Positions 1 through 64,000 of a stretch of 64,000 bases of DNA are shown here, in pieces (position 1 is the stretch's first letter; the number at the start of each line of letters is the position of its first letter). The notes beneath the pieces are model-generated. The model was not told where the DNA came from. It ran no database searches and was given only the letters and a program-made list of their open reading frames with translations. The stretch comes from Blastocladiella emersonii ATCC 22665. Taxonomy: Eukaryota > Fungi > Blastocladiomycota. The stretch lies in the NCBI GenBank assembly GCA_025594325.1, contig JANHCV010000009.1, forward strand, positions 1,550,001 through 1,614,000, given 5' to 3'. The position numbers were made by a program, and so were the translations under genes.

Positions 1-1005
1 GCTTGCTGAGTTGGGTAGCGGGAGAGCAAGCTGGCGACGGCCGTTTCGCATTTTATCACTGTTGCGCCCCGATCCGATTTTTAAGCACTCCCTGGCTGAC
101 TCTCCTTCTGGAGGTCCAGGAGCAGACAAGGCATCGGTGCAAATTGGCAGCTAGCCCTGCACCGCGACGAAACACAATAGTTCGCGGACCCGTCCCCTGA
201 TGGAGTGCGCGGAGGCGCGACGTGCCCCGCGCGCCGATCTCTCGGCCCACAAAACGATTCTCCTCGGAGTTCCTGACCCTCGATGGATTTACGCCCGTCC
301 TTGGGTAAGCCATGCATGACTTGGTTCAACGACTGATTGACGGTTGGCGAAGGGCGCCAGATGTCAGGTGCCAGGAATACGTGGCGAACACGATCATGCA
401 CTTGGTCAGGCCGCTGCGAAACTGCTCTGTGTTATTGCCAGGTACTGTGGCTGACTTGCTTCTGGAGCAGAAGCGGCAGATGGCGTCGCTCATGTCGACG
501 TGACTGACCGCGAGGGTGGCGCTGGGAGTGCTCGGGTGGCGGCGCGTCGAGCCGCCTTGGGACACTGCCTCTCGGATACGAGCCTCACACGAGTCTAACC
601 ATGTAACAACTTCATGCAACTGCTTCTCGAGTGAACGCTTCACACACGGCTCGCACTAGCGTCGCTGCGGTCCACAAGTCGACCGGCGCCTGCCGCTGCG
701 TCGGCGATGACTTCGCGCGAAGACTGCTCTCGTTCGGTACGGCGTTTGTCCGCCGAAGCAGCTTTCTCGCTACATGCTTACCGTGACATTCAATCTCATA
801 GCCGCGCCACTTCTGCCTGCTCGCGCGGCCGTGGACCCGCAGTCAAGATCGGCGGCCGAATCGCCGCTCATGGAGTTCTCGTCCGCTACTTTCACGCCCA
901 GCCATCGCAGACGAGTCGCGTCTTTGCTTCGGTAAGCACGGGTTCAATTTCACGATCTGCTTTTCCTCGCACCGCTACGCCGACCTCAACGCTGGGATTC
1001 TGCTG

Positions 1006-2250
1006 GTGAGGACGGCCGTCGCGGCAAGGACGCGGCTGCTTTCGCCGCGGGTTCCGGTGGTCGCTTGCCGCCGCGGTAGAATGGTAGAATGGTCGACCAC
1101 TGCCGCGTCTTCGCTGTTGCAGTCTGCCTTCCCCGAGAACGAACGCGGCCGCGATTGCGGACTGTTCGTGGACATTGCCCGACCTCATTTCGCAGTCGCC
1201 GACACCTCTTTTCGCTCACTCGCGCGTCGCACGGTTGATCAGGTTCCAGAGTCGGGTATGCGCATTTTCGCACTTCCTTTCGCGACAAGTCCACATCTCG
1301 ACTTGCTGTCGCGCACTGCCAGGCTCATCGAGCACTGGCTGTGGCTTGGCAAGCTGGCCGACGGGTCTGTCTTCGAGGACCTCGCCGACATGACGTTCGC
1401 CGAGGTCGTCAACCGCATCCTCAAGACCACTTCCCTACCCGAGCTCGCGCGCTGGATCCCGGAGACCGCCAAGTTCTTCTTCTCGACGCCGGGCCCCACG
1501 CGCGTCTGCGAGCTCTCGCCCAATGCCACCAAGTTCCCCGCAACGTCGACGTGGCTCGCTGAGCTCGTCACTGGCACCAGCGACCCAGACTGGCTCCGCG
1601 CGCTTGCCCTCTCCCGGCACTTTGTTCAGGGCAAAATGCTCGACGGCAACTGTGTCCCGCGACTTCTCGCTCCGCGCGCCGGCATGCCCGTCACGATCAC
1701 GCTGACCGAGCTTGCCCTCACGCTGTACGACGCGCACACGCCCGGGGCTCATCATCCGCCGTGACGGTAACGGCGACGAGATCGCTGTGATGCTCATTTA
1801 ATCGCAGGACGGCCACGCCGCGAGCCTCGACTTCGGGTCCTAGCCCTCGCCCAAGTCGCCGCACGAGCTTGACGACCGTAACTTCCGCGTCAAGGCTTTT
1901 TACGCGGCACTGTGAGCCACCGAGGTGGTCGCCGGCAAGATGCACATGTCGATACGCTTCATTGAGCGCGGCCCTATCGCCCTATTCTGCAAGGTGGTCT
2001 CGAACGACGCCAAACTGCTGTTCGACCGCGGCTGGGACCGCCTTGCGGCAGCACTACCACTCGGACCTCACCAACAACAAACTGCTCATCGACTCGTTCG
2101 AGCTGCTCGTTTCGCGCTTCTCCGCGGCGAAACGATCAAGGCGTAGGCCAAGGTGGCCGGCTTGCTGACGGGCATGATGATCACGTTGCAGGGCACGTTT
2201 GGCTTACTTGGCATCGAATATGAGGAACCAAGGCGAGAGTCCATAGCCGA
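1006..2250 (+). pseudogene. Decayed coding-like remnant, unknown family
   Basis: The 252-codon ORF 1006-1764 is followed, after a frame change near 1745, by a coding-like frame (LIIRRDGNGDEIAVMLI*SQDGHAASLDFGS*PSPKSPHELDDRNFRVKAFYAAL*ATEVVAGKMH) with in-frame TAA, TAG and TGA. No family recognised. Confidence 0.35.
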
Positions 2251-2388
2251 ATACATTTATTATGCGCGACGGGTTGGACAAGGTATTATGGTGTGCAATG
2301 ATTTGGTGCGGGTGGGTGGGTAGGTATCGCAAAAGGAGGGACGCGGGATGAGGAAGGACACGGCGCGGCTCTGGGCCGAGCGACTCGG

Positions 2389-2940
2389 TTACATGAAGAG
2401 CGCAGCCACGCGCGCGAGCATATCGCGGTTCCTGGCGTCCATGCCCTCGACCTCGCTCAGACGCTCGGCGGTGCGCGCGAGCTCGACAGCCAGCTCCTGC
2501 GCGTCGTCACCAATCGTGAGGAGCATGCCCTCGGCCGTCTGTCGGAACTGCAGGCTGACCGAGTGCTCGGCGCGCTTGATGCCCATGGCGGTCAGCTGGT
2601 CGCCCTTGAGCAGCCGAGCGAGAACCGCGGCGTGGAGCTGGTTGACTACGGCAACCATCGCAGAAGCCTTCTCGGTCGCGGCGCGGATCTTCTTGTAGGA
2701 CGGCTGCAGCTGCTCGATGGCGACCAGCGCGGTGCGGATGGCGCGGGCGCGGTCATGGTTGCTGGAAATGTCCGGGCGCATGAGAAAACGTACAGCAGAT
2801 CAGGAACCGGAAGGCAATCGTGGTCCAGACGGCACGGTTCACGGACGACGGCGACGGGGCCGGAGTTGGCGCGGGTGCCGTCGGCGTGGTGCGGTTGGGG
2901 CGGTTACGGCGCCTCGCGTGGGTGGAGGCCTCCATCTTGA
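2389..2940 (-). pseudogene. Probable decayed gene for a small helical/coiled-coil protein
   Basis: ORF 2389-2781 has coding-like codon usage and helical character (RARAIRTALVAIEQLQPSYKKIRAATEKASAM). A possible short GTACGT...CAG intron near 2758-2790 would join an upstream frame that carries an in-frame TAA. Confidence 0.3.
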
Positions 2941-4749
2941 GGTCGGCGAGGTCCTGGGTGTGGGGGGAGCAAGGTGTCAGCATCGGGTACAAGGGGAGGC
3001 GGGGGGCAACGTTGCAAGAAGCTAGCGCCAGCATGCTCGCCAAGCGGCCCTTCCATGTGGCATGCTCGATCGGCAGGTGCGGCCCATCCTCAGCGAGCGC
3101 GCAGCGACCTGCACAGTCCGCGGGCCACACGAGAAGGGATGCGAGTCGAGCAGAAAAGGGTGAGGGCGCGTACCGATAGAGAGAAAGGACAAGGTACGGG
3201 AAGCGACCTGCGGAGCGAGGCGATGATCGGTCGGCCGTGGGAACAGCACTCTACACACGCGCACACGGCAGCTATTAGCCATACAGCCTGTCGTTCATGA
3301 CAGCGCAGAGGCGCACCGGGGCTACTTGGTCAGGGGAAGACCGGGGTGTCGAGGGACGAGCGAGCGCGCACGCGAGGTGCAAGTGTGGCAGGGCGCTCGA
3401 GGGGTCGTGCGGCGAATGGATGGTGCAGCGAGAGCAGTGTGTGCCTCTCGGTGGTCGATGCGTTGCGTTGAGTTACGTTGAGATTGGGCCTTGGGGAGAG
3501 AAAGGGCGAAAGAGGGCGCGGGCCCGGGATCACTTGAGAGTGGCGCGGGCTTAGTCTCGGTGCCAGACCGTGCGGAGCCTCTTTCCCGAAGCGGTCGCCA
3601 ATGGTCATGTGCCCAGGGGTCACGGGACCGCGCCCTGCACGTCGCGTCTCGCGTACCAGCAACGTCGACCTGCCGTGCGAGCGCGATCACGCGCCGGCGA
3701 TTGGCCTGACATCGCCACGTCTGTCACGTTGCCCTGGAGTCTGGCACCGAGACTAGCGCGGGCTCGCGCGCGATCCGGCAGCGTCGCTTTTCGCTGAGCT
3801 CGCACGTGCCGACGGACGGTGATTCGTTCTCTCTCGCCTTAGCATCTTACTCGAGGCAGCTCAGGATGGGTATCGCATCTAAGGGTTTGATGGATCGGCA
3901 GCGATGCCCCGGCGCCCGTCACACGAGGGCCCTGCCCGGTCACCGTGGCGATACCGCGAAGGAGTTCGGCGCACGGGCGTAACAAATTTTGTATACAGCT
4001 CTTGAGCGGGTACTCTGGACGTTGACCACCAGGTCGCGTCGCGATCGGCGCGGTCACGCCGGGAACGCGTAGCGAAAAGTGTCTCGCGCCCTCCACGTGT
4101 GGCTGAAACGCGTCTCGCGTCGCGTCGCGTGGCGCTGCGGCGCGTCGCGTCGCGCCCCTGCTGCCTGAACGCTTTCGCGGTTCTGAGACTTTGAGCGAGG
4201 TAAGGGTCGCTTGGTAACTGCAACGGCAGCCACCCGGGATCCAGATGTGGCCGTGGCGACGTTCTCGAATCCTGTCCGCGACAGCTGCTTTGAAGGAGCA
4301 GCCAGTTTGTCAACGTGCAGGGCGGTTCAGGATGCGTTGCAAAGAAAGAAACTTCTAAAGTGTCTCAAAACTTACTGACTTGACTCTGCCGGAGCGCTCT
4401 CGAATCGCTTGAAGGGCAGCGAAAGGTGCCAAACCCAGATCCGATCCCTCCTAGTCGCTCTTTGGTTGCGACGTACCGATCTTTCGGTCGAGATGGACAA
4501 GGCTGATCTTGCTCCCAAACGGCCACAATCGCGGCGCAGGTGGTGCGAGCGGCCGCGCCGAGAGGTGAGGGTGTGGGAAACGCGCGGCCGCGGGAGACTT
4601 TTGCCCCCCGTCACCGCCAACACTGCATTGATGATGAGCATGGATCGTGTCAAATCTTTCAGTTACCACTCACCTTCAAATGTTGCCGGCTATTCGCTAC
4701 CCGTTCAGTTGAATCACAGGGCCCCCTGTAAAGTGTCGAGAGTTCGCTG

Positions 4750-5260
4750 ACGCGGCGCACTTCATTTACTGGCACCGCGCGCGTCGACACGCTGTTTGGC
4801 ATCATGAACCCCGCGGACATGTCCCCGCCGACGTCGATGCAACGTGCAGGAGCTTGACGGCTATGCACACGGTACTGTTCAAGTGTCGGCGACGTGCGCT
4901 GACCAGTTGCGGCAGTGCGGAGGAGGCCAAAAGGCGGCACGCGACGTTCGACAACGACCAGTTCCTCTCCATGGACCTCGTCCATGCCGAGCTGTTTGCC
5001 GAGGTCGCGCTCACAATCTACCAGAACGCGCACGGCGCGCAAATTGTGTGCCGAGCAAGTGGCCTGAGCTCAGCTTGTGCGTTGAGCAACTCGCGGATTA
5101 GATGGTCCAATAGTCCCTCGGCATGGAGTTCTACGCGATGTGCGAGGAGTTTGAGGACGTGATGCACATCTACTAGCGCAAAGTCAAAACATGCCGCGCA
5201 ACCCTGACCAGGTTGAGAACGAGGACGACCTCAACGACATGACTGACCCGCAGGTCAATC
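4750..5260 (+). pseudogene. Decayed coding remnant with clustered in-frame TAG stops
   Basis: The frame VPSKWPELSLCVEQLAD*MVQ*SLGMEFYAMCEEFEDVMHIY*RKVK has TAG at 5099, 5111 and 5174. Adjacent frames are also coding-like (FDNDQFLSMDLVHAELFAEVALTIYQN). Family not recognised. Confidence 0.4.
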
Positions 5261-5368
5261 GCTTCAGGGAGATGTTGAGGCCAAACGCACGATCGCGCGA
5301 AAGCATGTAAACAAACAACGATGGCAACTATATGTACGAGCTGGATTTCAGAAGGTCAGATTCGCGAC

Positions 5369-8300
5369 TCACGACTCGTGCTCAACCAGAGAAGAGCCGA
5401 GCGACTCAACTTCCTGCTCCTCCTCGATTGCGTTGTGGTGCTTGGGCGCGAAGGCGGGCGCGTCCGGGTCAAACAACCACACAAACTCGCGGTTCCACTT
5501 GCCGCTCGCCCAATAATCGAGCCACTGGAGATACGTGGTCGGCGCGTGGCGCCCGCGCGCAACCATGCGGTACTCGTGGCGGAGATCCGGTTGGGTGCCA
5601 GGCGTAAGCGCGAGCGTGACCAACATTGCCACGGCGGCCACGTCAACCACGACACGGGCAAGCATCGGTGCCGCTGACTGTGCCGCGAGAGCCTGCATGT
5701 CCACAAGTAAGCTTTCGACCTGCATCAAGTCGGACAGCGAGGCCATGTGAAGGTTTCCGGTTTTCCCAAGCGACACGAATTCGACCACGATGACGGAGCC
5801 AAACGGAACGCTCTGAGAACGCCACGACAGTCGTTCGCGTAGACGACGAGGCGGCACGTTTCCAGGCCGCTCCTCGAAGAAGCCAGTTGGTTGGTCGAAG
5901 AGACAGCTGACAAGTGTGCCGGGGAACATCCACTCGTTTGTAAGCTGCGAAACCAGAGCCGTGGGTAACACCCAGCACGGGAAGACGAAGCGAAGCCCAA
6001 CTGCCCTGATGTAAAAGTTGATGAAGATCAAAAGCCGATCCACGGTGAGGCGCTTAATGAGCGCTTGCGAATCGGCCAGGGTGTCAGCGTCAAGCAACGC
6101 GACCGCGTTTGTGGTTCTGAGATTGGTCATTGGGATGCACAAGACACGGAGCACCATGTTTGCAGGGTTGCAAGGCCCAGCCGACGCTGTAGACGCTGCG
6201 GGATCGGACACAGAAGCGGCAATCTTACTCTTTCCCTTTTTCTTGGTCGCCGCGGTAGTAGCACTCTTACTGCCAAGGCTGCTGTTAAGGTTAGCAGCGG
6301 CAAGCTGCGCAAGAGTCGCATTTGGGTCAAGCAAGAGCCCATCCGCTGACGGGCGAGCGTCGACGCCTACAACGTTGCTGGGCAGCCGCAAGTACAGCGG
6401 GTTCCTCGACGTGGAAGGATGCCCAATAACTGTCGCCTCGATGGCGGCCTTGGCCGAGCTCCAAGTCGTGTCACCAGGGAATATCACACTGACGTGTGAC
6501 GGAAACCGTTCCGAGTCGAAATCCCAGATACCAGGCCCCGAATAGAGCGAGTCGATCGAGACCGTCGTCACAATGTCAAGGCGAACGGTTGGAACGTTGG
6601 GAAGGACGCTGGGCATGGTCATCTCGAAATGGTCCCACTTCAGCGCATTGCAGGTGGTTCCGCATGGGGCAGGAATCAGATGAAGCGAAGGGAGGCCGTG
6701 TTCGTCGAGATCACGCGTGAGATCGTGATGAGGTCCAGCCGTTGGCGGCGAAAGCGCGGACGAACCAGTCTCGGTGAGGGTAGGTTGCGGAAGGTAAGGT
6801 TTACCCCAGCCACCATCAACGGTCCCGGTAAACCCTGCCTTTTGGGCTGGATAAGAAGCTCAACTGCAGTGTCGGAGTCGTGACGGTACGGATAAACAGT
6901 GACATACGCCATGGACTTGTCCGCGGCCTCTTTTGCCGATACATAACAACTGGACGCGAAGTAAGCGATGTTCAGAATGTCCGCCTGGGACAGCTGGACG
7001 CTAGACGACCTGGGGTACGATCTCCGAAGAGCGTCCGCAATGAAACTGATTCCGTTGGTCCGTTTGGAGTCAAAGTCGATGCAAACAACTACCGTGCGGT
7101 TAAACGTTTTGTTACAGGGCGAGGAGCTGGCCCCATTGCAAGCCAACTCATTCGAAGCAGAGTTTGTGCGCGTGGAGTCATCCGTTGGCGAAACAACGTC
7201 GCTGGCATCAGTCGAGTGATTTGCTGAAGCATCAGAATCAACGAAAGTGCCCGAAGTACGTTAAAGTTCTGGTTCGCAGACATCCGCAGTCGCGGCGTCC
7301 AAAGTACACTCAACTGATGGCAGCGAACTGAAACCGTCGCGCTGACAATCGGAGATATCTGTCGAGCAATTTGGTCAGAATCCCGCGCGTGGATTCGCTG
7401 CCATGATAGGATCGCGTACCGGATGCATCAGACCCGCTCAAGGAATCGCCAGCCACATCGAGTGGAAAAGGAGCGGAATGCTCCGAACCCAAGCCGGAGC
7501 CTTCGTGACGCGAGTGTGACGAGTCGAGGTCCGCCAACGAAGCGGTTTGGCTGCTGGAATCCGGGGAGACCGATCGCGAATGAGACGTCTGAGAGGGATG
7601 CAAACCTGCGGCCGCACCATTGTCATCCACGGCTGTAAGGATCGGCGCGGTGTCAGCCGGTGCGGAGGGCATGGAACTTGCGGATGATGCGATTGAAAGC
7701 GATGAGGCAGAAGAAACGCGGTCGGCATCCAAATCGAGAACCAAGGAAGGCGGAATCAGACCCGAAGGCGCTGGAGCTTCCTCGTCGGCAACATCGATGG
7801 TCTGGGTTAAATCAGAATCAGGTTCCAAAACCGTTGCTGACGAAGAGGCGCCCAAGGTCGAAGCAGCTGGGTGTTGAGGTGCGCCTAGCGGTGAGAATGG
7901 GTGCGAGCCGCGCGCCACGGCAGCTGACTGACCAAGCGGCGAGGCGAAAACTTGGGCTCCCAAATCGGTCACCGGCGACTGTTGCACGGGCCACATCGAG
8001 TACCACTTCGCGTCAAACAAGCTCGTATTCACCGCTGCCGCGGCGCTCGATGGACCGTGCGCCGTGTTGCGGGGCAGCTCGAGAACTGCAGGTCGCACGC
8101 CGAGAAGCCAAAAATCGCCGGACGCGCCCGCCGCGTCGAATCGCTCCTGCGCGCGCAGCCGGAGAGTTCGTGCAAGGTCGAAACTTGCATAGTTGAGTGC
8201 AGCGAGATGCCAAAGCCGACGTGGCACGTTGAGCGCAGCAAGGTCTGTTTCCAGGACGCGAAGCCATGATGCGGGATCCAGATCGCCGAGCGCGGTGAGA

Positions 8301-8549
8301 GTTGGGACTATCAGTCGCTGCTGCGCAAAGACAAGCAGATCGAGTTCCGAGGGACAGGCAGAAGCGGAAGCGGAAGCAGAAGTGGAAGCTCTAGGAGCAG
8401 CCGCGGGCTGAGCGTAGGCTTGGGGGTAAGCGTGCTGAGGTTGAGGCGGGGGGGGCCGTTCCAAAGGAACCAGTCCACCTTGCAGCCATCGCTGGCGGGT
8501 AGCCTAGGCTATGCTGCGCATATTGCGCCGAGTCCCAATACGGTTCCAT
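5369..8549 (-). pseudogene. Disrupted paralogue of the Gag-like/USP7-UBL-like chimeric gene at 59474-62904
   Basis: ATG 8549 (MEPYWDSAQY, versus METFWDSAQY in the right copy). Lesions: an extra base in the G8 run at 8448-8455, an in-frame TAA at 7261-7263, and a frameshift near 6780-6845. A phase-1 intron 7419-7359 (GTACGC...CAG) matches the right copy's intron. Shared blocks include DLLVFAQQRLIVPTLTALGD, DLDEHGLPS, GPGIWD.DS and WASGKW.REFVWL.DPDAP. Confidence 0.8.
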
Positions 8550-9210
8550 TTGTTTGCATGCAACGGCGAGGTCGTTCGAGAGCGTTGCTGCAGTCCGTTT
8601 TCGCGGGGAAGTTAGCCGCCGTGTGGCGCCACAGTGCGGCGTCATCGCGTGGCGTCTCGTGCGTGTGATCGCCGCGCCCGTCGCTCTGGACGCTCATTTC
8701 GCTCCCACCTTGAGCCAACCCCCCGTAATTGCAACGTAACTTGACGCAACGTGTCGAGCACAAGCTCATTCCCCTCTTGCGTTATTTTGGCCCTCTTCGG
8801 ACGATTTCATTTGTCGACAGCAGTCGCGCTCCGCCACGACCGACCACGCGTGCACGACCCGGCCCTTGGACCATATCGGATTCACACTCGCTGTCTGGCT
8901 ATCGTCTTGATTTTCTCGAGCGAACGAACACGCGTAGGTAACGACGACATACACGTCTTCAGCGTGGAAACCGATTCCGGTATATGTGCTCGCGTTGCCT
9001 CTCTCTCCCCTCTCTGCCCGTCGGCGATTCGCCCCAGCAAACCCTTGTGCCGTTTATTCGCTCATCGAGCATCAAGTCTCCTCGCGATTACGGCTCCCTA
9101 CCATACCTGTCCATTCTTCGCAAGCACCTCAAGGACGATCGGTGATTCGCTCGTTGCGCGAAAACTTCTTTCGGACTTCGCTTGCATTTTCTTTTGTTGT
9201 CAACTGCAGC

Positions 9211-10613
9211 ATGACAACCGCGTTTTACTTCTCCAATCGCGTCGAGCTGACGGGTCCGCCGCCCTACGCGCCAGCGGCCGAAGACTTTGGTATCGTCAGG
9301 GCCTTGGCGCAGCACCAGGAGCGCGAGCCGCCATCGGTGGCGGCCGCTCCTCGTGATCGTACAGTGCCGCTTCTCGCTCGACGCAAGCATCGAATCACAT
9401 GGATTCATTTATGCTTCGTCGTTAGCATCTTCTTCCGTGCGTACTCGCGCTTATTTGCAGTTTCTCGACTGACAGCTCACCCACGTTTGATTCTGTAGTG
9501 GGTCTGCTGGCCGGCGCCCACATTCGCTCCTTGGCTCTCACGTATAGCCTCGACATCGAGACGTGTACCGTGTCGAGCTATTGCTTCGGCTGGAACTTTG
9601 CCCAGGAGACGCTTCCTAATTGTCCAGATCAAGCTTCTCTCGAGTCTATGGTCTCTACTGCCAAGGTCGCCCGCTCGTTTGCCCTCACAACCAACGTGAG
9701 CCTTCCGTTGCTTGACTTCTCCGAGGAATCAATGAAACTTGTGTACTTCTCTGCCAAGCTTCGCGCCATCCACGTCGATTTGACGTTTGCCGAGGATTCT
9801 CGCATTGCGCGCGAATGCTTCGTCACGAAAAGCGAGAGCTGGCCCAGCCGGATTAGTTGGCCGTTGTGTACGCTGGATGCCGCGCCTAATGCCGACATGG
9901 ACCTGCTTGCGACCAGACTGGTTGGGCTTTCCGATCTCACTTTGTCCTTGGCGACCGTGCTGTACAAAGCCAGCTCCCCGATGAGCAGCTATATCATTCA
10001 CATTGGGTCGACGCGCGTCGAGCTCGTGGGAACCTTCATTCGTACTTCGGATGAATTCGAATGGTTTGACTTCCCTCACAGCTATTATTCGGCGCTCGGA
10101 GGGTCAATTGAGCGCGCAACGCAGTCACTGGAGCTCAAAGTGAAGTCCTTTCACGACGACATCGAGCGCGCGATCGGGTCGACGCGCCGCAGTGCTGCTA
10201 ATGTCCGCCTCGCTTCTTTCGAGATCGACGAGATGGCCGCCAAGGTCGCCAATTTACGCAACGCAGTCCTCATGCAGGTCCGGCAAGGCGGCCTTGCCGC
10301 CCCGACTGACGCAAGCTTACAGCAGTTGCGAATTCAGCAATTTCAGCGGGTTGAGGTGGCCATGTCCGAGCTTGGCAGCATGCTGGAATCGCTGGTCAGC
10401 GACAAATTTCACATTCGGAGCCTCGTGAACCATCTCGACCAGCTTCAGCTGCGGTTCCACGCTACGCCCCGCGCTCGTCCTGAGCATTCGACCGCCAAAA
10501 CGTCGAGCGATCCCGTTGGCGCGGGCGGCACTCACGGCACTGCGGCCGTCACGCTCGCCGAGCTCAAGGATCTGATCAATGTGACCCTCACTTGCCTGCC
10601 TCGCCTTTGGTAA
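9211..10613 (+). CDS. Lineage-specific single-pass membrane protein (N-terminal PPPY, TM helix, C-terminal coiled coil); 2 exons
   Basis: ATG 9211; intron 9437-9498 (GTGCGT...CTGAC...TAG) joins in frame to ORF 9498-10613. The hydrophobic stretch ITWIHLCFVVSIFFLGLLAGAHI spans the junction. Heptad-rich C-terminal half. Confidence 0.65.
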
Positions 10614-13251
10614 CTCGATTGGTACTGACAATGATCAGCGCAACGCTGGCGCGTCACGCTCCTCTTGTCGTTTCCTCACATCACCTTGCATAACCCATCT
10701 CTCTTTGACACAACCGTCATAAAACCGAATTTTTTACGCGAACCGATTAATTGCTGGTCTCTTAGTTAACTGAATCGGGACGAGCGCGATCTATCACGTC
10801 CTGCTTCAAAGCGAACACCGCGCAATGCACAAGCGTAGACCACCAACGTTAAACTTCAAGCGACGAACCCCTTCTTGGCTTGAATAGTCATAGGTCTCGT
10901 TCGTTGTCCATTGTTCGGCGCGTGTCAGCACAGGTTTTGGGAACGAGAGAGCAGGAAGAGCGGCTCAGCTGCCAGGTTACACGGCGGAACTTTGTGTGAA
11001 TCGAGATCGATGCCACCCAAGCCGGTCAGCGGGCGGGCCCGAGCTGGGAACAACGCTCGCCAATGGCCGAGGAAGATCGAGAGCGCGCCTTTGCAAAAGC
11101 GTTCGAGAGTCAAACGGATCCGAGTTTCCAGGGGCACGCGACGGAGTGCTGTTGAGAGAGAAGTGTCGGGAAGAATGAATGAACCACTGGCCATTGTGAA
11201 GCCCGTGTAGCGAGAATGGACCGGTATGGGGACAGCTGAACTCGAGCTATGAGCCGACGGAGACTGGCGACTGTGTTGGGCGAGCTGACACTCATTCCGC
11301 TCGTCAGTCGCGATCACAAACAGCCTTCATTCAGCCGGTTGGTGGTTGGGAGGTAGACTGCAACACTGACGATGAATAAATGTGTCGGGACCAGCAGGTG
11401 CCCCGGGCTGCAACAAAGCTGTGCTTGACTGTCCGGTAGCGAGCAATCAGGAGATCGCGGCGCATAAAAATCAATGCCTTCGTCGGTGATCAAGGATCAC
11501 ACTGCATAAGGTGTTTGCATCGAGTTACATGTCATTACCGCACTTCCATGGATCGCGGAGGAGAGAGAGCAGCAGATCCGGCGGCTGGGCGATCAGGATC
11601 TGGATCAGGATCAGGACCCGAAACAGACCTACGCTGTCCCTCGTGGCCCACGTGCGCATGAGAAACGCGATTCAGTTCAGCTGCGCCCTCAGTCGACGGA
11701 ACGCGCGCAAGAGTATCAGTTTATGATGCAACTGGATAAATAGACGGCCTTGCTTACGAGCCCTCGAGCTCCGCCGGCTGGAGGTTGGCCTTACGGAGCG
11801 TAGGCGGATCATGCGACATGAGGTCCGTCGCCGCCGTCTCCGAGAGCCCACGCACGACGAGATGCTCGAACCCGAGCGGGACTCCCGCCCGCATCGCGTC
11901 GGCCACACAGTCGTCGAGATCCGGCTGCCCGCTCAGGACAAGGGACGTGTGGCGCCGCGGGAGCAAGGACATGTCTCTGGCGAGGTAGTTGAGAATTTAC
12001 GAGTCTGGCGCGGCGACAGAAGCGAATTGATCGTCTTCGCGCGTGCGGACGTGGTCATCAAGGAGGCCCCGAGATCGAGCCGCTCGACCTGTCGGGGTTG
12101 CGCGACGAGTAAACCGCCACCATTGACAGCGTTGGTGGTGCTAGCAAGTCGGGTGCCGTCCCACCCGTCGTCGACCGGCGACTGCCCCTACCTCGCCCTC
12201 GCCCACTTCGCCGCCAGAGGTCGAGGACCTGGTCTTCTTCATCTTCAAACCACCCAAGGCACCCGCACAACTCGCTGCCGGCGACGCTCACGGCGAGCCC
12301 CGCGCCGGCCGCGCTCAAGGCCAAGGTCGAGCGCGTGCTCGCCGAGTTTGACACGGTGCGAAACTCGGACCTGCATGACGTAGCTTCGTGCAGCGATTTC
12401 GGTGGCGGGCACGAGTCCACGGCGGAGATCGAGGGCACGCTTCACTGGTGCTGACCTCGCTTGGAGCGTGGAACATTGACACACGCGCGAGAGTAGCTTT
12501 CGCGACTCGGAACGGCACAGCGCTCGCCGTCCCGACGCAGTACCGCGCAGCGCGACGGGCCACGGCGGCCTGGCCATGGACGAGCCGGCGCTCGCGTAGC
12601 TGGCGGACCTGGAGTTGTCGGAGACGGCCGCGATCCTCCAAGTTATGCAGCTGCGCGTGGCCAGCAACCCCGCCCGCCACGTCTGCGGCTTTGGCCGCCG
12701 CCGCGCAGCAGGCCTTCTTCGCCAACGACAAGGTCTACGTGCCCGCGACGTTGCTCGCCGACACGCTTGGCGCTTCGTCCAACCTGTTCTGTGCTCACCG
12801 ACCTGACCTGTACGACGCGGCCGGCCCGCACGCACGGGCTCGGCGACGATCCGAACTCGGTCAGTGTACGCGCGATCCGTCGCGGCGCGCGCGCAGGCCG
12901 TGGTCGTCGACTGGGCCGCGGCGGACGAGGCGACCAGGCACGCGGTGTTTGCCGATACGCGCGCCATGCCGCAATCCGCGCCAGTACCCGCTCACCACAG
13001 ACCACGAGTCGCACAACAAGGGCAGGAGCCCCGCCGTTGTCACGGACCCCGCGGTCGCCGCGCGTGTCGAGTGCTTCCGTGCCCGAGCTTCGCTCGAAAG
13101 CTAGGCACTCGGGGACAGGGAGGCCCGCGTGCAAGGCGGACGACGGGCGGGCGAGCTGTGAGGAACAAATGCGCTGCGTCTGCTATTATCATACACTATA
13201 CACACACACTGAGGCCAAAACAAAACGGCGACAAGTCATCATCTACAACTC

Positions 13252-15880
13252 CTACTGGACCAGCTCGGGCTTCGTCCAGACGCGGGCAAAGAACCCGACC
13301 GCGCCGATACTCCCGTCCCAGAGCCCGAAGCACGTGGTGAACGCGACGACGGGGTGGAACTCGGGCCGGACACTCCCGCCCTCGACGACGGCGAGCTGCG
13401 GGTCGAGCGGCGCGTTCTCGATGGCCGTGTAGAGCCCGACGCCGGGGTACTCGCGCTTGAGGCGCAGGAACCAGTCGAGGAACGAGACGAGCAGGTCGTC
13501 GAGGACCTCGGGCGCGGGCGGCGGGAGCCCGTGCGCGTGGAACTGGTCGGTCAGCGTGGCGCGCGCGTGGTGGAGCACGGGCCGGAGGTGCGCCATGAGC
13601 GGCGAAGAGAGCGACGGCGACGACAGGCAGTGGTCCATGGCGACGAACAGGAGGTGTGCGGACAGCCCGGCCGCGGGCGCGCGCTCGTGGAGCGCCGCCT
13701 CCTTGTGCGCGGCGGGCCCGGCGGGCGGCTTCAGGTCCTTTTTCATCTCCGGCAGGTGCTTCTTGAGCAGCGCGAGGTGGCCGGGCACCGCGAGCGGGTT
13801 GGTCAGGGCAATGAACAGGTCGGTGAGGAGCACGTTCATGAGGCGCGACAAGAACGCGGCCTGGCTGGGCTCGCCGGCCGCGAGCCCGGTCGCGGGCGGG
13901 ACGGGCGCGCCGCCCGTGACACTGGCAAACACGTTCCGCGCGAGCCCGGCGTGGTGCGCGTCCGCGACGCTGTCGGCGTGGGCAAACGACTGCGCGACCA
14001 TCTCGCGCATCGTGAGCTGGAACCCCTCGTACGTCGCGACGAGGTCGTCGATGGCGTACCCGGGGAGGTTGGCCTTGGTCGCGCACATCTCGGCTGCCTT
14101 CTGCGTGCGCAGCGCCGCCGTGAGGGGCAGCTTGAAGTCGAACGCGTGGTACACGACCGCGTCGTCGGACGGCGCCGTGTGGCGGGTGCGCGAGAGCGAC
14201 TGGAGCTGCGCGGGGAGCGCAGGGACGACGCCCGCGGGGCCCGCGAGCGCCTCGGCCTGGACGACGGGCGCGGTCGCCTCCATGTTGACGTAGGTGCGGT
14301 ACGGGCGCGGGAACACTTCCTCGTCGGTGCTGAAGTTGGACGCGTACGAGACGGCCGAGAGCGCGGGCGAGGGTCCGTTGGCGGGCGACGTCGTCGACAT
14401 GCCGCCGAGCCCCGAGGGCCGGTTAGACCCGCTCGGGCGTGACGAGTCGAACGACGGGCGTGGCGAGGGCGCGAGCGTCGGCAGCGCCGTCTCGAGGGTC
14501 ATGGACGGGCGCGGCGCAATGAAGCTGAAGTTGGTCGACGGCGACAGGCTCGACGCGCCCGCGGGCGGCGAGGTGGCGGCGCCGCCGCCGTACGGGCTAA
14601 GCTGCTGCTGCTGCTGGCCGGGCGCGGGCCCGTGGTAGGGGCTCAGCGACGCGGCCGAGGCAGCGGCGGCCGCGCTGGCGTGGGACGCCGACGAGCCCGC
14701 CGACGAGACCACGTCGGACGACGTCTGGCGCACGTGCAGGAGCTGCTGGCGCTCGGCGTACTGCTGCTGCTGCTGCGGGTCGTAACCCTGCTGCTGCTGC
14801 TGCATGGGCTGGGCGAGCGGGCTCGCGTAGTGGTTGGGCGGCGAGCTGCCGGGCCCGCCCGAGTGCAGCGAGGGCAGCGGCATGGGCGAGCCGGGGAGCG
14901 GGACGGCGGCGGCGTGGTCGATGGAGGGGCGGCCGTACGTCTGGCCGCCGTTGAAATCGGCCGAGGGCGCGCGCGCCGCGTACTGCTGCGGCGACGGGTA
15001 CGCCTGCGGCGTCGCCTTGACGATATCAGCGGCGGCGGACGAGAGGACGGGGATGCGGGCGACGGGGCCGGGCGGCGGCGGGTTGGACTCGGCGGCGGCG
15101 GTGGGCGGGACCGTCGAGTGCAGCGTGGCCGAGCTCACGTTCGAGATGCCGGCGGCCGTGGCAGCGCCCGCACCGGCGCCGGGTCCGGCGCGCGGGGCGA
15201 CGACCATCTTGCTCGCGTCGTAGCCGGCGCCGCCGGCGCGGCGCTTGCGCTTGAAGACGAAGAAGCCGATGCCGGCAATGAGCAGCACGGCGGCGCCGAC
15301 GACGAGGCCGACGATGAGGCCGGTCGAGGACGAGGAGGAGGTGGACGGGTCGTCAGCAAGCGCGCTGCCCGTGGCGCCCGATGAGCTGAGACCTAGTCGA
15401 TGGCGGGAGCAGCCGTCAGTCCTGGACGGCCACGGCGAAGCCGACGAAGAAGCACGCACCCTGCGGGGTACAGGTCCGCCGCGCGGTCGATGGCGCAGAA
15501 CACGCGAACCCCTTTCCGTCATTGACGCATCCCTGGACAAACAGCTCGGTCGGGAGCGTAGCGGCGGCGCCGGCGGCGGCGGGGACGGCCTGCGAGGACA
15601 TGGCCCAGGCGGCGGTGCAGACCGACTCGGTGGCGTTGACGGCGCACTGCGCGGGGCGGCCCTGCGACGCGCGCTCGGCCGAGGGGTCGCGCACGGCGCA
15701 GAACCACTTGCCCGCGGCCGAGGCGCCGGCGGTGCCCGCGGCGAGGAACTGCACGCACCCGTAGACGCGCGGGGCCTGTGCCGCGAGCGCCGCGATCGAC
15801 GCGTCGGGCACCACGCTCGGGTTGATGAAGGCGGAGGGCGCGAGGCCCGCCGGGTCGAGGTTGCACGCGGTCGTCGCCAT
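13252..15880 (-). CDS. Receptor-like single-pass membrane protein: Cys-rich ectodomain, TM, Pro/Gln-rich cytoplasmic linker, C-terminal globular domain
   Basis: Exon 15880-15460 is Cys-rich; intron 15459-15393 (GTGCGT...CTGAC...TAG); exon 15392-13252 has TM GLIVGLVVGAAVLLIAGIGFFVF followed by KRKRR. No clear signal peptide at this ATG, so the true start may lie upstream. Confidence 0.75.
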
Positions 15881-16700
15881 GGCGTCGTCGGCGGTCGTCT
15901 ACGCGTCGTGATGGTGGTTGTCGATGGCGTATGGTTGGTGCGCGATGGCGGCGGTGGCGCAGGGGGCCAGCGGCGGGCACGCAGGGTGAGACCGCAAGTG
16001 GACCGGCCGATACAGGCGAGACCGTGTTTCGCGCCGGCATGGCGGTGAGACGAACAGCGGGTCGTCGAGGTGAACGTGTCAGGCAGGCAGGCGGCGGCGG
16101 CGGCCATGCGGGGTCATGCAACAGCAGGAAGGAACCGCAGCGGCAGGTCGAGATAAGGCGGCGCAAGGGAGGAGGAGGGGAGGAACATTCGAGGCGGCTT
16201 CGGTTAGTCTTCGGTCTTCGTCGTCGCCCACTGCTGCTCGCGGCGGCGGCCATGACCACGGTGGATGGGCCGCGACCATGGCCACGGTCTGTGGCGGCCA
16301 GGGTCGGGGTGGCGGAGCGCTCGAGCGCTCCTGCGAAAAGAGGCAACTGGGGCGCCGGCTGGCCTCGTCGCTGCTCGCCTCCCCACCCCGCTCCGAAGAC
16401 CTGGCCGCCGTGGGCCGCGCGATGGAGACATACCAGGCGATGGTGGTGACGATGGCGATGCGATGCGTGGTGTGCAGTGGTGGCGGTGCCTCGAGCTTCG
16501 TTGAAGTGGGAAGAAGAGGAGAAGCAGCACACGAAAGTGGGACCCCCGCCCAGCCAGCCAGCTAGCCACCCCCGGCGCTCGGCCGGTGCGGTGATCGAGG
16601 CTTGGCCATCCGCGTCGCGTCATGTGATTCATCGGGAAGGTCCATCGTGCCTCAAAAGTAGACGGGCAATATATCACACGCGCCTCCGAATACCCCCACA

Positions 16701-17886
16701 TTACAGCGGGAGCAGCTGGAACGGGTACCCGGGGCTCTTGACGTTGAAGACGCGCATCACGACCGAGTAGCACCCGACGAGGACCGTGAGGAGGGCGACG
16801 ACGAGCGCGCGCTGGAGGAGCGCCGAGTGGACCTTGGGCACCGCGACGATGAGCGCGACGACCGCGAACGCGCAGGTGCCGTGGAGCAGCGCCGAGATCT
16901 GCGTCTCGATCCCGTGCTGCTGCTGCATGCCCTGCGAGATGTACTCGGTCTGCCCGTTGCGCCCCTGCACGACGAACGGCGGCTGCCGGATCGAGTTCCA
17001 CATGGTCCCGGCGTTGAACAGCAGGATCGCCACCAGCGACCCGAGCGCGTACAGCTTGCGGTTCGTGAACACGAGCTGCACCGCCAGCAGCACGTACCGG
17101 TACGTGAGCGCGAGCACCAGCACGCCGAACGCCGCGGCCACGTGCTTGGTGTAGTCTGGCGGCAGCTGGAATGTGAACTGTTCGTGTGAGGTGGGTCAGT
17201 CGTGACCGATACGCGCGTAACACGGGGAAGATGACGAACCTTCTCGTTCACCTGCGTGGACAGCCACTCGACGAGCGCCTCGCCCGCAATCCCACTACAC
17301 GCCCAAAAGTGTCAGCGATCCGAGTCGAGCGCGTGCTCGCATCGTTCCCGCGTACCGGCGCGCCAGCTGGTAGTCGACAAACTCGCCCTTGTCCTCGGGC
17401 GCGGGGAGCGCGAACGGGCCCTCGGTCGCCGGGTAAAAGTATACGTTGGGCGCCGAGTTGAGGCCGAGCTACACTCCCAGAATCAGCACCGACGACGAAA
17501 CCACGCCCACCCAAACGTACCTTGGCGTACACGTCGCGCCCACCGACAAAGTCGAGCGACGCAAAGTAGAGCGGATGCTGGCCCTTGGCCCACTGCCACG
17601 ACATGGCCGCCGCGCGGAACTCGGGGTCAAACTGGTGGCACGCGGCGCACCCGACCTGCGGGTCCATGGCCGTGAGCAGGACCACGACCGAGTAGTTGCG
17701 CGGCGCGTCGACGAGCACGTTGAACGCCGTCGAGTCGAGCGTCAGCACGTTCGACTCGCGGTGCAGCGACGCCAGCTTCTTGGCCTTGTACGCCGCCGTG
17801 TACCCGTGCGCCGCCGACGGGAAGAGCAGGCCGAGGAGCGCCAGCACCGCGACCGCGGCCCACAGCAAGAATGCGCGTTGATTCAT
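16701..17886 (-). CDS. OST3: Oligosaccharyltransferase subunit OST3/OST6 (MAGT1/TUSC3 family)
   Basis: Signal peptide; thioredoxin-like domain PRNYSVVVLLTA...CAACHQFDPEF (CxxC); C-terminal TM helices with NAGTMWNSIR and YISQGMQQQHGIETQI. Four exons (first intron 17520-17469). Confidence 0.9.
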
Positions 17887-18127
17887 GGGTTGCTTGCACT
17901 CGGTGCCTTACGCAAGATTCGTGGCGGTGGCGATGGGGAGGAGGTTGAGAGGATCAAGGCGGGAGCAGGCGGGAGCAGGCGGCGCCGCCCACGCCGCGTG
18001 CAGCGCCGCGTGCGCGTCGGCGAGCGATCCGCCCGAAACCTCGGTCAGGTGACGGCCCGAAACCTCGCGTCGCTCATCGCCGTGTGCCTCGCCCCGTTCC
18101 TCGAAACCCAACAAAAATATATCTCTC

Positions 18128-19012
18128 TCATGACGACGAAGACGGCAGGAGCTCCGCATCGTCAATCTCGAGCTTCGGGACCTCAGGCCACAGCGTGGCC
18201 AGCGGGGTGCCCGCCTGCGCGGCCGTGATGGCCACGTCCTTGACCAGCCCCAAGATTTCCCCGTGGACCGCGTCGATGGTGCGGTCCGCGTTGACAATGT
18301 GCCAGTACGCCGGGTCGACGAGCTTTCCTAGGAACAGGTCGCGCACGCGCGTCTGCATCGAGCCCGTCTCGTACCGCTCCTGGCCGAACCCGCCGCGCTT
18401 GGCCGCGGCCTCGGGCGCGATGTCGAGGTACAGGACCAGGTCGGGGCGCGGCAGGCCGACGTCGGGCCGCTTGCACCACTCGAGGTCGAGGCCCTGGACA
18501 TGCCGAGGTTAGCGCGGAGTTCACTCCGAGGGAATGACGTGAGAGCGTAGTACCTTGGCGGCCGAGAAGGCGACGCCCGAGTAGGCGTAGCGGTCAACGA
18601 CGAGCGTCACGCCCTGGTCCAGCAGCGAGCGCATGTTCTCGCTACACGATGAACCAGTGAGGCACGCGTCCGTGACAGCCAGCAAGAGTCAAGCGTACAC
18701 GGCCTCCCAGCGGTTGCGCGAGAAGAGCAGGTGGATGGTCTTGTCGTCGACGTCGGCGCCGTTGGCGAGGTAGTCGTTGATGACCTTGCCGACGGCCGTC
18801 GTGCGGTCTACCGCGGTTCCGACTCATCAGCGGGTGTTGGACACAGCACGGCCACCAGCCGCACCAGGGAACTTGAGCTCCTTGACGGGCAGGGCGAGCG
18901 AGCGGAGGGCCTCGGCGAGGCGGGCGACCTGGGTGGTCTTGCCGCACCGGTCGCCGCCCTCGAGCACGATCAGGGCGCCGCGCCGGAGCTTGGTCGATGC
19001 ATTGGCTGCCAT
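18128..19012 (-). CDS. CDC8: Thymidylate kinase
   Basis: RGALIVLEGGDRCGKTTQ (P-loop), KFP|DRTT, LVVDRYAYSGVAFSAAK, GLDLEWCKRPDVGLPRPDLVLYLD and RGGFGQERYE; three introns. Confidence 0.93.
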
Positions 19013-19408
19013 TGCGGGTGGTTTGACGCTGGGGGTGCGTGCTTCGTCATGGCGTCGCGTCGCGGGGGAGGCGCGCCGGCGGAACGAACGACCGCGGCGG
19101 CCAAAGCGGCCGACGGCGCCGACCGCTCCGCCACCGCCGCTGCCCGCCTCGACCCCCCGCTCCCTCCCTCCCCCCGCTCTCCCAACACTCTGTGCCATCG
19201 TGTACTCCACACTGCATGCAACTAGCTATCTGTTGGCCACGCAACGCATCTGAATCTGTGCCGCCCTCCCTCCAGCCCGTTTTCTCCCGAGGCGGTTGAC
19301 CCTCCTCCCCCTTCCACCACCGACCCGCGCCTGCCGACTTCTACCCTTGCGTTCCCTCTCTTCCCCAACCTACCCAACCTCTCGCCGCGCTCCTCTTCGA
19401 TACCCAAC

Positions 19409-20964
19409 ATGGCTACCCGTGCGCCGCGCCCCAAGTTTGCGCGGAACCTGAAGCTGGACAAGGAGGTGCCGCCGCCGTTTGCCAACTTTGCGAAATACGT
19501 GTACGCTGCTGCCCCTCTCTCTTCCGTGCGCTGTGACGCGTCGTCGTGCGGTCCATCGGGCGGGCGGCGTGGGAACCGGTCGCGCCGCAGCCGTGATTTC
19601 CGATGTGATTGATCCTCGCGGCGCGTCGCGTCGCGCGCAGCCTCCGCGGCGACGCCCACGATGCTGACTCTGCCAGAATGTAGCGACCCGTCGGGCAAGC
19701 TCAACTTTGCGGGCAAAGCGGTGCTGCACTCGGACGGGGTCGACTTCAGCTCGGGCAACTCGTACAAGATCAACATGGCCGAGCTCGAGCTGCGCGAGGA
19801 GCTGGGCAAGGGCCAGTACGGCGTGGTGCAGAAGGTGTTCCACAAGCCGACCAAGGTCACCATGGCCATGAAGGAGATCCGCCTCGAGCTCGACTCGGCC
19901 AAGCTGAGCCAGATCCTCATGGAGCTCGACGTCCTGCACAAGTCGCACTCGCCCTACATTGTCGAGTTCTACGGCGCCTTCTTCATCGAGTCGTGCGTCT
20001 ACTACTGCATGGAGTTCATGGACGCCGGGTCGCTCGACCGCCTCTACCCGTACAAGGGCGGCGCCCCCGAGGATATTCTCGCGGGGATCACGGCCTCGGT
20101 ACGCTTTCTTGTCTTGGGTTGTGGTGGTTCTCGACTGACCCGCAGAGCCTGCTCGTTACCAGGTCGTCAAGGGCCTGCACTTTCTCAAGCAGGAGCTCAA
20201 AATCATCCACCGCGACGTCAAGCCGACCAGTACGCCTTCTCGGTTCCTCGACCGTGCCCCATCCACCACTCACGATCCGCGTGTAGATGTGCTTGCCAAC
20301 TCCAAGGGCGAGATCAAGCTGTGCGACTTTGGCGTGTCGGGCCAGCTCATCCAGTCGCTCGCCAAGACCAACATTGGCTGCCAGAGCTACATGGCGGTAC
20401 GCCCACACCCCGCTCTCCCCGTCACCCACCCCCACTCACCCTCCCCGCCGATGATAGCCGGAGCGCATCGCCATGGCCGACAACGCCGTGTACTCGGTCG
20501 CGTCCGACGTGTGGTCGCTCGGCCTGTCGCTGCTCGAGATCGGCGCCGGCCGGTACCCGTACCCGCCGGACCGCTTCGACTCCATCTTCGCGCAGCTCAA
20601 CGCCATTGTGAACGAGACCCCGCCCAAGCTGCCCGCGGACCGGTTCAGCCAGCCCGCGATCGAGTTTGTCGAGAGCTGGTGCGTTTTTCTGGCCAGGATC
20701 GAGTCGCGATGTGCGTGCTGACCCCGTGTCCCCTCGCGTAGCTTGAAAAAGGACGCCAAGAGCCGGCCGACGTACCAGCAGCTGCTGCAGCACCCGTTCC
20801 TGCTGCAGTACGAGGACCGCGCGCACACCATCGACATGGCCGGGTGGGTGCAGGGCGCCCTCGAGTGGCGCAGGGAGCACGCGCACCCCGCCGACCCGTC
20901 CGCCGCCAGCAAGGGCGGCTTTCTACCCAATAGCATCCGTGACCTTGTATTCCGCCGGGGCTAG
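19409..20964 (+). CDS. PBS2: MAP kinase kinase, Pbs2/Wis1-like
   Basis: FANFAKYV|[69 protein letters not shown]. Five introns (19501-19683, 20099-20162, 20229-20286, 20397-20457, 20679-20740). Confidence 0.88.
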
Positions 20965-21145
20965 ATTTGATTCTCTTTTCTTGATGCCGTGTCTTCTTTT
21001 GAGAGGGGAAGACGTGATGCGCCACGGCGTGACCGGATGCACCTCCGACCTTCGTCACGGCTGAGCTGGAGCCGGAGCGGCCAAGGTTGGGGACCGCTCT
21101 CTCCCTCTCGCATCCCCCTATGCCAATGAATCAAACCTACACACC

Positions 21146-23284
21146 ATGCAAGACCTCATGAACCAACTGCCATGCATACGCCCGCCGGCGTCCGCTGACG
21201 CGTGCGCCTTTGTGCGCGAGCGATGCGGGCACCTCGCCGAGGGCTACTTTGACTACCTGCAGTTCCACTACTGCGACACGGCGCCGGCGTGGTCGGCTCT
21301 GTCCATCATCGCGCTCGTACATTCCACCGGGTCCTTCCTCCCCGCCCGCACAAACCTGACCGCTCGACCGACGTCTAGGTCCTCCTCCTGACGACGCTGT
21401 TCGCGTTCCTCGGCACCGCGGCGTCCGAGTTCTTCTGCCCGAACCTGAACACGATCGCGTCGTCGCTCAACATGTCCGAGTCGCTGGCCGGCGTGACGCT
21501 GCTGGCGTTCGGGAACGGGTCGCCGGACCTGTTCTCGACCTTCACCGCGATCCGGTCGGCGTCGGGCGGGCTGGCGATTGGCGAGCTGATTGGCGCGTCG
21601 GCGTTCATCACGACGCTGGTCTTTGGCGGGGTCGCGATCCTCGCGCCGTTCCGGCTCAGCCCTGTGGTCTTCCTGCGCGACGCGCTCTTCTTCCTCGGCG
21701 CGCTCGCCTTCATCCTCGTCGTCACCTTGGACCAGCAGATCAGCCTGCTCGAATCGCTCCTGCTCGTCGCCTACTACGCGGCCTACGTCGCCGTCGTCGT
21801 GGCCACCGACCGCCAGCCGCAGTACGCGCCGCTGAGCCCCGTCGACGGTCTCGATTCCGACGGCGACGAGCGCGGCGCCGACGCGACCCCGCTGCTGTTC
21901 CACTCGGGCAGCGGCGGCAACGACGACGTGGAGCGGTTCTCGGTCCTGGAAGAGGACCACCTCAGCGACATTTCGGGCTACTCGTCGCGGTCGCACGTCA
22001 TGCGGCGCGTAAGGCAGAAACTGTCGCTGCTCGACGCGGTCGAGTTTGTCGAGATTCTCGACCACGCCGCGCGCGACGCCGCTGTCGCCGAGGCGTCCCC
22101 GTTCCCGCGGTCCGCGGGGAGTCGGGCGAACAGTCTCGCCCCGCCGCCGCCGCAGTACACGCACCGCCCGCGGCTGCGCAGTGATGCCGACTCGCAGTTT
22201 AGCGGGCGGATGGGGTTGCCGACGTCGCCGCTGCTCGTCTCGCCCCTCAGCCACGGCCCGCTATCAGCTGGCGCGGACCAGGCGCCCCTGTCCGTGACGA
22301 CGCAGTTCCTCCCGACCTCGACGAACCTGTTCGACTCGGCGGGCAGCGGGATTGGCGTGAGCGGTTCCCCGACCTCGATCGCGTTCGCGGTCCCCATGAC
22401 GCACCGCACGCCGCTCGCGCTGCTGTTCCCCGCGGTCCTGACGACGCGCACGGGGTCGTGGCTGAAATCCGGCGCGCTGGTCCTGCTCACCCCGCTGTTC
22501 CTGGTCCTTCGGGTCACGGTGCCCGTCATCTCGCGCGAGGGCCCGACGACGTTCGGCGCCGAGGTCCGACACCCGGTGCTGTGCCCCGTGCAGCACTTTT
22601 GCGGGACCGCGGTGTGCGTTCTGGTGGTGCTCGCGGACCCGGAGTCCGGCGGTGGCGGGTGGACGGCGGCGCTGGTCGCTGCGGTGTGCGGGGTGGCGGT
22701 CGCGGGCGCCGCGCAGGTCGCGGAACGGCGGCGGCCGGGCGCGCGGTACCACAGCGCGTTTGCGTGGCTCGGGTTCGTCGTCGGCATGGTGTGGATCTAC
22801 GTGGTCGCCAACGAGGTGGTCGCCATCCTCAAGTCGCTCGGCGTCATCCTCAACGTGTCCGAGTCGGTCCTCGGGCTCACCGTGTTCGCCATGGGCGCGA
22901 GTCTTGGTGACCTGATCGCGAATCTCACCATTGCGCTCATGGGGTTCCCGACGAGTACGTTGTTGTGGGGATTCGAAGCGGGCAGAACTGACTTTGCGAC
23001 GTGTAGTGGCCGTGTCCGCATGCTTCGCGTCGCCCATGCTCAACCTGGTCCTGGGCGTCGGCGTGTCGAGCGCGTACGTCGCGCTCCGCAACGGGGCGCC
23101 GCACACGGTGTCGCTGCGCGTTGGTCAGAGCATCACGATCGTGAACCTCGGCGTGTGCGCCATCGTCGCGCTCGCCCTCGTGTACCTGCCGACGCGGAGG
23201 TACGCCGTCGACCGCGTGTTCGGGCTCGGGCTCGTCGCCGCGTACGTGGTCCTGGTCACGGTCGCGCTCGCGTTCGGGTCATAA
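21146..23284 (+). CDS. Cation/Ca2+ exchanger (CCX/NCLX-type Na/Ca exchanger family)
   Basis: Alpha-1 repeat AASEFFCPNL...SESLAGVTLLAFGNGSPDLFS and alpha-2 repeat SESVLGLTVFAMGASLGDLIAN...ACFASPMLNL; many TM segments; two introns. Confidence 0.9.
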
Positions 23285-23309
23285 AATCATTGCATTGTAC
23301 TATGGACGT

Positions 23310-25771
23310 CTACGGCATCCCCGGCACCCGCGCCCCGTGCACCGCCGGGTTCTCGCGCGTCAGCCGCGCGCGCTCCGCCCCGCGGTAGTCGTACTTGCAC
23401 GCGTGCGCGGCGCTCGCGCGGTGGGACGGGCAGTAGTTGTGCCCGCACCGGCACCGGAACGCGCCTGTCGCGGCAAGCGTCAGGCGGAGGCGTTTCCCGC
23501 AACCGGTGTGGTGGCAGCGCCGGTCGTCAGCCGCGGTTGGGGGTGTGGTGGAGGGAACGTCGCTGGACTCGGCGGCGGTGTCGCGCGGGCTTCGTGTTGA
23601 GCGGGAGGGTTTCCGCTCGGATTCGGTGGTCGATGAGGACGACGCGCTCGAGGTCATGGTCTCGCACGCCGAGGACCGTTTCGCGAGCCGGCCGGCGCTT
23701 CTGGACGCAGTTGAGGTCGGATCGGACGGTGGCCGTTTCGGTACCGCCGCCGAATCGGTCCCGCCGGCTCGCGCAGATGAGCGAGACTCGACTTTGACGT
23801 GTTGTGTCTGTGACCTTGGACTCGGTCCCGTCTTGCCACTGGCCGCGGGGACCGGTGATGGCACAGCCGCAGCCGCCGTCGTGGTCGTGGCCGATACACT
23901 GGCCACGGGTTTCCGCTTTGCGCTCGGCTGCACGCCCGCGTCGCGCTTGGCCACGGGCGCGGCCCGTTCGGCGCGGTGGCTGCTGCGCGTCGCTACTGGC
24001 GCGGCCGGTGGTTTTGCGGGCGCCCGTTTCGCGACCGAGACCGCCGATGGTGGAGGCGGCGGAGCGACGGCTGCAGAGTCCAGCCCGCGCCGCCGCGGCG
24101 CGCCGACGAGGTGGCCGCGGTGCTGGACCGCGGGCGCGGACTTGAACACCTGGCACGGCGAGTCGTCGGTCTGCCTTGCCACGTCTTCTTCCTCGACGGT
24201 CTTACCGCGCCCGGCCGCCGGCGCCGACGCCGCGCGCACCTTGAACGCGGCGGGCCCAGCGCTGAGCGGGCGGACCGCGACGCGGGTCAGCGTGATCGCC
24301 GTCGCCGGCCGCGCGGCCCTCGTCGTGACCGAACCTCCGCGGGCGAGCGGTGGGAGGAGCCACGACGGCTGCGCGCGGCGCACGGCGTGCGAGATGGCGG
24401 CGGCGAGGTCGCGTGGGTGGTCGTGCACGGGGATCCCGAACTGGTGCGCGATGTCGTCGGGCAGCGTCACCATGCTGTCGGCGGTGCCGGGGCGGGCGGC
24501 GCGCGCGGAGCGGGCGGGAGCGGTGGTGGGGGTTTGGGTGGAGATGGAGGAGTACACGTGCGAAGGAGGGTGGGAGAGGAGAGCGGCGGTGACAGTGGTG
24601 GCGGAAGATGTGCGCGACGAGTCGGGCGGACACTCGATGGGCTCCTCGTCGTCGTATAGGACCTCGGGGATCTCGTCGCCGCTGCTGACGAGCCCTCCTG
24701 TACCACGGGCGGGACGCGGTGGTACGCCGAGGAGCTGTGCGAGATCGACTCCGCCGACCACCGTGTCCCCGGCCGGGTCGGAAGACGGGGATCCTGGCGC
24801 CGCGCCGCCGCGGTCGGGCGCGGGCCCCATGGCGCGGATCAGCTGTGCGAGGTCGTCGGGCGAAACCTCGGGCCCGCCGAGGTACTGCGCGCGCGCGTCG
24901 ACGCACCGGCCGCGGTCCATGAGCAGCTCGAGCAGGTACAGGTCGTCTTCCTGGCGGCACAGGAGCAGGAGGACGCTGGACCCGTCTGCGGGTGCAGTGC
25001 CGTCTTCCCCCTCGTTGTCGTAGTTTCTCGACAGCAGCGGTGGGGGAGGCGGCGGCGGGGCGGGCGCGCGCGCGTGCAGCGACGCGGCAATGGGCCCGTG
25101 GCCGCCGGCGAGCGACAGGATCAGGTCAACGCGCGCGCCCGACTGCAGCGAGTACTCGTACACCATGGCCGAGTCGCGCAGCGTCTTGCTGCGGTGGACC
25201 AGGACCTGCGACTCGGCGGGGACGCCCTGGTCGTGCGCGATCGCGCTCTTGACTTCCCAGATCGTGTCGGTCGGGAACACTTCGACGGCGAAGCGCTACG
25301 GGAGAGGAGGTGGTCAGTGGCGGTGTCGCACGGGGTCGAGAGTGGTATTGAATGTACCCGGCCCGTCATGGTGCCCACATCGAGCACAATCAGCTCGTCC
25401 GGGTTCCCGCGGAACGGGACGTGGGCCTCGGACCAGATCGACGGCGGGGTGATGATGGCGCGCGACGGCGACAGGCCGGCGAGGCCGCCGACCGCTTTCA
25501 CACTCTCCTTGTGTTCGGTGCGCGCAGGCGGCGGCGGCGGGTGGACCGTCCGCGGCCGCTGCTTCTTCCCCGCCCCCACCACCGCGGCCGCCTTACCGTC
25601 GGTCGATCGGCGCTGCTGCTGCTGCGTCGAGCCGGCCGCGCGCACGAGCCTGCAGCCCGAAGTCGAGCGATCGGGGTCCGGGTCGGGCGGCGGCGGGGCG
25701 TGGCTGCTGCTGCCCTGGCGCTCGAGCGGCTGGTTGCTACTGCTGCTGCTGCTACTGCTACTATTGCTCAT
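23310..25771 (-). CDS. ZFAND4/ANUBL1-like protein: ubiquitin-like domain plus C-terminal AN1 zinc finger
   Basis: Intron 25357-25296 restores LDVGTMTGRRFAVEVFPTDTIWEVKSAIAHDQGVP...LILSLAGG. C-terminus is CHHTGCGKRL...FRCRCGHNYCPSHR...HACKYDYR. Confidence 0.85.
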
Positions 25772-26076
25772 GGTTTCGATTCATGGTTTGCATCGGGTTC
25801 TGGGCAGCGAGGACCGAACAACGTCGCGGGAGGCAGACATGCTCGCGACGCGCCGAATAACGCGTCGGGGTATTGTCTCCCGCCACGTGATGCGCCGACG
25901 CACGATCGCCCTTTCCATTGCGTGTGGCGCTTTGCGGGCCGCTTTCTCTCGCGCCGTACACGCTACCAACACGCTACACTGCTACGAATCACACGCATCG
26001 ACCACCGGACCTGGTGCAACGCGCACGGGCTATCACCACGCTACTGCTCTCGGAGAACACCGCCGCTGCTGCCGCC

Positions 26077-26741
26077 ATGTCGTCCGAGTGCGCGTCGCCG
26101 CTCATGTCGCCGCTGTCGAGGAAGATGAAGACCCTGTCGATTGCGTCCACGGGTACGCACCGTCTTGAGCGATGGCACTTCGAGTCGACTGGTTCAGTCT
26201 CCTTCGGACCGGATCTCCTCCCTCGCGACACCCAGACTCATCCCCTACCCTCACGCACGCGCTAGTCCCGTTCAAAGTGCGCGACTTTGCCCACCCGCCG
26301 ACCTCGCCGCTGCACTTCGGCGTGTACCCGATCACCTCGCCCACGCCCTCGACGACGTCGGACATCGACAACCTGTTCCCGTGCCACGCGCGCGCCATGT
26401 ACGACTTCGAGGCGCAGGACCCGTCCGAGCTGAGTTTCGCCGAGGGCGCCCTCATCTACATTCTCGAGCGGAAGTACCCCGGGTGGCTGCTCGGGATTTT
26501 GGGGGATGACGAGGGGTTGGTCCCGGAAAACTACGTGTGCATCGAGGACGATACGAGCGAGAACGCGTCTGAAGCCGGTGGCGCGAGCGCGGGGTCGCGG
26601 CCAGTCTCGGGCGTCCCGCCAGAGGTCGCGGGCGCGGGACCCGCCGAGCGGCGAGCCAGCGACGCCGCGGCCGCGGCAGCAGGAGGCGGCGGCGGCGCCG
26701 CGCCGGTCGCGGGGGGCGTGCCCAAGACCATTCTCGACTGA
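26077..26741 (+). CDS. NBP2: Nbp2/Skb5-like SH3 adaptor
   Basis: Intron 26153-26265. The motif VPFKVRDFAHPPTSPLHFGVY resembles the Nbp2 N-terminal motif as I recall it (yeast ISIKDYAYADSNPLHYGY). It is followed by an SH3 domain (ARAMYDFEAQDPSELSF...GWL...GLVPENYV). Confidence 0.78.
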
Positions 26742-26839
26742 CGTTTTTGCGGGAGCAAGCGCACGAGTATACATATTTCTTCCATCGAACGCTAACAAGT
26801 GAAGTGTATTGTATGTGTTACCGCGACGGGAGAAAGAGG

Positions 26840-29013
26840 TTACGGGTGGAGGAACAGCGCGGGCGGGATCTGGCCCGCGGCCTTGGCGGCGAGGATGGCG
26901 CTCACGTCGCCCTTGGTGACCCGGAGACACTCGATGGCGCCGTCGAACGAGAGCCCGGCCTGCTGCATCGCCACGAGCACCAGCTGGTAGTCCGCGTCCG
27001 ACTACATTCGAGGCACGGCGTCAGTGTCGTCCGAGGAGGGTGGAGTGCGAAGTGAGCGTACCATGCCGGCGGGCTTTGGCGGGAGCGCGGGGGCGACTGG
27101 CGCTGGTGGCGCAGCCGCGGCTGCCGCCTCCTGCGTGCGCGCGAGGATCCACGGCAGCGGCGTGTTGGCGGCCGCGCGGACCGTCCACTGGTCCTGGATG
27201 ATGTGGCACGAGCTACACAGCAAAAGGTCAGTACCCAGCCCACGTCAAACCACGAGTAACGCACTTTGGATCGGTGGGCGACCGCAGCAGCATCATGGAC
27301 CGGTCAAAGTGGCGAGCGCGCGAGGACGTGCGCTCGAGCTCCTTGAACTCGCCGCGGATGAACACGGCAATGACGGTGCCCGCGCCGGGCGCGAGGGCGG
27401 GCATCGCCCACGCGTCGACGGCGAGGGACTCGACGACGTGCGAGGTGCGGGGGCAGTTCTGGAGCGCGGCGAGGATCGCCTGCGGTCCGTGGCGCAGGCG
27501 GGTGAACCGCGACTCGGACTCGGTGACGACGGCGAGGTTGCGCGACTGGTCGTACCGCGACACGTTGCTCCCGAGCGTCACGACCGAGAAGACGGCCTCC
27601 GGGTGGTACATGGGGAGGAGCGCGGGCCGGTTCGTGTCCATGGCGTGCATGAGGGCGTTGACGAACTGGAAGACGAGCGGCTGGATGTCGGGCGCGATCA
27701 GGCTGCCGGAGACGCGCAGCATGGTCTCCTCGGGCGACGCCACGGCGAAGACAATGAGGGCCTCGCCGTCGAGCGAGGCGAGCCGCGGGAACCGGTCCTT
27801 GGCCTGCGACCGGTATTGCTCGAGCGACGCGTTGGTGCGGGCGCGCGTGGTCTGCAGCGGGTTGTCGCGCAGGTTGAGCGCGGTGAGCGCCGGGTGCGTG
27901 GTGCTGTTGATGGCGTCGAGCCCGTTCCACCCGGTGATGTTGTTGCGGCTGAGGTCCAGGGACTCGAGGGTCGGGAACTTGCACAGCAGCTCGCCCCACT
28001 CGCCCAGGGTGCCGATGCGGTTGTTGGCGAGCGAGATGCCGCGCACGGGCACGCCGCGCTGCAAGAGCGGCGTGTAGATGAAGGGGAGGATCTTGATGAC
28101 GCCGGTGCGGTTCAGGTCCCACTTGCGGATCAGCTGGTCGTCGGCGAAGCCCGACAGGTCCAGGAACTGCGCGGCGGTGTCGTAGCGGCGCTGGACAAGC
28201 TCCAGAAGCAGCGCGGTCGAGGCCGAGCCCGCGGCGCCGGCGCCGCCGTCGAGCGACATTTGGCTGTCGGTGCGGGGGCCCATGCCCGCGGCCTCGGTGA
28301 TGCGCGGTGTCGCAATGGTGAGCTATGGGTGGCGGTTGCGTTAGCGGCGGGGATTTCGGGAACGAGGTCAGCGCGACGAGGACGACGTACCCGTGCTCCG
28401 CTGAAGCTAATGTTGTTGAGGCGCTGGAAGCTCTCGCCCTGCGGTGGCGTGCGGAGGATGAAGTAGGCGCTGGTGCCCTGGGCGGCCGACTAGATTCGGA
28501 CGGGGCGTGAGTGATCGGCAGTCTCACGGCCGGCGGGAAGAGCAGCGTACGTCGAGGACCTCGACGCGCGGGTTGGCGCGGTTGACGAGGAACGAGGTAA
28601 GCGTGCGGAGGGCAAAGTCGTGCGGGAGGTTGGAGACCTAGCAGTCGGGGGCCTCGGTCAGTAACGCGTCGGGACCGAGCAAGAACGCCAAGTAACGCAC
28701 CACTTTCATGACGGCGCCCGGCGGGTAGCTGCTGAGGCTGAATGGCGGAATGTCGTCGACTGCAGACGCCGCCGAGTTGGAATAGGACCCGCGGCCGCGA
28801 CCAGCGCTGCCGCCGCTGCTGCCTCCACTGCGGCCGCGAGAGTTGTTGTTGCTGGGCGATGGGTCGGCCGTTAGAACTTGGTTCGTCGTCCGGGGATCCA
28901 CGCGGGTCACATCGATCGCCCCGTCACGCGAGGGAGACGCACTTGTTGCTGCCACCGCCGCCGTTGCTGCCGCCGCCACTCCGCGGGCCGAGACGTTCGA
29001 AGATGCTGCTCAT
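26840..29013 (-). CDS. MEX67: mRNA export receptor Mex67/NXF1
   Basis: Gly/Arg-rich N-terminus; LRR region (VRGISLANNRI, LESLDLSRNNI, LTALNLRDNPL); NTF2-like domain (LLPMYHPEAVFS, RGEFKE, HFDRSMML); C-terminal TAP-C/UBA-like domain (GLSFDGAIECL...GQIPPALF). Multiple introns. Confidence 0.88.
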
Positions 29014-29328
29014 TTCAGCAAGTGATGTGTGAAGTCGATGCGTTGCAGAGAGTCTGGGTCGTCGGTGCGAGGTAGGGGGAGGGGATCGGGGCGGCCGAGC
29101 CGAGTCGAGTCGACTGCGAGAGACGCGGAGGGCGGGAGAAGAAAAGAGGCTCAGCTGCGTCACCTGATTCTTTGTGGGAAGAGTGACAGGGGTGGCAGCC
29201 CGTGCGTGCCCTGCCTTTTCGCTGCCTTCGCCTTCGCCTTCGCCGCCCGCCGACATCGGCTCCGCTTCGCTCCATCGCAGACACCGGCCCTCACGGCCAC
29301 CACACTCCATGCAACGCACCCTTGCACC

Positions 29329-31098
29329 ATGCACACTACCATGAACCCGCCACCGCCGCCGCCGCACGCGGTGCACCACGTCTACGACCCGATCGCCGTG
29401 CGGACCGCGTGGCGGCCGCTGCTCCCCTTGCCGCCGCCCTCACAGCCGTCCGCGGCCGCCGACCCGTTCGACGCGTGCATGAGCGCGATGCTGTCCTCTC
29501 GCCCGGTCCCGTTCGTGCACGGGGCGCACCCGGAGCACGCTTCGCGGGTGACGGTGACGGGCATGACGCGGGCGACACTCGCCGAGCTCGCCGACCGCAT
29601 CATGCACTGCACGGGCGTCGCGAGCCTGCCCGACGTGCCCGCGCGCCCCGTCGCCGTCGACCCCGCCAACTTCTCGCACACGCTCGCCTACTACTTCCCC
29701 GACTACGCCTCGCTCATGGAGCACCTGCGCAACGAGGCCTACGCGCGCAAGAAGATCAAGCAGGCCGCGCAGCGCGAGGTCAAGTTGGCGGCCGCGCGCG
29801 CGGATTTGGAGAGGGCGCGCGCGTTGTTCCACCCGCTTGCACTTCTCGCGGGCGTGCGCGGCCCGCCGCCCGTGGCCGCGGTCCTCGCCGCGCTCAACGG
29901 TACGCCCGACCCGGTTCCCGAGACGACGGCGTTCCCGCCGCTCGCGAACCCGTCCCCACCACCGCCCACCCCGCGCGCCAACGCGACGTGGTCCGCCATC
30001 GCCTCCTCGCACCTGCCGCACAAAAAGCCCGCATCAACCGCGGCCGCCCCGCGCGCACCGACCGCGCCGACGCGCTCGTCCCGCCTCTACGCCCCGCGCC
30101 GCGCGCGCCAGTCGTCGTCGCACGCCCCCGCTGCCGCGCCTGCTCAAACTGACGCGTGGCCGTCGCTTACGCCTACCCGGACTTCTACCTCCGTCTCGGC
30201 CCGCCCAACGCCCAAACCACCCTCTCTCCCGACCCCGCCGCACCACACCCCGCCACCTGCTCCCGCCGTCTCGCGCGCCGCGGCCGAGCACGACGCCGCG
30301 ATCCACGCCGCGGGGCTCGCCTCGGACCTCGACGTGTCGGGTGCCGCGCTACGCATCGTCGCGCTCGACATTGAGGCGTACGAGTTCAACCACCGCGTCC
30401 TGACCGAGTTTGGGTACACGGTCGCCGACCTGTTCCCCTCCCCTCCACACTACCCCGAAACCACGGACCCGTGCACGACGTACCTCCCCGTGACCCTCGC
30501 GGGCGACACGCGCGACGAGGACGGCATGCCGCGGGACTGGGCCCTGCGGCTCACGTCGCGGCACCTGCTGGTCCGCGAGCACCTGGGGTACCGCAACGGC
30601 GTGCGCGTGGCCGACGCGAAGGACGATTTCCACGCGCGGTCCGCCGTCCTGTCCCTGTCTGACTCTTTGGCCCACGTCGTGCGGGTGCTCGGGACCGCGA
30701 CCGCGCTCGTGGGCCACGCGATCGCGTCGGACCTGGCGTTCCTGCGCGGTGCCGGGGCGGGGCGCGCCGTGGCGACGCACGCCCCCGCGGCGGCCGCGAC
30801 GTGCGTGATCGATACCCAGGTCATGTTCAAGGCGGTCACCGCGACGCTCGACACGCTGCGGCTCGCCAAGATCCTCGACGCGCTCGCGGTCCCGTACGTG
30901 CCGCCGATCCTGCACAATGCGGGGAACGACGCGTGGTACACGATGCTCGCGTTTCTCAAGATGGCGGGGGTCGGGGTGGACGCGGCGCCGGCGTTACGGC
31001 TGCCGCGGCGGGACGAGGATACGGCGGCGGAGGGCGTCGTGGTCATGGATATCGATCTCGTGGAGACAGTGGATGACGATGAGCTCGATTACTATTAA
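29329..31098 (+). CDS. Gfd2/YDR514C/QIP-like DEDDh exonuclease-family protein
   Basis: C-terminal domain IVALDIEAYE...LTEFG, LVGHAIASDLAFL, IDTQ and LHNAGNDAWYT; Pro-rich N-terminal half; single long ORF ending TAA at 31098. Confidence 0.82.
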   Translation: MHTTMNPPPPPPHAVHHVYDPIAVRTAWRPLLPLPPPSQPSAAADPFDACMSAMLSSRPVPFVHGAHPEHASRVTVTGMTRATLAELADRIMHCTGVASLPDVPARPVAVDPANFSHTLAYYFPDYASLMEHLRNEAYARKKIKQAAQREVKLAAARADLERARALFHPLALLAGVRGPPPVAAVLAALNGTPDPVPETTAFPPLANPSPPPPTPRANATWSAIASSHLPHKKPASTAAAPRAPTAPTRSSRLYAPRRARQSSSHAPAAAPAQTDAWPSLTPTRTSTSVSARPTPKPPSLPTPPHHTPPPAPAVSRAAAEHDAAIHAAGLASDLDVSGAALRIVALDIEAYEFNHRVLTEFGYTVADLFPSPPHYPETTDPCTTYLPVTLAGDTRDEDGMPRDWALRLTSRHLLVREHLGYRNGVRVADAKDDFHARSAVLSLSDSLAHVVRVLGTATALVGHAIASDLAFLRGAGAGRAVATHAPAAAATCVIDTQVMFKAVTATLDTLRLAKILDALAVPYVPPILHNAGNDAWYTMLAFLKMAGVGVDAAPALRLPRRDEDTAAEGVVVMDIDLVETVDDDELDYY

Positions 31099-31126
31099 AA
31101 ACGCATTTCTAGACACTTCACCCTGA

Positions 31127-34100
31127 CTACACCCCCGTTGCCGCCGCGCTCACGTCGTACCACTGCGCGCGGCAATTCACCGCGGCGCGGCGCACGAGCC
31201 GCTTCGGGTCGTCGACGGCGCCCGCGAGCCCGCGGAGCACGCTGCCCTTGACGGGGAACAGGACCGCGAACTTGAGCGTCGCCAGCGCCGCGAGCGTGTT
31301 GAGCGCGGCGATCCGGACGCGCATCGGGTGCACCCGGCCACCATCGTTGGCGAGCGCGAGGAGCAGCGGGACCAGGGCCGCGACGTGGTCGGCGACCGCC
31401 GCGGGCGCGTTCTTGGTCATGAGCGCGAACGTGCTGGCCGTCGAGACCAAGAGGTCCGGGTCCGTCGCCGACAGCGCCGCGAGGAGCAGCGGGACCAGGT
31501 CCTTGACGCTGCCCAGGAGCACCTGCTGCGGCACGTTCTGCAGCAGGTGGCCGAGCGCGAGGAGGTACGCGTCGCGGTCCCCCGACCCCGCGCCCGCGAC
31601 GATCCGCGGCAGGCAGTAGTGGAACAGCCGCTGCTTGTACAGGAGCTTGACGACGGCGAAGCTGTCGCGGTTGAGCACCTGGTCGCAGTCGCCGATCAGG
31701 ACCCCGAGCCCGCGCGCGGCCTCGGCGCGCGCCCAGGCCGCTGGCCCGGAGAGCAGGTCCAGGAGGACCCCCGCGAGCGCGGTCCCGCGCGCGTGCGAGC
31801 GGAGCAGCAGGCCTTTCGCGGTCCACGTAAGGATCGCAAGCGCGCGGGCGTCGCTTGGGTTCGCCAAAATCGGCGCGAGGTGAGGGTGCGCGAGGATGGG
31901 TTCGGGCGCGGCGGACTTGTTGGCGAGGGTCCCGATCAGCTGCCCGACGGACGCCGCGGGGAGGGAGGCGTTGCCGAGGACCGACGTCAGCAGGTCGGCC
32001 TCGGGGATTGGGAGGGAGACGGTGCGGCGCGCGTTGCCGACGATGGCGACGAAGACGGGGAACGTGCGCGCGTGCGCGTACCACTGCCCCGCGAAGACTT
32101 GGTCCAGGATGCGCGACTGCGACTCGGGGCTACACGTGGCAGTGTCAGCTACGGGGCAGTCGGCAGTGCGGATGAAAAACGTACGGCGAGAGCTTGCGCA
32201 TCATAATCGCCGCAACCTCCGCGATCGTGGCGCCCGCGTGCTCGGGGAGCCGGTCGATCTGGACCACGACGATGCTCGCGAGGTGGTCGGGGTGCACCGT
32301 CTGGGCCGAGTGGACGACGGCGCCGAACGTGGTGAGGAGGTCAGGCAGCGGGCCCGCGTCCTCGCCTTCCCCCACAACCGCCGTGCTGGTCGCGAGCGCA
32401 TGGACGCGTGCGACGAGGGCCTGAACCACGTCCGCGAACAGGTCGCTCTCGCGGGCGAGGAGGGCGAGGGTCTCGAGCTTGACGGGGTTGAGCGGCGCCG
32501 CGGATTCGTGGGACGTCGCCGTCTCGAGGTGCCGCACGAGGTCCGGGAGGACCCATCCGCGGACGAGCGCAGGCGACTGCTTGGCGACTTTGGCGAGGAG
32601 CGCCATGGCCTCGCGGTGGACCTCGGACGCGCCCGCCCCGCTGCCCCCACCATTGGGCATGTCAATGGCAGCGACGAGGTGCTGGACGTACGTCGCGGCC
32701 TCGTCCTCGGCCAGCAGCCCGCGGACGGCCATGGTGTGATAAATCCCGCGGAGGCCGAGGATCTGCATGGACGTGATATTAGACCGTGCCGCGGTGAAGA
32801 AGCACCCGTACAGGTCGTTGGCGAGGAGGCGGAGCGGCTGCGGGGCCGCCGCATGCCCGGCGCACCCCTCGACGAGCTGGACGAGGGCGTCGACGAGCGT
32901 CTTCTGCTGCGCGGGGAGCTCCTCGGCGCGGAACCGGGTGATGATGAGCGGGGCGGCTTTCGCAATCACGGAATCCGCGATGCCCGGGTCGGCGCGCACG
33001 AAGGCGCGCAGGATGTGCGCCGAGACCTTGGCGAGCTTGGTCTCGGGCTGCGCGAGGTGCGTCAGGCACTCGTGCATGCCCGGGGTCAGGATCAGGTCGA
33101 CGGGGTTGGTGCGCGACTCGGACGTGATGCAGAGCACGCGGAGCAGCGTGGCGAGCGTCGTCAGGGCGAGCTCCTCGTGCGCCGCGTCGACCGAGTGGAA
33201 GATGTCGTTCTTGAGTGCCTTCCACAGCCGCGGCACGTGCGCGAGGAGCGTCGGGCCCGCGCCGTATTTCGGCAGGGCGAGGTGCAGGACGGCGAGGGCG
33301 TCGCGCTTGGCGTTGGCGTTGGTCGACTCGAGCTTTTCGAGCAGGCTCGGGATCGCGTACCCGGCGAACGACGAGGACGCGGCGAGGCAGGCGGCGAGGG
33401 CGGATTTCAGGTCGGCGGCCGAGATGCCCGAGGGGTCATCGGGCGGCGGCTTGAAGGTGATGGGGAAGTAGCAGAAGCACACCTCGAACAGGTCCTGCGC
33501 GCACGTGGCGAGGTCGCAGTGCAGGGCGAGCTGGGTCACGGTGCGGAAGGCGACCATGAGGTTGCGCGGATCCTTTTCGCCGTCCATGGCGGCAATGTAG
33601 CCGGCGAGGAAGTCGGCCTCCATTTCGCGGCGCACGTCTGGGGTTTACGAGTGTTAGTGGTGGTTGAGCGGGGGTTTGGGTGGACGCGTACAGTCGATGT
33701 GGCGGGCGGCAATCACGTCAAAGATGACAAAGAAGCGGTTGCGGACTGTCTGCGAGAAGCTCTGGACGTTGACCTCGGCAAAGATTCTGGGGATACGGCG
33801 AGGGAGTGTGAGTGGTACTCGACATGCACTGAGTGGAATGAACACGGACTTGCGAAGCAGAGCACCAATGTCCGCGTCGCTCAGACGGCCAGCAGTGAGG
33901 AGCGCGGCGATACCGAGGGCGACGTGCGGGACGCAGAGCTGCTGGTCGAGCTGGTTGATGAGGAAGTTGGCGAGGAGCGAGGCTATTGGGCGGGCGGGCG
34001 TCGTGAATGGTCGATCGGTGGGTCGCTGGGACAAGGAACGTACCCTCCTGCGGGTTCAAGCTGCCGACGCGCGCCTCGGTGACCTTGGCGAGGAACAGGA

Positions 34101-34397
34101 CGCCTACGGGACGAGATCAGCGGTCTGCCCTGCGGAGCGAAATGGCAGGGACCGTACCGCGCTCACGCACGAAGGCGTCGGTGTGGGTGAGGATCGGGCT
34201 CAACGCCTCAGTGACCTCGAGCAGCGTTGCGGCCCCATTCTCGAGCGCTACGTGAGGCGTGCCCTGTCAGACTCGATCGCTCGGGCGGGCGGGTGATGTT
34301 CCCGCGTACCCGCGGCGGTCTCGGTGGCCACGGCGGCGACGGCGGCCGGTCCGTCGGCTGCGTGCAGTTTGCCTGCAATCATTTCATTGGCTGTCAT
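31127..34397 (-). CDS. MMS19: MMS19/Met18, HEAT-repeat component of the cytosolic Fe-S assembly targeting complex
   Basis: GYIAAMDGEKDPRNLMVAF, LFEVCFCYFPITFKPPPDDPSGISAADLK, KLLYKQRLF and C-terminal DDPKRLVRRAAVNCRAQWY; several introns; ATG 34397. Confidence 0.93.
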
Positions 34398-34621
34398 GGT
34401 TGTAGGTGAAGGAGCAGAGAGGGGGAGGGGACCGAGCCGAAAAGAGACGAGGCGAAGTGAGGTCAGCCGTCACGTGGGGCGACCGACCGCCTTGCATCCG
34501 TGTTGACGGCCGCCCGATCGGCCTCCCCTCAGAGGACCCTGCCATCGCCGCTCCCTCCCTCTCTCTTCACCACAAAAGTCGCTCTGAGGCGCACACGGAT
34601 CTCCATCGAACACGCATCACC

Positions 34622-35854
34622 ATGGCCTCCCCGGCTGCTGCCGCCACCACGGCGGCTCCGGCGCTCGCCTCCATCGCGGGCCCGCGGCTCTCCCCACCAA
34701 CATCTCCACCACCACCCGCTGCGACCCTGTCCAGCGCTAAACCCAAGACCGCGACGGGCACCTCGCACCTGGCCGCCGGCGCCATGTCGGGCCTCGCGAC
34801 GTGCATCATCCTGCAACCGTTCGACGTGGTCAAGACGCGCCTGCAGCAGGCCGCCGTCGACTGCGACCGCAGCCTCGCCGAGACGGCCGCGGGGCGGCGA
34901 GGCGGCGTCCTTCCCGCGCGGCTCGCGGGGTTCCGGTCGCTCGGGATCACTGGGTATACCGATGACTCGGTGAGTGTCCCGGTTCCAGGACTGATGAATG
35001 ACGCGGGCGTGTAGCCAGATCCAGGCCGTCGTGCGCCAGGTCGTCGACGAGCGCGGCGTCCAGGGGCTGTGGCGCGGCACGTCGCCGACCATCCTGCGGT
35101 ATGCACACTGCGCTGCCCCTCCCCGCACTCACTGACCCATCCCTCACCGTCCCCAGCAACGTCCCCGGCTCCGCCTTCTACTTCTTCTTCCTGCACCACC
35201 TTCGCCACGCGCTCCACGGCTCGGGCGCCGTGTCGCGGGACACGGCCAACATGGTGTCGGGCGCGACCGCGCGCGGCGTGGCCGGCCTCATCTTCATGCC
35301 CGTGTCGGTGATCAAGGTGCGCTACGAGTCGTCGGCGTATGCGTACACGAGCGTGCTGGGCGCCGCGCGGGATATCGTGGCGCGCGAGGGCGTGCGCGGA
35401 CTGTTCGCCGGGTTCGGCGCGACCGCCGCCCGCGACGTGCCGTACGCGGGCATTTACGTCACGCTGTACGAGCAGCTGAAACCGATCGGGCTGCGCGTCG
35501 CGGGGCCCGAGTCCACGTCCATAGCGACCATGGGGAGTGGGGTCGTCGCGGGACTGCTGGCCACGGTGTTGACGCAGCCGTTCGACCTCGTCAAGACCCG
35601 CGTCCAGATCAACCCGGCAGAGTATCCCAACTCGTGGGTTGCGGCGCGCAAGGTGTTCACGGTACGTCTTTCGGGGATGCTTCCGCGACCGTCGCTCACC
35701 TCCCGGCGACGACTGTGTGTAGGGCGAGGGGATCCGCGGCTTCTTTGCCGGCATGAGCCCGCGGCTCGTGCGCAAGCCGCTGCACGCCGCCATCACCTGG
35801 ACCGTGTACGAGGAGGTGTCGGTCCTGCTCCGCAGGTCGGGGTACCTGAGCTGA
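34622..35854 (+). CDS. HEM25: Mitochondrial glycine carrier Hem25/SLC25A38
   Basis: LQPFDVVKTRLQQ, LWRGTSPTILRNVPGSAFYF, GATARGVAGLIFMPVSVIKVRYES, RDVPYAGIYV and TQPFDLVKTRVQ; introns present; TGA at 35852-35854. Confidence 0.88.
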
Positions 35855-36055
35855 GCTGAATGGGAAGTGGACCACCTCTCCAGGTATAGATTAACCTTAG
35901 TTTTGTCTCTCTCTGTCGTTGCGAGGCCTCTCCTTCGCGTCCTAAGGAGTTTTCGAGACCTGCGACCCCGCTCGTGCAGCGGCTGCCCTGAACCGACGCG
36001 CCGATCAAACACGTGAGGTTTCGCGAGACACATCATATGCGAGACACATCATATC

Positions 36056-37244
36056 CTATTCACTCGCGTGTTTGCTCCCACACCCGTCCGTCATCTCCTG
36101 CTCCTCCTCGGCCGTGAGCCGCGCGAGTGCCGCGCGCGCCGCCATCTCGCGCGGCGTCAGCTGCTGCGGCTCCCGCGCTCCCCCGCCGCCGAGAACAAAC
36201 GTTCCGCCCTGGTACCCGCCCGCATCCACAAGATCATCGTCCTCGTCCATGTCGCCGAACACGGAGCGGCCCGACAGGTTGGTGTCGAGGCGGTTGCCGC
36301 GGCGGGTCCAGTCGAGCTCGACTACACGTCCGTCCGCACGCGTGTTAGGCTCGCGCCGCAAAGCCGCGAAGCGCGGTCAGCGTACCGAGATCCTTGTTCA
36401 GCTTGCGGTTAAGCGCATGAAACTGCTCGTCGTGGTCGGAATGGACCATGTGCGCGAGCTCATGCAGGAGCACCTTGCAGACGCCGTCAAAGTGGCGGAA
36501 CCCGGCAAAGTCGTCGGTGCGCAGGCGCAGCGCGATGACCTGGCCCTTGTTGCGGTTGTACCCGAGGATCGTGTGCTCTACACGTCGCGCAAAGTCAACA
36601 CCGTCCAATCTCTATGAATCATCAAAGCGCACCGGTCGGCGAAAGCTCAATCAGCTTCCCGACGGCCCACCGGTTCGCGTCCATGATGGCGCGCACGCCC
36701 GTGTCGTCGCGCAGCCGCTCGAGGACGGCGCGCGCGCGGTCGGCTTGCGGCAGCGGGAGCACCTCGATCGCGTGGAACGTGTACTGCGATGCCGGGGCGG
36801 CGGAGGCGGGTTTCTTGGCGTACAGCGATACAGGTTTGTCTGCACGACAGCGGGAGGGATGAGTGGCGCGGAGGAGTCAAGGGCGGTGAGGAGAGCGTAC
36901 ACGGCGCAGCGGTGCGCTTGTCCTGGATCCGCTTCACGTCGGCGGCCGACGAGCCCGACAGGAGGAGTTTCGCGGAGGCCGTGATGCCGGATGCCGCGAG
37001 GTCGGCGGCGTCGTTGGCGAGCAGCTTGCCTTCACAGTCCTCAGTCAGCAGCGCCCTCACACCGCCACTTCACTCGCGTACCCTTGTACATAAGCTTCTG
37101 CCCGGCAATAGGGACCCCGCTCCACTCGGCGAGCATCTCCTTGACACTGCCGAGCGTGGTGGCGGCGGGGTCGACGGCGTCGAGGTGGAAGGTGCGGCGC
37201 TGGAAGGCGACCTCGAGCGTGATAGTGTTGTTCTGCGTCTCCAT
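36056..37244 (-). CDS. UBL-WLM metalloprotease (Wss1-family, ubiquitin-like N-terminus)
   Basis: N-terminal UBL (VKEMLAEWSGVPIAGQKLMYKG); ILGYNRNKGQVIALRLRTDDFAGFR; zinc motif LLHELAHMVHSDH; C-terminal PREMAARAALARL...GCGSK; multiple introns. Confidence 0.88.
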
Positions 37245-37471
37245 GGCGGGTTGCTTGTACGTGCTGACAGCAAGAGAGCGAGGGCGATGCATCCGGTCTT
37301 CATGCGTTGCGGTCATGGTGCACGTCGGCCGGCCGGTTGGTTAGTCAGCAGCAGGAGAGCGGGCAAGCCGCGACACGTTGCTCGTGGTCGCCGCCGCCGC
37401 GATGGTCAAGGCCGCGTGCGTGCTCCGATCGCCTTCCTCTCCCCTCTCCCCCTGAACGTCGCTCACAAACC

Positions 37472-38155
37472 ATGCAACAATACTGGCCACTCCGCCTCGC
37501 CGCCTCGCTGCGCGCGACCTTTGCCGCGTCGGGCCACGCCGCCAAGTACCTGCAGCTCGCGACGCTCGACACCGCCACCACCCCGCCGTTCCCGCGGGTC
37601 CGCACCGTCGTCTTCCGCGGGCTCGTGCAGGGCCCGCACGTCCACCTCGCCGACGCGCTGCATTCTTCGGCGGTCCCGCCGATCGCCGCCGATCCGTTGC
37701 TGCCCGTGTACCTCCTGTTCGTGACGGACGCGCGCGCGGGCAAGGTCGCGCAGCTCTCTTCCCACCAAGCAGCCGAGGCGTGCTGGTACCTCGGCGCGAC
37801 GCGCACGCAGTTCCGCGTGTCGGGCACGGCGCTCGTGGTCGGAGAAGACTCCAAGAGCGAGGGGCCTGTCGACTGGCCCGCGGTCCGCCGGCAGGTGTGG
37901 GCGGTGCAGTCGCCCGCGGCGCGCGCGGGGTACGCGGTCGGCGGGCCGACGCCGGGGAGCGTGGTGCCGCCCGAGGGGTTCGCGCCCGCGTCGGCGCCGG
38001 TGGGGAATGAAGAGGAGCCGAGCCCGCACTTTGCGCTGGTCGCGCTGCGCGCCGAGGCCGTCGACGTGCTCGATCTCACCTTGGTGCCGCAGACGCGCGA
38101 CGTGTGGACGTATTCCCCCGAAACGGGGTACGAGGTGGTGACGGTGGTTGCATAA
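37472..38155 (+). CDS. Pyridoxamine 5'-phosphate oxidase-like FMN-binding split-barrel protein (Alr4036/YGR017W-like)
   Basis: YLQLATLD...PRVRTVVFRG, FVTDARAGKVAQL and EACWYLGATRTQFRVSG; single exon. Confidence 0.82.
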   Translation: MQQYWPLRLAASLRATFAASGHAAKYLQLATLDTATTPPFPRVRTVVFRGLVQGPHVHLADALHSSAVPPIAADPLLPVYLLFVTDARAGKVAQLSSHQAAEACWYLGATRTQFRVSGTALVVGEDSKSEGPVDWPAVRRQVWAVQSPAARAGYAVGGPTPGSVVPPEGFAPASAPVGNEEEPSPHFALVALRAEAVDVLDLTLVPQTRDVWTYSPETGYEVVTVVA

Positions 38156-38173
38156 ACAGATATATCAGAAGGC

Positions 38174-39193
38174 TCATACAAACGACGACTCGGGGGCCGC
38201 GAGCTCCTTGAGCTTCTCGTAGACGGGGAAGAAGAGGAGGCAGGTGCCGAACCACCACGACGAGCGCCAGGCTGCCCCGCGGTACAGGCCCTTGACCCCA
38301 CCGTCTTCCCGGTAAATGGCGCGGAGCCCCTGCACGATGCCCGGCTGCGCCTTGGCGGCGGCCGTGGACGTCAGGACGCGCGTGCGCAGCACGTCGAGCG
38401 GGGTGGTCACGAACCCGGCGAGCGCGCCCGAGATCCCGCCGAACAGGGCCGAGGGCGCGGTCGGGATCTCGGGCACCGTGGAGTGCGGCCCCTCGGCGGC
38501 GCGCACGGCGGCGAGGCGCGACGCCTGGTACTGGGCCTTGAAGTTCTCGTACGTGACGAGCAGCACGATCATGAAGGGCCCGTCGCGGCACACGATGGGC
38601 AGGAACCCGCGCCACAGGCCCAGCACGCCCTCTTCCCGCACCACCTGCCGCGCGACATCGCCCGCCGACAGCGGGGCCGCGCCTTGGGCGGTGACCTGCA
38701 GGCGCGCCGTGATCACCTCGCGCGGCACCTTGACGACGCTCGACGCGAGGTCCGACACGAGCGCCGACAGCGTGATGGCGAGCGTCGGCGGGGCCTCGGG
38801 CGCGTGCGTCGCAAACGCCGTTTTCGTCGCCTCGTACGCCGCGAACCGGATCCCGCCCTGCGGCGCGGCGCCCACCACGCTCGCCGCGAACCCGCGCGAC
38901 AGCACGCGCAGCAGGTCGCGCGCTGTCGTCGAGGTGGCGGTGCCGGCCTGGATCCGCGTCTTGATCGTGTCGAGCGGGTGCATCGACGCGTACGCGAGCG
39001 CGAGCGCCGTCGCCCCCGAGAAGAAGGCGGCCGGGGTCGTCGGCGGGTCGCGCGTCACGGCGACCGACGTCGGGTGGTGCAGGTGCCGCGCGAAATGCGA
39101 CGAGGACGCGGCGGCCAGGCGGCGCGCGGCGGCGGTGGCCACGGCGGGCGAGGTGGCGGCCGTGGTGGCAGTGGCAGTGGTGGTCGATGACAT
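38174..39193 (-). CDS. Mitochondrial carrier, SAM-carrier-like (Pet8/SLC25A26 group)
   Basis: Three carrier signatures (HPLDTIKTRIQ, KVPREVITARLQ, TTPLDVLRTRV) plus GLWRGF...RDGPF. Substrate is inferred only. Confidence 0.8.
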   Translation of the reverse strand: MSSTTTATATTAATSPAVATAAARRLAAASSSHFARHLHHPTSVAVTRDPPTTPAAFFSGATALALAYASMHPLDTIKTRIQAGTATSTTARDLLRVLSRGFAASVVGAAPQGGIRFAAYEATKTAFATHAPEAPPTLAITLSALVSDLASSVVKVPREVITARLQVTAQGAAPLSAGDVARQVVREEGVLGLWRGFLPIVCRDGPFMIVLLVTYENFKAQYQASRLAAVRAAEGPHSTVPEIPTAPSALFGGISGALAGFVTTPLDVLRTRVLTSTAAAKAQPGIVQGLRAIYREDGGVKGLYRGAAWRSSWWFGTCLLFFPVYEKLKELAAPESSFV

Positions 39194-39527
39194 GGTTGTT
39201 GGTTTACGTGGTGGTGGAGGGCTGAGGTCGCGCGACGGGAGAGTTCTTGAAGGTGAGAGCGTGAGCGGGGGCGAAGCACATTCGGGGCGAGAGAGCGGGG
39301 GGAGAGCGGTTGAGGGGAACAAGAGGCGAGGAGGGGCGAGACGTTAAAGAGGCGCGACACGGTTCGCGGCGCGCTCCCCGGAAATGCGATGGGAAACAAG
39401 AAGGAGCAGCCACGGGTGCGTGATGGGCGGGTGATGGCAAATCACGGCGGGGGTCGACTCACCGGGCAGGGCCACCTGACGCGCGCGCCTGAAAGTGATA
39501 ACGCCGTCACACGAGCGCATTTTTCTG

Positions 39528-39815
39528 ATTGGCCCAGCAGCGACGCAAGCCGCGCGCTGGGTCACGCCGCACGGGATTCCCAGCCAATGAGCGAATTCGC
39601 GGGTGACCCATTTCCGCATTTAGGCAGAGTTGAAAGCGAGGCTGGCGCGCCGGGCGCCACGCGTGACCGCTTTCCGCGTCGCGTCGGCCGCCGCGGGACG
39701 TGTCGGCATCTCGGGGCCCCTCTATCGCTGGCCTCGGGCACTCTCGGGTCTTTGGATCGCCGACGACTCGACTCGACGGGACAAGCGACCGAGGACCCGC
39801 ACCCGCCGCTATAAG
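39528..39815. promoter_or_regulatory. Bidirectional promoter elements: two oppositely oriented CCAAT boxes and a TATA-like element
   Basis: CTGATTGGCC (ATTGG at 39528-39532) and AGCCAATGA (CCAAT at 39584-39588) both fit the extended NF-Y/HAP consensus. TATAAG at 39810-39815 lies 89 nt upstream of ATG 39904. All lie between the divergent carrier and Leu-fusion genes. Confidence 0.5.
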
Positions 39816-39903
39816 AACCCGCGGCCGCCCGCGCTCCCACACCGACCTGCACCCACCACCGACCCACACCCCCTGTTCTCGCACACGCATCAACAAGACA
39901 ACC

Positions 39904-42900
39904 ATGGCTGCCCCACAACGCGTCGTCCTCCTCCCCGGCGACGGCATCGGCCCCGAGATCGTCGCGCAGGCCTCGCGCATCCTGGCGCTCTTCCCGACCC
40001 AGATCACCACCGAGCACGCCCTCATTGGCGGCGCCGCCATCGACGCGGCCGGCGACCCGTTCCCGCCCGCGACGCGCGACGCGGTCGTCGGCGCCGCCGC
40101 CATCCTGCTCGGCGCCGTCGGCGGGCCCAAGTGGGACGCCCTCGCGGCCCAGGGCAAGTCGCCGCGCCCCGAGCAGGGTCTGCTCGCCATCCGCAAGCAC
40201 CTCGACCTCTTCGCCAACATCCGCCCCGTCTACTTCCCCGCAGACAAGTGCATGGACCTGTCGCCGCTCAAGCGCTCGACCCTCGAGGGGTTCAAGCGCT
40301 CCACCGTCGTCCGCGAGCTCGTCTCCGGCATCTACTTTGGCCAGCGCGCCGAGGCTGCTGACCCGTCTGCTCCCGACGCTGCTGGTACGTTTTCCCACCT
40401 TGCGCTGCACCTCGACGAACGAACAACCCACTAACCTTCACAAAACAGCCCACGACACCATGTCCTACACGCGCGCCGAGATCGAGCGCATCACCCACCT
40501 CGCCGCCAAGCTCGCCCTCGCCTCGAACCCGCCCGAGCAGATCACCCTCGTCGACAAGGCCAACGTGCTCGCCACCTCGCGCCTGTGGCGCGCCACCGTC
40601 AAGGACATTCTCGCCCGCGACTACCCGTCCATCCCCGTCGCCTTCGAGTACGTGGACGCGGCCGCCATGCACCTCGTCAAGCACCCCGCCAAGATGAACG
40701 GCATCACCCTCACCGAGAACCTGTTCGGCGACATTCTCTCGGACGAGGCCTCGGTCATCCCCGGCTCGCTCGGCCTCATGCCCTCGGCCTCGCTCTCCAG
40801 CATCTCCACCGCGACCGGCACGTTCGGCCTGTACGAGCCCATCCACGGCTCGGCCCCCGACATCGCCGGCACCGGCAAGGCCAACCCGATCGGCACCATC
40901 CTCTCGGTCGCCCTCATGTTCCGCTACTCGCTCAACCTGCCCTTCGAGGCCGACTTGATCGAGGAGGCGGTCCGCGCCACCCTCGACGGCGACGCCACCC
41001 ACGAGCCCGCCGTGTGCACGGCCGACCTCGGCGGGTCCGCCACCACGGCGCAGGTCGGCGACGCGATCGTGGCGCGCCTCGAGCACCTCCTCGCCACGCG
41101 CCGCCGCCCCATGAACATCTGCGAGAAGATCCTCACGGACGCGGCCATCGGCATCCAACGGCCCGGCCATGTGCGCCCCGGCGACATGGTGTGCGTCAAG
41201 GTCGACTGGACGCTCGCCTCGGAGCTCACGTGGAAGGGCATGGAGAAGACGTTTGACCTCATGGGCCGCCCCAAGATCCACGACCCGAAGCGCTTCTGGC
41301 TCGCCATCGACCACACGGTCGACCCGCGCATCAACGACCAGGAGAAGCCGCGCGGCCTGATCGCCGCGTCCGAGCGGTTCGCCCGCGAGGCCCAACTCAC
41401 CGACTTCCACGGTCCCAACCAGACCATCCTCCACACCGAGTTCTGCCGCATGCGCGCCCAGCCCGGCCAGGTCATCATCGGCGCCGACTCGCACTCGTGC
41501 TCGGCCGGCAACGTCGGCGCGTTTGCGGTTGGCCTCGGCGCCGCGGACGTGACCTTGCCCATGTGCACGGGCGAGACGTGGCTGCGCGTGCCCGAGGTCG
41601 TCGAGATCAAGTTCGTCGGCCGCCCCAAGTTCGGTATTGGGGGAAAGGACGCGATCCTGTACGTGCTCGGCCAGCTCAAGCGCAACACAGTCGCCTTCGA
41701 GCGCGCCGTCGAGTACACGGGCCCCGGCCTCGCGCACCTCTCGGTCGACGCCCGGTTTGCGATTGCCAACATGACCACCGAGTTTGGCGGGATCGCCGGC
41801 GTTTTCGAGGCCGACGCCGTCACGGCGGCCTACCTCGCGGCGCGCCCCGACCACAAGGACGCGGGCAAGTACTTCCGCCCCGACACCAAGGCCCAGTACG
41901 CGGCGTCGCACACCATCGACCTCGGCCACGTCGACTCGCTCGTCGCCCTGTACCCGTCGCCCGACAACGTGGTCCCCGTCGTCGAGGTGGCCGGCAAGAA
42001 GCTCGACGGGTGCTTCATTGGCGCGTGCACCACGGCCGAGGAGGACCTGATCCTCGCCGGGCTCGTGCTCCGCGCCGGTCTCGCGCGCGGGCTCGTCCCG
42101 GCGCTCGGCGGTAAGCGCAAGGTGACCCCCGGCTCGGTCCCCATCGTCAACAAGCTGCGCCGCCTCGGGCTCGTCGCCGTGTACGAGCAGGCCGGGTTCA
42201 CGGTCGGCGTGCCCGGGTGCTCGTACTGCCTGGGCATCGCGGCCGACGTCGCCGGCGAGAGCGAGGTGTGGCTGTCGTCGCAGAACCGCAACTTCAAGAA
42301 CCGCATGGGTAAGGGCTCGATCGGCAACCTCGCGTCCGCGGCCACGGTCGCCGCGTCGTCGTTCGACATGAAGATCACGGACCCGCGCGAGCTCCTCGAC
42401 GCCGTCGACGAGTCCGAGTTCAAGCGCATGTGCGCGTTCATGGACGTGACCCCCGAGCTCTCGCCCAAGGGCGCGCCCTTCACCGTCACGGAGCCCAAGT
42501 GCGAGTGGCTCGAGTCGCAGCAGCAGCAGCAGCAGCAGCAGGCGGCGCCCGCGTCGCCGACGGGATCCGCGACCACGGACTCGGACGCCGAGGCCGACTC
42601 GGCGCCCGCCCCGCTCACGTCCGTCATCGAGGGCCGCGCGCAGGTGTTCGACGACCACGTCGACACGGACCAGATCATCCCCGCTCCGTTCATGCCGGGC
42701 AAGGACGACGCGGACCTCGGCATGCACTGCTTCGAGTTCTCCCGGCCCGAGTTCCGCGCGCGCGCCGCGGCCGGCGCGACCATCGTGGTCGCCGGCGAGG
42801 GCTTCGGGTCCGGCTCGTCGCGCGAGGAAGCCCCGCGCGCGCTCAAGGGCGCCGGCATCCGCGCCGTGATCGCCAAGGGGTTCGCCTTCATCTACAACCG

Positions 42901-43243
42901 CAACCAGTACAACATGGCGCTCCTCGGCGTCGTCGTCAAGGACGAGGCATTCTACCAGCTCGCGACCGAGGGCGCGACCGTCGCCATCGACGTGCCCGCG
43001 CGTGTCGTGCGGGTGGCGGGACGCGCGTTCCCCTTCGCCCTCTCCGACTTCGAGGAGCGCCTCGTCTCGGGCGGCGGCGTCACCGACATGTACTCGGCCT
43101 ACGGCAAGCGCCTGTTCCGCGTCAACATCGCCGCAGGCAAGAAGCGCGCGCGGATCGAGGCGGCTAAGTCGTCGTCCTCGGCGTGTGCGACGAAGACGGA
43201 GGGTGAGAGCGGCGGGTGTGCGACCGAGACGCTCGCGTGGTGA
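39904..43243 (+). CDS. Fusion of 3-isopropylmalate dehydrogenase (LeuB/Leu2) with an aconitase-family dehydratase (LeuC-like and LeuD-like domains); 1091 aa after splicing
   Basis: Exon 39904-40384, intron 40385-40448 (GTACGT...CTAAC...CAG), exon 40449-43243. IPMDH motifs: LPGDGIGPEI, GPKW..RPEQGLL.IRK, RELVSGIYFG, DKANVL, NLFGDILSDEA, EPIHGSAPDIAG. These run with no stop into MNICEKIL, DHTVDP, GADSHSCSAG, FIGACTT, PGCSYCLG, SSQNRNFKNRMG, a polyQ linker, DTDQIIP and FGSGSSREEAP. Confidence 0.93.
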
Positions 43244-43933
43244 GGAGACTAGTTTTGCGTATATACATATCAACTGTTCTGTCAAATGATGTCCTGCCTT
43301 CTGCTCGCGGGTGTCAGTTCCACGCTCGCGTCGAGATCGCCTTCGTTCACAACGCGTGAACTTGGTTATGCCGCGATGAGCGAAATCGTTCTTGCAGTCG
43401 ACTTCCGTATGCGACGCGGCCGCACAAGCACTCGAAGTGAACACGTCACCGGCGGTCAAGGAACTGGTGCAGCGCGTCGCATGATGCGGCGCTCGCGTCG
43501 TGCCGTGTACCGAACTCTAGTTCCTGCTCGACGGCGGTTGCGAGAGAAGGATGAGCAAGCGCTTTCTTTGGATGATGGCCGCCAGCGGGGAACAGCTTAA
43601 CGGCGATGAAGAAGCCGTGTACATGAGGACGACGAGTATCCAGCCAAAACTTGTTGGGTCTTTGCTCCGCTGACATGGACGGGGTGAAGACCGATACCTA
43701 CGAGAATATGACAATCCACATCAGGGCATTGCGTGCTGAGGGTATCAAGCGCAGCCAACGACTGGCGTCGCGCGCACGCGTTCCAACGAGCGCCGCGCAG
43801 ACGCCACGATCGGATCGATAGTGCAGATTATTGATAATAAACAATTCAAGAAAGTCAAGTGCTAGAGATCCATACTTGCGGACCTCGGTCCGCGAGACAC
43901 CGGTGAACCCGACGCGTCGATCAATCATGTGAT

Positions 43934-43975
43934 CGGCCAGCGGCCAACGGCCAGCGGCCAACGGCCAGCGGCCAC
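43934..43975. repeat. Short tandem repeat (CGGCCAN)x6
   Basis: cggccag cggccaa cggccag cggccaa cggccag cggccac read directly from the sequence. Confidence 0.85.
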
Positions 43976-44288
43976 CCGCGTCGGACCTGGGTCGCAGCTC
44001 GCGTTACCCTCAATTTTGCTTTGCTTCTTGCTGGCAAGAAGTAAGCGCGTAAGGATCGAGGCGGCCATTCCGTCCTCGTTGTCTTATGGGAGAGAAAGTC
44101 CGCGGCGACGGCGGGTCGGAGTGACGGTGGGTCTGGGACAGATGCGCTCGCGTGGAGACGAGATCAGAACCGGAAATCATGTATATACGAGGCGGGCGAA
44201 GCTGCCAGCACATAACAATTGAGAGAATCGCACAACAACATCAACGCCCTATGCTTCCTCCAACGTTCGAACCATTGCGCTTGAAAAC

Positions 44289-45256
44289 TTATCCTCGCCC
44301 AATTTGCAAGCGGAGCCGCGGCGATACCTCACGCATCAATCGCGCGCCGTCGCCCGTGACCGCGGCGCCCAACAACCACAGGGATACACTGCGCGTTTCA
44401 AAGAGCTGGGCGAGTATCAGTCCGCCGGCATCCGTGACGTTTCGGGCAAGGGTCAGGCATTGAAGGCTCGGCGGAAGCGCGGGCGCGAAGGCGGCAATCA
44501 CCGCGTCATCGCAGTTCGCCATGGCGAGATGCAGTTTCTGGAGCTCGGGAGGCATGTGAGCCGCGAGGCACGCGGCCTCTTCGCAGCCAAGGTCGGCCGC
44601 ACAGAGGTCAAGTGCGGTGAGCGAGCCAGGCAGCCTCGAGATTATCGCAAGGGCGCCATCACGCGACACGTCGCAGCCGCTCGCGTCAAACGTTTTGAGG
44701 CTAGGAGGAAGCGCGTGTGCAACCGCAGTGATTGCGTCGTCGGTGCTGGAAGAGAAGTTGATTGAGAGGCTTTGAAGCGAGGCGGGAAACGCTCCGCCAA
44801 TCGAGTCCAGAAGCTGCAATGAAAGGACTTCACCCGAGATGATAAGGGATTCGAGCGAGGGCGGAAGGCTACGAGGGTCTTCTTGAACAGGTTCCGAGAG
44901 CTCGGCAGCAGCCGTCGCCTCAACAGCTGAGAGAGTACCCGCGTCGACCGCCACCACTCGAGCGTTTCGAGGCTGTGCGAGTCAAGTGCAGCCTGTAGCC
45001 CATCGTTCGAGCAGCGGAGCGGGACGCCAAGTGCCTTCCACTTGTTGAGGAGGGCGAGGTTGCAGCGCGCAGTCGCGACGTTGAGTGAGAGACTCGGCGC
45101 ATTCAGCAGTAGCGCTCGCTTGACGCGCGGAGCCGCGGACCGCGGCAGAACTCGCGCATACTGCAAGTATTGGTCGATATCGGGAGACCCGTCCTGCTCA
45201 ATCGCATAAACAAGAAGCCACTCAAGCACGGAGGGGAGATGGAGGGCCCTGAACAT
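44289..45256 (-). pseudogene. F-box-like/ankyrin-like/26-aa LRR gene, frameshifted
   Basis: N-terminus LPSVLEWLLVYA...YARVLPR and ankyrin-like LNKWKALG...ETLEWWRS. After a frame change near 44930-44950 come six LRR units with a 26-aa period (LPPSLESLII, FPASLQSLSI, LPPSLKTFDA, LPGSLTALDL, MPPELQKLHL, LPPSLQCLTL). Confidence 0.65.
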
Positions 45257-46054
45257 GTTGCATGAAGTGTGCGTTGCGTTCGGTGAGGGTCCACGAAGAG
45301 CAAAGGAGAGAGTAGCTTTGTCGGCAGTCGCTCTAGCCAGGGGGGCTGCTCTAGCGCGGCGAACCGCTTGCTTGTATGCGGTCAGGTGCAGGGTGCAGCA
45401 CCCCTGGGATGGCGCATGCGGTCACCAGCGAATCACATGATTGATCGGCGCGCCGAGATCAGAGCGTTTCGCACGTCTCTCTCTGCGAATTCGCACCACT
45501 GGCACTCGGCTTTCCGGGCCAATTAGGTTGTAATGCACGCCGTTGGGCGAATGATACCGCCTGCGCTCAGGGAGACGAAGGCGGCTCGTGCCCTCACTCG
45601 TTATCGTCAAGGAGAAGATGGTATGACCAGAGAAAAGCCGCCGTAGTGCCGCGAAGAGCCTGCTGACTGTGACATGCGTCACCGCTCTCTGTATGCACAC
45701 AAGCGCAACTCGCGCATTACTTACACTTGCACGGAGGTGAATCAAAACCGTGAGTCCTGTCGTTGGCGCTCTTTGCCAGGTTTTTGTAGTTGGCGAGCTC
45801 AGCGTGGCTTGCGGGTACTTATCAAAACTGAGCCATTGTTTGCGAGGCTCAAAACTGTATTCTTTTAAAATATGTAACTTACGAGACAGGTCGCCAAGGC
45901 GAAGGGGAGGGTCAACGTTTGCTCCCTTCCCCACGCGGTGGTGAGCCGCACGTGACCTGTCAAGGCCATCCTCGGCGAAAGTGGAGGCGCGCGTCGAGTC
46001 GGTCATCCCGAGCGCCTCTCCAACTCCCCTTCCCTCACATACGCACCCAATAAC

Positions 46055-46455
46055 ATGCTGCAATCGAATGAAATACCGTCCCTGCCCACCGAGGTCGTGG
46101 AGCGAGTTCTCGTTTTCGCTCTTCTTGCGAGCGACCCAATCGAGTCAGACCTGGTCCGCTATGCTCGCGTTTTTCCCCGAGCCGCGGCGCCTGATGTCTT
46201 CAGCACTAAATATCGCTAAACGTGCTTTGACGAAGGAGAAGATAATGCTTGCGTGCGAGCGAGGCGCGCTTCACGTCCTTCGCCTTGCCAAGTCGTGCGG
46301 TGCTTTTGGTCTCGAGCGACCTACTTGAGTTTCTCATCGCGACGAGACTCAACTTTCACCTTCATGTCTTGGAGTGGTTTCGAGACGAAAGCGGGTTGGA
46401 ACTCCCATTGAATTGCGTGCCTCAGAGTTGCCGCGAACTGTTCACCCCTTCTTGA
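46055..46455 (+). pseudogene. Frameshifted paralogue of the F-box-like/ankyrin-like gene at 45256
   Basis: MLQSNEIPSLPTEVVERVLVFA...LVRYARVFPRAAAPDV aligns with LPSVLEWLLVYA...LQYARVLPRSAAPRV. Downstream frames give ACERGALHVL and LHVLEWFRDESGLELP; TAA at 46217. Confidence 0.6.
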
Positions 46456-47573
46456 GTGGTACGTCCGGGTTTCGCTGCCGTCCCAGTGCGGCGTTCTGAC
46501 CACACACGGCACATCCAGGATCCAGTTACGGGTTTGCGTTTTGGACTTGGCGACCAGTCGGCCGAGTGAATGGCTCCCTTAATTGCTTCTGGTCGTGTCA
46601 CGGAAGTCATTTCGTGGTTCGAGGCTGACTGAGGTCGGAACTCCTATTTTGCAAGATGCTTTCGCAAGTCCGCGCCAAGCGGTGATCAAGGCTCCGTTTG
46701 ACAATGCGGCGCTCACGCTTCTAAATCTGCTGCGTTTTGGGCTTCCCGGCACCCATCGCGAACTTCACCTCGGTTACAACTTCCTCGCTCACCGGAGTCC
46801 CGAGGTAGCTGGAAAGTGATTGAGAACCAAAACCGAGGCGTTAAGATGCTTAATTCAAAAATGAAGCTTGCGGAGGTGAGACGGGAAGGTATGTCTCACG
46901 TCTCGCGTATCTTGCATGATCGGTCACGCCATTTCCCGACGCGTCACCACTCTGCCTCCCACCTCCAATCTCCCGCGGTCGAGGTGAAAAGCGCAGCCGA
47001 TCGCTTAACCGGGACAAAAAGTATGTACATTTTAATGCGAAAAGAGATTGAGGACGCTTCAAGTGTCAGCGCGGAAGGGAGTCACACGATGACTGAAGGT
47101 TATTTTGACGGGGCTCGTGGCCTGATTGTGCGAGTCATCCCGATCAACCGAAATCGATCTGTCCCCGGCGAGTCCTCAATCGTGTCATGAGCCTTAACCG
47201 CTCGACTCACGCCCCAACCAGGGGGACGACAAAATTGCATCTAGTAGGCCGTCCCACTGCCCTTCGCCTCGGATACCTGCTGCTCTGGACAGTTATCGAA
47301 AATTTTATGTGTTTAATGTCGGTTTTCAGCTTTCAGTTCAAACTGGACAGGTAGCGGCGGTCGAGGAAACTAAAGCTTCCATCTGCATCTGGCCAGGTTT
47401 GTCAATAGGTTTTGCGAGCACTGCCATAGATTAGTTCGCGCCCGGCCGCAACTGGTGACTCGCCGCCCGTTTCCTGTCGCCCTCAAAAGGTGGCCGCACC
47501 CCCGCCGCGGACGTGAGCTCTCTTTAGCTCACGTTTCCGGATCATACAGTTATCTCGGGAATCGTGTGGGCAC

Positions 47574-50500
47574 GACACCACCAGCGCCGTCATCGGAAAT
47601 CGCGGATCACAAATTGTGCGGCCAGCTGCAAATTTGCACTCAATTCTTGGGCCTGGTCGGGTGAGGGTCGAAATCGCATATCAGGATTTCTGGTGAATGC
47701 GATACATGAGCGTGATGGGTGAGGTCAGGGGGATTTTTTGCTGGTGGTCGTGGTGGTTATAGTCGCCCTTGAAGTAAGTTGGACTTTTCATCACAACGGC
47801 TCAGTCGATTGCGCTGTTCTCGAAGGTGATGGACTGACCGTGCTAAGAGCTACAAAAGAGATAATTAAGCGTTGGGGTGGTTGGAAGCCGGGTGTCAAGA
47901 AAAAAATGGCGATCGGATTCTCAACGCTAACACACCGCCAGGGTTGATTCAAGAAGCTAACCTCGAAAGTCGTTCCTGCGCAACGGAGTGAAGAATGTGA
48001 CTCGCGGAAATATATTTAGCGCTCAGAGGAACACGGAAACGATAGACACAGTTTGAATTCATGGGGTCGCAAATCGAGTACAGCATCCAATCCAGAGGGT
48101 AAACAGGCTTTCTCCTGGCGGCAAACTGGTCAACTACCTCTACCTCGGTAGATAAACTTGGTTTCCTGGCCGGGATTGCAGTTTAAAGAGGGCGAAACCT
48201 ATGTTCGCCTGAAGGGGTTTGCGGCACGCATGCTGTTGCGGATTGCGCTCGCGGATCGAGCTTATTAGGTGGACGCCTACCGGCGCGGCAGGCCAAGCGG
48301 CCAAAAAAAGTTGATTTTCTTCAATTGTTTGTACGTGGCCGCATACTGGCCCGATTCGTACAAGTTGACGAGAGCGAGCGAGTGAAGGACCGCTTCCGCT
48401 AGCACAAATGGACAACAATTGCCAGCCTCGAGTAAAGCTGGTGAGTCCTGGTACTTAGCTTGCTCACAATTCAGCGCTTCAGCGAGAGCGCGCGGGACGG
48501 TCGCCCAACCAGTGAAGCACGTCCACGGCGCTGAACCGGCACGTTGCAAATCTTTCCAGACCTGAATGAGGTGCATGCGATCCAGTCGGTGCGATTGAGT
48601 GCCTGGAACGCATCAAAGGCCACTTCAGAGAGTTGCGAATGGTGCTATTCCTTTGCTTGAACACAGGGTCGCGGAACGGCCATGCTCGAGCTGCCTCTGA
48701 CGCTGGTAGAACATGTAACACCCCGTGATCGAGCTTCACTATCTGCCACGCGACGATTTTAGAGTTGAAACGCGACGTGAACGTTTCCAGCTTCATGGTA
48801 GAGTCATGGATCAGTAGGCGACATTCTGTTCGTCACTCAAGGGCGGGTCTCCGACTTGGCGAGCGGCCCTATCAACTAGCTGAAGCTACCGGCGGTCAAA
48901 TCCAAAGCGGACATGACTTCTTCTGATGCGCTGGGAGCGACAGGCGCGGCTCGTCAGCGGCTGGCGGTACCTGTGCTACGGGTTCAGCGCGGCGCTCGAA
49001 TCACGCAAGTAGACATAAACTAGGCGCAATTTGGAAGAAATCCATGGGTTGAATACATTGCATCAACTGGCATCTACAGCATGCGTAAAACATGCACGGA
49101 AGGTGGATGGAGCAAATCAGCGAGCTGTGGCGAGCGTGTAAACTCCACCGTCCGACGCCACCGCAGGGTCACGTTGGCCGCGTCCGTTCATGCTTGGCCT
49201 GCGAGCTCGTTCAGGCGCAAGGTCCCCTTCAATCCGCGATGAATGACCTTTGCGGCTCGCTTGAGAACCTCGCGTCAGCTGCGGTACGATCCGGCCGCTG
49301 CGATGTGCTTGGTACTCGCTCTCGTGCGGCTGAGTCCAGCCGCATCCGTAACATCCGGCTGTCGTCGCGCAGGCAAGAGAGCCGAAGGCATGAGCTCGCT
49401 CTTAGTATGTTCGTACGACCGTTACACGGTTATCAGACCCGGCTCGCTTCTCGGCCCCAGTTCACGAAGGAAACGGGGGGTGCTCGCTGTGGACACGAAT
49501 GCGTGGAATGGGACGGCGAGCTGCGACCCCAGCAACTGTCATGACAAGGGTCTCGTCGCTTCCAAAGCCTAACCAACATCTAAGCTTTGATCGACTCGAG
49601 AACAAAGGGGGGTAACCGCGCGGCCGCGTCACGACCCCGAACGCGCCGTGCTTGCCCAGTTCCTCCCTCCTCCCCTCGCAGTCCTGCTTTCAAGTGCAGT
49701 TTGTCGTTTTTTTTTTAACCGCGCGTTTCAAGGCTAGCGAAACTGAGCGAGAGTCGTGGCACGGCGGGTTGCGAGACGGGGTGCGAGACGCGTCGCGAAA
49801 ACACGTGTGCGGTCACCCGCACGTGACACAGCTTGGCTTGGACTTTGCCGCGAGCGCGCGTCGGGGGAGCGAGTGACTCTTCGCCACGCCGCGGTCGGTC
49901 CCCGCTCTCTCGCTCATCACCACTCGCTGCAATGTATCACCCGTCCACCAAAGAAGCACACTACGATCTCGACGCGCGGCAACCACGCGGCCACCGTCAA
50001 CAGGTACGCGTCACATCCCGCTGCCGCGCCCGCCGCCGCGCGCTTGGCTCCCATCGCGCCGACCGTCGTGTTGCGCTCCCGTGGCGGTGCGCCCGGTGTG
50101 GTGCCCTTCACACTCTGCTCTGGCGCGTCGACGACGCGCTGTGAGACCAGCGGTGTCGTCGCTGCCGCGCGTGCGCACCGTCGTACGCGGGCTCCGCCGC
50201 GCTCGTTCCTCGGGCGCAGCACGGCACAGCGCAAGGGGACCCCACCGGGCTACCAGCCGCGTGCGCGCTCGTCAAAGGTGCTGACACCTGTGCGGTGCCC
50301 ATGTAGCCGCCGGCGCGCGTCCGCCACCAGGGACTCGACATTTTGAAGACTCATGGACCTGAGACCATCGAGCCAGCCTCGCTCGCGACGGTACACCGTC
50401 TCCGCCACACCACCACCGCGTGTCTCATGCACTCACGCTGCACGCTCGCGCCAGTAGCGCCGACAGGCTCGCTCAAGCGGTTCGACCGCGGCCACCGCGT

Positions 50501-51327
50501 GCGTCAAGTCCCAGTCGCAGGTACGTTTGACACTTCTCGTCGCTGCGCAAGAGTTGGCGCGCGACTGACATGCTCGCTCGCATTGCTCCTCGTAGCCCCT
50601 CGTGATCCACTGGTCTCTCGCTACACTATCGACCCGCCGCCTCTCAACGGATGAACAACTGGCGCGCAGCATCCGCAAGCTGTACGGCGCCGTATTCGAG
50701 GCGACTCGGTACGCCCTCGTCACACGCCGCTCGAGGCGCAGCGCGACTCACATGAGCTCTCGGACCTTTCTTGCTTGTAGCAGCGATCTCTGACGACCAT
50801 CTCGCCCGGCCGGTTTCTGTACTCGGGGTCGTGGCGCGACCTGACCGTGGATCGCAGCAAGTGCGACGCGCACGCGGTTTGGGTCACGGTCGGCGGCTTC
50901 GAGTGCGGAGACCTGGTGCTGGCGACGGCGTCTGCTCTCCGCTCGGGTACTTGCTTGTCGTGCATCGTCGTCGCGCGCGGGCCGGGATTCCGACTCGCAT
51001 GCCGCGCGACCCGCGGCGGTGGCGCTCTGACCTGTATCTGATATCTCGCTGTACGCAATACACTCGCAACTTTGCACCAAAACGCAGTCCCCATCGTGTA
51101 AATTTGCCAACAATTCGTGCGCCAACCGGGTCGCTCGTCTCACAAATTGGCCATCAAATGTGCCATCAAGTCGCAGCAGATTGAACGGCAATTGGTTGCT
51201 AATTCGCTGTCCTAGCCGAACCGTGGGCCGCCGCTCAATTTGGTGCAAATTTGCTCAGGTTTAAAATTTGCCTCCAAACCGTGTAAATTGGCCGCAAATT
51301 CCCAAGGCCCGGATTTCCGATGGTGTC
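47574..51327. repeat. Degenerate inverted repeat pair (47574-47645 and 51237-51327), possible old DNA-transposon ends
   Basis: Left arm: GACAC..CATCGGAAATC..AATTGTGCGGCCA..GCAAATTTGCACTCAATT. Reverse complement of the right arm: GACAC CATCGGAAATC..AATT-TGCGGCCA..GCAAATTTGCACCAAATT. The blocks are in the same order, with indels. Confidence 0.5.
49932..51041 (+). pseudogene. Spliced, probably decayed gene of unknown function
   Basis: Two clean intron-like segments (about 50521-50594 and 50708-50780, with GTACGY donors and TAG acceptors) flank coding-like exons. No single uninterrupted frame could be assembled. Confidence 0.3.
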
Positions 51328-52495
51328 TCCCCCCGCGGTGCTCTTCACGTTGGGCTTTTGAGTGCGGTCTCACTTGGCTCGCGGCTTCCATACGCGCTTT
51401 GCCTCTTGACCATGGACGTCTTTGAAGACAGGTGTGCGCGCAACCGCTTCTTGGACCTAATCGAATTTGGCGACCTCGAATTTTGTCCGACTCCACCGAC
51501 TCCTTGTTGAGTATGTGCCAACCGTCGCATCGCCCTTTGGGGTCGGCACTGTTGAGGCCGAGTTGATGACGATATATATCATAGCTCTTTGTTTGTTCTT
51601 TGAGTTTCCGTGCTCTTCCGCTCAGCGAACACTGAAGAGGAGGAGATGAGAGCAGTTGGACAAGAGACACGGCCGTGGTCGGCTTGCAAAGGAATATTCG
51701 ACCCGACCTTCACGTAGCAACGCTTTTGTCGCGCCGTAACGATGGCGACGGACCGTGGCTATGACCATCTCACTGCTCTGCGCTGACACGACTGCGATGC
51801 CATGGCAACCGCACTGCCCCGCGCTACAAATGCCCTGACACGCGTTTTTAAGATCGAGAATTAATCCAATTGACAATTGAGGCCATTTGACGCGTAAAGA
51901 TATGCATTCACCATCATTCACCATCTTTCGGGGCAGCATTCGAGTCACGGGGATGGGCGGAATGGGCGGAATGGGCGACAACGAGTGCGTTTCAAGCCGC
52001 GTGCGTGCGCGCCTTCGCCACTCACGTTCGCTTTTGCCGAGCTTTGCTTGCCTGCCCGCTGCCCGCCCCGCTTGCACCCGCCCGCTCTCTCCAACCCGCC
52101 GCAAGCGCCCGCCTGTACACTATAGAGCGTCGTCGTCACCGCCGCCGACCGACGCACGCACGCCCGAGCGCCCTCCCTCCCCTGCCCGCTCGCCCGCTCG
52201 TCCGCCGCCCGCTGCCGAGGCACCCCCACCGACCGCACCGCCGCCCCGACCTCGCCACGGCACCCATCGAGCGTGCAGCAGGGACCGTCCAAGGGCCTGT
52301 AAAGTGTATGCAAAGACCGAACCGCGAGTGGACAAGAGAGCAAGCAGCTGACGCTGACGCCGACGCCACACTCGTTCCCCGCCTCGCTTCTTGCGCCGCC
52401 CGCTGCCGCCGCTCCCTCTGCTGGACCCGGTGGACCGCTGCAACCCCCATCTCGGTCTCTGCCCCCGCTCCTCGCCCGTGTAGACCCCGCACTTG

Positions 52496-54982
52496 ATGAA
52501 TAGCACCGCCGCTACCAACATGGCGACCATCTCCGAAGAGCCCGAGCTCGGCGCCTCGTCCTCGTCCGCCGCCGCCGCCCTCACCGGGTCCGGCTCCGGG
52601 TCCGGGTCGGGCGACGACCACGACCACGACCTGCAGTACGACTCGTCGTCCTCGACCAACTCGGGCGCCAGCGGGAACGCCTCGGGCGCCGGCGGCCGCC
52701 GCTCGCGCAACCCGGGCCTCACCATCGACACGGCCAGCTCGAACGCCGCCGCCGCCACCGCCGCGGGCGCCTCGTCCAACGGCGCCGCGTCGCCCACGTC
52801 GCCGTCGTCGGCCTCGCCCACCGCGCCCATGACGCCGTCGACGCCGCTGTCCGACGACGTCGACTTCTCGCTCGTCTACGCCCTGCACACGTTCGTCGCC
52901 ACCATGGAGGGCCAGGTCGCCGTGGTCCGCAACGAGCCGCTGATCCTGCTCGACGACTCCAATTCGTACTGGTGGCTCGTCAAGCCGCTGCGCAGCAACA
53001 CCATCGGCTACATCCCCGCCGAGATCATCGAGACCCCCTACGAGCGCCTCGCCCGCGTCAACCAGCAGAAGAACGTCGAGCGCGCCCTGTTCCGCTCCAA
53101 CGACATCCCCGGCGCCCCCTCAAAGTCCACCCGCCCATCGCTCAACCCCAAGACGGTCGTCTTCCCCGCCGACCCGCGCGGCGGCTTCTTCCAGTACTCG
53201 CCCGCCGCCTCGGACGTGTCCAGCGACGAGGACGAGGAGGACTACGACCCCGAGAAGACCAAGACCCCCGACGACGTCGCTTCCAGTGGTTCCGCCGACC
53301 ACTCGAGCGACGACGACGAGGCCGACGACGACGCCATGGACGTGGACGCGGCTGCTTCCGCTGCCGACAAGAAGTCGGACGCCGAGCTCGACGCCGACTT
53401 TGAGGAGCCTGCATCCCGCCGTTCCTCGCTCGGCGCCGGCCTCCTCTTGCGCCAGCGCGACCAGTTCGACGACGAGGACGAGGACTACAACGACGAGCTC
53501 GCCCTCGCCACCGCCGCCGAGCCCGCCGCGTCCCAGGACGTCGAGTTCACCGAGGCGGACGCGGCCGCTGCCCCCGCCGCCGAGAAGGACCTGCGCCGCT
53601 CGGCCGAGCCCGTCGCCGTCTCCATCGAGGAGCCCGTTGCCAAGATGGTCATCGACGAGACCCCCGTCGTCACCGTGACCCCCGCCGCCGCCGCGGCCCC
53701 GTCCTCGGCTGCCGTTTCGGCCGGCGCGTCCCCGCGCGCGACGCCGTCGGCCGACTTGGACGACGACGACGAGCCCGCGGTCCCCGCCGCGTCCGAGATC
53801 GACCCCATCACGGTCCTGCGCATCTTCCCGGGCAACTGCGCCATCCCCGCCGACGTGAACCAGTTCAAGACGGTCGTCGTGACCAAGTCCATGTCGGTCA
53901 AGGAGCTCCTGCGCCAGGCCATGCTCAAGTACCGCGTCTTCGGCCCGCTCGCCGCCGCCCGCCGCACCGACGTGCCCGAGGAGACCATCCTCGCCGACTG
54001 GTACCTCACGCTCTCGTTCAACGGCGCCGCCAACGGGCACCACCACGTCCTCAACCCCGACGAGAACGTGCTCGGCGCCCTCGCCGCCATGCAGAAGCAG
54101 GCCGAGGAGGACGCCGCGCCCGCCGCCACGTCGTCGTCGGCCGCGGCCCTCGCCAAGCCCCGCAACATGTTTGCCCGGTTCGCTTCCAAGCTCTACACGC
54201 CGACGCTCCTCGCGTCCACGCGCCAGGCCAAGCACCACCTCGCCAAGCCCATCCTGCACGTCATTTCGCCCCAGGACTCGTCGTCCATCCGCCTCATGCT
54301 GCACCAGCACTCGTTTGTCGCCAGCAAGGGCGAGGGCTCGCCGTCCATGGCGACGCGTAACCTCGCGCCCGCGGCCGGACCGGCCGCCGCCGCGACTGGC
54401 GCTGCCCTCATCCGCGTCGAGCTGCAACAGCCCGCGCCAGCGGCCGCTGTCGACCCGACGGCCGCCGTCGACGAGCTGCCCGTGCGCATGGCCAAGACCC
54501 TCAAGGTCGACCGCTCGTCGCCCGCGTCCGTGGTCATGCGCGCCGCGCTCAAGAAGTTCTCGCTCGCCGAGGGCCGCAGCGTCGGCGAGCTCCCCGAGTT
54601 CGAGCTGTACGGCCCGTCGCCATCAACGAGCGTCCTCGCCCTGGACGCCCCGCTGCCGCTCGACGCGGCGTCCGGCAGCAAGGCGACGCCGACCTTCACC
54701 CTGCGCCGCGTCGCCACCGCCGTCACGCGGACCACGCTCACGCTCGCCGTCACGTCGCCCACGGTCGAGGAGGCCGCGGGCAGCGTCAAGCTCCGCGTGC
54801 CCGGCCCGCCCGAGGGCTCGCCGCGGTCGCCCGCGCCCGGCGAGGTCGTCTCGCCCGGCTCGTCCAACAAGCGGTTCTCGGAGCTCTTCTCCGAGGCGCA
54901 GCAGCTCGACCTCACGCACATCTTCGACGAGGACGCGGCTGCGGCTGGTCGGAGCGCACCTGCGACGGCACCATCGCACTGA
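52496..54982 (+). CDS. TEA4: Tea4/Bud14-like cell-polarity protein: SH3 domain, RVxF-type PP1-docking motif, two RA-like domains
   Basis: YALHTFVATMEGQV...LLDDSNSYWWLVK...IGYIPAEIIETPYERLARVN is the Bud14/Tea4-type SH3 plus extension. KTVVF at 53150-53164. RA-like segments VLRIFPGN...FKTVVVTKSMSVKELLRQAMLKY and KTLKVDRSSPASVVMRAALKKF. Confidence 0.8.
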   Translation: MNSTAATNMATISEEPELGASSSSAAAALTGSGSGSGSGDDHDHDLQYDSSSSTNSGASGNASGAGGRRSRNPGLTIDTASSNAAAATAAGASSNGAASPTSPSSASPTAPMTPSTPLSDDVDFSLVYALHTFVATMEGQVAVVRNEPLILLDDSNSYWWLVKPLRSNTIGYIPAEIIETPYERLARVNQQKNVERALFRSNDIPGAPSKSTRPSLNPKTVVFPADPRGGFFQYSPAASDVSSDEDEEDYDPEKTKTPDDVASSGSADHSSDDDEADDDAMDVDAAASAADKKSDAELDADFEEPASRRSSLGAGLLLRQRDQFDDEDEDYNDELALATAAEPAASQDVEFTEADAAAAPAAEKDLRRSAEPVAVSIEEPVAKMVIDETPVVTVTPAAAAAPSSAAVSAGASPRATPSADLDDDDEPAVPAASEIDPITVLRIFPGNCAIPADVNQFKTVVVTKSMSVKELLRQAMLKYRVFGPLAAARRTDVPEETILADWYLTLSFNGAANGHHHVLNPDENVLGALAAMQKQAEEDAAPAATSSSAAALAKPRNMFARFASKLYTPTLLASTRQAKHHLAKPILHVISPQDSSSIRLMLHQHSFVASKGEGSPSMATRNLAPAAGPAAAATGAALIRVELQQPAPAAAVDPTAAVDELPVRMAKTLKVDRSSPASVVMRAALKKFSLAEGRSVGELPEFELYGPSPSTSVLALDAPLPLDAASGSKATPTFTLRRVATAVTRTTLTLAVTSPTVEEAAGSVKLRVPGPPEGSPRSPAPGEVVSPGSSNKRFSELFSEAQQLDLTHIFDEDAAAAGRSAPATAPSH

Positions 54983-55899
54983 GGAGGCCCGCCCGCGGCG
55001 CGCAGCAGCTGGACTGGCTCCCCCGCTTCCTCGTTCGTTTTTTGTTTGTTCATTTGTCCTGTCCCTTCTTCGCCTACCGCCGCTGCCGTCGCCGGACTGG
55101 GAGCTGCATCATCATCATAGACCCGGCGACGGCGGCCACGCGGCGGGCTGGTTATCCGCACTTGTAAAATGGGAATGCAATTCACTTCGCATCAAGCTGC
55201 TCTTCTTCATAAGTCTGAGTAGCCGGATTTGACTGAAAAGGGACAGCGACAACTGAGCGGCCGAGGAGGTGAGGCGAGGCTAAATTGTCTCGCACGCGTC
55301 ACGTGTTTTCTCGACGCGTGAGACAGCTCCGCGCGAGTGACGTCAGCTCCCCCGGTAACTCAGAAGTCACGCATCCGCCGAATCGTATTGTGCAAAAGCA
55401 ATGTAGATGCTTCGCGTTTGGTTTTCAATTGAGGGCTGGCGCCCGTCCCGCGTAGCGAGATTGCACCGTGCAGGTGCGCGTTCGTTCCAACGACGATTGG
55501 GTGCATGATGAACGTGTCCTGCGCATCATCTCGGTAGTAACACTTGTTTCCAGGATTGAAGAATGGCGCGACGCAGCGCGGCGCGAATCCCAACTCTACG
55601 TGATATGCTCGCGTCAAGTAAGGGCGGTGTGTCGGAACGCTCGCGCCGAGCGGTGGCGGGGAACCGCCTTCGGTTACCATCACTACTTCCGCAATAGCGT
55701 TGAAGCGCGGGCGCCATACATACGCGCGGACGGTGCTCGAGACAACGTTCGCTGCAGCGGTTAGCGCGAAGTGCGGGTCGACGAGCTTGCGCATCAGGCT
55801 GTTAAGTTGCTTGAACCACGCGAGAAGCGCGGCAAGTGGCACGGCCACGATGGTGGCCGCGGTGCGTTCGGTGCGGTTCGAGCCGAAGTGCTGCTTGGC

Positions 55900-56534
55900 A
55901 AGCGAACCGATTGCATGTTAGCGATGATGCCCGGACCAAGGCACTTGGTGCAGTTGCAGTGTGGTCAGCACCAGTGCAGGAGGGTGCAAGTCAGAAGCTG
56001 ATGAGCAAGTGCGCGGAGCTGGAAGCTCGGGAGCAAGTTAGTTGCGAGGAACTCGTATAAAACGGCGCGGCGCAGGTCGCTCAAAAGCGAGCGCTGGAAC
56101 GTCGATGGGGACGGGCTTGACGTCGGCGGCCGCGGTCAAAACGAAAGAATCGTGTCGCGGGCCGTGCACACGGCCAAGAAAGCGTTGCGGATCCGAGTGG
56201 TGGTCGCTACCGCACCAGCGTACCAAATAGGGCATGTCCAAATTCGTTGCTGACGGAGCAGAAGCGTGGCGGCACTCCGATTGGCAAGCGCGTCGACTTC
56301 CTCGTTGTCCAAGTTACCGCCGTGGTCGCGGACCCATTTGAAGGTGATCTGGAGCTCGCGGGCCGCGATGATCCAACGGATCTCGACCCACTCGAACAAG
56401 CACGATGCGTGGACTCGTGCCTTTGTGTACGGCGGGAGCATCTTGATGGCCGAGTCGGCGGCCCCTTGTTGTCGAGCGTGAAAGTGAGCTTGACGATGTG
56501 GCAAGCGGGCTGGGCGGCGGCTAAGGCTCACCAT
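55900..56534 (-). mobile_element. Degenerate non-LTR retrotransposon 3' fragment (RNase H plus Cys-containing zf-RVT-like segment)
   Basis: ITFKWVRDHGGNLDNEEVDALANRSA (56281-56345) matches the RNase H W-x-x-H...N-E-x-x-D motif. Downstream FQLRALAHQLLTCTLLHWC*PHCNCTKC lies in another frame. Confidence 0.65.
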
Positions 56535-56789
56535 AGTTCAGAGCAGAAGCTCAATTGATCCCAGGGACGCAAACAGCAGTTTCAATCAATCCTTTCACAA
56601 AGACGCCCGCACATGCCGCGCACGCCCAAGCCCGCACGTCCTGCTAGAATAGTTTTATGTGCTACAACAGCTTCCTGTTCGTGACCCCCTCGGTCCTTTG
56701 CCTCGCGCCGGGCCGTCTCAGTTGGGCGCACGCCGCGCGCGCGCGCGCGTCGGGCCGCCGCCGTTTGCTCTTGTGGTTGACCCACCCAC

Positions 56790-57960
56790 CTGGAACGGCG
56801 GAACGGAGACCGAGACCTAAGGACGTCCTCCCCGCGTTGCACACGATAAAGGACCATGTACAGGAAGCCTGAAGGGAGCGATCTGTGTGTCATGTTGGCG
56901 AGGTCAACAATGATCTCGTTCAAAGCCATACCTTGGGCCTTGTACGTTGTCAGCGCGTACGCGAGCTTGAGCGGGAACTGGGCTCAATGGATCGTCTTTG
57001 AGATCCCGAGCTCATTGTCCACGTGGCGGAACGGCGTGATCTCGCGCCGCAGCGGAATGCAACCGTTGGGGAGACTCAGGAGCTTGGGCATGCGACCCAG
57101 ATCTTTATCTGGTCAAACGATGACAGCATCAATGTCGCTGTTTGCTTCGGTAGCAAAGCCTTTGATACGGCCAATGGCGCCGTTCACGATCCCACAACTA
57201 CACGATGCGAAGTCCACAACAGCTGGTTAGTTGACGTGTTGTTGGATCCGTTAATACGACGCGGTGACGTACGGCGTGTTGATGCTTCGCGTAACGATGA
57301 TACGTGCGTCAGCGAACAGCTTGAGGCTCGACGGAATGCGGTTGGCAAACTGACGGGCATCCTCGTCAGACTTCCTGGCCAGGTCGGTGTAGTTCACGAG
57401 TTGCGCGAACCACGCCGGATCCGAGTCGACCTTGAGCAGCTGCTGTCGTGGTTCGAACGATGGGTTTGGCACCGGCGTATCAGACGTTGTGAGCAGCCCG
57501 TAGTTTACTGCCCAGACGAGAAGTTTGGCCGCGTGCTGGTCGTTCTTGGACATGATCGACAGGATTGCTTACAGGAACGCGTCGTTCCCATGAGCTGTCT
57601 GCGCGATGCCGACGGGCATGATCTCGCCATCACCCTCTTTGTTGTCCCTCATTCCAGTTCCGCCAGCACGTCAAAGGTCGACCTGCTCGGGCGTCGCGCT
57701 ATTGTCAGCCTCGAAATCGGCGATCAGCTTGCCAGGCGACGTGTTCACGTCGTCGCGGAGGTTGTCGATTCACTGGATCCGTTCAATGCCCTTTTCAAGC
57801 GTGTTCTTGAAGTGATTGAACGAGTTGATCCAGTGGTGCAATCGCCAGTGGGCCGTTGTTGAGGACAGTGTCTCGATTGAAGCAACGAGGTTTGTATTGA
57901 GCAGAGCTGCGATCACGGCGAAGCCGAGAAACGGAAAACGAGATCTCACGATTCCTTCTG
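56790..57960 (-). pseudogene. PIF1-family helicase C-terminal half, intron-containing, with several nonsense codons
   Basis: IPSSLKLFADARIIVTRSINTP|CGIVNGAIG (intron 57272-57198, GTACGT...CTAAC...TAG) and IH*AQFPLKLAYALTTYKAQGMALNEIIVDL...FLYMVLYRVQ (motifs V-VI). Stops at 56984, 57113, 57569, 57671 and 57770. No Walker A/B found. Confidence 0.85.
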
Positions 57961-58046
57961 AACTCCTTCAGAACTCCATGGAACGCGGAGAATCTGGATA
58001 AGGAAACGTTTCAAGAGAAAGGTATTTGAACAAATAGACAGTCGAT

Positions 58047-59170
58047 TCATGATCGCGAAGACGAAGGGGACTGAGAAGAGGGCGAAAAGAGGAGGACGAC
58101 GCCAATGAGGTTCACCTGGTTCTGCGTGTCGTTCACGCCGGTGAGGAGCAGCGTCATCTGGTACTTGGCTACAAGAGGAAAGCAAGGAGGTTAGCTGGGC
58201 GGGCTGGGGACCTGGCGAGCTTGGTTCAGGGCGCGCAAATACGAACCGATGGTGAAGGTGCCCTCAAGCCCGATCATGGGCAGGCAATGTTGTGCCGCGG
58301 CGCGCGTGGCGCCCGTGCAGAGGGCAACGCGCCCAAACTTGCCGGTCTCGGGGTCGACCCTCAGCGCGGTCTGCGCGAGCGGGTCGTCGGCGCGGACGGC
58401 CTCGAGGAACGACGGCATCTGCAGCAGTTGGAATGGAGGTCAATGGTGAGAGCAATGGGTCAGCCACAAGTCCGGGAGCGTTCTGCCAAATGCGAGTGAA
58501 GTACCGTTTGGAACGACGAGAGCTCGCTCCCGTACGTGTTCTCGCGGATGGCGGCGACCACACGGCCGGCCGTGCTCTTGGACACGCGGGCTTGAAGCGT
58601 AGTGTGTGCGCCCGTCATCACGGCCGACGGCGTGAGCTTGGCGGCCGAGGCCACGCTGGGCGCGATCAGGGCCTGGTTCTCGACGAGGAACTTTTTCTTG
58701 GACGCGGCCGACTTGTTGGTGTGGTCGAACAGGCTGCACTGGTGCTTGGACGCGAGGCGAACGACGTAGACACAACCCGCCTTGTTCTTGGAGAGGGTCA
58801 ACCGGAACTGGCACGGCGGGTCAGTAGCGGGGTCCGAAAAGGTGGTGCCGCAGCTACAATAGCTCAAGAGCATGTCAGCGACGAGCAGCGACCATGGACG
58901 GAGGAGGGATGGGGGCGTACAGGTATGTGCACGCCCGCGCGTTCCCACCCAGCTTCTCCCTGAGCTGGTAGCCGCTTTTGGCGGAGAGCTGGCGCACGGC
59001 CTTTCGCGCGACCTTGATGTCGCTGAACCACTGGCCGCCAACGAGGTGGTCGTTGATCTAGTCGCCTGGAAGCTCGTAATTGATTTCGAATTTTGGGTAC
59101 GCTTCGTCAATGTTCAGTGCGGGCAGTTGCGTGAAGTTTTCATGGGCGGGGATGCGTGTGGGCGAGGGTG
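58047..59170 (-). mobile_element. MULE/MuDR transposase, N-terminal part, three introns, truncated
   Basis: Introns 58920-58854, 58504-58419 and 58246-58169 give LVGGQWFSDIKVARKAVRQL...YLCG...CQFRL...HQC, then SFQTMPSFLEAVRADDP and FGRVALCTGA...CLPMIGLEGTFTIAKYQMTLLLTGVNDTQNQV. The first catalytic D is replaced by E; TAG at 59058; ends before the rest of the DDE domain. Confidence 0.8.
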
Positions 59171-59473
59171 CAACGGGGCGCCGAGTCGAGCTCGAAGGCG
59201 GTGCGACGCTCACGGACGCGCGCCGAGCTGCCAAGTGAAAACCGTCACGTGCGTGTCCTGAAAACTGGGAGCCGCAAAGTGGCGGTCCTGTAACGCGGGA
59301 TAGGTTCGCGCCTGGTCCTGAAAAGCGGGTTTTGCTCCAGCATCGGGCCGCGTCGTTCACCCGCACGGGTCCCACGTGGCGAGCGTCGCTCGGTTTCGGT
59401 TTCACGGGGGTCGCTGCTCAAGCCTCCCCGTCTTCCTCATCGCGGAGCTCCACCTTGTTTGCATGTAAAACGA

Positions 59474-62400
59474 ATGGAAACTTTCTGGGACTCGGCGCAA
59501 TACGCGCACCTGTACCAGGGCCACCCGTTGTCCGGCCCGTTGCCGGGGTGGCCTGGCTTCCAGGCGCCACCGTTCCACGGACCCTCGACCCCGCTTCCTC
59601 AAGCTTACGCTCAGCCCCCTGCACCCGTTCCCGGACCTCCTCTAACGGCTGCTCTCGCTTCTAATGCTACTTCGGATCTCGACCTGCTGCTTTTCGCGCA
59701 GCAACGCCTTATCGTCCCAACTTTGACCGCTCTTGGTGACCCGGACCCTGCGACATGGCTGCGCGTCGTCGAGACGGACCTCGGCGCTCTCAACCTTCCG
59801 CAACGACTCTGGCATCTCGCGGCGCTTTGTTACGCTGACGCCGACCTTGCGCGTACTCTTCGACTTGGTGTGCAGGCGCGGTTTGATGCGGCGGGTGCAA
59901 CGGGCGACGTTTGGCACTCTGGCTTACGTCCTGCCGTGCTTGCGTTGGGCCAGTATGCAGCGCCCAGCCTGTCGAGTGCCGCAGCGCTGGGGACAGCCGC
60001 CTTTGACCAGTACGCTTCGAACGGGTATTCCATTTGGTCGTCGCCACCGCTTCCGCAGCAACATCATACCAACCCGGCCACGGCAGCTCCACCCGTTACT
60101 TCGACGGCGGACCCCAAACTCGAGCATCCGGCGGACCCAGCTCGCTTTCTGCCTAGCGACGCGCTCCCAGGCCCTGTCGTCGCGGAGGCCGAATCGTCGC
60201 CATTTTCTAATCCCGAGCTTTCGTCTGGGCCTCCGGTGGATGACCATGATCTCTTCTCTACGACTGGCAGCGCCAACGTGCTCGACTGCGATCCCGAGCT
60301 CGTACCAGTTGGGCCAGCTCCGTTGCCGTCCGCGCTTTCTACGGATTCAGCACCCGAGCTCGAAGACGACCAGCGGTCCGATGCTTCCTCGCTGACGAGT
60401 TTGGAGAGCGAGTTTGCCGATTCGTCCTTGTCGACCAGCGCACCCGTGGCTGGGCTTACACGCCGCTCACCCAGTCCCCCGCTGCGCTTACCCTCGCCGG
60501 CAGTCTCGCTTCATTCGGACTATACTCCTAGCTTGTCGTCGCGGCCGGTCTCGCCGGCTCTTCCAGCGAGTTCCGGCTGTGACGCATGTCCTACTTCGCG
60601 TCGCGGTTCCGCGACGAGCGACGGCGCCAGCGTGGTGTCCGAGTCCCCCGCTCCTGCTTCACTCAACGGCGCGGAGGATCGCTCGGCCGAACCCGACGCG
60701 CTTGGTACGTGCCTTCTCCGAACATGTTCAATGGTGGACTGAAAATAACTCGATCGTTTCCAGACGACCTTGACGCGGAACGCGACACAGTTCACGCTCC
60801 GTCGCCGGTCGAACGCGCCTCGGGCGACGCCGACCCTGCTTGCACGGACAACTGCAACGACCTTCCGACCGAAACGGCTACGGCCGCTCATGTCGAGGCA
60901 ATCGCGAACTCCGGAGTCAAACCTTGCGACGCCAGCCCCGAATCGGCCGAGCCGACCTGTTCCGCTCCTTCTTCTGAAGAGCACGCTTGTCAAGATGCTC
61001 CGCCGACCCCTCAAGTCGAAGCTCGCGACGCTGACGCCCAACCGGCCGAACCTACGTCCTCCGCTCCTGCTTCGTACGAGCGTGTGCGTCATGATGCTCC
61101 GCCAACTTTGCGAGTCGAACCTCTCGGTGCCGACGCTCAACTGGCCAACCCGAACAGCTCTGTTCCTGCTGCTTGCCTTGATGCTCCGCCAACCTCGTCA
61201 ACTCGTGTGGTAGTTGACGTTGATTTTGAGGCCGACCACAACATCGGACTTCTCTCGATTGCGAAAGCCGTCTGGGAAAACCATCCTGATGCTTCACACA
61301 CGCACTTGACGCAAACGGAAGCAAGACACGTTACTCAGATCGCTGCAATTTCTTATAAACGGGCGAAACTGGCCGTCGAGAGCTCCGCGGGCACGGGCTG
61401 TCAAAATACGATTTCCTTCAAAGACCACCCAGGTCACACCATGGAATTGATTGTTCGGTCAATCAAGACCCCTGTTGGCGTTCCCAAGCCCGCGTCCCAC
61501 GCTGCTGCACGGGAATCTGCTGCACCTTCGGAACCGACGCCTGAGCTTTACCACGACCTCGTCCGCGATCTTGACGAGCACGGCCTTCCTTCGTTTCACC
61601 TGCTTCCGGCGCCGTGCGGCTCAAACAACGGACCGCTCTACCGCTACCACCCGTACATGGCGATGCCAGGCATTCTCCCTGACGCTCCCGTCGTTCACGT
61701 CAACCTCGTGTCGGTCATTTCGCTTGGCGGGATGTACGCTGGGCCCGGGATCTGGGACTTGGACTCGGACACGTATCCCGCCCACTACACGGCGGTCTTC
61801 TCCGCCGATACGACGTGGGGCTCGGCCAAGGCCGCTTTTGAAGCCAAACTGCTCAGTCCAGCCGCCGTATCGATGAAGCCGCTCTATTGGCGCCTCCCGA
61901 GCGGCGGCGCGGGGATGGATCTTCGTGTCTCGGCCGACGGGCTTCTCCACGACCCCAAGCTTACTCTTGCGCAGCTCGTTGCTGCCAGCGACGGCGGGTC
62001 CAACACGAAGCGACTCTTGCCGGCCAAGGGCAAAGGCAAGACCAAGGGCAAAAAGTCACAGCTCTCAAACGCTTTCGCCGCCGCTGGAAACGGCGCCGAG
62101 CTTCCCGCTAGTGGCTCCACTTCGCCTCCAGTGCTTCGCATCGTGTGCACGCCGGCGATGTGCATGACCACGGCTGACCCAGCGGACGACTTGATTTCGG
62201 GTTCGCCCTCCGTTCCCAAACCGCTCGTCAAGCGGTACACGGTCGACCATCTGCTTGTCTTTGTCAAATTCTACGCCGCACCAGTCGGGCCACGGTTCTT
62301 CTTCTCATGCCGCGTCACGCCGTCAATGCTCGTCTCGCAGGTCACGCGCGGGTGGCTCATCCCGGACATGCTTGCGGGCATGCTTTTCTCCGAGCCCTCG

Positions 62401-62904
62401 AACTACTACGAGGAGCGCCCTGGCGGCGCGCCGCCGCGCCGACTCAGCCCGCGGCTCTCGTTCCGCGCGCAAAACATGCCGTTCGGCGCCGTGATCGTGA
62501 TCGAGTTTGCCAAGCTCACCAAGCCCAAGCAGCTCCGCATGCTCACGCCGTCGGACCACATGCAGGTCGTGAGCGTGCTCCCGGCCATGCTCGACCTCGC
62601 GGACCAGCACCCGGACCCGGCGCGCGTGCGCGCGGTCATCGAAGCGGCTACCTCCGCGTTCCTGGTCTCGCTTGCGCTGGCGCCCGACATTCAGCCGGAC
62701 ATCCGCTACGAGTACCGCATGATTGCGCGCGGCCGCTGGGCGCCACCCACGTACCCCCAGTGGGTCGAGGACTGGGCGAGCGGCAAGTGGAAGCGCGAGT
62801 TCGTCTGGCTGTGTGACCCGGACGCGCCGGGCTTCCAAGGCGAGGACCCGAACCAACGGTTGAAGCTGTTGGCCTACGCCGAGCGGGACAGTCTTCCGTT
62901 TTAG
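59474..62904 (+). CDS. Chimeric 1123-aa protein: Gag-capsid-like N-terminal segment, low-complexity/repeat linker, USP7/Ubp15-like tandem UBL domains, conserved C-terminal motif
   Basis: Exon 59474-60704, phase-1 intron 60705-60763 (GTACGT...CAG) and exon 60764-62904 join ORFs 59459 and 60586 in frame with no internal stop. Paralogous over its whole length to 5369-8549. Confidence 0.75.
60931..61194 (+). repeat. In-frame 99-bp (33-aa) tandem repeat, about 2.7 copies
   Basis: Units start at 60931, 61030 and 61129: ASPESAEPTCSAPSSEEHACQDAPPTPQVEARD / ADAQPAEPTSSAPASYERVRHDAPPTLRVEPLG / ADAQLANPNSSVPAACLDAPPT. Confidence 0.8.
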
Positions 62905-63146
62905 CGCAACTGAAGCCCCGTTTGCTTTGCAAGCCGCCGAATACATTTTCTGATCCAGTTCGTTCGTGTATGCTTGGGCGGCCTCTCGCAACTGCGAGCG
63001 ATCTTGTGGGTTGCGTGAGCGCCGGCGACGCGTTGAACATGCACTCTCGCGAAAAGGATCGAGTCAGAGTTTCGGTGAATCCGAGCTCCACTGTTCTCAC
63101 GGCCGCCGCTCGCTCTCCCCTTGTCGCACCAGCACTCCTCACCACC

Positions 63147-64000
63147 ATGAAGTAAAAGAATAAGACTAACCGCAAACGCAGTGCCAAGAGCCAGGCTACT
63201 GCCCGGCCCGGCGGCAAGCCTGCCACGGTGGTCGACCCGCAAGCGTCCGCTGGGACCGCCACCGAGCCCGTCACCGCGGCGGCGACGGACCCGTCACCGA
63301 CTTTCGCCATCGACGAGCTGGCTGATCCTTACTACCCTTACGGCCGCTCGTACTCGCGCGACCTGTTCCTGTACCACGACCCGCGCGGCTTCCAGCGCAT
63401 CGACGCGCTGCTCTTCCAGTGCGGCGACCTGCGCAACGTTTCGCGCACCATCGACGAGGCCAAGCGCAAGTATGCCCGCGGCTCCGACTTTGCGTTCGTC
63501 CTTAGTGACACGCACCCCGAGGTGCTCGCGCGCAACTTGCTCGTCCTGCACGCGGTCGCAGAGCGCGGCGCCGCCGACAAGTCTGCTCTTACGCGCCACA
63601 TTGGTCAGCTCTACTATTCTCTCCTTCTTGAGCCCTCGACCCGCGAGTACTGGTTCGAGCAAATGCGCTCGTGTCTCAATGCAGAGTGGACCCGCGAGAA
63701 CGTCCCGGTTTTCGTGCTCGACGTCCCCACGCTTCGAGTCGTCCGCCAGTGCTGGAAGGCGTGGCTCGCGTGCGACTGGTCGGCCGAAAAGCTTGCCCAG
63801 GAGCGCAGCAACTTCTTTGCTCGCGGCGACGGCGACGACGGTCCCGACCACGTGCAGATCACCATCGACGATTTCATGGCGAACGCGCGTCGCACCTACG
63901 GCGACAAGTTTCCCAGCGGCGAACAGAAGGCGAAGCTGGAGCACGAGGTTCGTTCGCTTCTCAATAACGGCGCTTTCCTGTTCAATGCGACCGACGAGCT
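63147..64000 (+). CDS. DUF4470-like protein, runs off the window end; codon 3 is TAA unless a micro-intron is spliced
   Basis: YYPYG...DALLFQCGDLRNV...FVLSDTHPEVLARNLLVLH...IGQLYYSLLL matches the DUF4470 pattern. The frame is open from 63156 to the end of the window and is missing from the supplied ORF track. Confidence 0.6.

Follow-up and report, generated by a model that had tools for sequence, protein, structure and literature searches.

The question raised by positions 39904..43243 of the Blastocladiella emersonii window (the whole stretch of 64,000 nucleotides that was analysed) is whether one gene there joins two enzymes of leucine synthesis in a single polypeptide and, if so, what the second enzyme does and how old the arrangement is. 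The gene has two exons on the forward strand. Exon 1 (39904..40384) carries the start codon together with 160 1/3 codons for the N-terminal part of a LeuB (isopropylmalate dehydrogenase, IPMDH) domain, and a 64 nt phase 1 intron (40385..40448, forward; GTACGT...CTAAC branch site...CAG) separates it from exon 2 (40449..43243), which encodes the remainder of LeuB, a junction, a dehydratase, a linker, a swivel domain and a tail, and ends in the stop codon at 43241-43243. In the ORF listing and the sequence itself the spliced coding region is in phase and stop-free for 1091 amino acids, and its product is 100% identical to the NCBI B. emersonii protein H9P43_007436 (P0001). A Pfam search finds Iso_dh (split by the intron, profile positions 2-146 in exon 1 and then 154-348), Aconitase and Aconitase_C in it, in agreement with the first-pass annotation of this DNA, which had read an IPMDH running through one intron and no stop into an aconitase-family domain. 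A divergent intergenic region (39194..39903, unstranded), in which direct reading of the sequence finds ATTGG (39528-39532), CCAAT (39584-39588) and TATAAG (39810-39815), is common to the fusion gene and an upstream mitochondrial-carrier gene (38174..39193, reverse strand). The latter is genomic context, not part of the enzyme, and a carrier gene lies in like orientation beside the fusion gene in Catenaria and Allomyces.

The LeuB/LEU2-type 3-isopropylmalate dehydrogenase domain occupies residues 1-375 (39904..41092, forward, with the intron inside this span) and scores 409.3 bits with the TIGR00169 leuB model, for which the equivalog cut-off is 353.2, residues 6-368 aligning with positions 1-346 of the 349-position profile. 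Its forward-strand motifs include RPEQGLL (40165-40185; residues 88-94), which has the Glu-x-x-Leu-Leu of the isopropyl pocket, VDKANV (40550-40567), YVDAAAM (40649-40669), FGDILSD (40724-40744) and HGSAPDI (40844-40864; residues 293-299), which has the NAD-type GSAPD; IRK, NIRP and VRELVSGIY are also present. These motifs cover the substrate, metal and catalytic residues, which in T. thermophilus numbering are Arg94, Arg104, Arg132, Tyr139, Lys185, Asp217, Asp241 and Asp245. The B. emersonii domain retains 111 of the 117 residues that are invariant among stand-alone fungal LEU2 proteins (n=22), and all six changes are outside the substrate, metal and catalytic motifs. Its closest stand-alone relatives are fungal LEU2 proteins (53-58% identity), and no stand-alone LEU2 from a fusion-bearing genus is among the best 120 matches. 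By homology, the N-terminal domain is a full-length LeuB family member and LEU2 orthologue, and a dehydrogenase role in the leucine pathway is well supported by the LeuB equivalog score, by LEU2 orthology in the domain tree and by a Mortierella gene cluster (both below). The protein begins straight at the dehydrogenase fold (MAAPQRVVLLPGDGIGPE), so that it has no mitochondrial presequence, as the first-pass annotation had noted.

Fungi use the aminoadipate pathway, and the same domain bears on whether the protein might instead be a lysine enzyme, a homoaconitase fused to a homoisocitrate dehydrogenase. Besides the LeuB equivalog score and the nesting of the dehydrogenase within the LEU2 tree, IPMDH structures in the PDB score far better (4e-95) than homoisocitrate dehydrogenases (5e-39), isocitrate dehydrogenases or tartrate dehydrogenases, and models of AksF-type homoisocitrate dehydrogenase give only ~187-197 bits against cut-offs of 500-540, all of which argue against it. 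On the dehydratase side the M. jannaschii homoaconitase matches no worse than the isopropylmalate isomerase (IPMI), and HacB is the best small-subunit structure hit; the fungal homoaconitase model TIGR00139, however, reaches 154.1 bits against a cut-off of 529.9, and the substrate loop of the swivel domain has no counterpart of the Arg in the homoaconitase YLRT, which makes homoaconitate an unlikely substrate. A lysine role is disfavoured and very improbable.

Between the two enzymes lies the six-residue junction A-T-R-R-R-P (41093..41110, forward). The whole fusion family keeps RR[PG] ahead of the first dehydratase residue, the pattern ..RR[PG][ML]..CEKI.. is found again in dozens of species, and such a junction is also present in Catenaria DNA, where the open reading frame is continuous across it although the annotation divides the gene. 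This recurrence and the continuous Catenaria frame indicate that the fusion is no accident of assembly or annotation. Could the frame be real and the two enzymes nevertheless arise as separate products, by way of an internal promoter or start, so that no bifunctional protein exists in vivo? An in-frame ATG (Met382) coincides with the first residue of the dehydratase module, and the fused aconitase gene aco2 of S. pombe is reported to yield a truncated mRNA as well (bioRxiv 10.1101/2019.12.16.879015). Yet Mortierella and Zancudomyces have Leu in place of Met382, the junction is conserved at the protein level, no stop codon separates the modules in B. emersonii, in Catenaria DNA or in any of the full-length database proteins compared, and full-length fused ORFs were assembled from the transcriptomes of Salpingoeca, Physarum, Leptophrys and Petalomonas. 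We consider separate products improbable.

The second enzyme begins with an aconitase-superfamily large module of archaeal LeuC/HacA type (residues 382-815; 41111..42412, forward; Pfam Aconitase 6e-69). Its alignment to M. jannaschii LeuC/HacA (4kp1/4kp2) places FIGACTT over FIGSCTN and PGCSYCLG over PGCGPCLG, and the three Fe-S cysteines that the first-pass annotation had picked out are thereby identified as Cys687 (42026-42028), Cys751 (42218-42220) and Cys754 (42227-42229), all on the forward strand. The LeuD/HacB-type swivel domain (residues 886-1047; 42623..43108, forward) is identified by a TIGR02087 match and by alignment to 2pkp/3vba. The aconitase-family catalytic motifs (DH, DSH, N..E, NRNF..R and GSSRE) are all found, as AIDHTV (41303-41320, forward), GADSHSC (41480-41500, forward), ANMTTEFGG, SQNRNFKNRMG and GSGSSRE (42806-42826, forward). 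The large part misses every NCBIfam cut-off, with 313 against 385 bits for its best-scoring model, the generic subfamily PRK00402, 280.6 against 410 for IPMI_arch and 273.2 against 386 for hacA_fam, and the small part passes that of TIGR02087 (LEUD_arch; 113.9 against 108.95 bits). Homology to LEU1, which is of the bacterial LeuC/LeuD type, was considered and rejected, as scores are far below the cut-offs of TIGR00170 leuC (140.4 against 560.25 bits) and TIGR00171 leuD (63.6 against 116.25 bits). By these criteria the dehydratase is an archaeal-type (LeuC/HacA + LeuD/HacB) module on a divergent branch of an uncharacterised eukaryotic family. The large domain shows no preference between the isopropylmalate isomerase and the homoaconitase of M. 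jannaschii, so its sequence does not name the substrate. The substrate loop of the swivel domain, IIPAPFMPGKD (42674-42706, forward), has a hydrophobic PFMPG that differs from the YLVY of archaeal IPMI, from YLRT and from the bacterial IPMI loop, and its FMPG is kept within the fused clade.

An inter-domain linker (residues 816-885; 42413..42622, forward) joins the large module to the swivel domain. It is conserved across the family in its first part and low in complexity in its second, a Q8/Ser-Ala stretch (residues 851-885) with the Q8 tract at 42518-42541 (forward); this linker, the RPEQGLL Glu, GSAPD and the GSSRE-bearing swivel domain were all located in the protein where the first-pass annotation had listed them. 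The C-terminal tail (43109..43240, forward), which has a Cys 8 residues before the C-terminus, ends in Leu-Ala-Trp (43232-43240), a tripeptide that the cytosolic Fe-S (CIA) targeting complex may recognise. Nearly every member of the family ends in [LIM]-x-W, which a bacterial homologue lacks. A C-terminal tripeptide motif of CIA clients has been described (10.1101/2023.05.19.541488); with respect to the consensus [LIM]-[DES]-[WF]-COO-, the -2 Leu and terminal Trp of B. emersonii fit and the -1 Ala lies outside, but Ala at this position beside a terminal Trp changed binding only modestly and so is tolerated (10.64898/2026.04.06.716496). The conserved L-A-W is compatible with a CIA client tag.

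We think it probable that the gene product is a cytosolic bifunctional enzyme that carries out the last two leucine-specific steps. The C-terminal module, a three-domain [4Fe-4S] part (Cys687, Cys751, Cys754) with a covalently joined swivel domain, would convert 2-isopropylmalate to 3-isopropylmalate through dehydration and rehydration, and the N-terminal LEU2 orthologue would oxidise and decarboxylate the latter to 4-methyl-2-oxopentanoate with NAD+ and a divalent metal. Because IPMDH active sites are formed across a homodimer, the protein is predicted to be a dimer held by its LeuB domains, each bearing one dehydratase module; the cytosolic CIA machinery probably inserts the cluster on recognising L-A-W, and 3-isopropylmalate may be channelled. 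The first-pass annotation had proposed much the same enzyme, and the intact LeuB domain, the Fe-S dehydratase with its swivel domain, the lack of a presequence and the CIA-like tag support it in part; the dehydratase has turned out to be archaeal-type, not LEU1-like, and isopropylmalate is its presumptive substrate.

Mortierella speaks both for and against this reading. The orthologue of the fusion there adjoins genes of ILV2/ILV5/ILV6 type (acetolactate synthase large and small subunits and ketol-acid reductoisomerase). An ilvF2-ilvE2-leuB1 cluster has been published for Mortierella alpina and the leuB1 product treated as a Leu2 homologue (Sonnabend et al. 2022, PMC8880518). A leuB1 primer from that work encodes FKTELIG, which is found at residue 45 of the Linnemannia fusions, and M. 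alpina "LeuB1" is probably an orthologue of the B. emersonii protein. A canonical LEU1 homologue (E = 0 against yeast Leu1) occurs in the same species and, unlike leuB1, is repressed by leucine (PMC8880518), so the fused dehydratase is not required a priori for leucine, and the long coexistence of the two hints at a separate role for it. The LeuB domain could then be the leucine IPMDH and the fused dehydratase an isomerase for some other 2-alkylmalate (such as citramalate or 2-ethylmalate from a promiscuous synthase) whose product LeuB oxidises, with canonical LEU1 handling isopropylmalate elsewhere. Consistent with this, M. alpina LeuA1 accepts 2-oxobutyrate besides 2-oxoisovalerate (PMC8880518), the large domain falls under every NCBIfam cut-off, the clade-specific FMPG loop is unlike those of characterised IPMIs, and identity to Allomyces is higher for the dehydratase (80%) than for the LeuB domain (74%); such conservation points to a role that is not redundant. 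On the other hand, the module has probably been lost repeatedly in lineages that make leucine (Dikarya, many chytrids, Basidiobolus), which would be easier if it duplicated the job of LEU1, four-domain relatives couple it to a LeuA-type isopropylmalate synthase, and the Mortierella orthologue is grouped with branched-chain amino acid genes. We also know of no alternative pathway that requires a fused dehydratase across so many eukaryotes, and we regard a different 2-alkylmalate as possible but rather unlikely.

The first-pass annotation knew of no described fusion of this kind. We found no paper describing a LeuB-dehydratase fusion in the literature, but the Iso_dh-dehydratase architecture is present in more than 100 protein clusters across fungi and protists, many auto-named "3-isopropylmalate dehydrogenase"; this is the wide prior annotation that the first-pass annotation had named as a refuting condition. 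The clusters come from every early-diverging fungal phylum and from Neolecta, a nucleariid, a choanoflagellate and Physarum. Though uncharacterised, the architecture is not unique to B. emersonii, as database entries with it exist for most early-diverging fungi and several protists. A separate, related ascomycete clade (Fusarium, Clonostachys, Penicillium, Pestalotiopsis) has a long branch, keeps 42-80 of the 117 LEU2-invariant residues and appears accessory; Aspergillus and Fusarium possess canonical LEU1 and LEU2. Such genes raise the idea of an accessory chain elongation in secondary metabolism that makes a homo-amino acid or alkyl-oxoacid, like the fungal clusters that recruit LeuA, LeuB or aconitase-like paralogues. 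The B. emersonii protein belongs to the other clade, however, which has ~60% identity across all early-diverging fungal phyla and tracks the species tree; its LeuB domain is LEU2-like at nearly all invariant sites, and Pfam found no biosynthetic-cluster gene among the called neighbours. For B. emersonii an accessory role is very improbable.

In unrooted "quick" trees of the two domains, the LeuB tree tracks the species phylogeny and its fused and stand-alone genes are intermingled (fused Neolecta, for example, is sister to Saitoella LEU2 with an SH-aLRT of 97), an AU test rejects monophyly of stand-alone LEU2 (p = 0.0016), and in the dehydratase tree the fungal fused modules are monophyletic with support of 99. 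The conserved junction motif and the monophyly of these modules suggest a single origin, and the motif and both trees argue for one old fusion from which the dehydratase was later lost repeatedly, so that stand-alone LEU2 would be derived. As the trees are unrooted, this direction rests on the common junction and parsimony; the fusion would be older than the fungal radiation, and the stand-alone LEU2 of Dikarya and many chytrids would be later truncations. A broader reading, plausible though short of probable, is that the fusion is ancestral for Fungi and probably for wider eukaryotes, that the stand-alone LEU2 of yeasts and mushrooms is the remnant left by repeated loss of the Fe-S module, that the module is a second, CIA-tagged eukaryotic family of isopropylmalate isomerases passing 3-isopropylmalate directly to LeuB, and that some protists added LeuA to bring the whole leucine-specific branch into one polypeptide.

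Few genes are used as much in fungal genetics as LEU2 and LEU1, and leucine synthesis has been proposed as a target for antifungals. If the bifunctional leucine enzyme is the correct explanation, most early-diverging fungi, including arbuscular mycorrhizal fungi, Mortierella, gut fungi and insect pathogens, wire this pathway differently from model yeasts, and their LEU2 is the head of a ~1090-residue protein with an Fe-S dehydratase from a family without a characterised eukaryotic member. The published overexpression of Mortierella "LeuB1" may then have involved a bifunctional protein, unstated. The fusion would also be a Rosetta-stone link that makes an orphan aconitase-family branch, present in oomycete plant pathogens as well, a probable 2-alkylmalate isomerase feeding LeuB, and it would be a natural system in which to study substrate channelling between an oxygen-sensitive Fe-S enzyme and a dehydrogenase, as well as Fe-S delivery directed by a C-terminal tag when the client has several domains. 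The chemistry is not of a new kind, and the fusion sequences are already public.

Among known systems, the nearest solved structures for the large and small parts of the dehydratase are the M. jannaschii isopropylmalate/citramalate isomerase (4kp1 + 3vba) and homoaconitase (4kp2 + 2pkp), whose catalytic motifs and cluster cysteines align with it; these are heterodimers of separate chains, whereas the fusion is one chain, identity is low (E ~1e-52) and the loop is FMPG, not YLVY or YLRT. S. cerevisiae Leu1, a bacterial-type LeuC-LeuD fusion, has in common with it the single-chain layout of large and swivel domains and, presumably, the reaction and the cytosolic location, but the fused module belongs to a different subfamily of short archaeal type with another substrate loop. 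Leu1 is also the benchmark CIA client, ending in Gln-Asp-Trp, and the fusion likewise has a C-terminal Trp in its putative tag (10.1101/2023.05.19.541488). M. alpina LeuB1 is described beside ILV-type genes, where the fusions of the Mortierella family also lie; its probable identity with the fusion comes from the present analysis and is unstated in PMC8880518, where "fusion" and "fused" are absent from the main text and "aconitase" from the supplement. Stand-alone eukaryotic type-II LeuC-LeuD proteins (~700 aa; oomycetes, Corallochytrium, Umbelopsis/Backusella and some Aspergillus) are of the same family as the fused dehydratase (58-67% identity), single-chain and with a C-terminal x-W, but they are without a dehydrogenase domain, form separate clades with other substrate loops and have uncharacterised functions. 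The four-domain LeuA-LeuB-LeuC-LeuD proteins (Leptophrys vorax transcript P0108 and metagenomic P0107, P0111, P0113 and P0115) have the same LeuB-dehydratase-swivel order and junction as the B. emersonii fusion and are 49-50% identical to it (best local alignment, N-terminal synthase domain excluded); they differ in an additional N-terminal isopropylmalate-synthase catalytic domain (NF002086, 526 bits) that is not accompanied by the leucine-binding regulatory domain, and in forming a separate clade with another substrate loop. Finally, fungal LEU2 and bacterial LeuB (TIGR00169; T. thermophilus IPMDH 1hex, 2y3z) share all substrate, metal and NAD motifs with the N-terminus of the fusion, but are free-standing proteins of ~370 aa, where the B. 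emersonii protein runs on through its six-residue junction into a 710-residue dehydratase.

The fusion gene is real, intact and ancient. Exon 1 (39904–40384, forward strand) starts at the ATG at 39904 and covers the Iso_dh profile of Pfam up to position 146; homology in this frame ends at 40385, where there is a GTACGT donor. The intron contains a CTAAC branch site and closes with a CAG acceptor, and beyond it the stop-free reading frame resumes as exon 2 (40449–43243, forward strand). The spliced CDS (39904–40384 joined to 40449–43243) translates exactly to a database protein, hypothetical protein H9P43_007436 of 1091 amino acids, found as a 100% identical match in the protein search. Its Pfam domains are, in order, Iso_dh, Aconitase and Aconitase_C, and with the stop-free frame and the database match they confirm the claim of the first-pass annotation that a LeuB-LeuC-LeuD-like enzyme is encoded here as a single polypeptide. 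The motifs listed there, RPEQGLL, HGSAPDI, FIGACTT, PGCSYC, the Q8/Ser-Ala linker and GSSRE, are all present, and its proposed Fe-S cysteines fall on the residues that ligate the cluster in archaeal enzymes of solved structure. The protein opens directly into the dehydrogenase fold and so has no mitochondrial presequence, which also bears out the earlier reading.

The dehydrogenase half (residues 1–375) reaches 409 bits, against a cut-off of 353, on the equivalog model for LeuB and is far under the cut-off on every homoisocitrate, isocitrate and tartrate dehydrogenase model; solved isopropylmalate dehydrogenases match it with E-values down to 4e-95, and homoisocitrate dehydrogenases with 5e-39. 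It retains 111 of the 117 positions that are invariant in 22 stand-alone fungal LEU2 proteins. No stand-alone isopropylmalate dehydrogenase from any fusion-bearing genus is found among the best 120 closest proteins, such entries being fusion fragments only, and the fusion dehydrogenase is for this reason most likely the organism's LEU2.

A search with the exon-2 protein gave 1144 relatives, and nearly all of the best 120 contain the same three domains in about 1040–1130 amino acids. Among these 120, the fungal hosts belong to the Blastocladiomycota, Chytridiomycota, Neocallimastigomycota, Zoopagomycota and Mucoromycota (the last represented by Mortierellomycotina, Glomeromycotina, Endogonales and Calcarisporiella), and further hosts are the ascomycete Neolecta, a nucleariid (Nk52), Physarum, Salpingoeca urceolata and Amoeboradix. 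The first-pass annotation knew of no described fusion of this kind; the architecture is not unique to this gene, being public and widespread among these best 120 of 1144 relatives, and the fusion is therefore less novel than was supposed. Many relatives are automatically named "3-isopropylmalate dehydrogenase" or "putative aconitate hydratase". Full-text literature searches turned up nothing that describes the fusion, and an entry in the fungal gene-fusion survey of Leonard & Richards 2012 (PNAS) is possible. In Catenaria anguillulae (MCFL01000056.1, locus L002:6001-9407) the annotation places two genes, one for a dehydrogenase marked "partial" and one for a dehydratase, with 6 nt in common. 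Despite this split, the frame in the Catenaria DNA is unbroken through an identical ..LATRRRPMNICEKIL.. junction, so the split looks like an annotation artefact. Uncharacterised stand-alone type-II LeuC-LeuD paralogues also occur, two each in oomycetes and Corallochytrium (P0243-P0295, P0296 and P0314); they differ in the substrate loop, and in one oomycete clade 12 residues (..GLNKSSPLWP..) are inserted.

The tree of the dehydrogenase domain tracks the phylogeny of the organisms, and fused genes are intermingled in it with stand-alone ones: the fused Neolecta protein groups with Saitoella LEU2 (SH-aLRT 97), Basidiobolus LEU2 lies among the fused Zoopagomycota, and chytrid LEU2s lie among fused chytrid genes. 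Constraining all stand-alone genes to a single clade lowers the log-likelihood by 155 units (AU p = 0.0016). In the dehydratase modules the fungal fusions form one clade (99), divided by phylum in the same way, and a junction motif, RR[PG][ML]-x-x-x-EK, is common to fungi, Physarum and a choanoflagellate. The simplest reading of these observations is that a single fusion took place and that the C-terminal module was later lost several times, in which case stand-alone LEU2 would be the derived form; the trees are unrooted quick trees, and we therefore only infer the direction from fusion to loss.

A mitochondrial-carrier gene (38174–39193, reverse strand) lies divergently upstream of the fusion gene, an arrangement kept in all three Blastocladiomycota genera examined, Blastocladiella, Catenaria (L002:4141-5300) and Allomyces (locus L005:6849-7771). 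The carrier matches only the generic Mito_carr family, and a role for it as isopropylmalate exporter is unsupported. The shared promoter contains an inverted CCAAT box (ATTGG, 39528–39532), a forward CCAAT box 52 nt beyond it (39584–39588) and a TATAAG sequence (39810–39815) 90 nt ahead of the ATG, all recognised as sequence motifs. Aspergillus is known to regulate Fe-S enzymes through the CCAAT-complex/HapX. At 5.5 kb upstream of the fusion gene there is a gene for MMS19/Met18, a subunit of the cytosolic Fe-S maturation (CIA) targeting complex (31127–34397, reverse strand); the two are not neighbours in Catenaria or Allomyces, their adjacency is therefore probably due to chance, and we rejected it as a functional link. 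On the other side, 43244–52500 is a 9 kb stretch of lower G+C (0.54–0.59) that is gene-free in the NCBI record, within which an unannotated ORF with leucine-rich-repeat-like periodicity is present at 44289–44957 (reverse strand). There were no matches to Rfam families between 36 and 56 kb of the window.

Among relatives of at least 1000 amino acids found in the search, the C-terminal tripeptide is LAW in 44, LDW in 10 and LSW in 9, with [LIM]-x-W in most of the rest; a terminal x-W is found in nearly all stand-alone eukaryotic relatives and not in a bacterial homologue. The CIA targeting complex recognises a [LIM]-[DES]-[WF] tripeptide on its clients, for example yeast Leu1 (10.1101/2023.05.19.541488), and binding is altered only modestly by Ala ahead of a terminal Trp (10.64898/2026.04.06.716496), so that the terminal L-A-W of the fusion fits as a candidate CIA tripeptide. 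A Cys, often Cys-Gly, is conserved 8–12 residues from the C-terminus in eukaryotic members of both kinds, fused and stand-alone (the last 12 residues are encoded by 43205–43240).

Five proteins of 1340–1559 amino acids (P0107, P0108, P0111, P0113 and P0115) have an extra N-terminal domain before LeuB, LeuC and LeuD, which scores 526 bits on the 2-isopropylmalate synthase equivalog and is without the regulatory domain. One is a transcript of Leptophrys vorax (Rhizaria) and the other four are metagenomic; one of the latter is encoded by an intronless 4.7-kb ORF (L007:585-5261) on a 107-kb eukaryote-like contig. By their domain content, these four-domain proteins may represent the whole leucine-specific branch in a single chain. 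A separate ascomycete clade of the three-domain fusion, about 49% identical (P0078-P0120; Fusarium, Clonostachys, Verticillium, Pseudogymnoascus, Penicillium and Aspergillus thermomutatus), has a decaying dehydrogenase domain: 37–75 of the 117 LEU2-invariant residues are lost, the dehydratase and an FMPG/FVPG loop are retained, and some relatives are missing the dehydrogenase part altogether. This clade is probably neofunctionalised, and a role in secondary metabolism is plausible for it; no biosynthetic cluster was found at the one locus of the clade that was inspected (Pestalotiopsis, L006). For the clade of the window protein we rejected a reading as a secondary-metabolism enzyme.

In a Mortierella species, five genes stand in one 13-kb row (L003:678-13433), encoding the large subunit of acetolactate synthase, ketol-acid reductoisomerase, a protein of the enoyl-CoA hydratase (ECH) family, the small subunit of acetolactate synthase and the fusion; the row constitutes a eukaryotic branched-chain amino-acid gene cluster. 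It agrees with the published M. alpina cluster "ilvF2-ilvE2-leuB1" (PMC8880518). The peptide FKTELIG, encoded by a published leuB1 primer, is present at residue 45 of the Linnemannia fusions, and the M. alpina leuB1 primers have no match at L003, which comes from another species of Mortierella. The words "fusion" and "fused" are absent from the main text of that paper and "aconitase" from its supplement (PMC8880518).

The substrate of the dehydratase half is less certain than the LEU2 identity of the dehydrogenase. On the bacterial/fungal LeuC model the dehydratase scores 140 bits against a cut-off of 560, and the swivel domain 64 against 116 on the corresponding LeuD model, so by these scores the dehydratase is not LEU1-like. 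Its best models are of the archaeal LeuC/HacA type, every one under its cut-off, with the swivel domain narrowly above that of LEUD_arch, and the isopropylmalate isomerase and homoaconitase of M. jannaschii match the dehydratase equally well. The swivel substrate loop is PFMPG, where the M. jannaschii isomerase has YLVY and the homoaconitase YLRT; a loop without the Arg for a distal carboxylate makes homoaconitate less likely as substrate and favours a hydrophobic side chain, though PFMPG is not the loop of the known isomerase either. A lysine-pathway enzyme is rejected by model scores and loop together. M. alpina has, beside the fusion, a canonical leucine-repressed LEU1 (E = 0 to yeast Leu1; PMC8880518), and the strong conservation of the module alongside LEU1 suggests that it may have a role that LEU1 does not, as would be the case if LEU2 were joined to an isomerase acting on another 2-alkylmalate. 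We consider this arrangement rather unlikely, given the physical linkage of the dehydratase to LEU2, the relatives with an added LeuA domain and the fact that leucine-synthesising lineages have lost the module repeatedly, all of which favour isopropylmalate. The fusion protein is more likely than not a bifunctional leucine enzyme, which would combine LEU2 with isopropylmalate isomerase. It represents known leucine enzymes in fused form, and its dehydratase half is a member of an uncharacterised eukaryotic Fe-S dehydratase family.

Follow-up and report, generated by a model that had tools for sequence, protein, structure and literature searches.

Background

The UBL1-2 pair of USP7-type proteins is a docking module joined to a deubiquitinase. 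Blastocladiella emersonii is a water mould-like, early-diverging fungus under development as a cell-biology model. An acidic lysine-binding cavity in USP7 UBL1-2 (E736, D758, E759, D764) recognises KxxxK ligands (PMC4432644, PMC4624675). In the window, which is the whole stretch of 64,000 nucleotides of B. emersonii ATCC 22665 DNA analysed here, we examined two related genes, copy A and copy B. Copy A is probably an intact one-intron gene for a non-enzymatic multidomain protein of 1123 residues, belonging to a lineage-specific family.

Gene structure of copies A and B

Copy A begins with an ATG at 59474 on the plus strand, according to the ORF and splice check, and its spliced exons make up 1123 codons free of internal stops. 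The first-pass annotation of this DNA had proposed an intact, spliced reading frame of 1123 amino acids at 59474-62904, and the stop-free combination of exon 1, a 59-nt intron and exon 2 agrees with that proposal; the N-terminal and C-terminal motif strings that it quoted were also found in the translations. Searches and folds of copy A used its exons and domains separately, and joined models were checked by script for length and stops. The two copies are laid out as follows.

59474 to 60704, plus strand: copy A exon 1 (410 codons and the first base of codon 411; ORF and splice check)
60705 to 60763, plus strand: copy A intron (59 nt, GTACGT donor, CAG acceptor, phase 1)
60764 to 62904, plus strand: copy A exon 2 (712 codons and stop)
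5369 to 8549, minus strand: copy B, broken paralogue (similarity to copy A; inspection of frame and stops)

Tandem Repeats Finder detected no repeats in copy A. The full gene is missing from the public annotation, in which a model begins within exon 2 and is spliced to a downstream DUF4470 gene, and an antisense model is laid over exon 1. GC3 is 0.58-0.78 for the family, against 0.84-0.95 in adjacent housekeeping genes, a composition that would fit low expression or an unusual origin.

Copy B is 59% identical to copy A in exon 1 (residues 68-222) and 50% identical in exon 2 (residues 251-690). Its intron (7419-7359, 61 nt, GTACGC...CAG) lies at the place equivalent to that of copy A. The frame changes at or near a C8 run (8455-8448), is closed by an in-frame TAA at 7263-7261 and changes again between about 6913 and 6763. 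An alternative intron of 44 nt, at 6907-6864, was rejected, as it leads directly into a stop and leaves the frame change in place, and no other intron explaining the frame changes was found. Copy B is thus read as a paralogue damaged in at least three places, and its frame was left unrepaired: the second copy noted earlier at 5369-8549 is a true paralogue, 50-59% identical, but not an intact one.

Family size, selection and distribution

The earlier description of the gene as multicopy was amply confirmed, with at least 15 copies present on four contigs of B. emersonii. Ten of the approximately 15 copies lie in head-to-tail tandem arrays, in which spacers of about 250-400 bp separate complete neighbouring copies, and amplification of the family appears to have proceeded mainly through tandem duplication. 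About half of the copies are intact. Uninterrupted ORFs of 943 and 1052 codons occur in loci L003 and L004, four further copies yield clean one-intron models of 1016-1141 codons, and overall, reading frames of 900-1140 codons are retained in six to eight copies; the intron is found at an equivalent place in several paralogues. Broken copies include copy B and at least two in locus L001. Every copy found keeps the order of N-terminal domain followed by C-terminal region, and such recurrence of two conserved domains is far beyond chance.

For the closest pairs, dN/dS was 0.09-0.33 in the N-terminal domain and 0.27-0.51 in the C-terminal region, values that indicate purifying selection on the coding sequence. 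Terminal branches are long, at 0.35-1.05 changes per site, and the copies of this one genome fall into three deep subfamilies. No relatives outside B. emersonii were found among 1.84 billion representative proteins, and word-based protein searches with exon 2, the N-terminal domain alignment and the C-terminal region alignment returned only fragmentary gene models of B. emersonii itself. The public annotation of this genome splits the family into fragments and thereby hides it.

Domain organisation of the copy A protein

From the N-terminus, the protein is predicted to comprise a Pro-rich tail, a five-helix domain, a long acidic disordered linker, a small alpha/beta domain, a pair of beta-grasp domains and, at the C-terminus, a helical domain. 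The corresponding features, all on the plus strand, are listed below.

59666 to 59959, plus strand: five-helix domain at the N-terminus, spanning residues about 65-162 and better conserved than any other part of the family; AlphaFold core pLDDT 82-91
59960 to 61185, plus strand: acidic Ser/Pro/Ala-rich linker, net charge about -40, containing the intron and probably disordered
61204 to 61464, plus strand: M domain, a small predicted alpha/beta domain (strand, two helices, two strands); model pLDDT 56-80
61678 to 62151, plus strand: UBL-A, first predicted ubiquitin-like domain (AlphaFold model m35793913d866 and Foldseek matches to USP7 UBL1-2)
about 62002 to 62118, plus strand: disordered Lys/Arg-rich loop of UBL-A, preceding its last strand (loop composition)
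62152 to 62520, plus strand: UBL-B, second predicted ubiquitin-like domain, in which one Glu-Glu pair and one Gly are invariant (model, Foldseek)
62548 to 62820, plus strand: helical domain at the C-terminus that closes with a conserved Trp/Arg-rich motif (model)

The linker is poorly conserved among the copies, with no similarity there between A and B, and the M domain is recognisable in about six copies. In 11 of 13 copies the UBL-A loop carries a Lys/Arg cluster. The C-terminal helical domain is missing in the two most divergent paralogues, and its tail alone matches the start of the annotated protein P0009. AlphaFold pLDDT is 80-95 across the UBL pair and the C-terminal helices, in a model whose input alignment is shallow (13 paralogues, all of one genome).

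The C-terminal region resembles USP7 UBL1-UBL2 in fold

A Foldseek search of the PDB with the AlphaFold model of the C-terminal half gave 22 matches at E <= 0.001, all of them USP7 UBL structures (E 9e-8 to 7e-6, about 290 aligned columns), and the next-best matches were four orders of magnitude weaker. Normalised on USP7 chains that contain UBL1-2 alone, such as 4pyz_A, 5gg4_C and 9a0x, TM was 0.55-0.64; identity in the structural alignments was 11-15%. Since all significant matches are to USP7 UBL domains, the likeness to USP7/Ubp15 UBL1-UBL2 that had been proposed by eye holds at the level of fold.

USP7_ICP0_bdg was the only recurring Pfam family, matching UBL-B below threshold in two of the 13 paralogues (best 12.8 bits, E 0.077, for a cut-off of 27), and neither it nor USP7_C2 reached its gathering score in any of the 13. 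Family profiles of the whole C-terminal region or of UBL-B alone found no USP7 chain in the PDB at E <= 10, PDB searches with single sequences gave nothing relevant, and the profile of the region recovered no USP7 from any organism at E <= 0.001 among representative proteins. No sequence-level search linked the family to USP7 above threshold, so the likeness to UBL1-UBL2 is one of predicted fold and does not by itself show common descent. On visual comparison alone, the family keeps the Glu-Glu pair in every copy, and three of the four USP7 cavity positions are neutral or basic.

Pfam scans agreed with the earlier statement that the protein carries no protease domain, reverse transcriptase or integrase. 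Across all exon pieces of both copies there was no UCH, MATH, RVT, rve, Retrotrans_gag or any other match at E <= 1, apart from a chance-level hit to Tymo_coat on one piece of copy B (E 0.053, 13.8 bits for a cut-off of 25). The UCH (USP) catalytic domain is absent from the copy A exons and from the 13 paralogues. No Pfam match to a TRAF/MATH domain was obtained, and the N-terminal domain is all-helical. Pfam likewise revealed no toxin, nuclease or other effector domain in copies A and B or in the paralogues.

The N-terminal domain and the genomic surroundings

The N-terminal domain is modelled as a confident five-helix bundle. Its former assignment to the Ty3/gypsy capsid gained no support from Pfam, PDB-profile or Foldseek searches, none of which gave a significant match. 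In the N-terminal domains of 15 paralogues, Pfam at E <= 10 detected no Gag or capsid family, the sole match being a chance-level one to DEC-1_N in one member (E 9.2); the family profile found nothing in the PDB at E <= 10, a word-based search with the domain alignment found no Gag or capsid match, and the CCHC knuckle is absent. The best Foldseek E values were 0.89 in the PDB and 0.4 among viral models. These non-significant matches mix capsid lobes with RFC collar domains, cytochrome b562 and globins; they include the Ty1 and PEG10 CA-CTD (TM 0.56-0.62 on the target) as well as BLV, MLV and HTLV capsids.

The proposed association with a transposon likewise found no support in the surroundings of the genes. 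No LTR or TIR was detected, the repeat scan finding only the two gene copies, and neither the window nor the called neighbours of the copies contain an RVT or rve domain. Nucleotide similarity between copies sets in about 12 nt upstream of the ATG, ends immediately ahead of the stop and is thus limited to the coding sequence, and the tandem arrays are flanked by ordinary cellular genes. An RNase H relic lies at 56136-56534, 3 kb upstream of copy A.

A Plavaka-type model occurs in locus L001. A TnpB/Fanzor-like ORF follows one paralogue in locus L002; it was rejected as a partner of the family, being beside that copy only and absent elsewhere in the examined loci, and is treated as a chance neighbour or an annotation fusion.

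Possible role and origin of the family

Our analysis most likely points to a lineage-specific, non-catalytic and possibly nuclear adaptor. The protein would act between other proteins, its UBL pair serving as a docking platform as in USP7 without deubiquitinase activity. A nuclear location is possible because the conserved Lys/Arg cluster in the UBL-A loop resembles a nuclear localisation signal. The genes would form a host family under birth-and-death evolution rather than encode a transposon protein.

An unlikely origin is a conflict-driven or selfish family, such as a meiotic driver or a factor in defence or counter-defence, whose amplification and fast divergence would record an arms race and not the housekeeping work of an adaptor. 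Its confinement to one species among 1.84 billion representative proteins, arrays mixing intact with broken copies, long terminal branches (0.35-1.05) and three deep subfamilies, GC3 below that of neighbouring genes and linkers that diverge too fast for alignment are all consistent with such a history. Domain-averaged dN/dS is however below 1 wherever measured, and the search for toxin, nuclease or other effector domains was negative. Conflict and adaptor function overlap and are compatible with each other.

More doubtful is the original proposal of a transposon-associated chimera, in which a Ty3/gypsy Gag capsid joined to USP7 UBL1-2 would act as a decoy sequestering deubiquitinase clients. 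It gains from the reality of the UBL1-2 fold, the number of copies, the small helical bundle with a few capsid domains in its non-significant Foldseek list, and the transposon relics close by (the RNase H fragment, the Plavaka-type model and the TnpB/Fanzor-like ORF), but the last of these adjoins one copy only. Against a Gag origin stand the lack of any Gag match by Pfam in 15 paralogues at E <= 10 or of a PDB capsid by profile, Foldseek E values that are always at least 0.4 with non-capsid bundles ranking equally, and the combination of tandem arrays, homology within the coding sequence and absence of CCHC knuckle, LTR or TIR. By eye, and as a lead only, the acidic cavity of USP7 is mostly not conserved (residues from PMC4432644), which speaks against a decoy for deubiquitinase clients.

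In a bolder version, which we regard as very unlikely, the N-terminal domain would be a highly diverged, self-associating capsid-like lobe of a lost retroelement, the family a domesticated or selfish Gag-UBL adaptor in ubiquitin/deubiquitinase signalling, for genome defence or its own amplification, and the Lys-Gly-rich loop a built-in ligand for the USP7-type groove.

It is highly improbable that the copies are non-functional repeat debris, either chance ORFs or decaying pseudogenes: many long spurious ORFs are expected from GC-rich DNA, copy B is broken, as are two or more copies in L001, and the public annotation calls fragments only, but frames of 900-1140 codons persist in six to eight copies, dN stays well under dS, the models predict confidently folded domains and the intron has kept its place. 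An origin as shortened duplicates of the fungus's own USP7/UBP15 minus its catalytic domain can practically be dismissed: the fold match does point specifically to USP7 UBL1-2, but the region profile finds no USP7 at E <= 0.001 in any organism and no PDB chain at E <= 10, identity in structural alignments is 11-15%, the flanking domains have no USP7 counterpart, and several copies have full ORFs of 900-1140 codons without a UCH domain, so that copy A is no mere fragment of a UBP15 gene.

A USP7-like UBL fold in an enzyme-less protein, present in at least 15 copies in one fungus, represents a natural 'docking module only' system. If the UBL pair binds partners, the family would show the reuse of such modules; the finding alone opens no long-standing question.

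Comparison with known systems

Like the Ty3/gypsy Gag capsid and its domesticated kin (Arc, PEG10; Pfam Retrotrans_gag), the family has close to its N-terminus a compact domain made only of helices and about 100 residues long, with a loose, non-significant resemblance to single capsid lobes. It differs from them in having a single helical lobe, no profile or significant fold match and no zinc knuckle, and in lacking pol genes, LTRs and a dispersed insertion pattern. The tandem beta-grasp pair also recalls ISG15, FAT10 and linear di-ubiquitin, to which Foldseek matches were weak (E 5e-3 to 3e-2), falling behind those to USP7 by at least four orders of magnitude; unlike these proteins, the family lacks the C-terminal Gly-Gly needed for conjugation, and its UBLs are embedded in a protein of 1123 residues.

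USP7/Ubp15 gives the best structural match and the only one of significance; it shares with the family two extended beta-grasp domains in succession that pack into a single unit and, by eye, a collinear strand pattern and the Tyr-Glu-Glu stretch of UBL2. The family departs from it in lacking TRAF/MATH, the UCH protease domain and UBL3-5, in having neutral or basic residues, by eye, at the positions of D758, E759 and D764 (PMC4432644, PMC4624675), and in carrying a Lys/Arg-rich loop in its first UBL, and it is multi-copy and confined to one species.

Gene models in the window

Two long frames, 59459-60742 and 60586-62904, overlap here; an intron of canonical fungal type at 60705-60763 (GTACGT...CAG, 59 nt, phase 1) joins them. 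Translation starting at ATG 59474 runs through 410 codons, a codon split by the intron and 712 more without meeting a stop, a frame of 1123 codons that agrees exactly with the spliced ORF proposed in the first-pass annotation. Copy A is a real, intact, spliced gene. Its exons and domains were searched and folded separately, and joined models were checked by script for length and stop-freeness. In the public annotation, the sense model begins within exon 2 (61657 onward, +) and is spliced to the downstream DUF4470 gene, which begins at 63201, while exon 1 is covered by a 250-residue antisense model (57968-59815, -).

59474-62904 (+): copy A, intact two-exon gene
5369-8549 (-): copy B, disrupted paralogue

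The second copy announced at 5369-8549 is present, on the minus strand, but is not intact: one frame change lies at or near a C8 run (8455-8448), another somewhere between ~6913 and 6763, and a TAA stands in frame at 7263-7261. An intron (7419-7359) is retained at the position equivalent to that of copy A. The two copies share 59% identity in the N-terminal conserved block and 50% across ~440 C-terminal residues; copy B was left unrepaired in the analysis. The window contains no further family copies.

Family size, distribution and evolution

A profile built from the last 415 residues of copies A and B was searched exhaustively with HMMER against 1.84 billion representative proteins and gave ten matches at E <= 0.001. 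One of them is the public model of copy A, and eight others are annotated as 'hypothetical proteins' in Blastocladiella emersonii ATCC 22665 (assembly GCA_025594325.1; genome paper PMC9730499), where the window occupies about 1,550,001-1,614,000 of contig JANHCV010000009.1. The tenth, a bacterial repeat protein, was rejected as a chance match. Two further word-based searches using family alignments found no member outside B. emersonii. Searching the DNA around annotated fragments with the two exons separately revealed at least 15 copies, most in tandem arrays, which bears out the multicopy character first suggested. The arrays lie 270-420 kb from the window.

Family copies outside the window (L numbers: B. 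emersonii loci fetched around annotated family fragments)
L001: four copies, head-to-tail array; same contig as the window
L003: array of four copies; same contig as the window
L004: array of two copies; same contig as the window
Just past the right end of the window: one copy
L002, L006, L007: one divergent copy each; three other contigs

The order N-domain, linker, C-region is kept in every copy not visibly truncated. Besides copy A, clean models with a single intron, placed at the linker end, can be built for four copies (1016-1141 codons), and two others are uninterrupted ORFs (943 and 1052 codons). Other copies are broken or truncated, and in the public annotation the family genes appear as pieces of 131-431 residues. 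In the closest pairs, dN/dS (Nei-Gojobori, many pairs being near saturation at synonymous sites) is 0.09-0.33 for the N-domain and 0.27-0.51 for the C-region. A maximum-likelihood tree displays long terminal branches and three deep subfamilies. The family is species-restricted, mainly tandem-amplified and under purifying selection, with copy turnover. In view of the restriction to one species, the amplification in tandem and the long branches, a conflict-driven or selfish role is a serious rival reading. That the reading frames arose by chance is less likely, given intact models of 943-1141 codons and dN/dS values below one half or close to it.

The closest relative of copy A, L001 17411-19091, lies ~400 kb away and shows 82% nucleotide identity to window 59340-61006. 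The match spans 134 nt upstream of the ATG, runs through the intron and ends abruptly 240 nt into exon 2; the L001 copy is truncated or recombinant.

Genomic surroundings

The centre of the window (12-44 kb) has 65-74% GC and carries ordinary eukaryotic genes, among them those for a Na/Ca exchanger, a ubiquitin and AN1 zinc-finger protein, a DEDDh exonuclease, a protein kinase and an SH3-RA protein. Copies A and B lie in flanks of 54-62% GC, sharply set off from the 12000-44000 block, and GC3 is 0.58-0.78 in family copies versus 0.84-0.95 in housekeeping ORFs. A 1072-codon ORF at 40025-43240 (+), matching Iso_dh (residues 138-348), Aconitase (391-780) and Aconitase_C (913-973), possibly represents a fusion of dehydrogenase and aconitase genes. 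On a different contig, L007 14211-14480 (+) encodes a 90-residue DUF4470-like fragment, ~2.9 kb downstream of that locus's divergent family copy, with 59% identity to the DUF4470 gene downstream of copy A. By tblastx, window 12200-13100, upstream of copy B, resembles L005 19400-20500, the region of a GH46 (chitosanase-like) gene that lies downstream of copy A; Pfam matches none of the ORFs in this part of the window.

The first-pass annotation also considered the family transposon-associated, a claim that the data do not support. A repeat scan of the window detected no long terminal or inverted repeats except the two gene copies themselves. Nucleotide similarity between family copies starts ~12 nt 5' of the ATG and stops just short of the stop codon, and with the closest paralogue of copy A it reaches only 134 nt further upstream; being bounded by the coding sequence, the similarity identifies that sequence, not an element with termini, as the conserved unit. 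The arrays are bordered by ordinary genes (Rad51, ARS2, Myb, guanylate cyclase, kinases, helicases). Three mobile-element traces lie near family copies, and none recurs beside others:

Window 56136-56534 (-): short remnant of an RNase H C-terminus (E 7e-4, 20 bits, under cut-off), in gene-poor DNA of lower GC ~3 kb upstream of copy A
L001 438-5828 (+): gene model with MFS_1 and Plavaka transposase Pfam matches; the truncated family copy that forms the array's upstream end (from ~6609) is a few hundred bases away
L002 10460-11956 (+): TnpB/Fanzor-like ORF (PF07282), 200-400 bp downstream of a family copy, whose C-terminal tail is spliced to it in public model KAI9183892

The N-terminal domain

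About 100 residues align well across fifteen paralogues and are modelled as a five-helix bundle (core pLDDT 82-91). Among these 15 members at E <= 10, Pfam gave no meaningful match, the sole one being DEC-1_N (E 9.2, one member); neither a PDB search with the family profile nor a word-based protein search with the alignment identified the domain. The best Foldseek E-values were 0.89 (PDB) and 0.4 (viral models), the weak matches including capsid lobes (Ty1 and PEG10 CA-CTD; BLV, MLV, HTLV and HIV capsids) together with RFC collar domains, cytochrome b562 and globins. Small helical bundles usually return such mixtures. As no match identifies the domain, capsid lobes appear only in this mixed company and there is no CCHC knuckle, the Gag-capsid reading initially advanced is unsupported; a very remote relationship to Gag is conceivable. 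A transposon-associated Gag decoy is accordingly a less likely account of the family.

A USP7-type pair of ubiquitin-like domains

The C-region of copy A (61186-62901) was modelled from an alignment of 13 paralogues; like the N-terminal model, it was built on paralogues from one genome. Mean pLDDT is 70.6 and pTM 0.65, with pLDDT 80-95 at model residues ~160-270 and 312-545. Against the PDB, all 22 Foldseek matches at E <= 0.001 are USP7 ubiquitin-like domain structures (E 9e-8 to 7e-6, probability 1.0, ~290 aligned columns), and runners-up (plexin, FAT10, di-ubiquitin, ISG15) begin at E 2.7e-3. Normalised on the UBL1-UBL2-only chains 4pyz_A, 5gg4_C and 9a0x (214-263 residues), TM is 0.55-0.64, so both domains must align. 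The resemblance to USP7 UBL1-UBL2 first drawn by eye thus holds at the fold level, and the pair occurs without any enzyme domain. In the sequences themselves the link can scarcely be seen, and descent from USP7 is unproven: USP7_ICP0_bdg, the sole recurring Pfam family, matches two paralogues in their second UBL at 11-13 bits (cut-off 27), and family profiles found no USP7 chain in the PDB, which makes truncated USP7 duplicates a less likely origin.

The model further contains a small alpha/beta domain upstream of the pair and, at the C-terminus, a confidently predicted helical domain whose conserved tail is rich in Trp/Arg. In 11 of 13 copies the first UBL has a disordered cluster of Lys/Arg in the loop that precedes its last strand, with KxxxK spacing in ten.

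Possible role and comparison with USP7

The family protein is probably an adaptor that docks partners on its UBL pair; the basic loop suggests a possible nuclear location, and the N-terminal bundle and C-terminal helical domain could offer extra interaction or self-association surfaces. In USP7, the groove for ICP0, UHRF1 and DNMT1 is an acidic cavity of E736, D758, E759 and D764 (PMC4432644, PMC4624675). Compared with USP7 by eye, and as a lead only, the family retains the Glu-Glu pair, the other positions being neutral or basic within a stretch where conserved Arg abounds.
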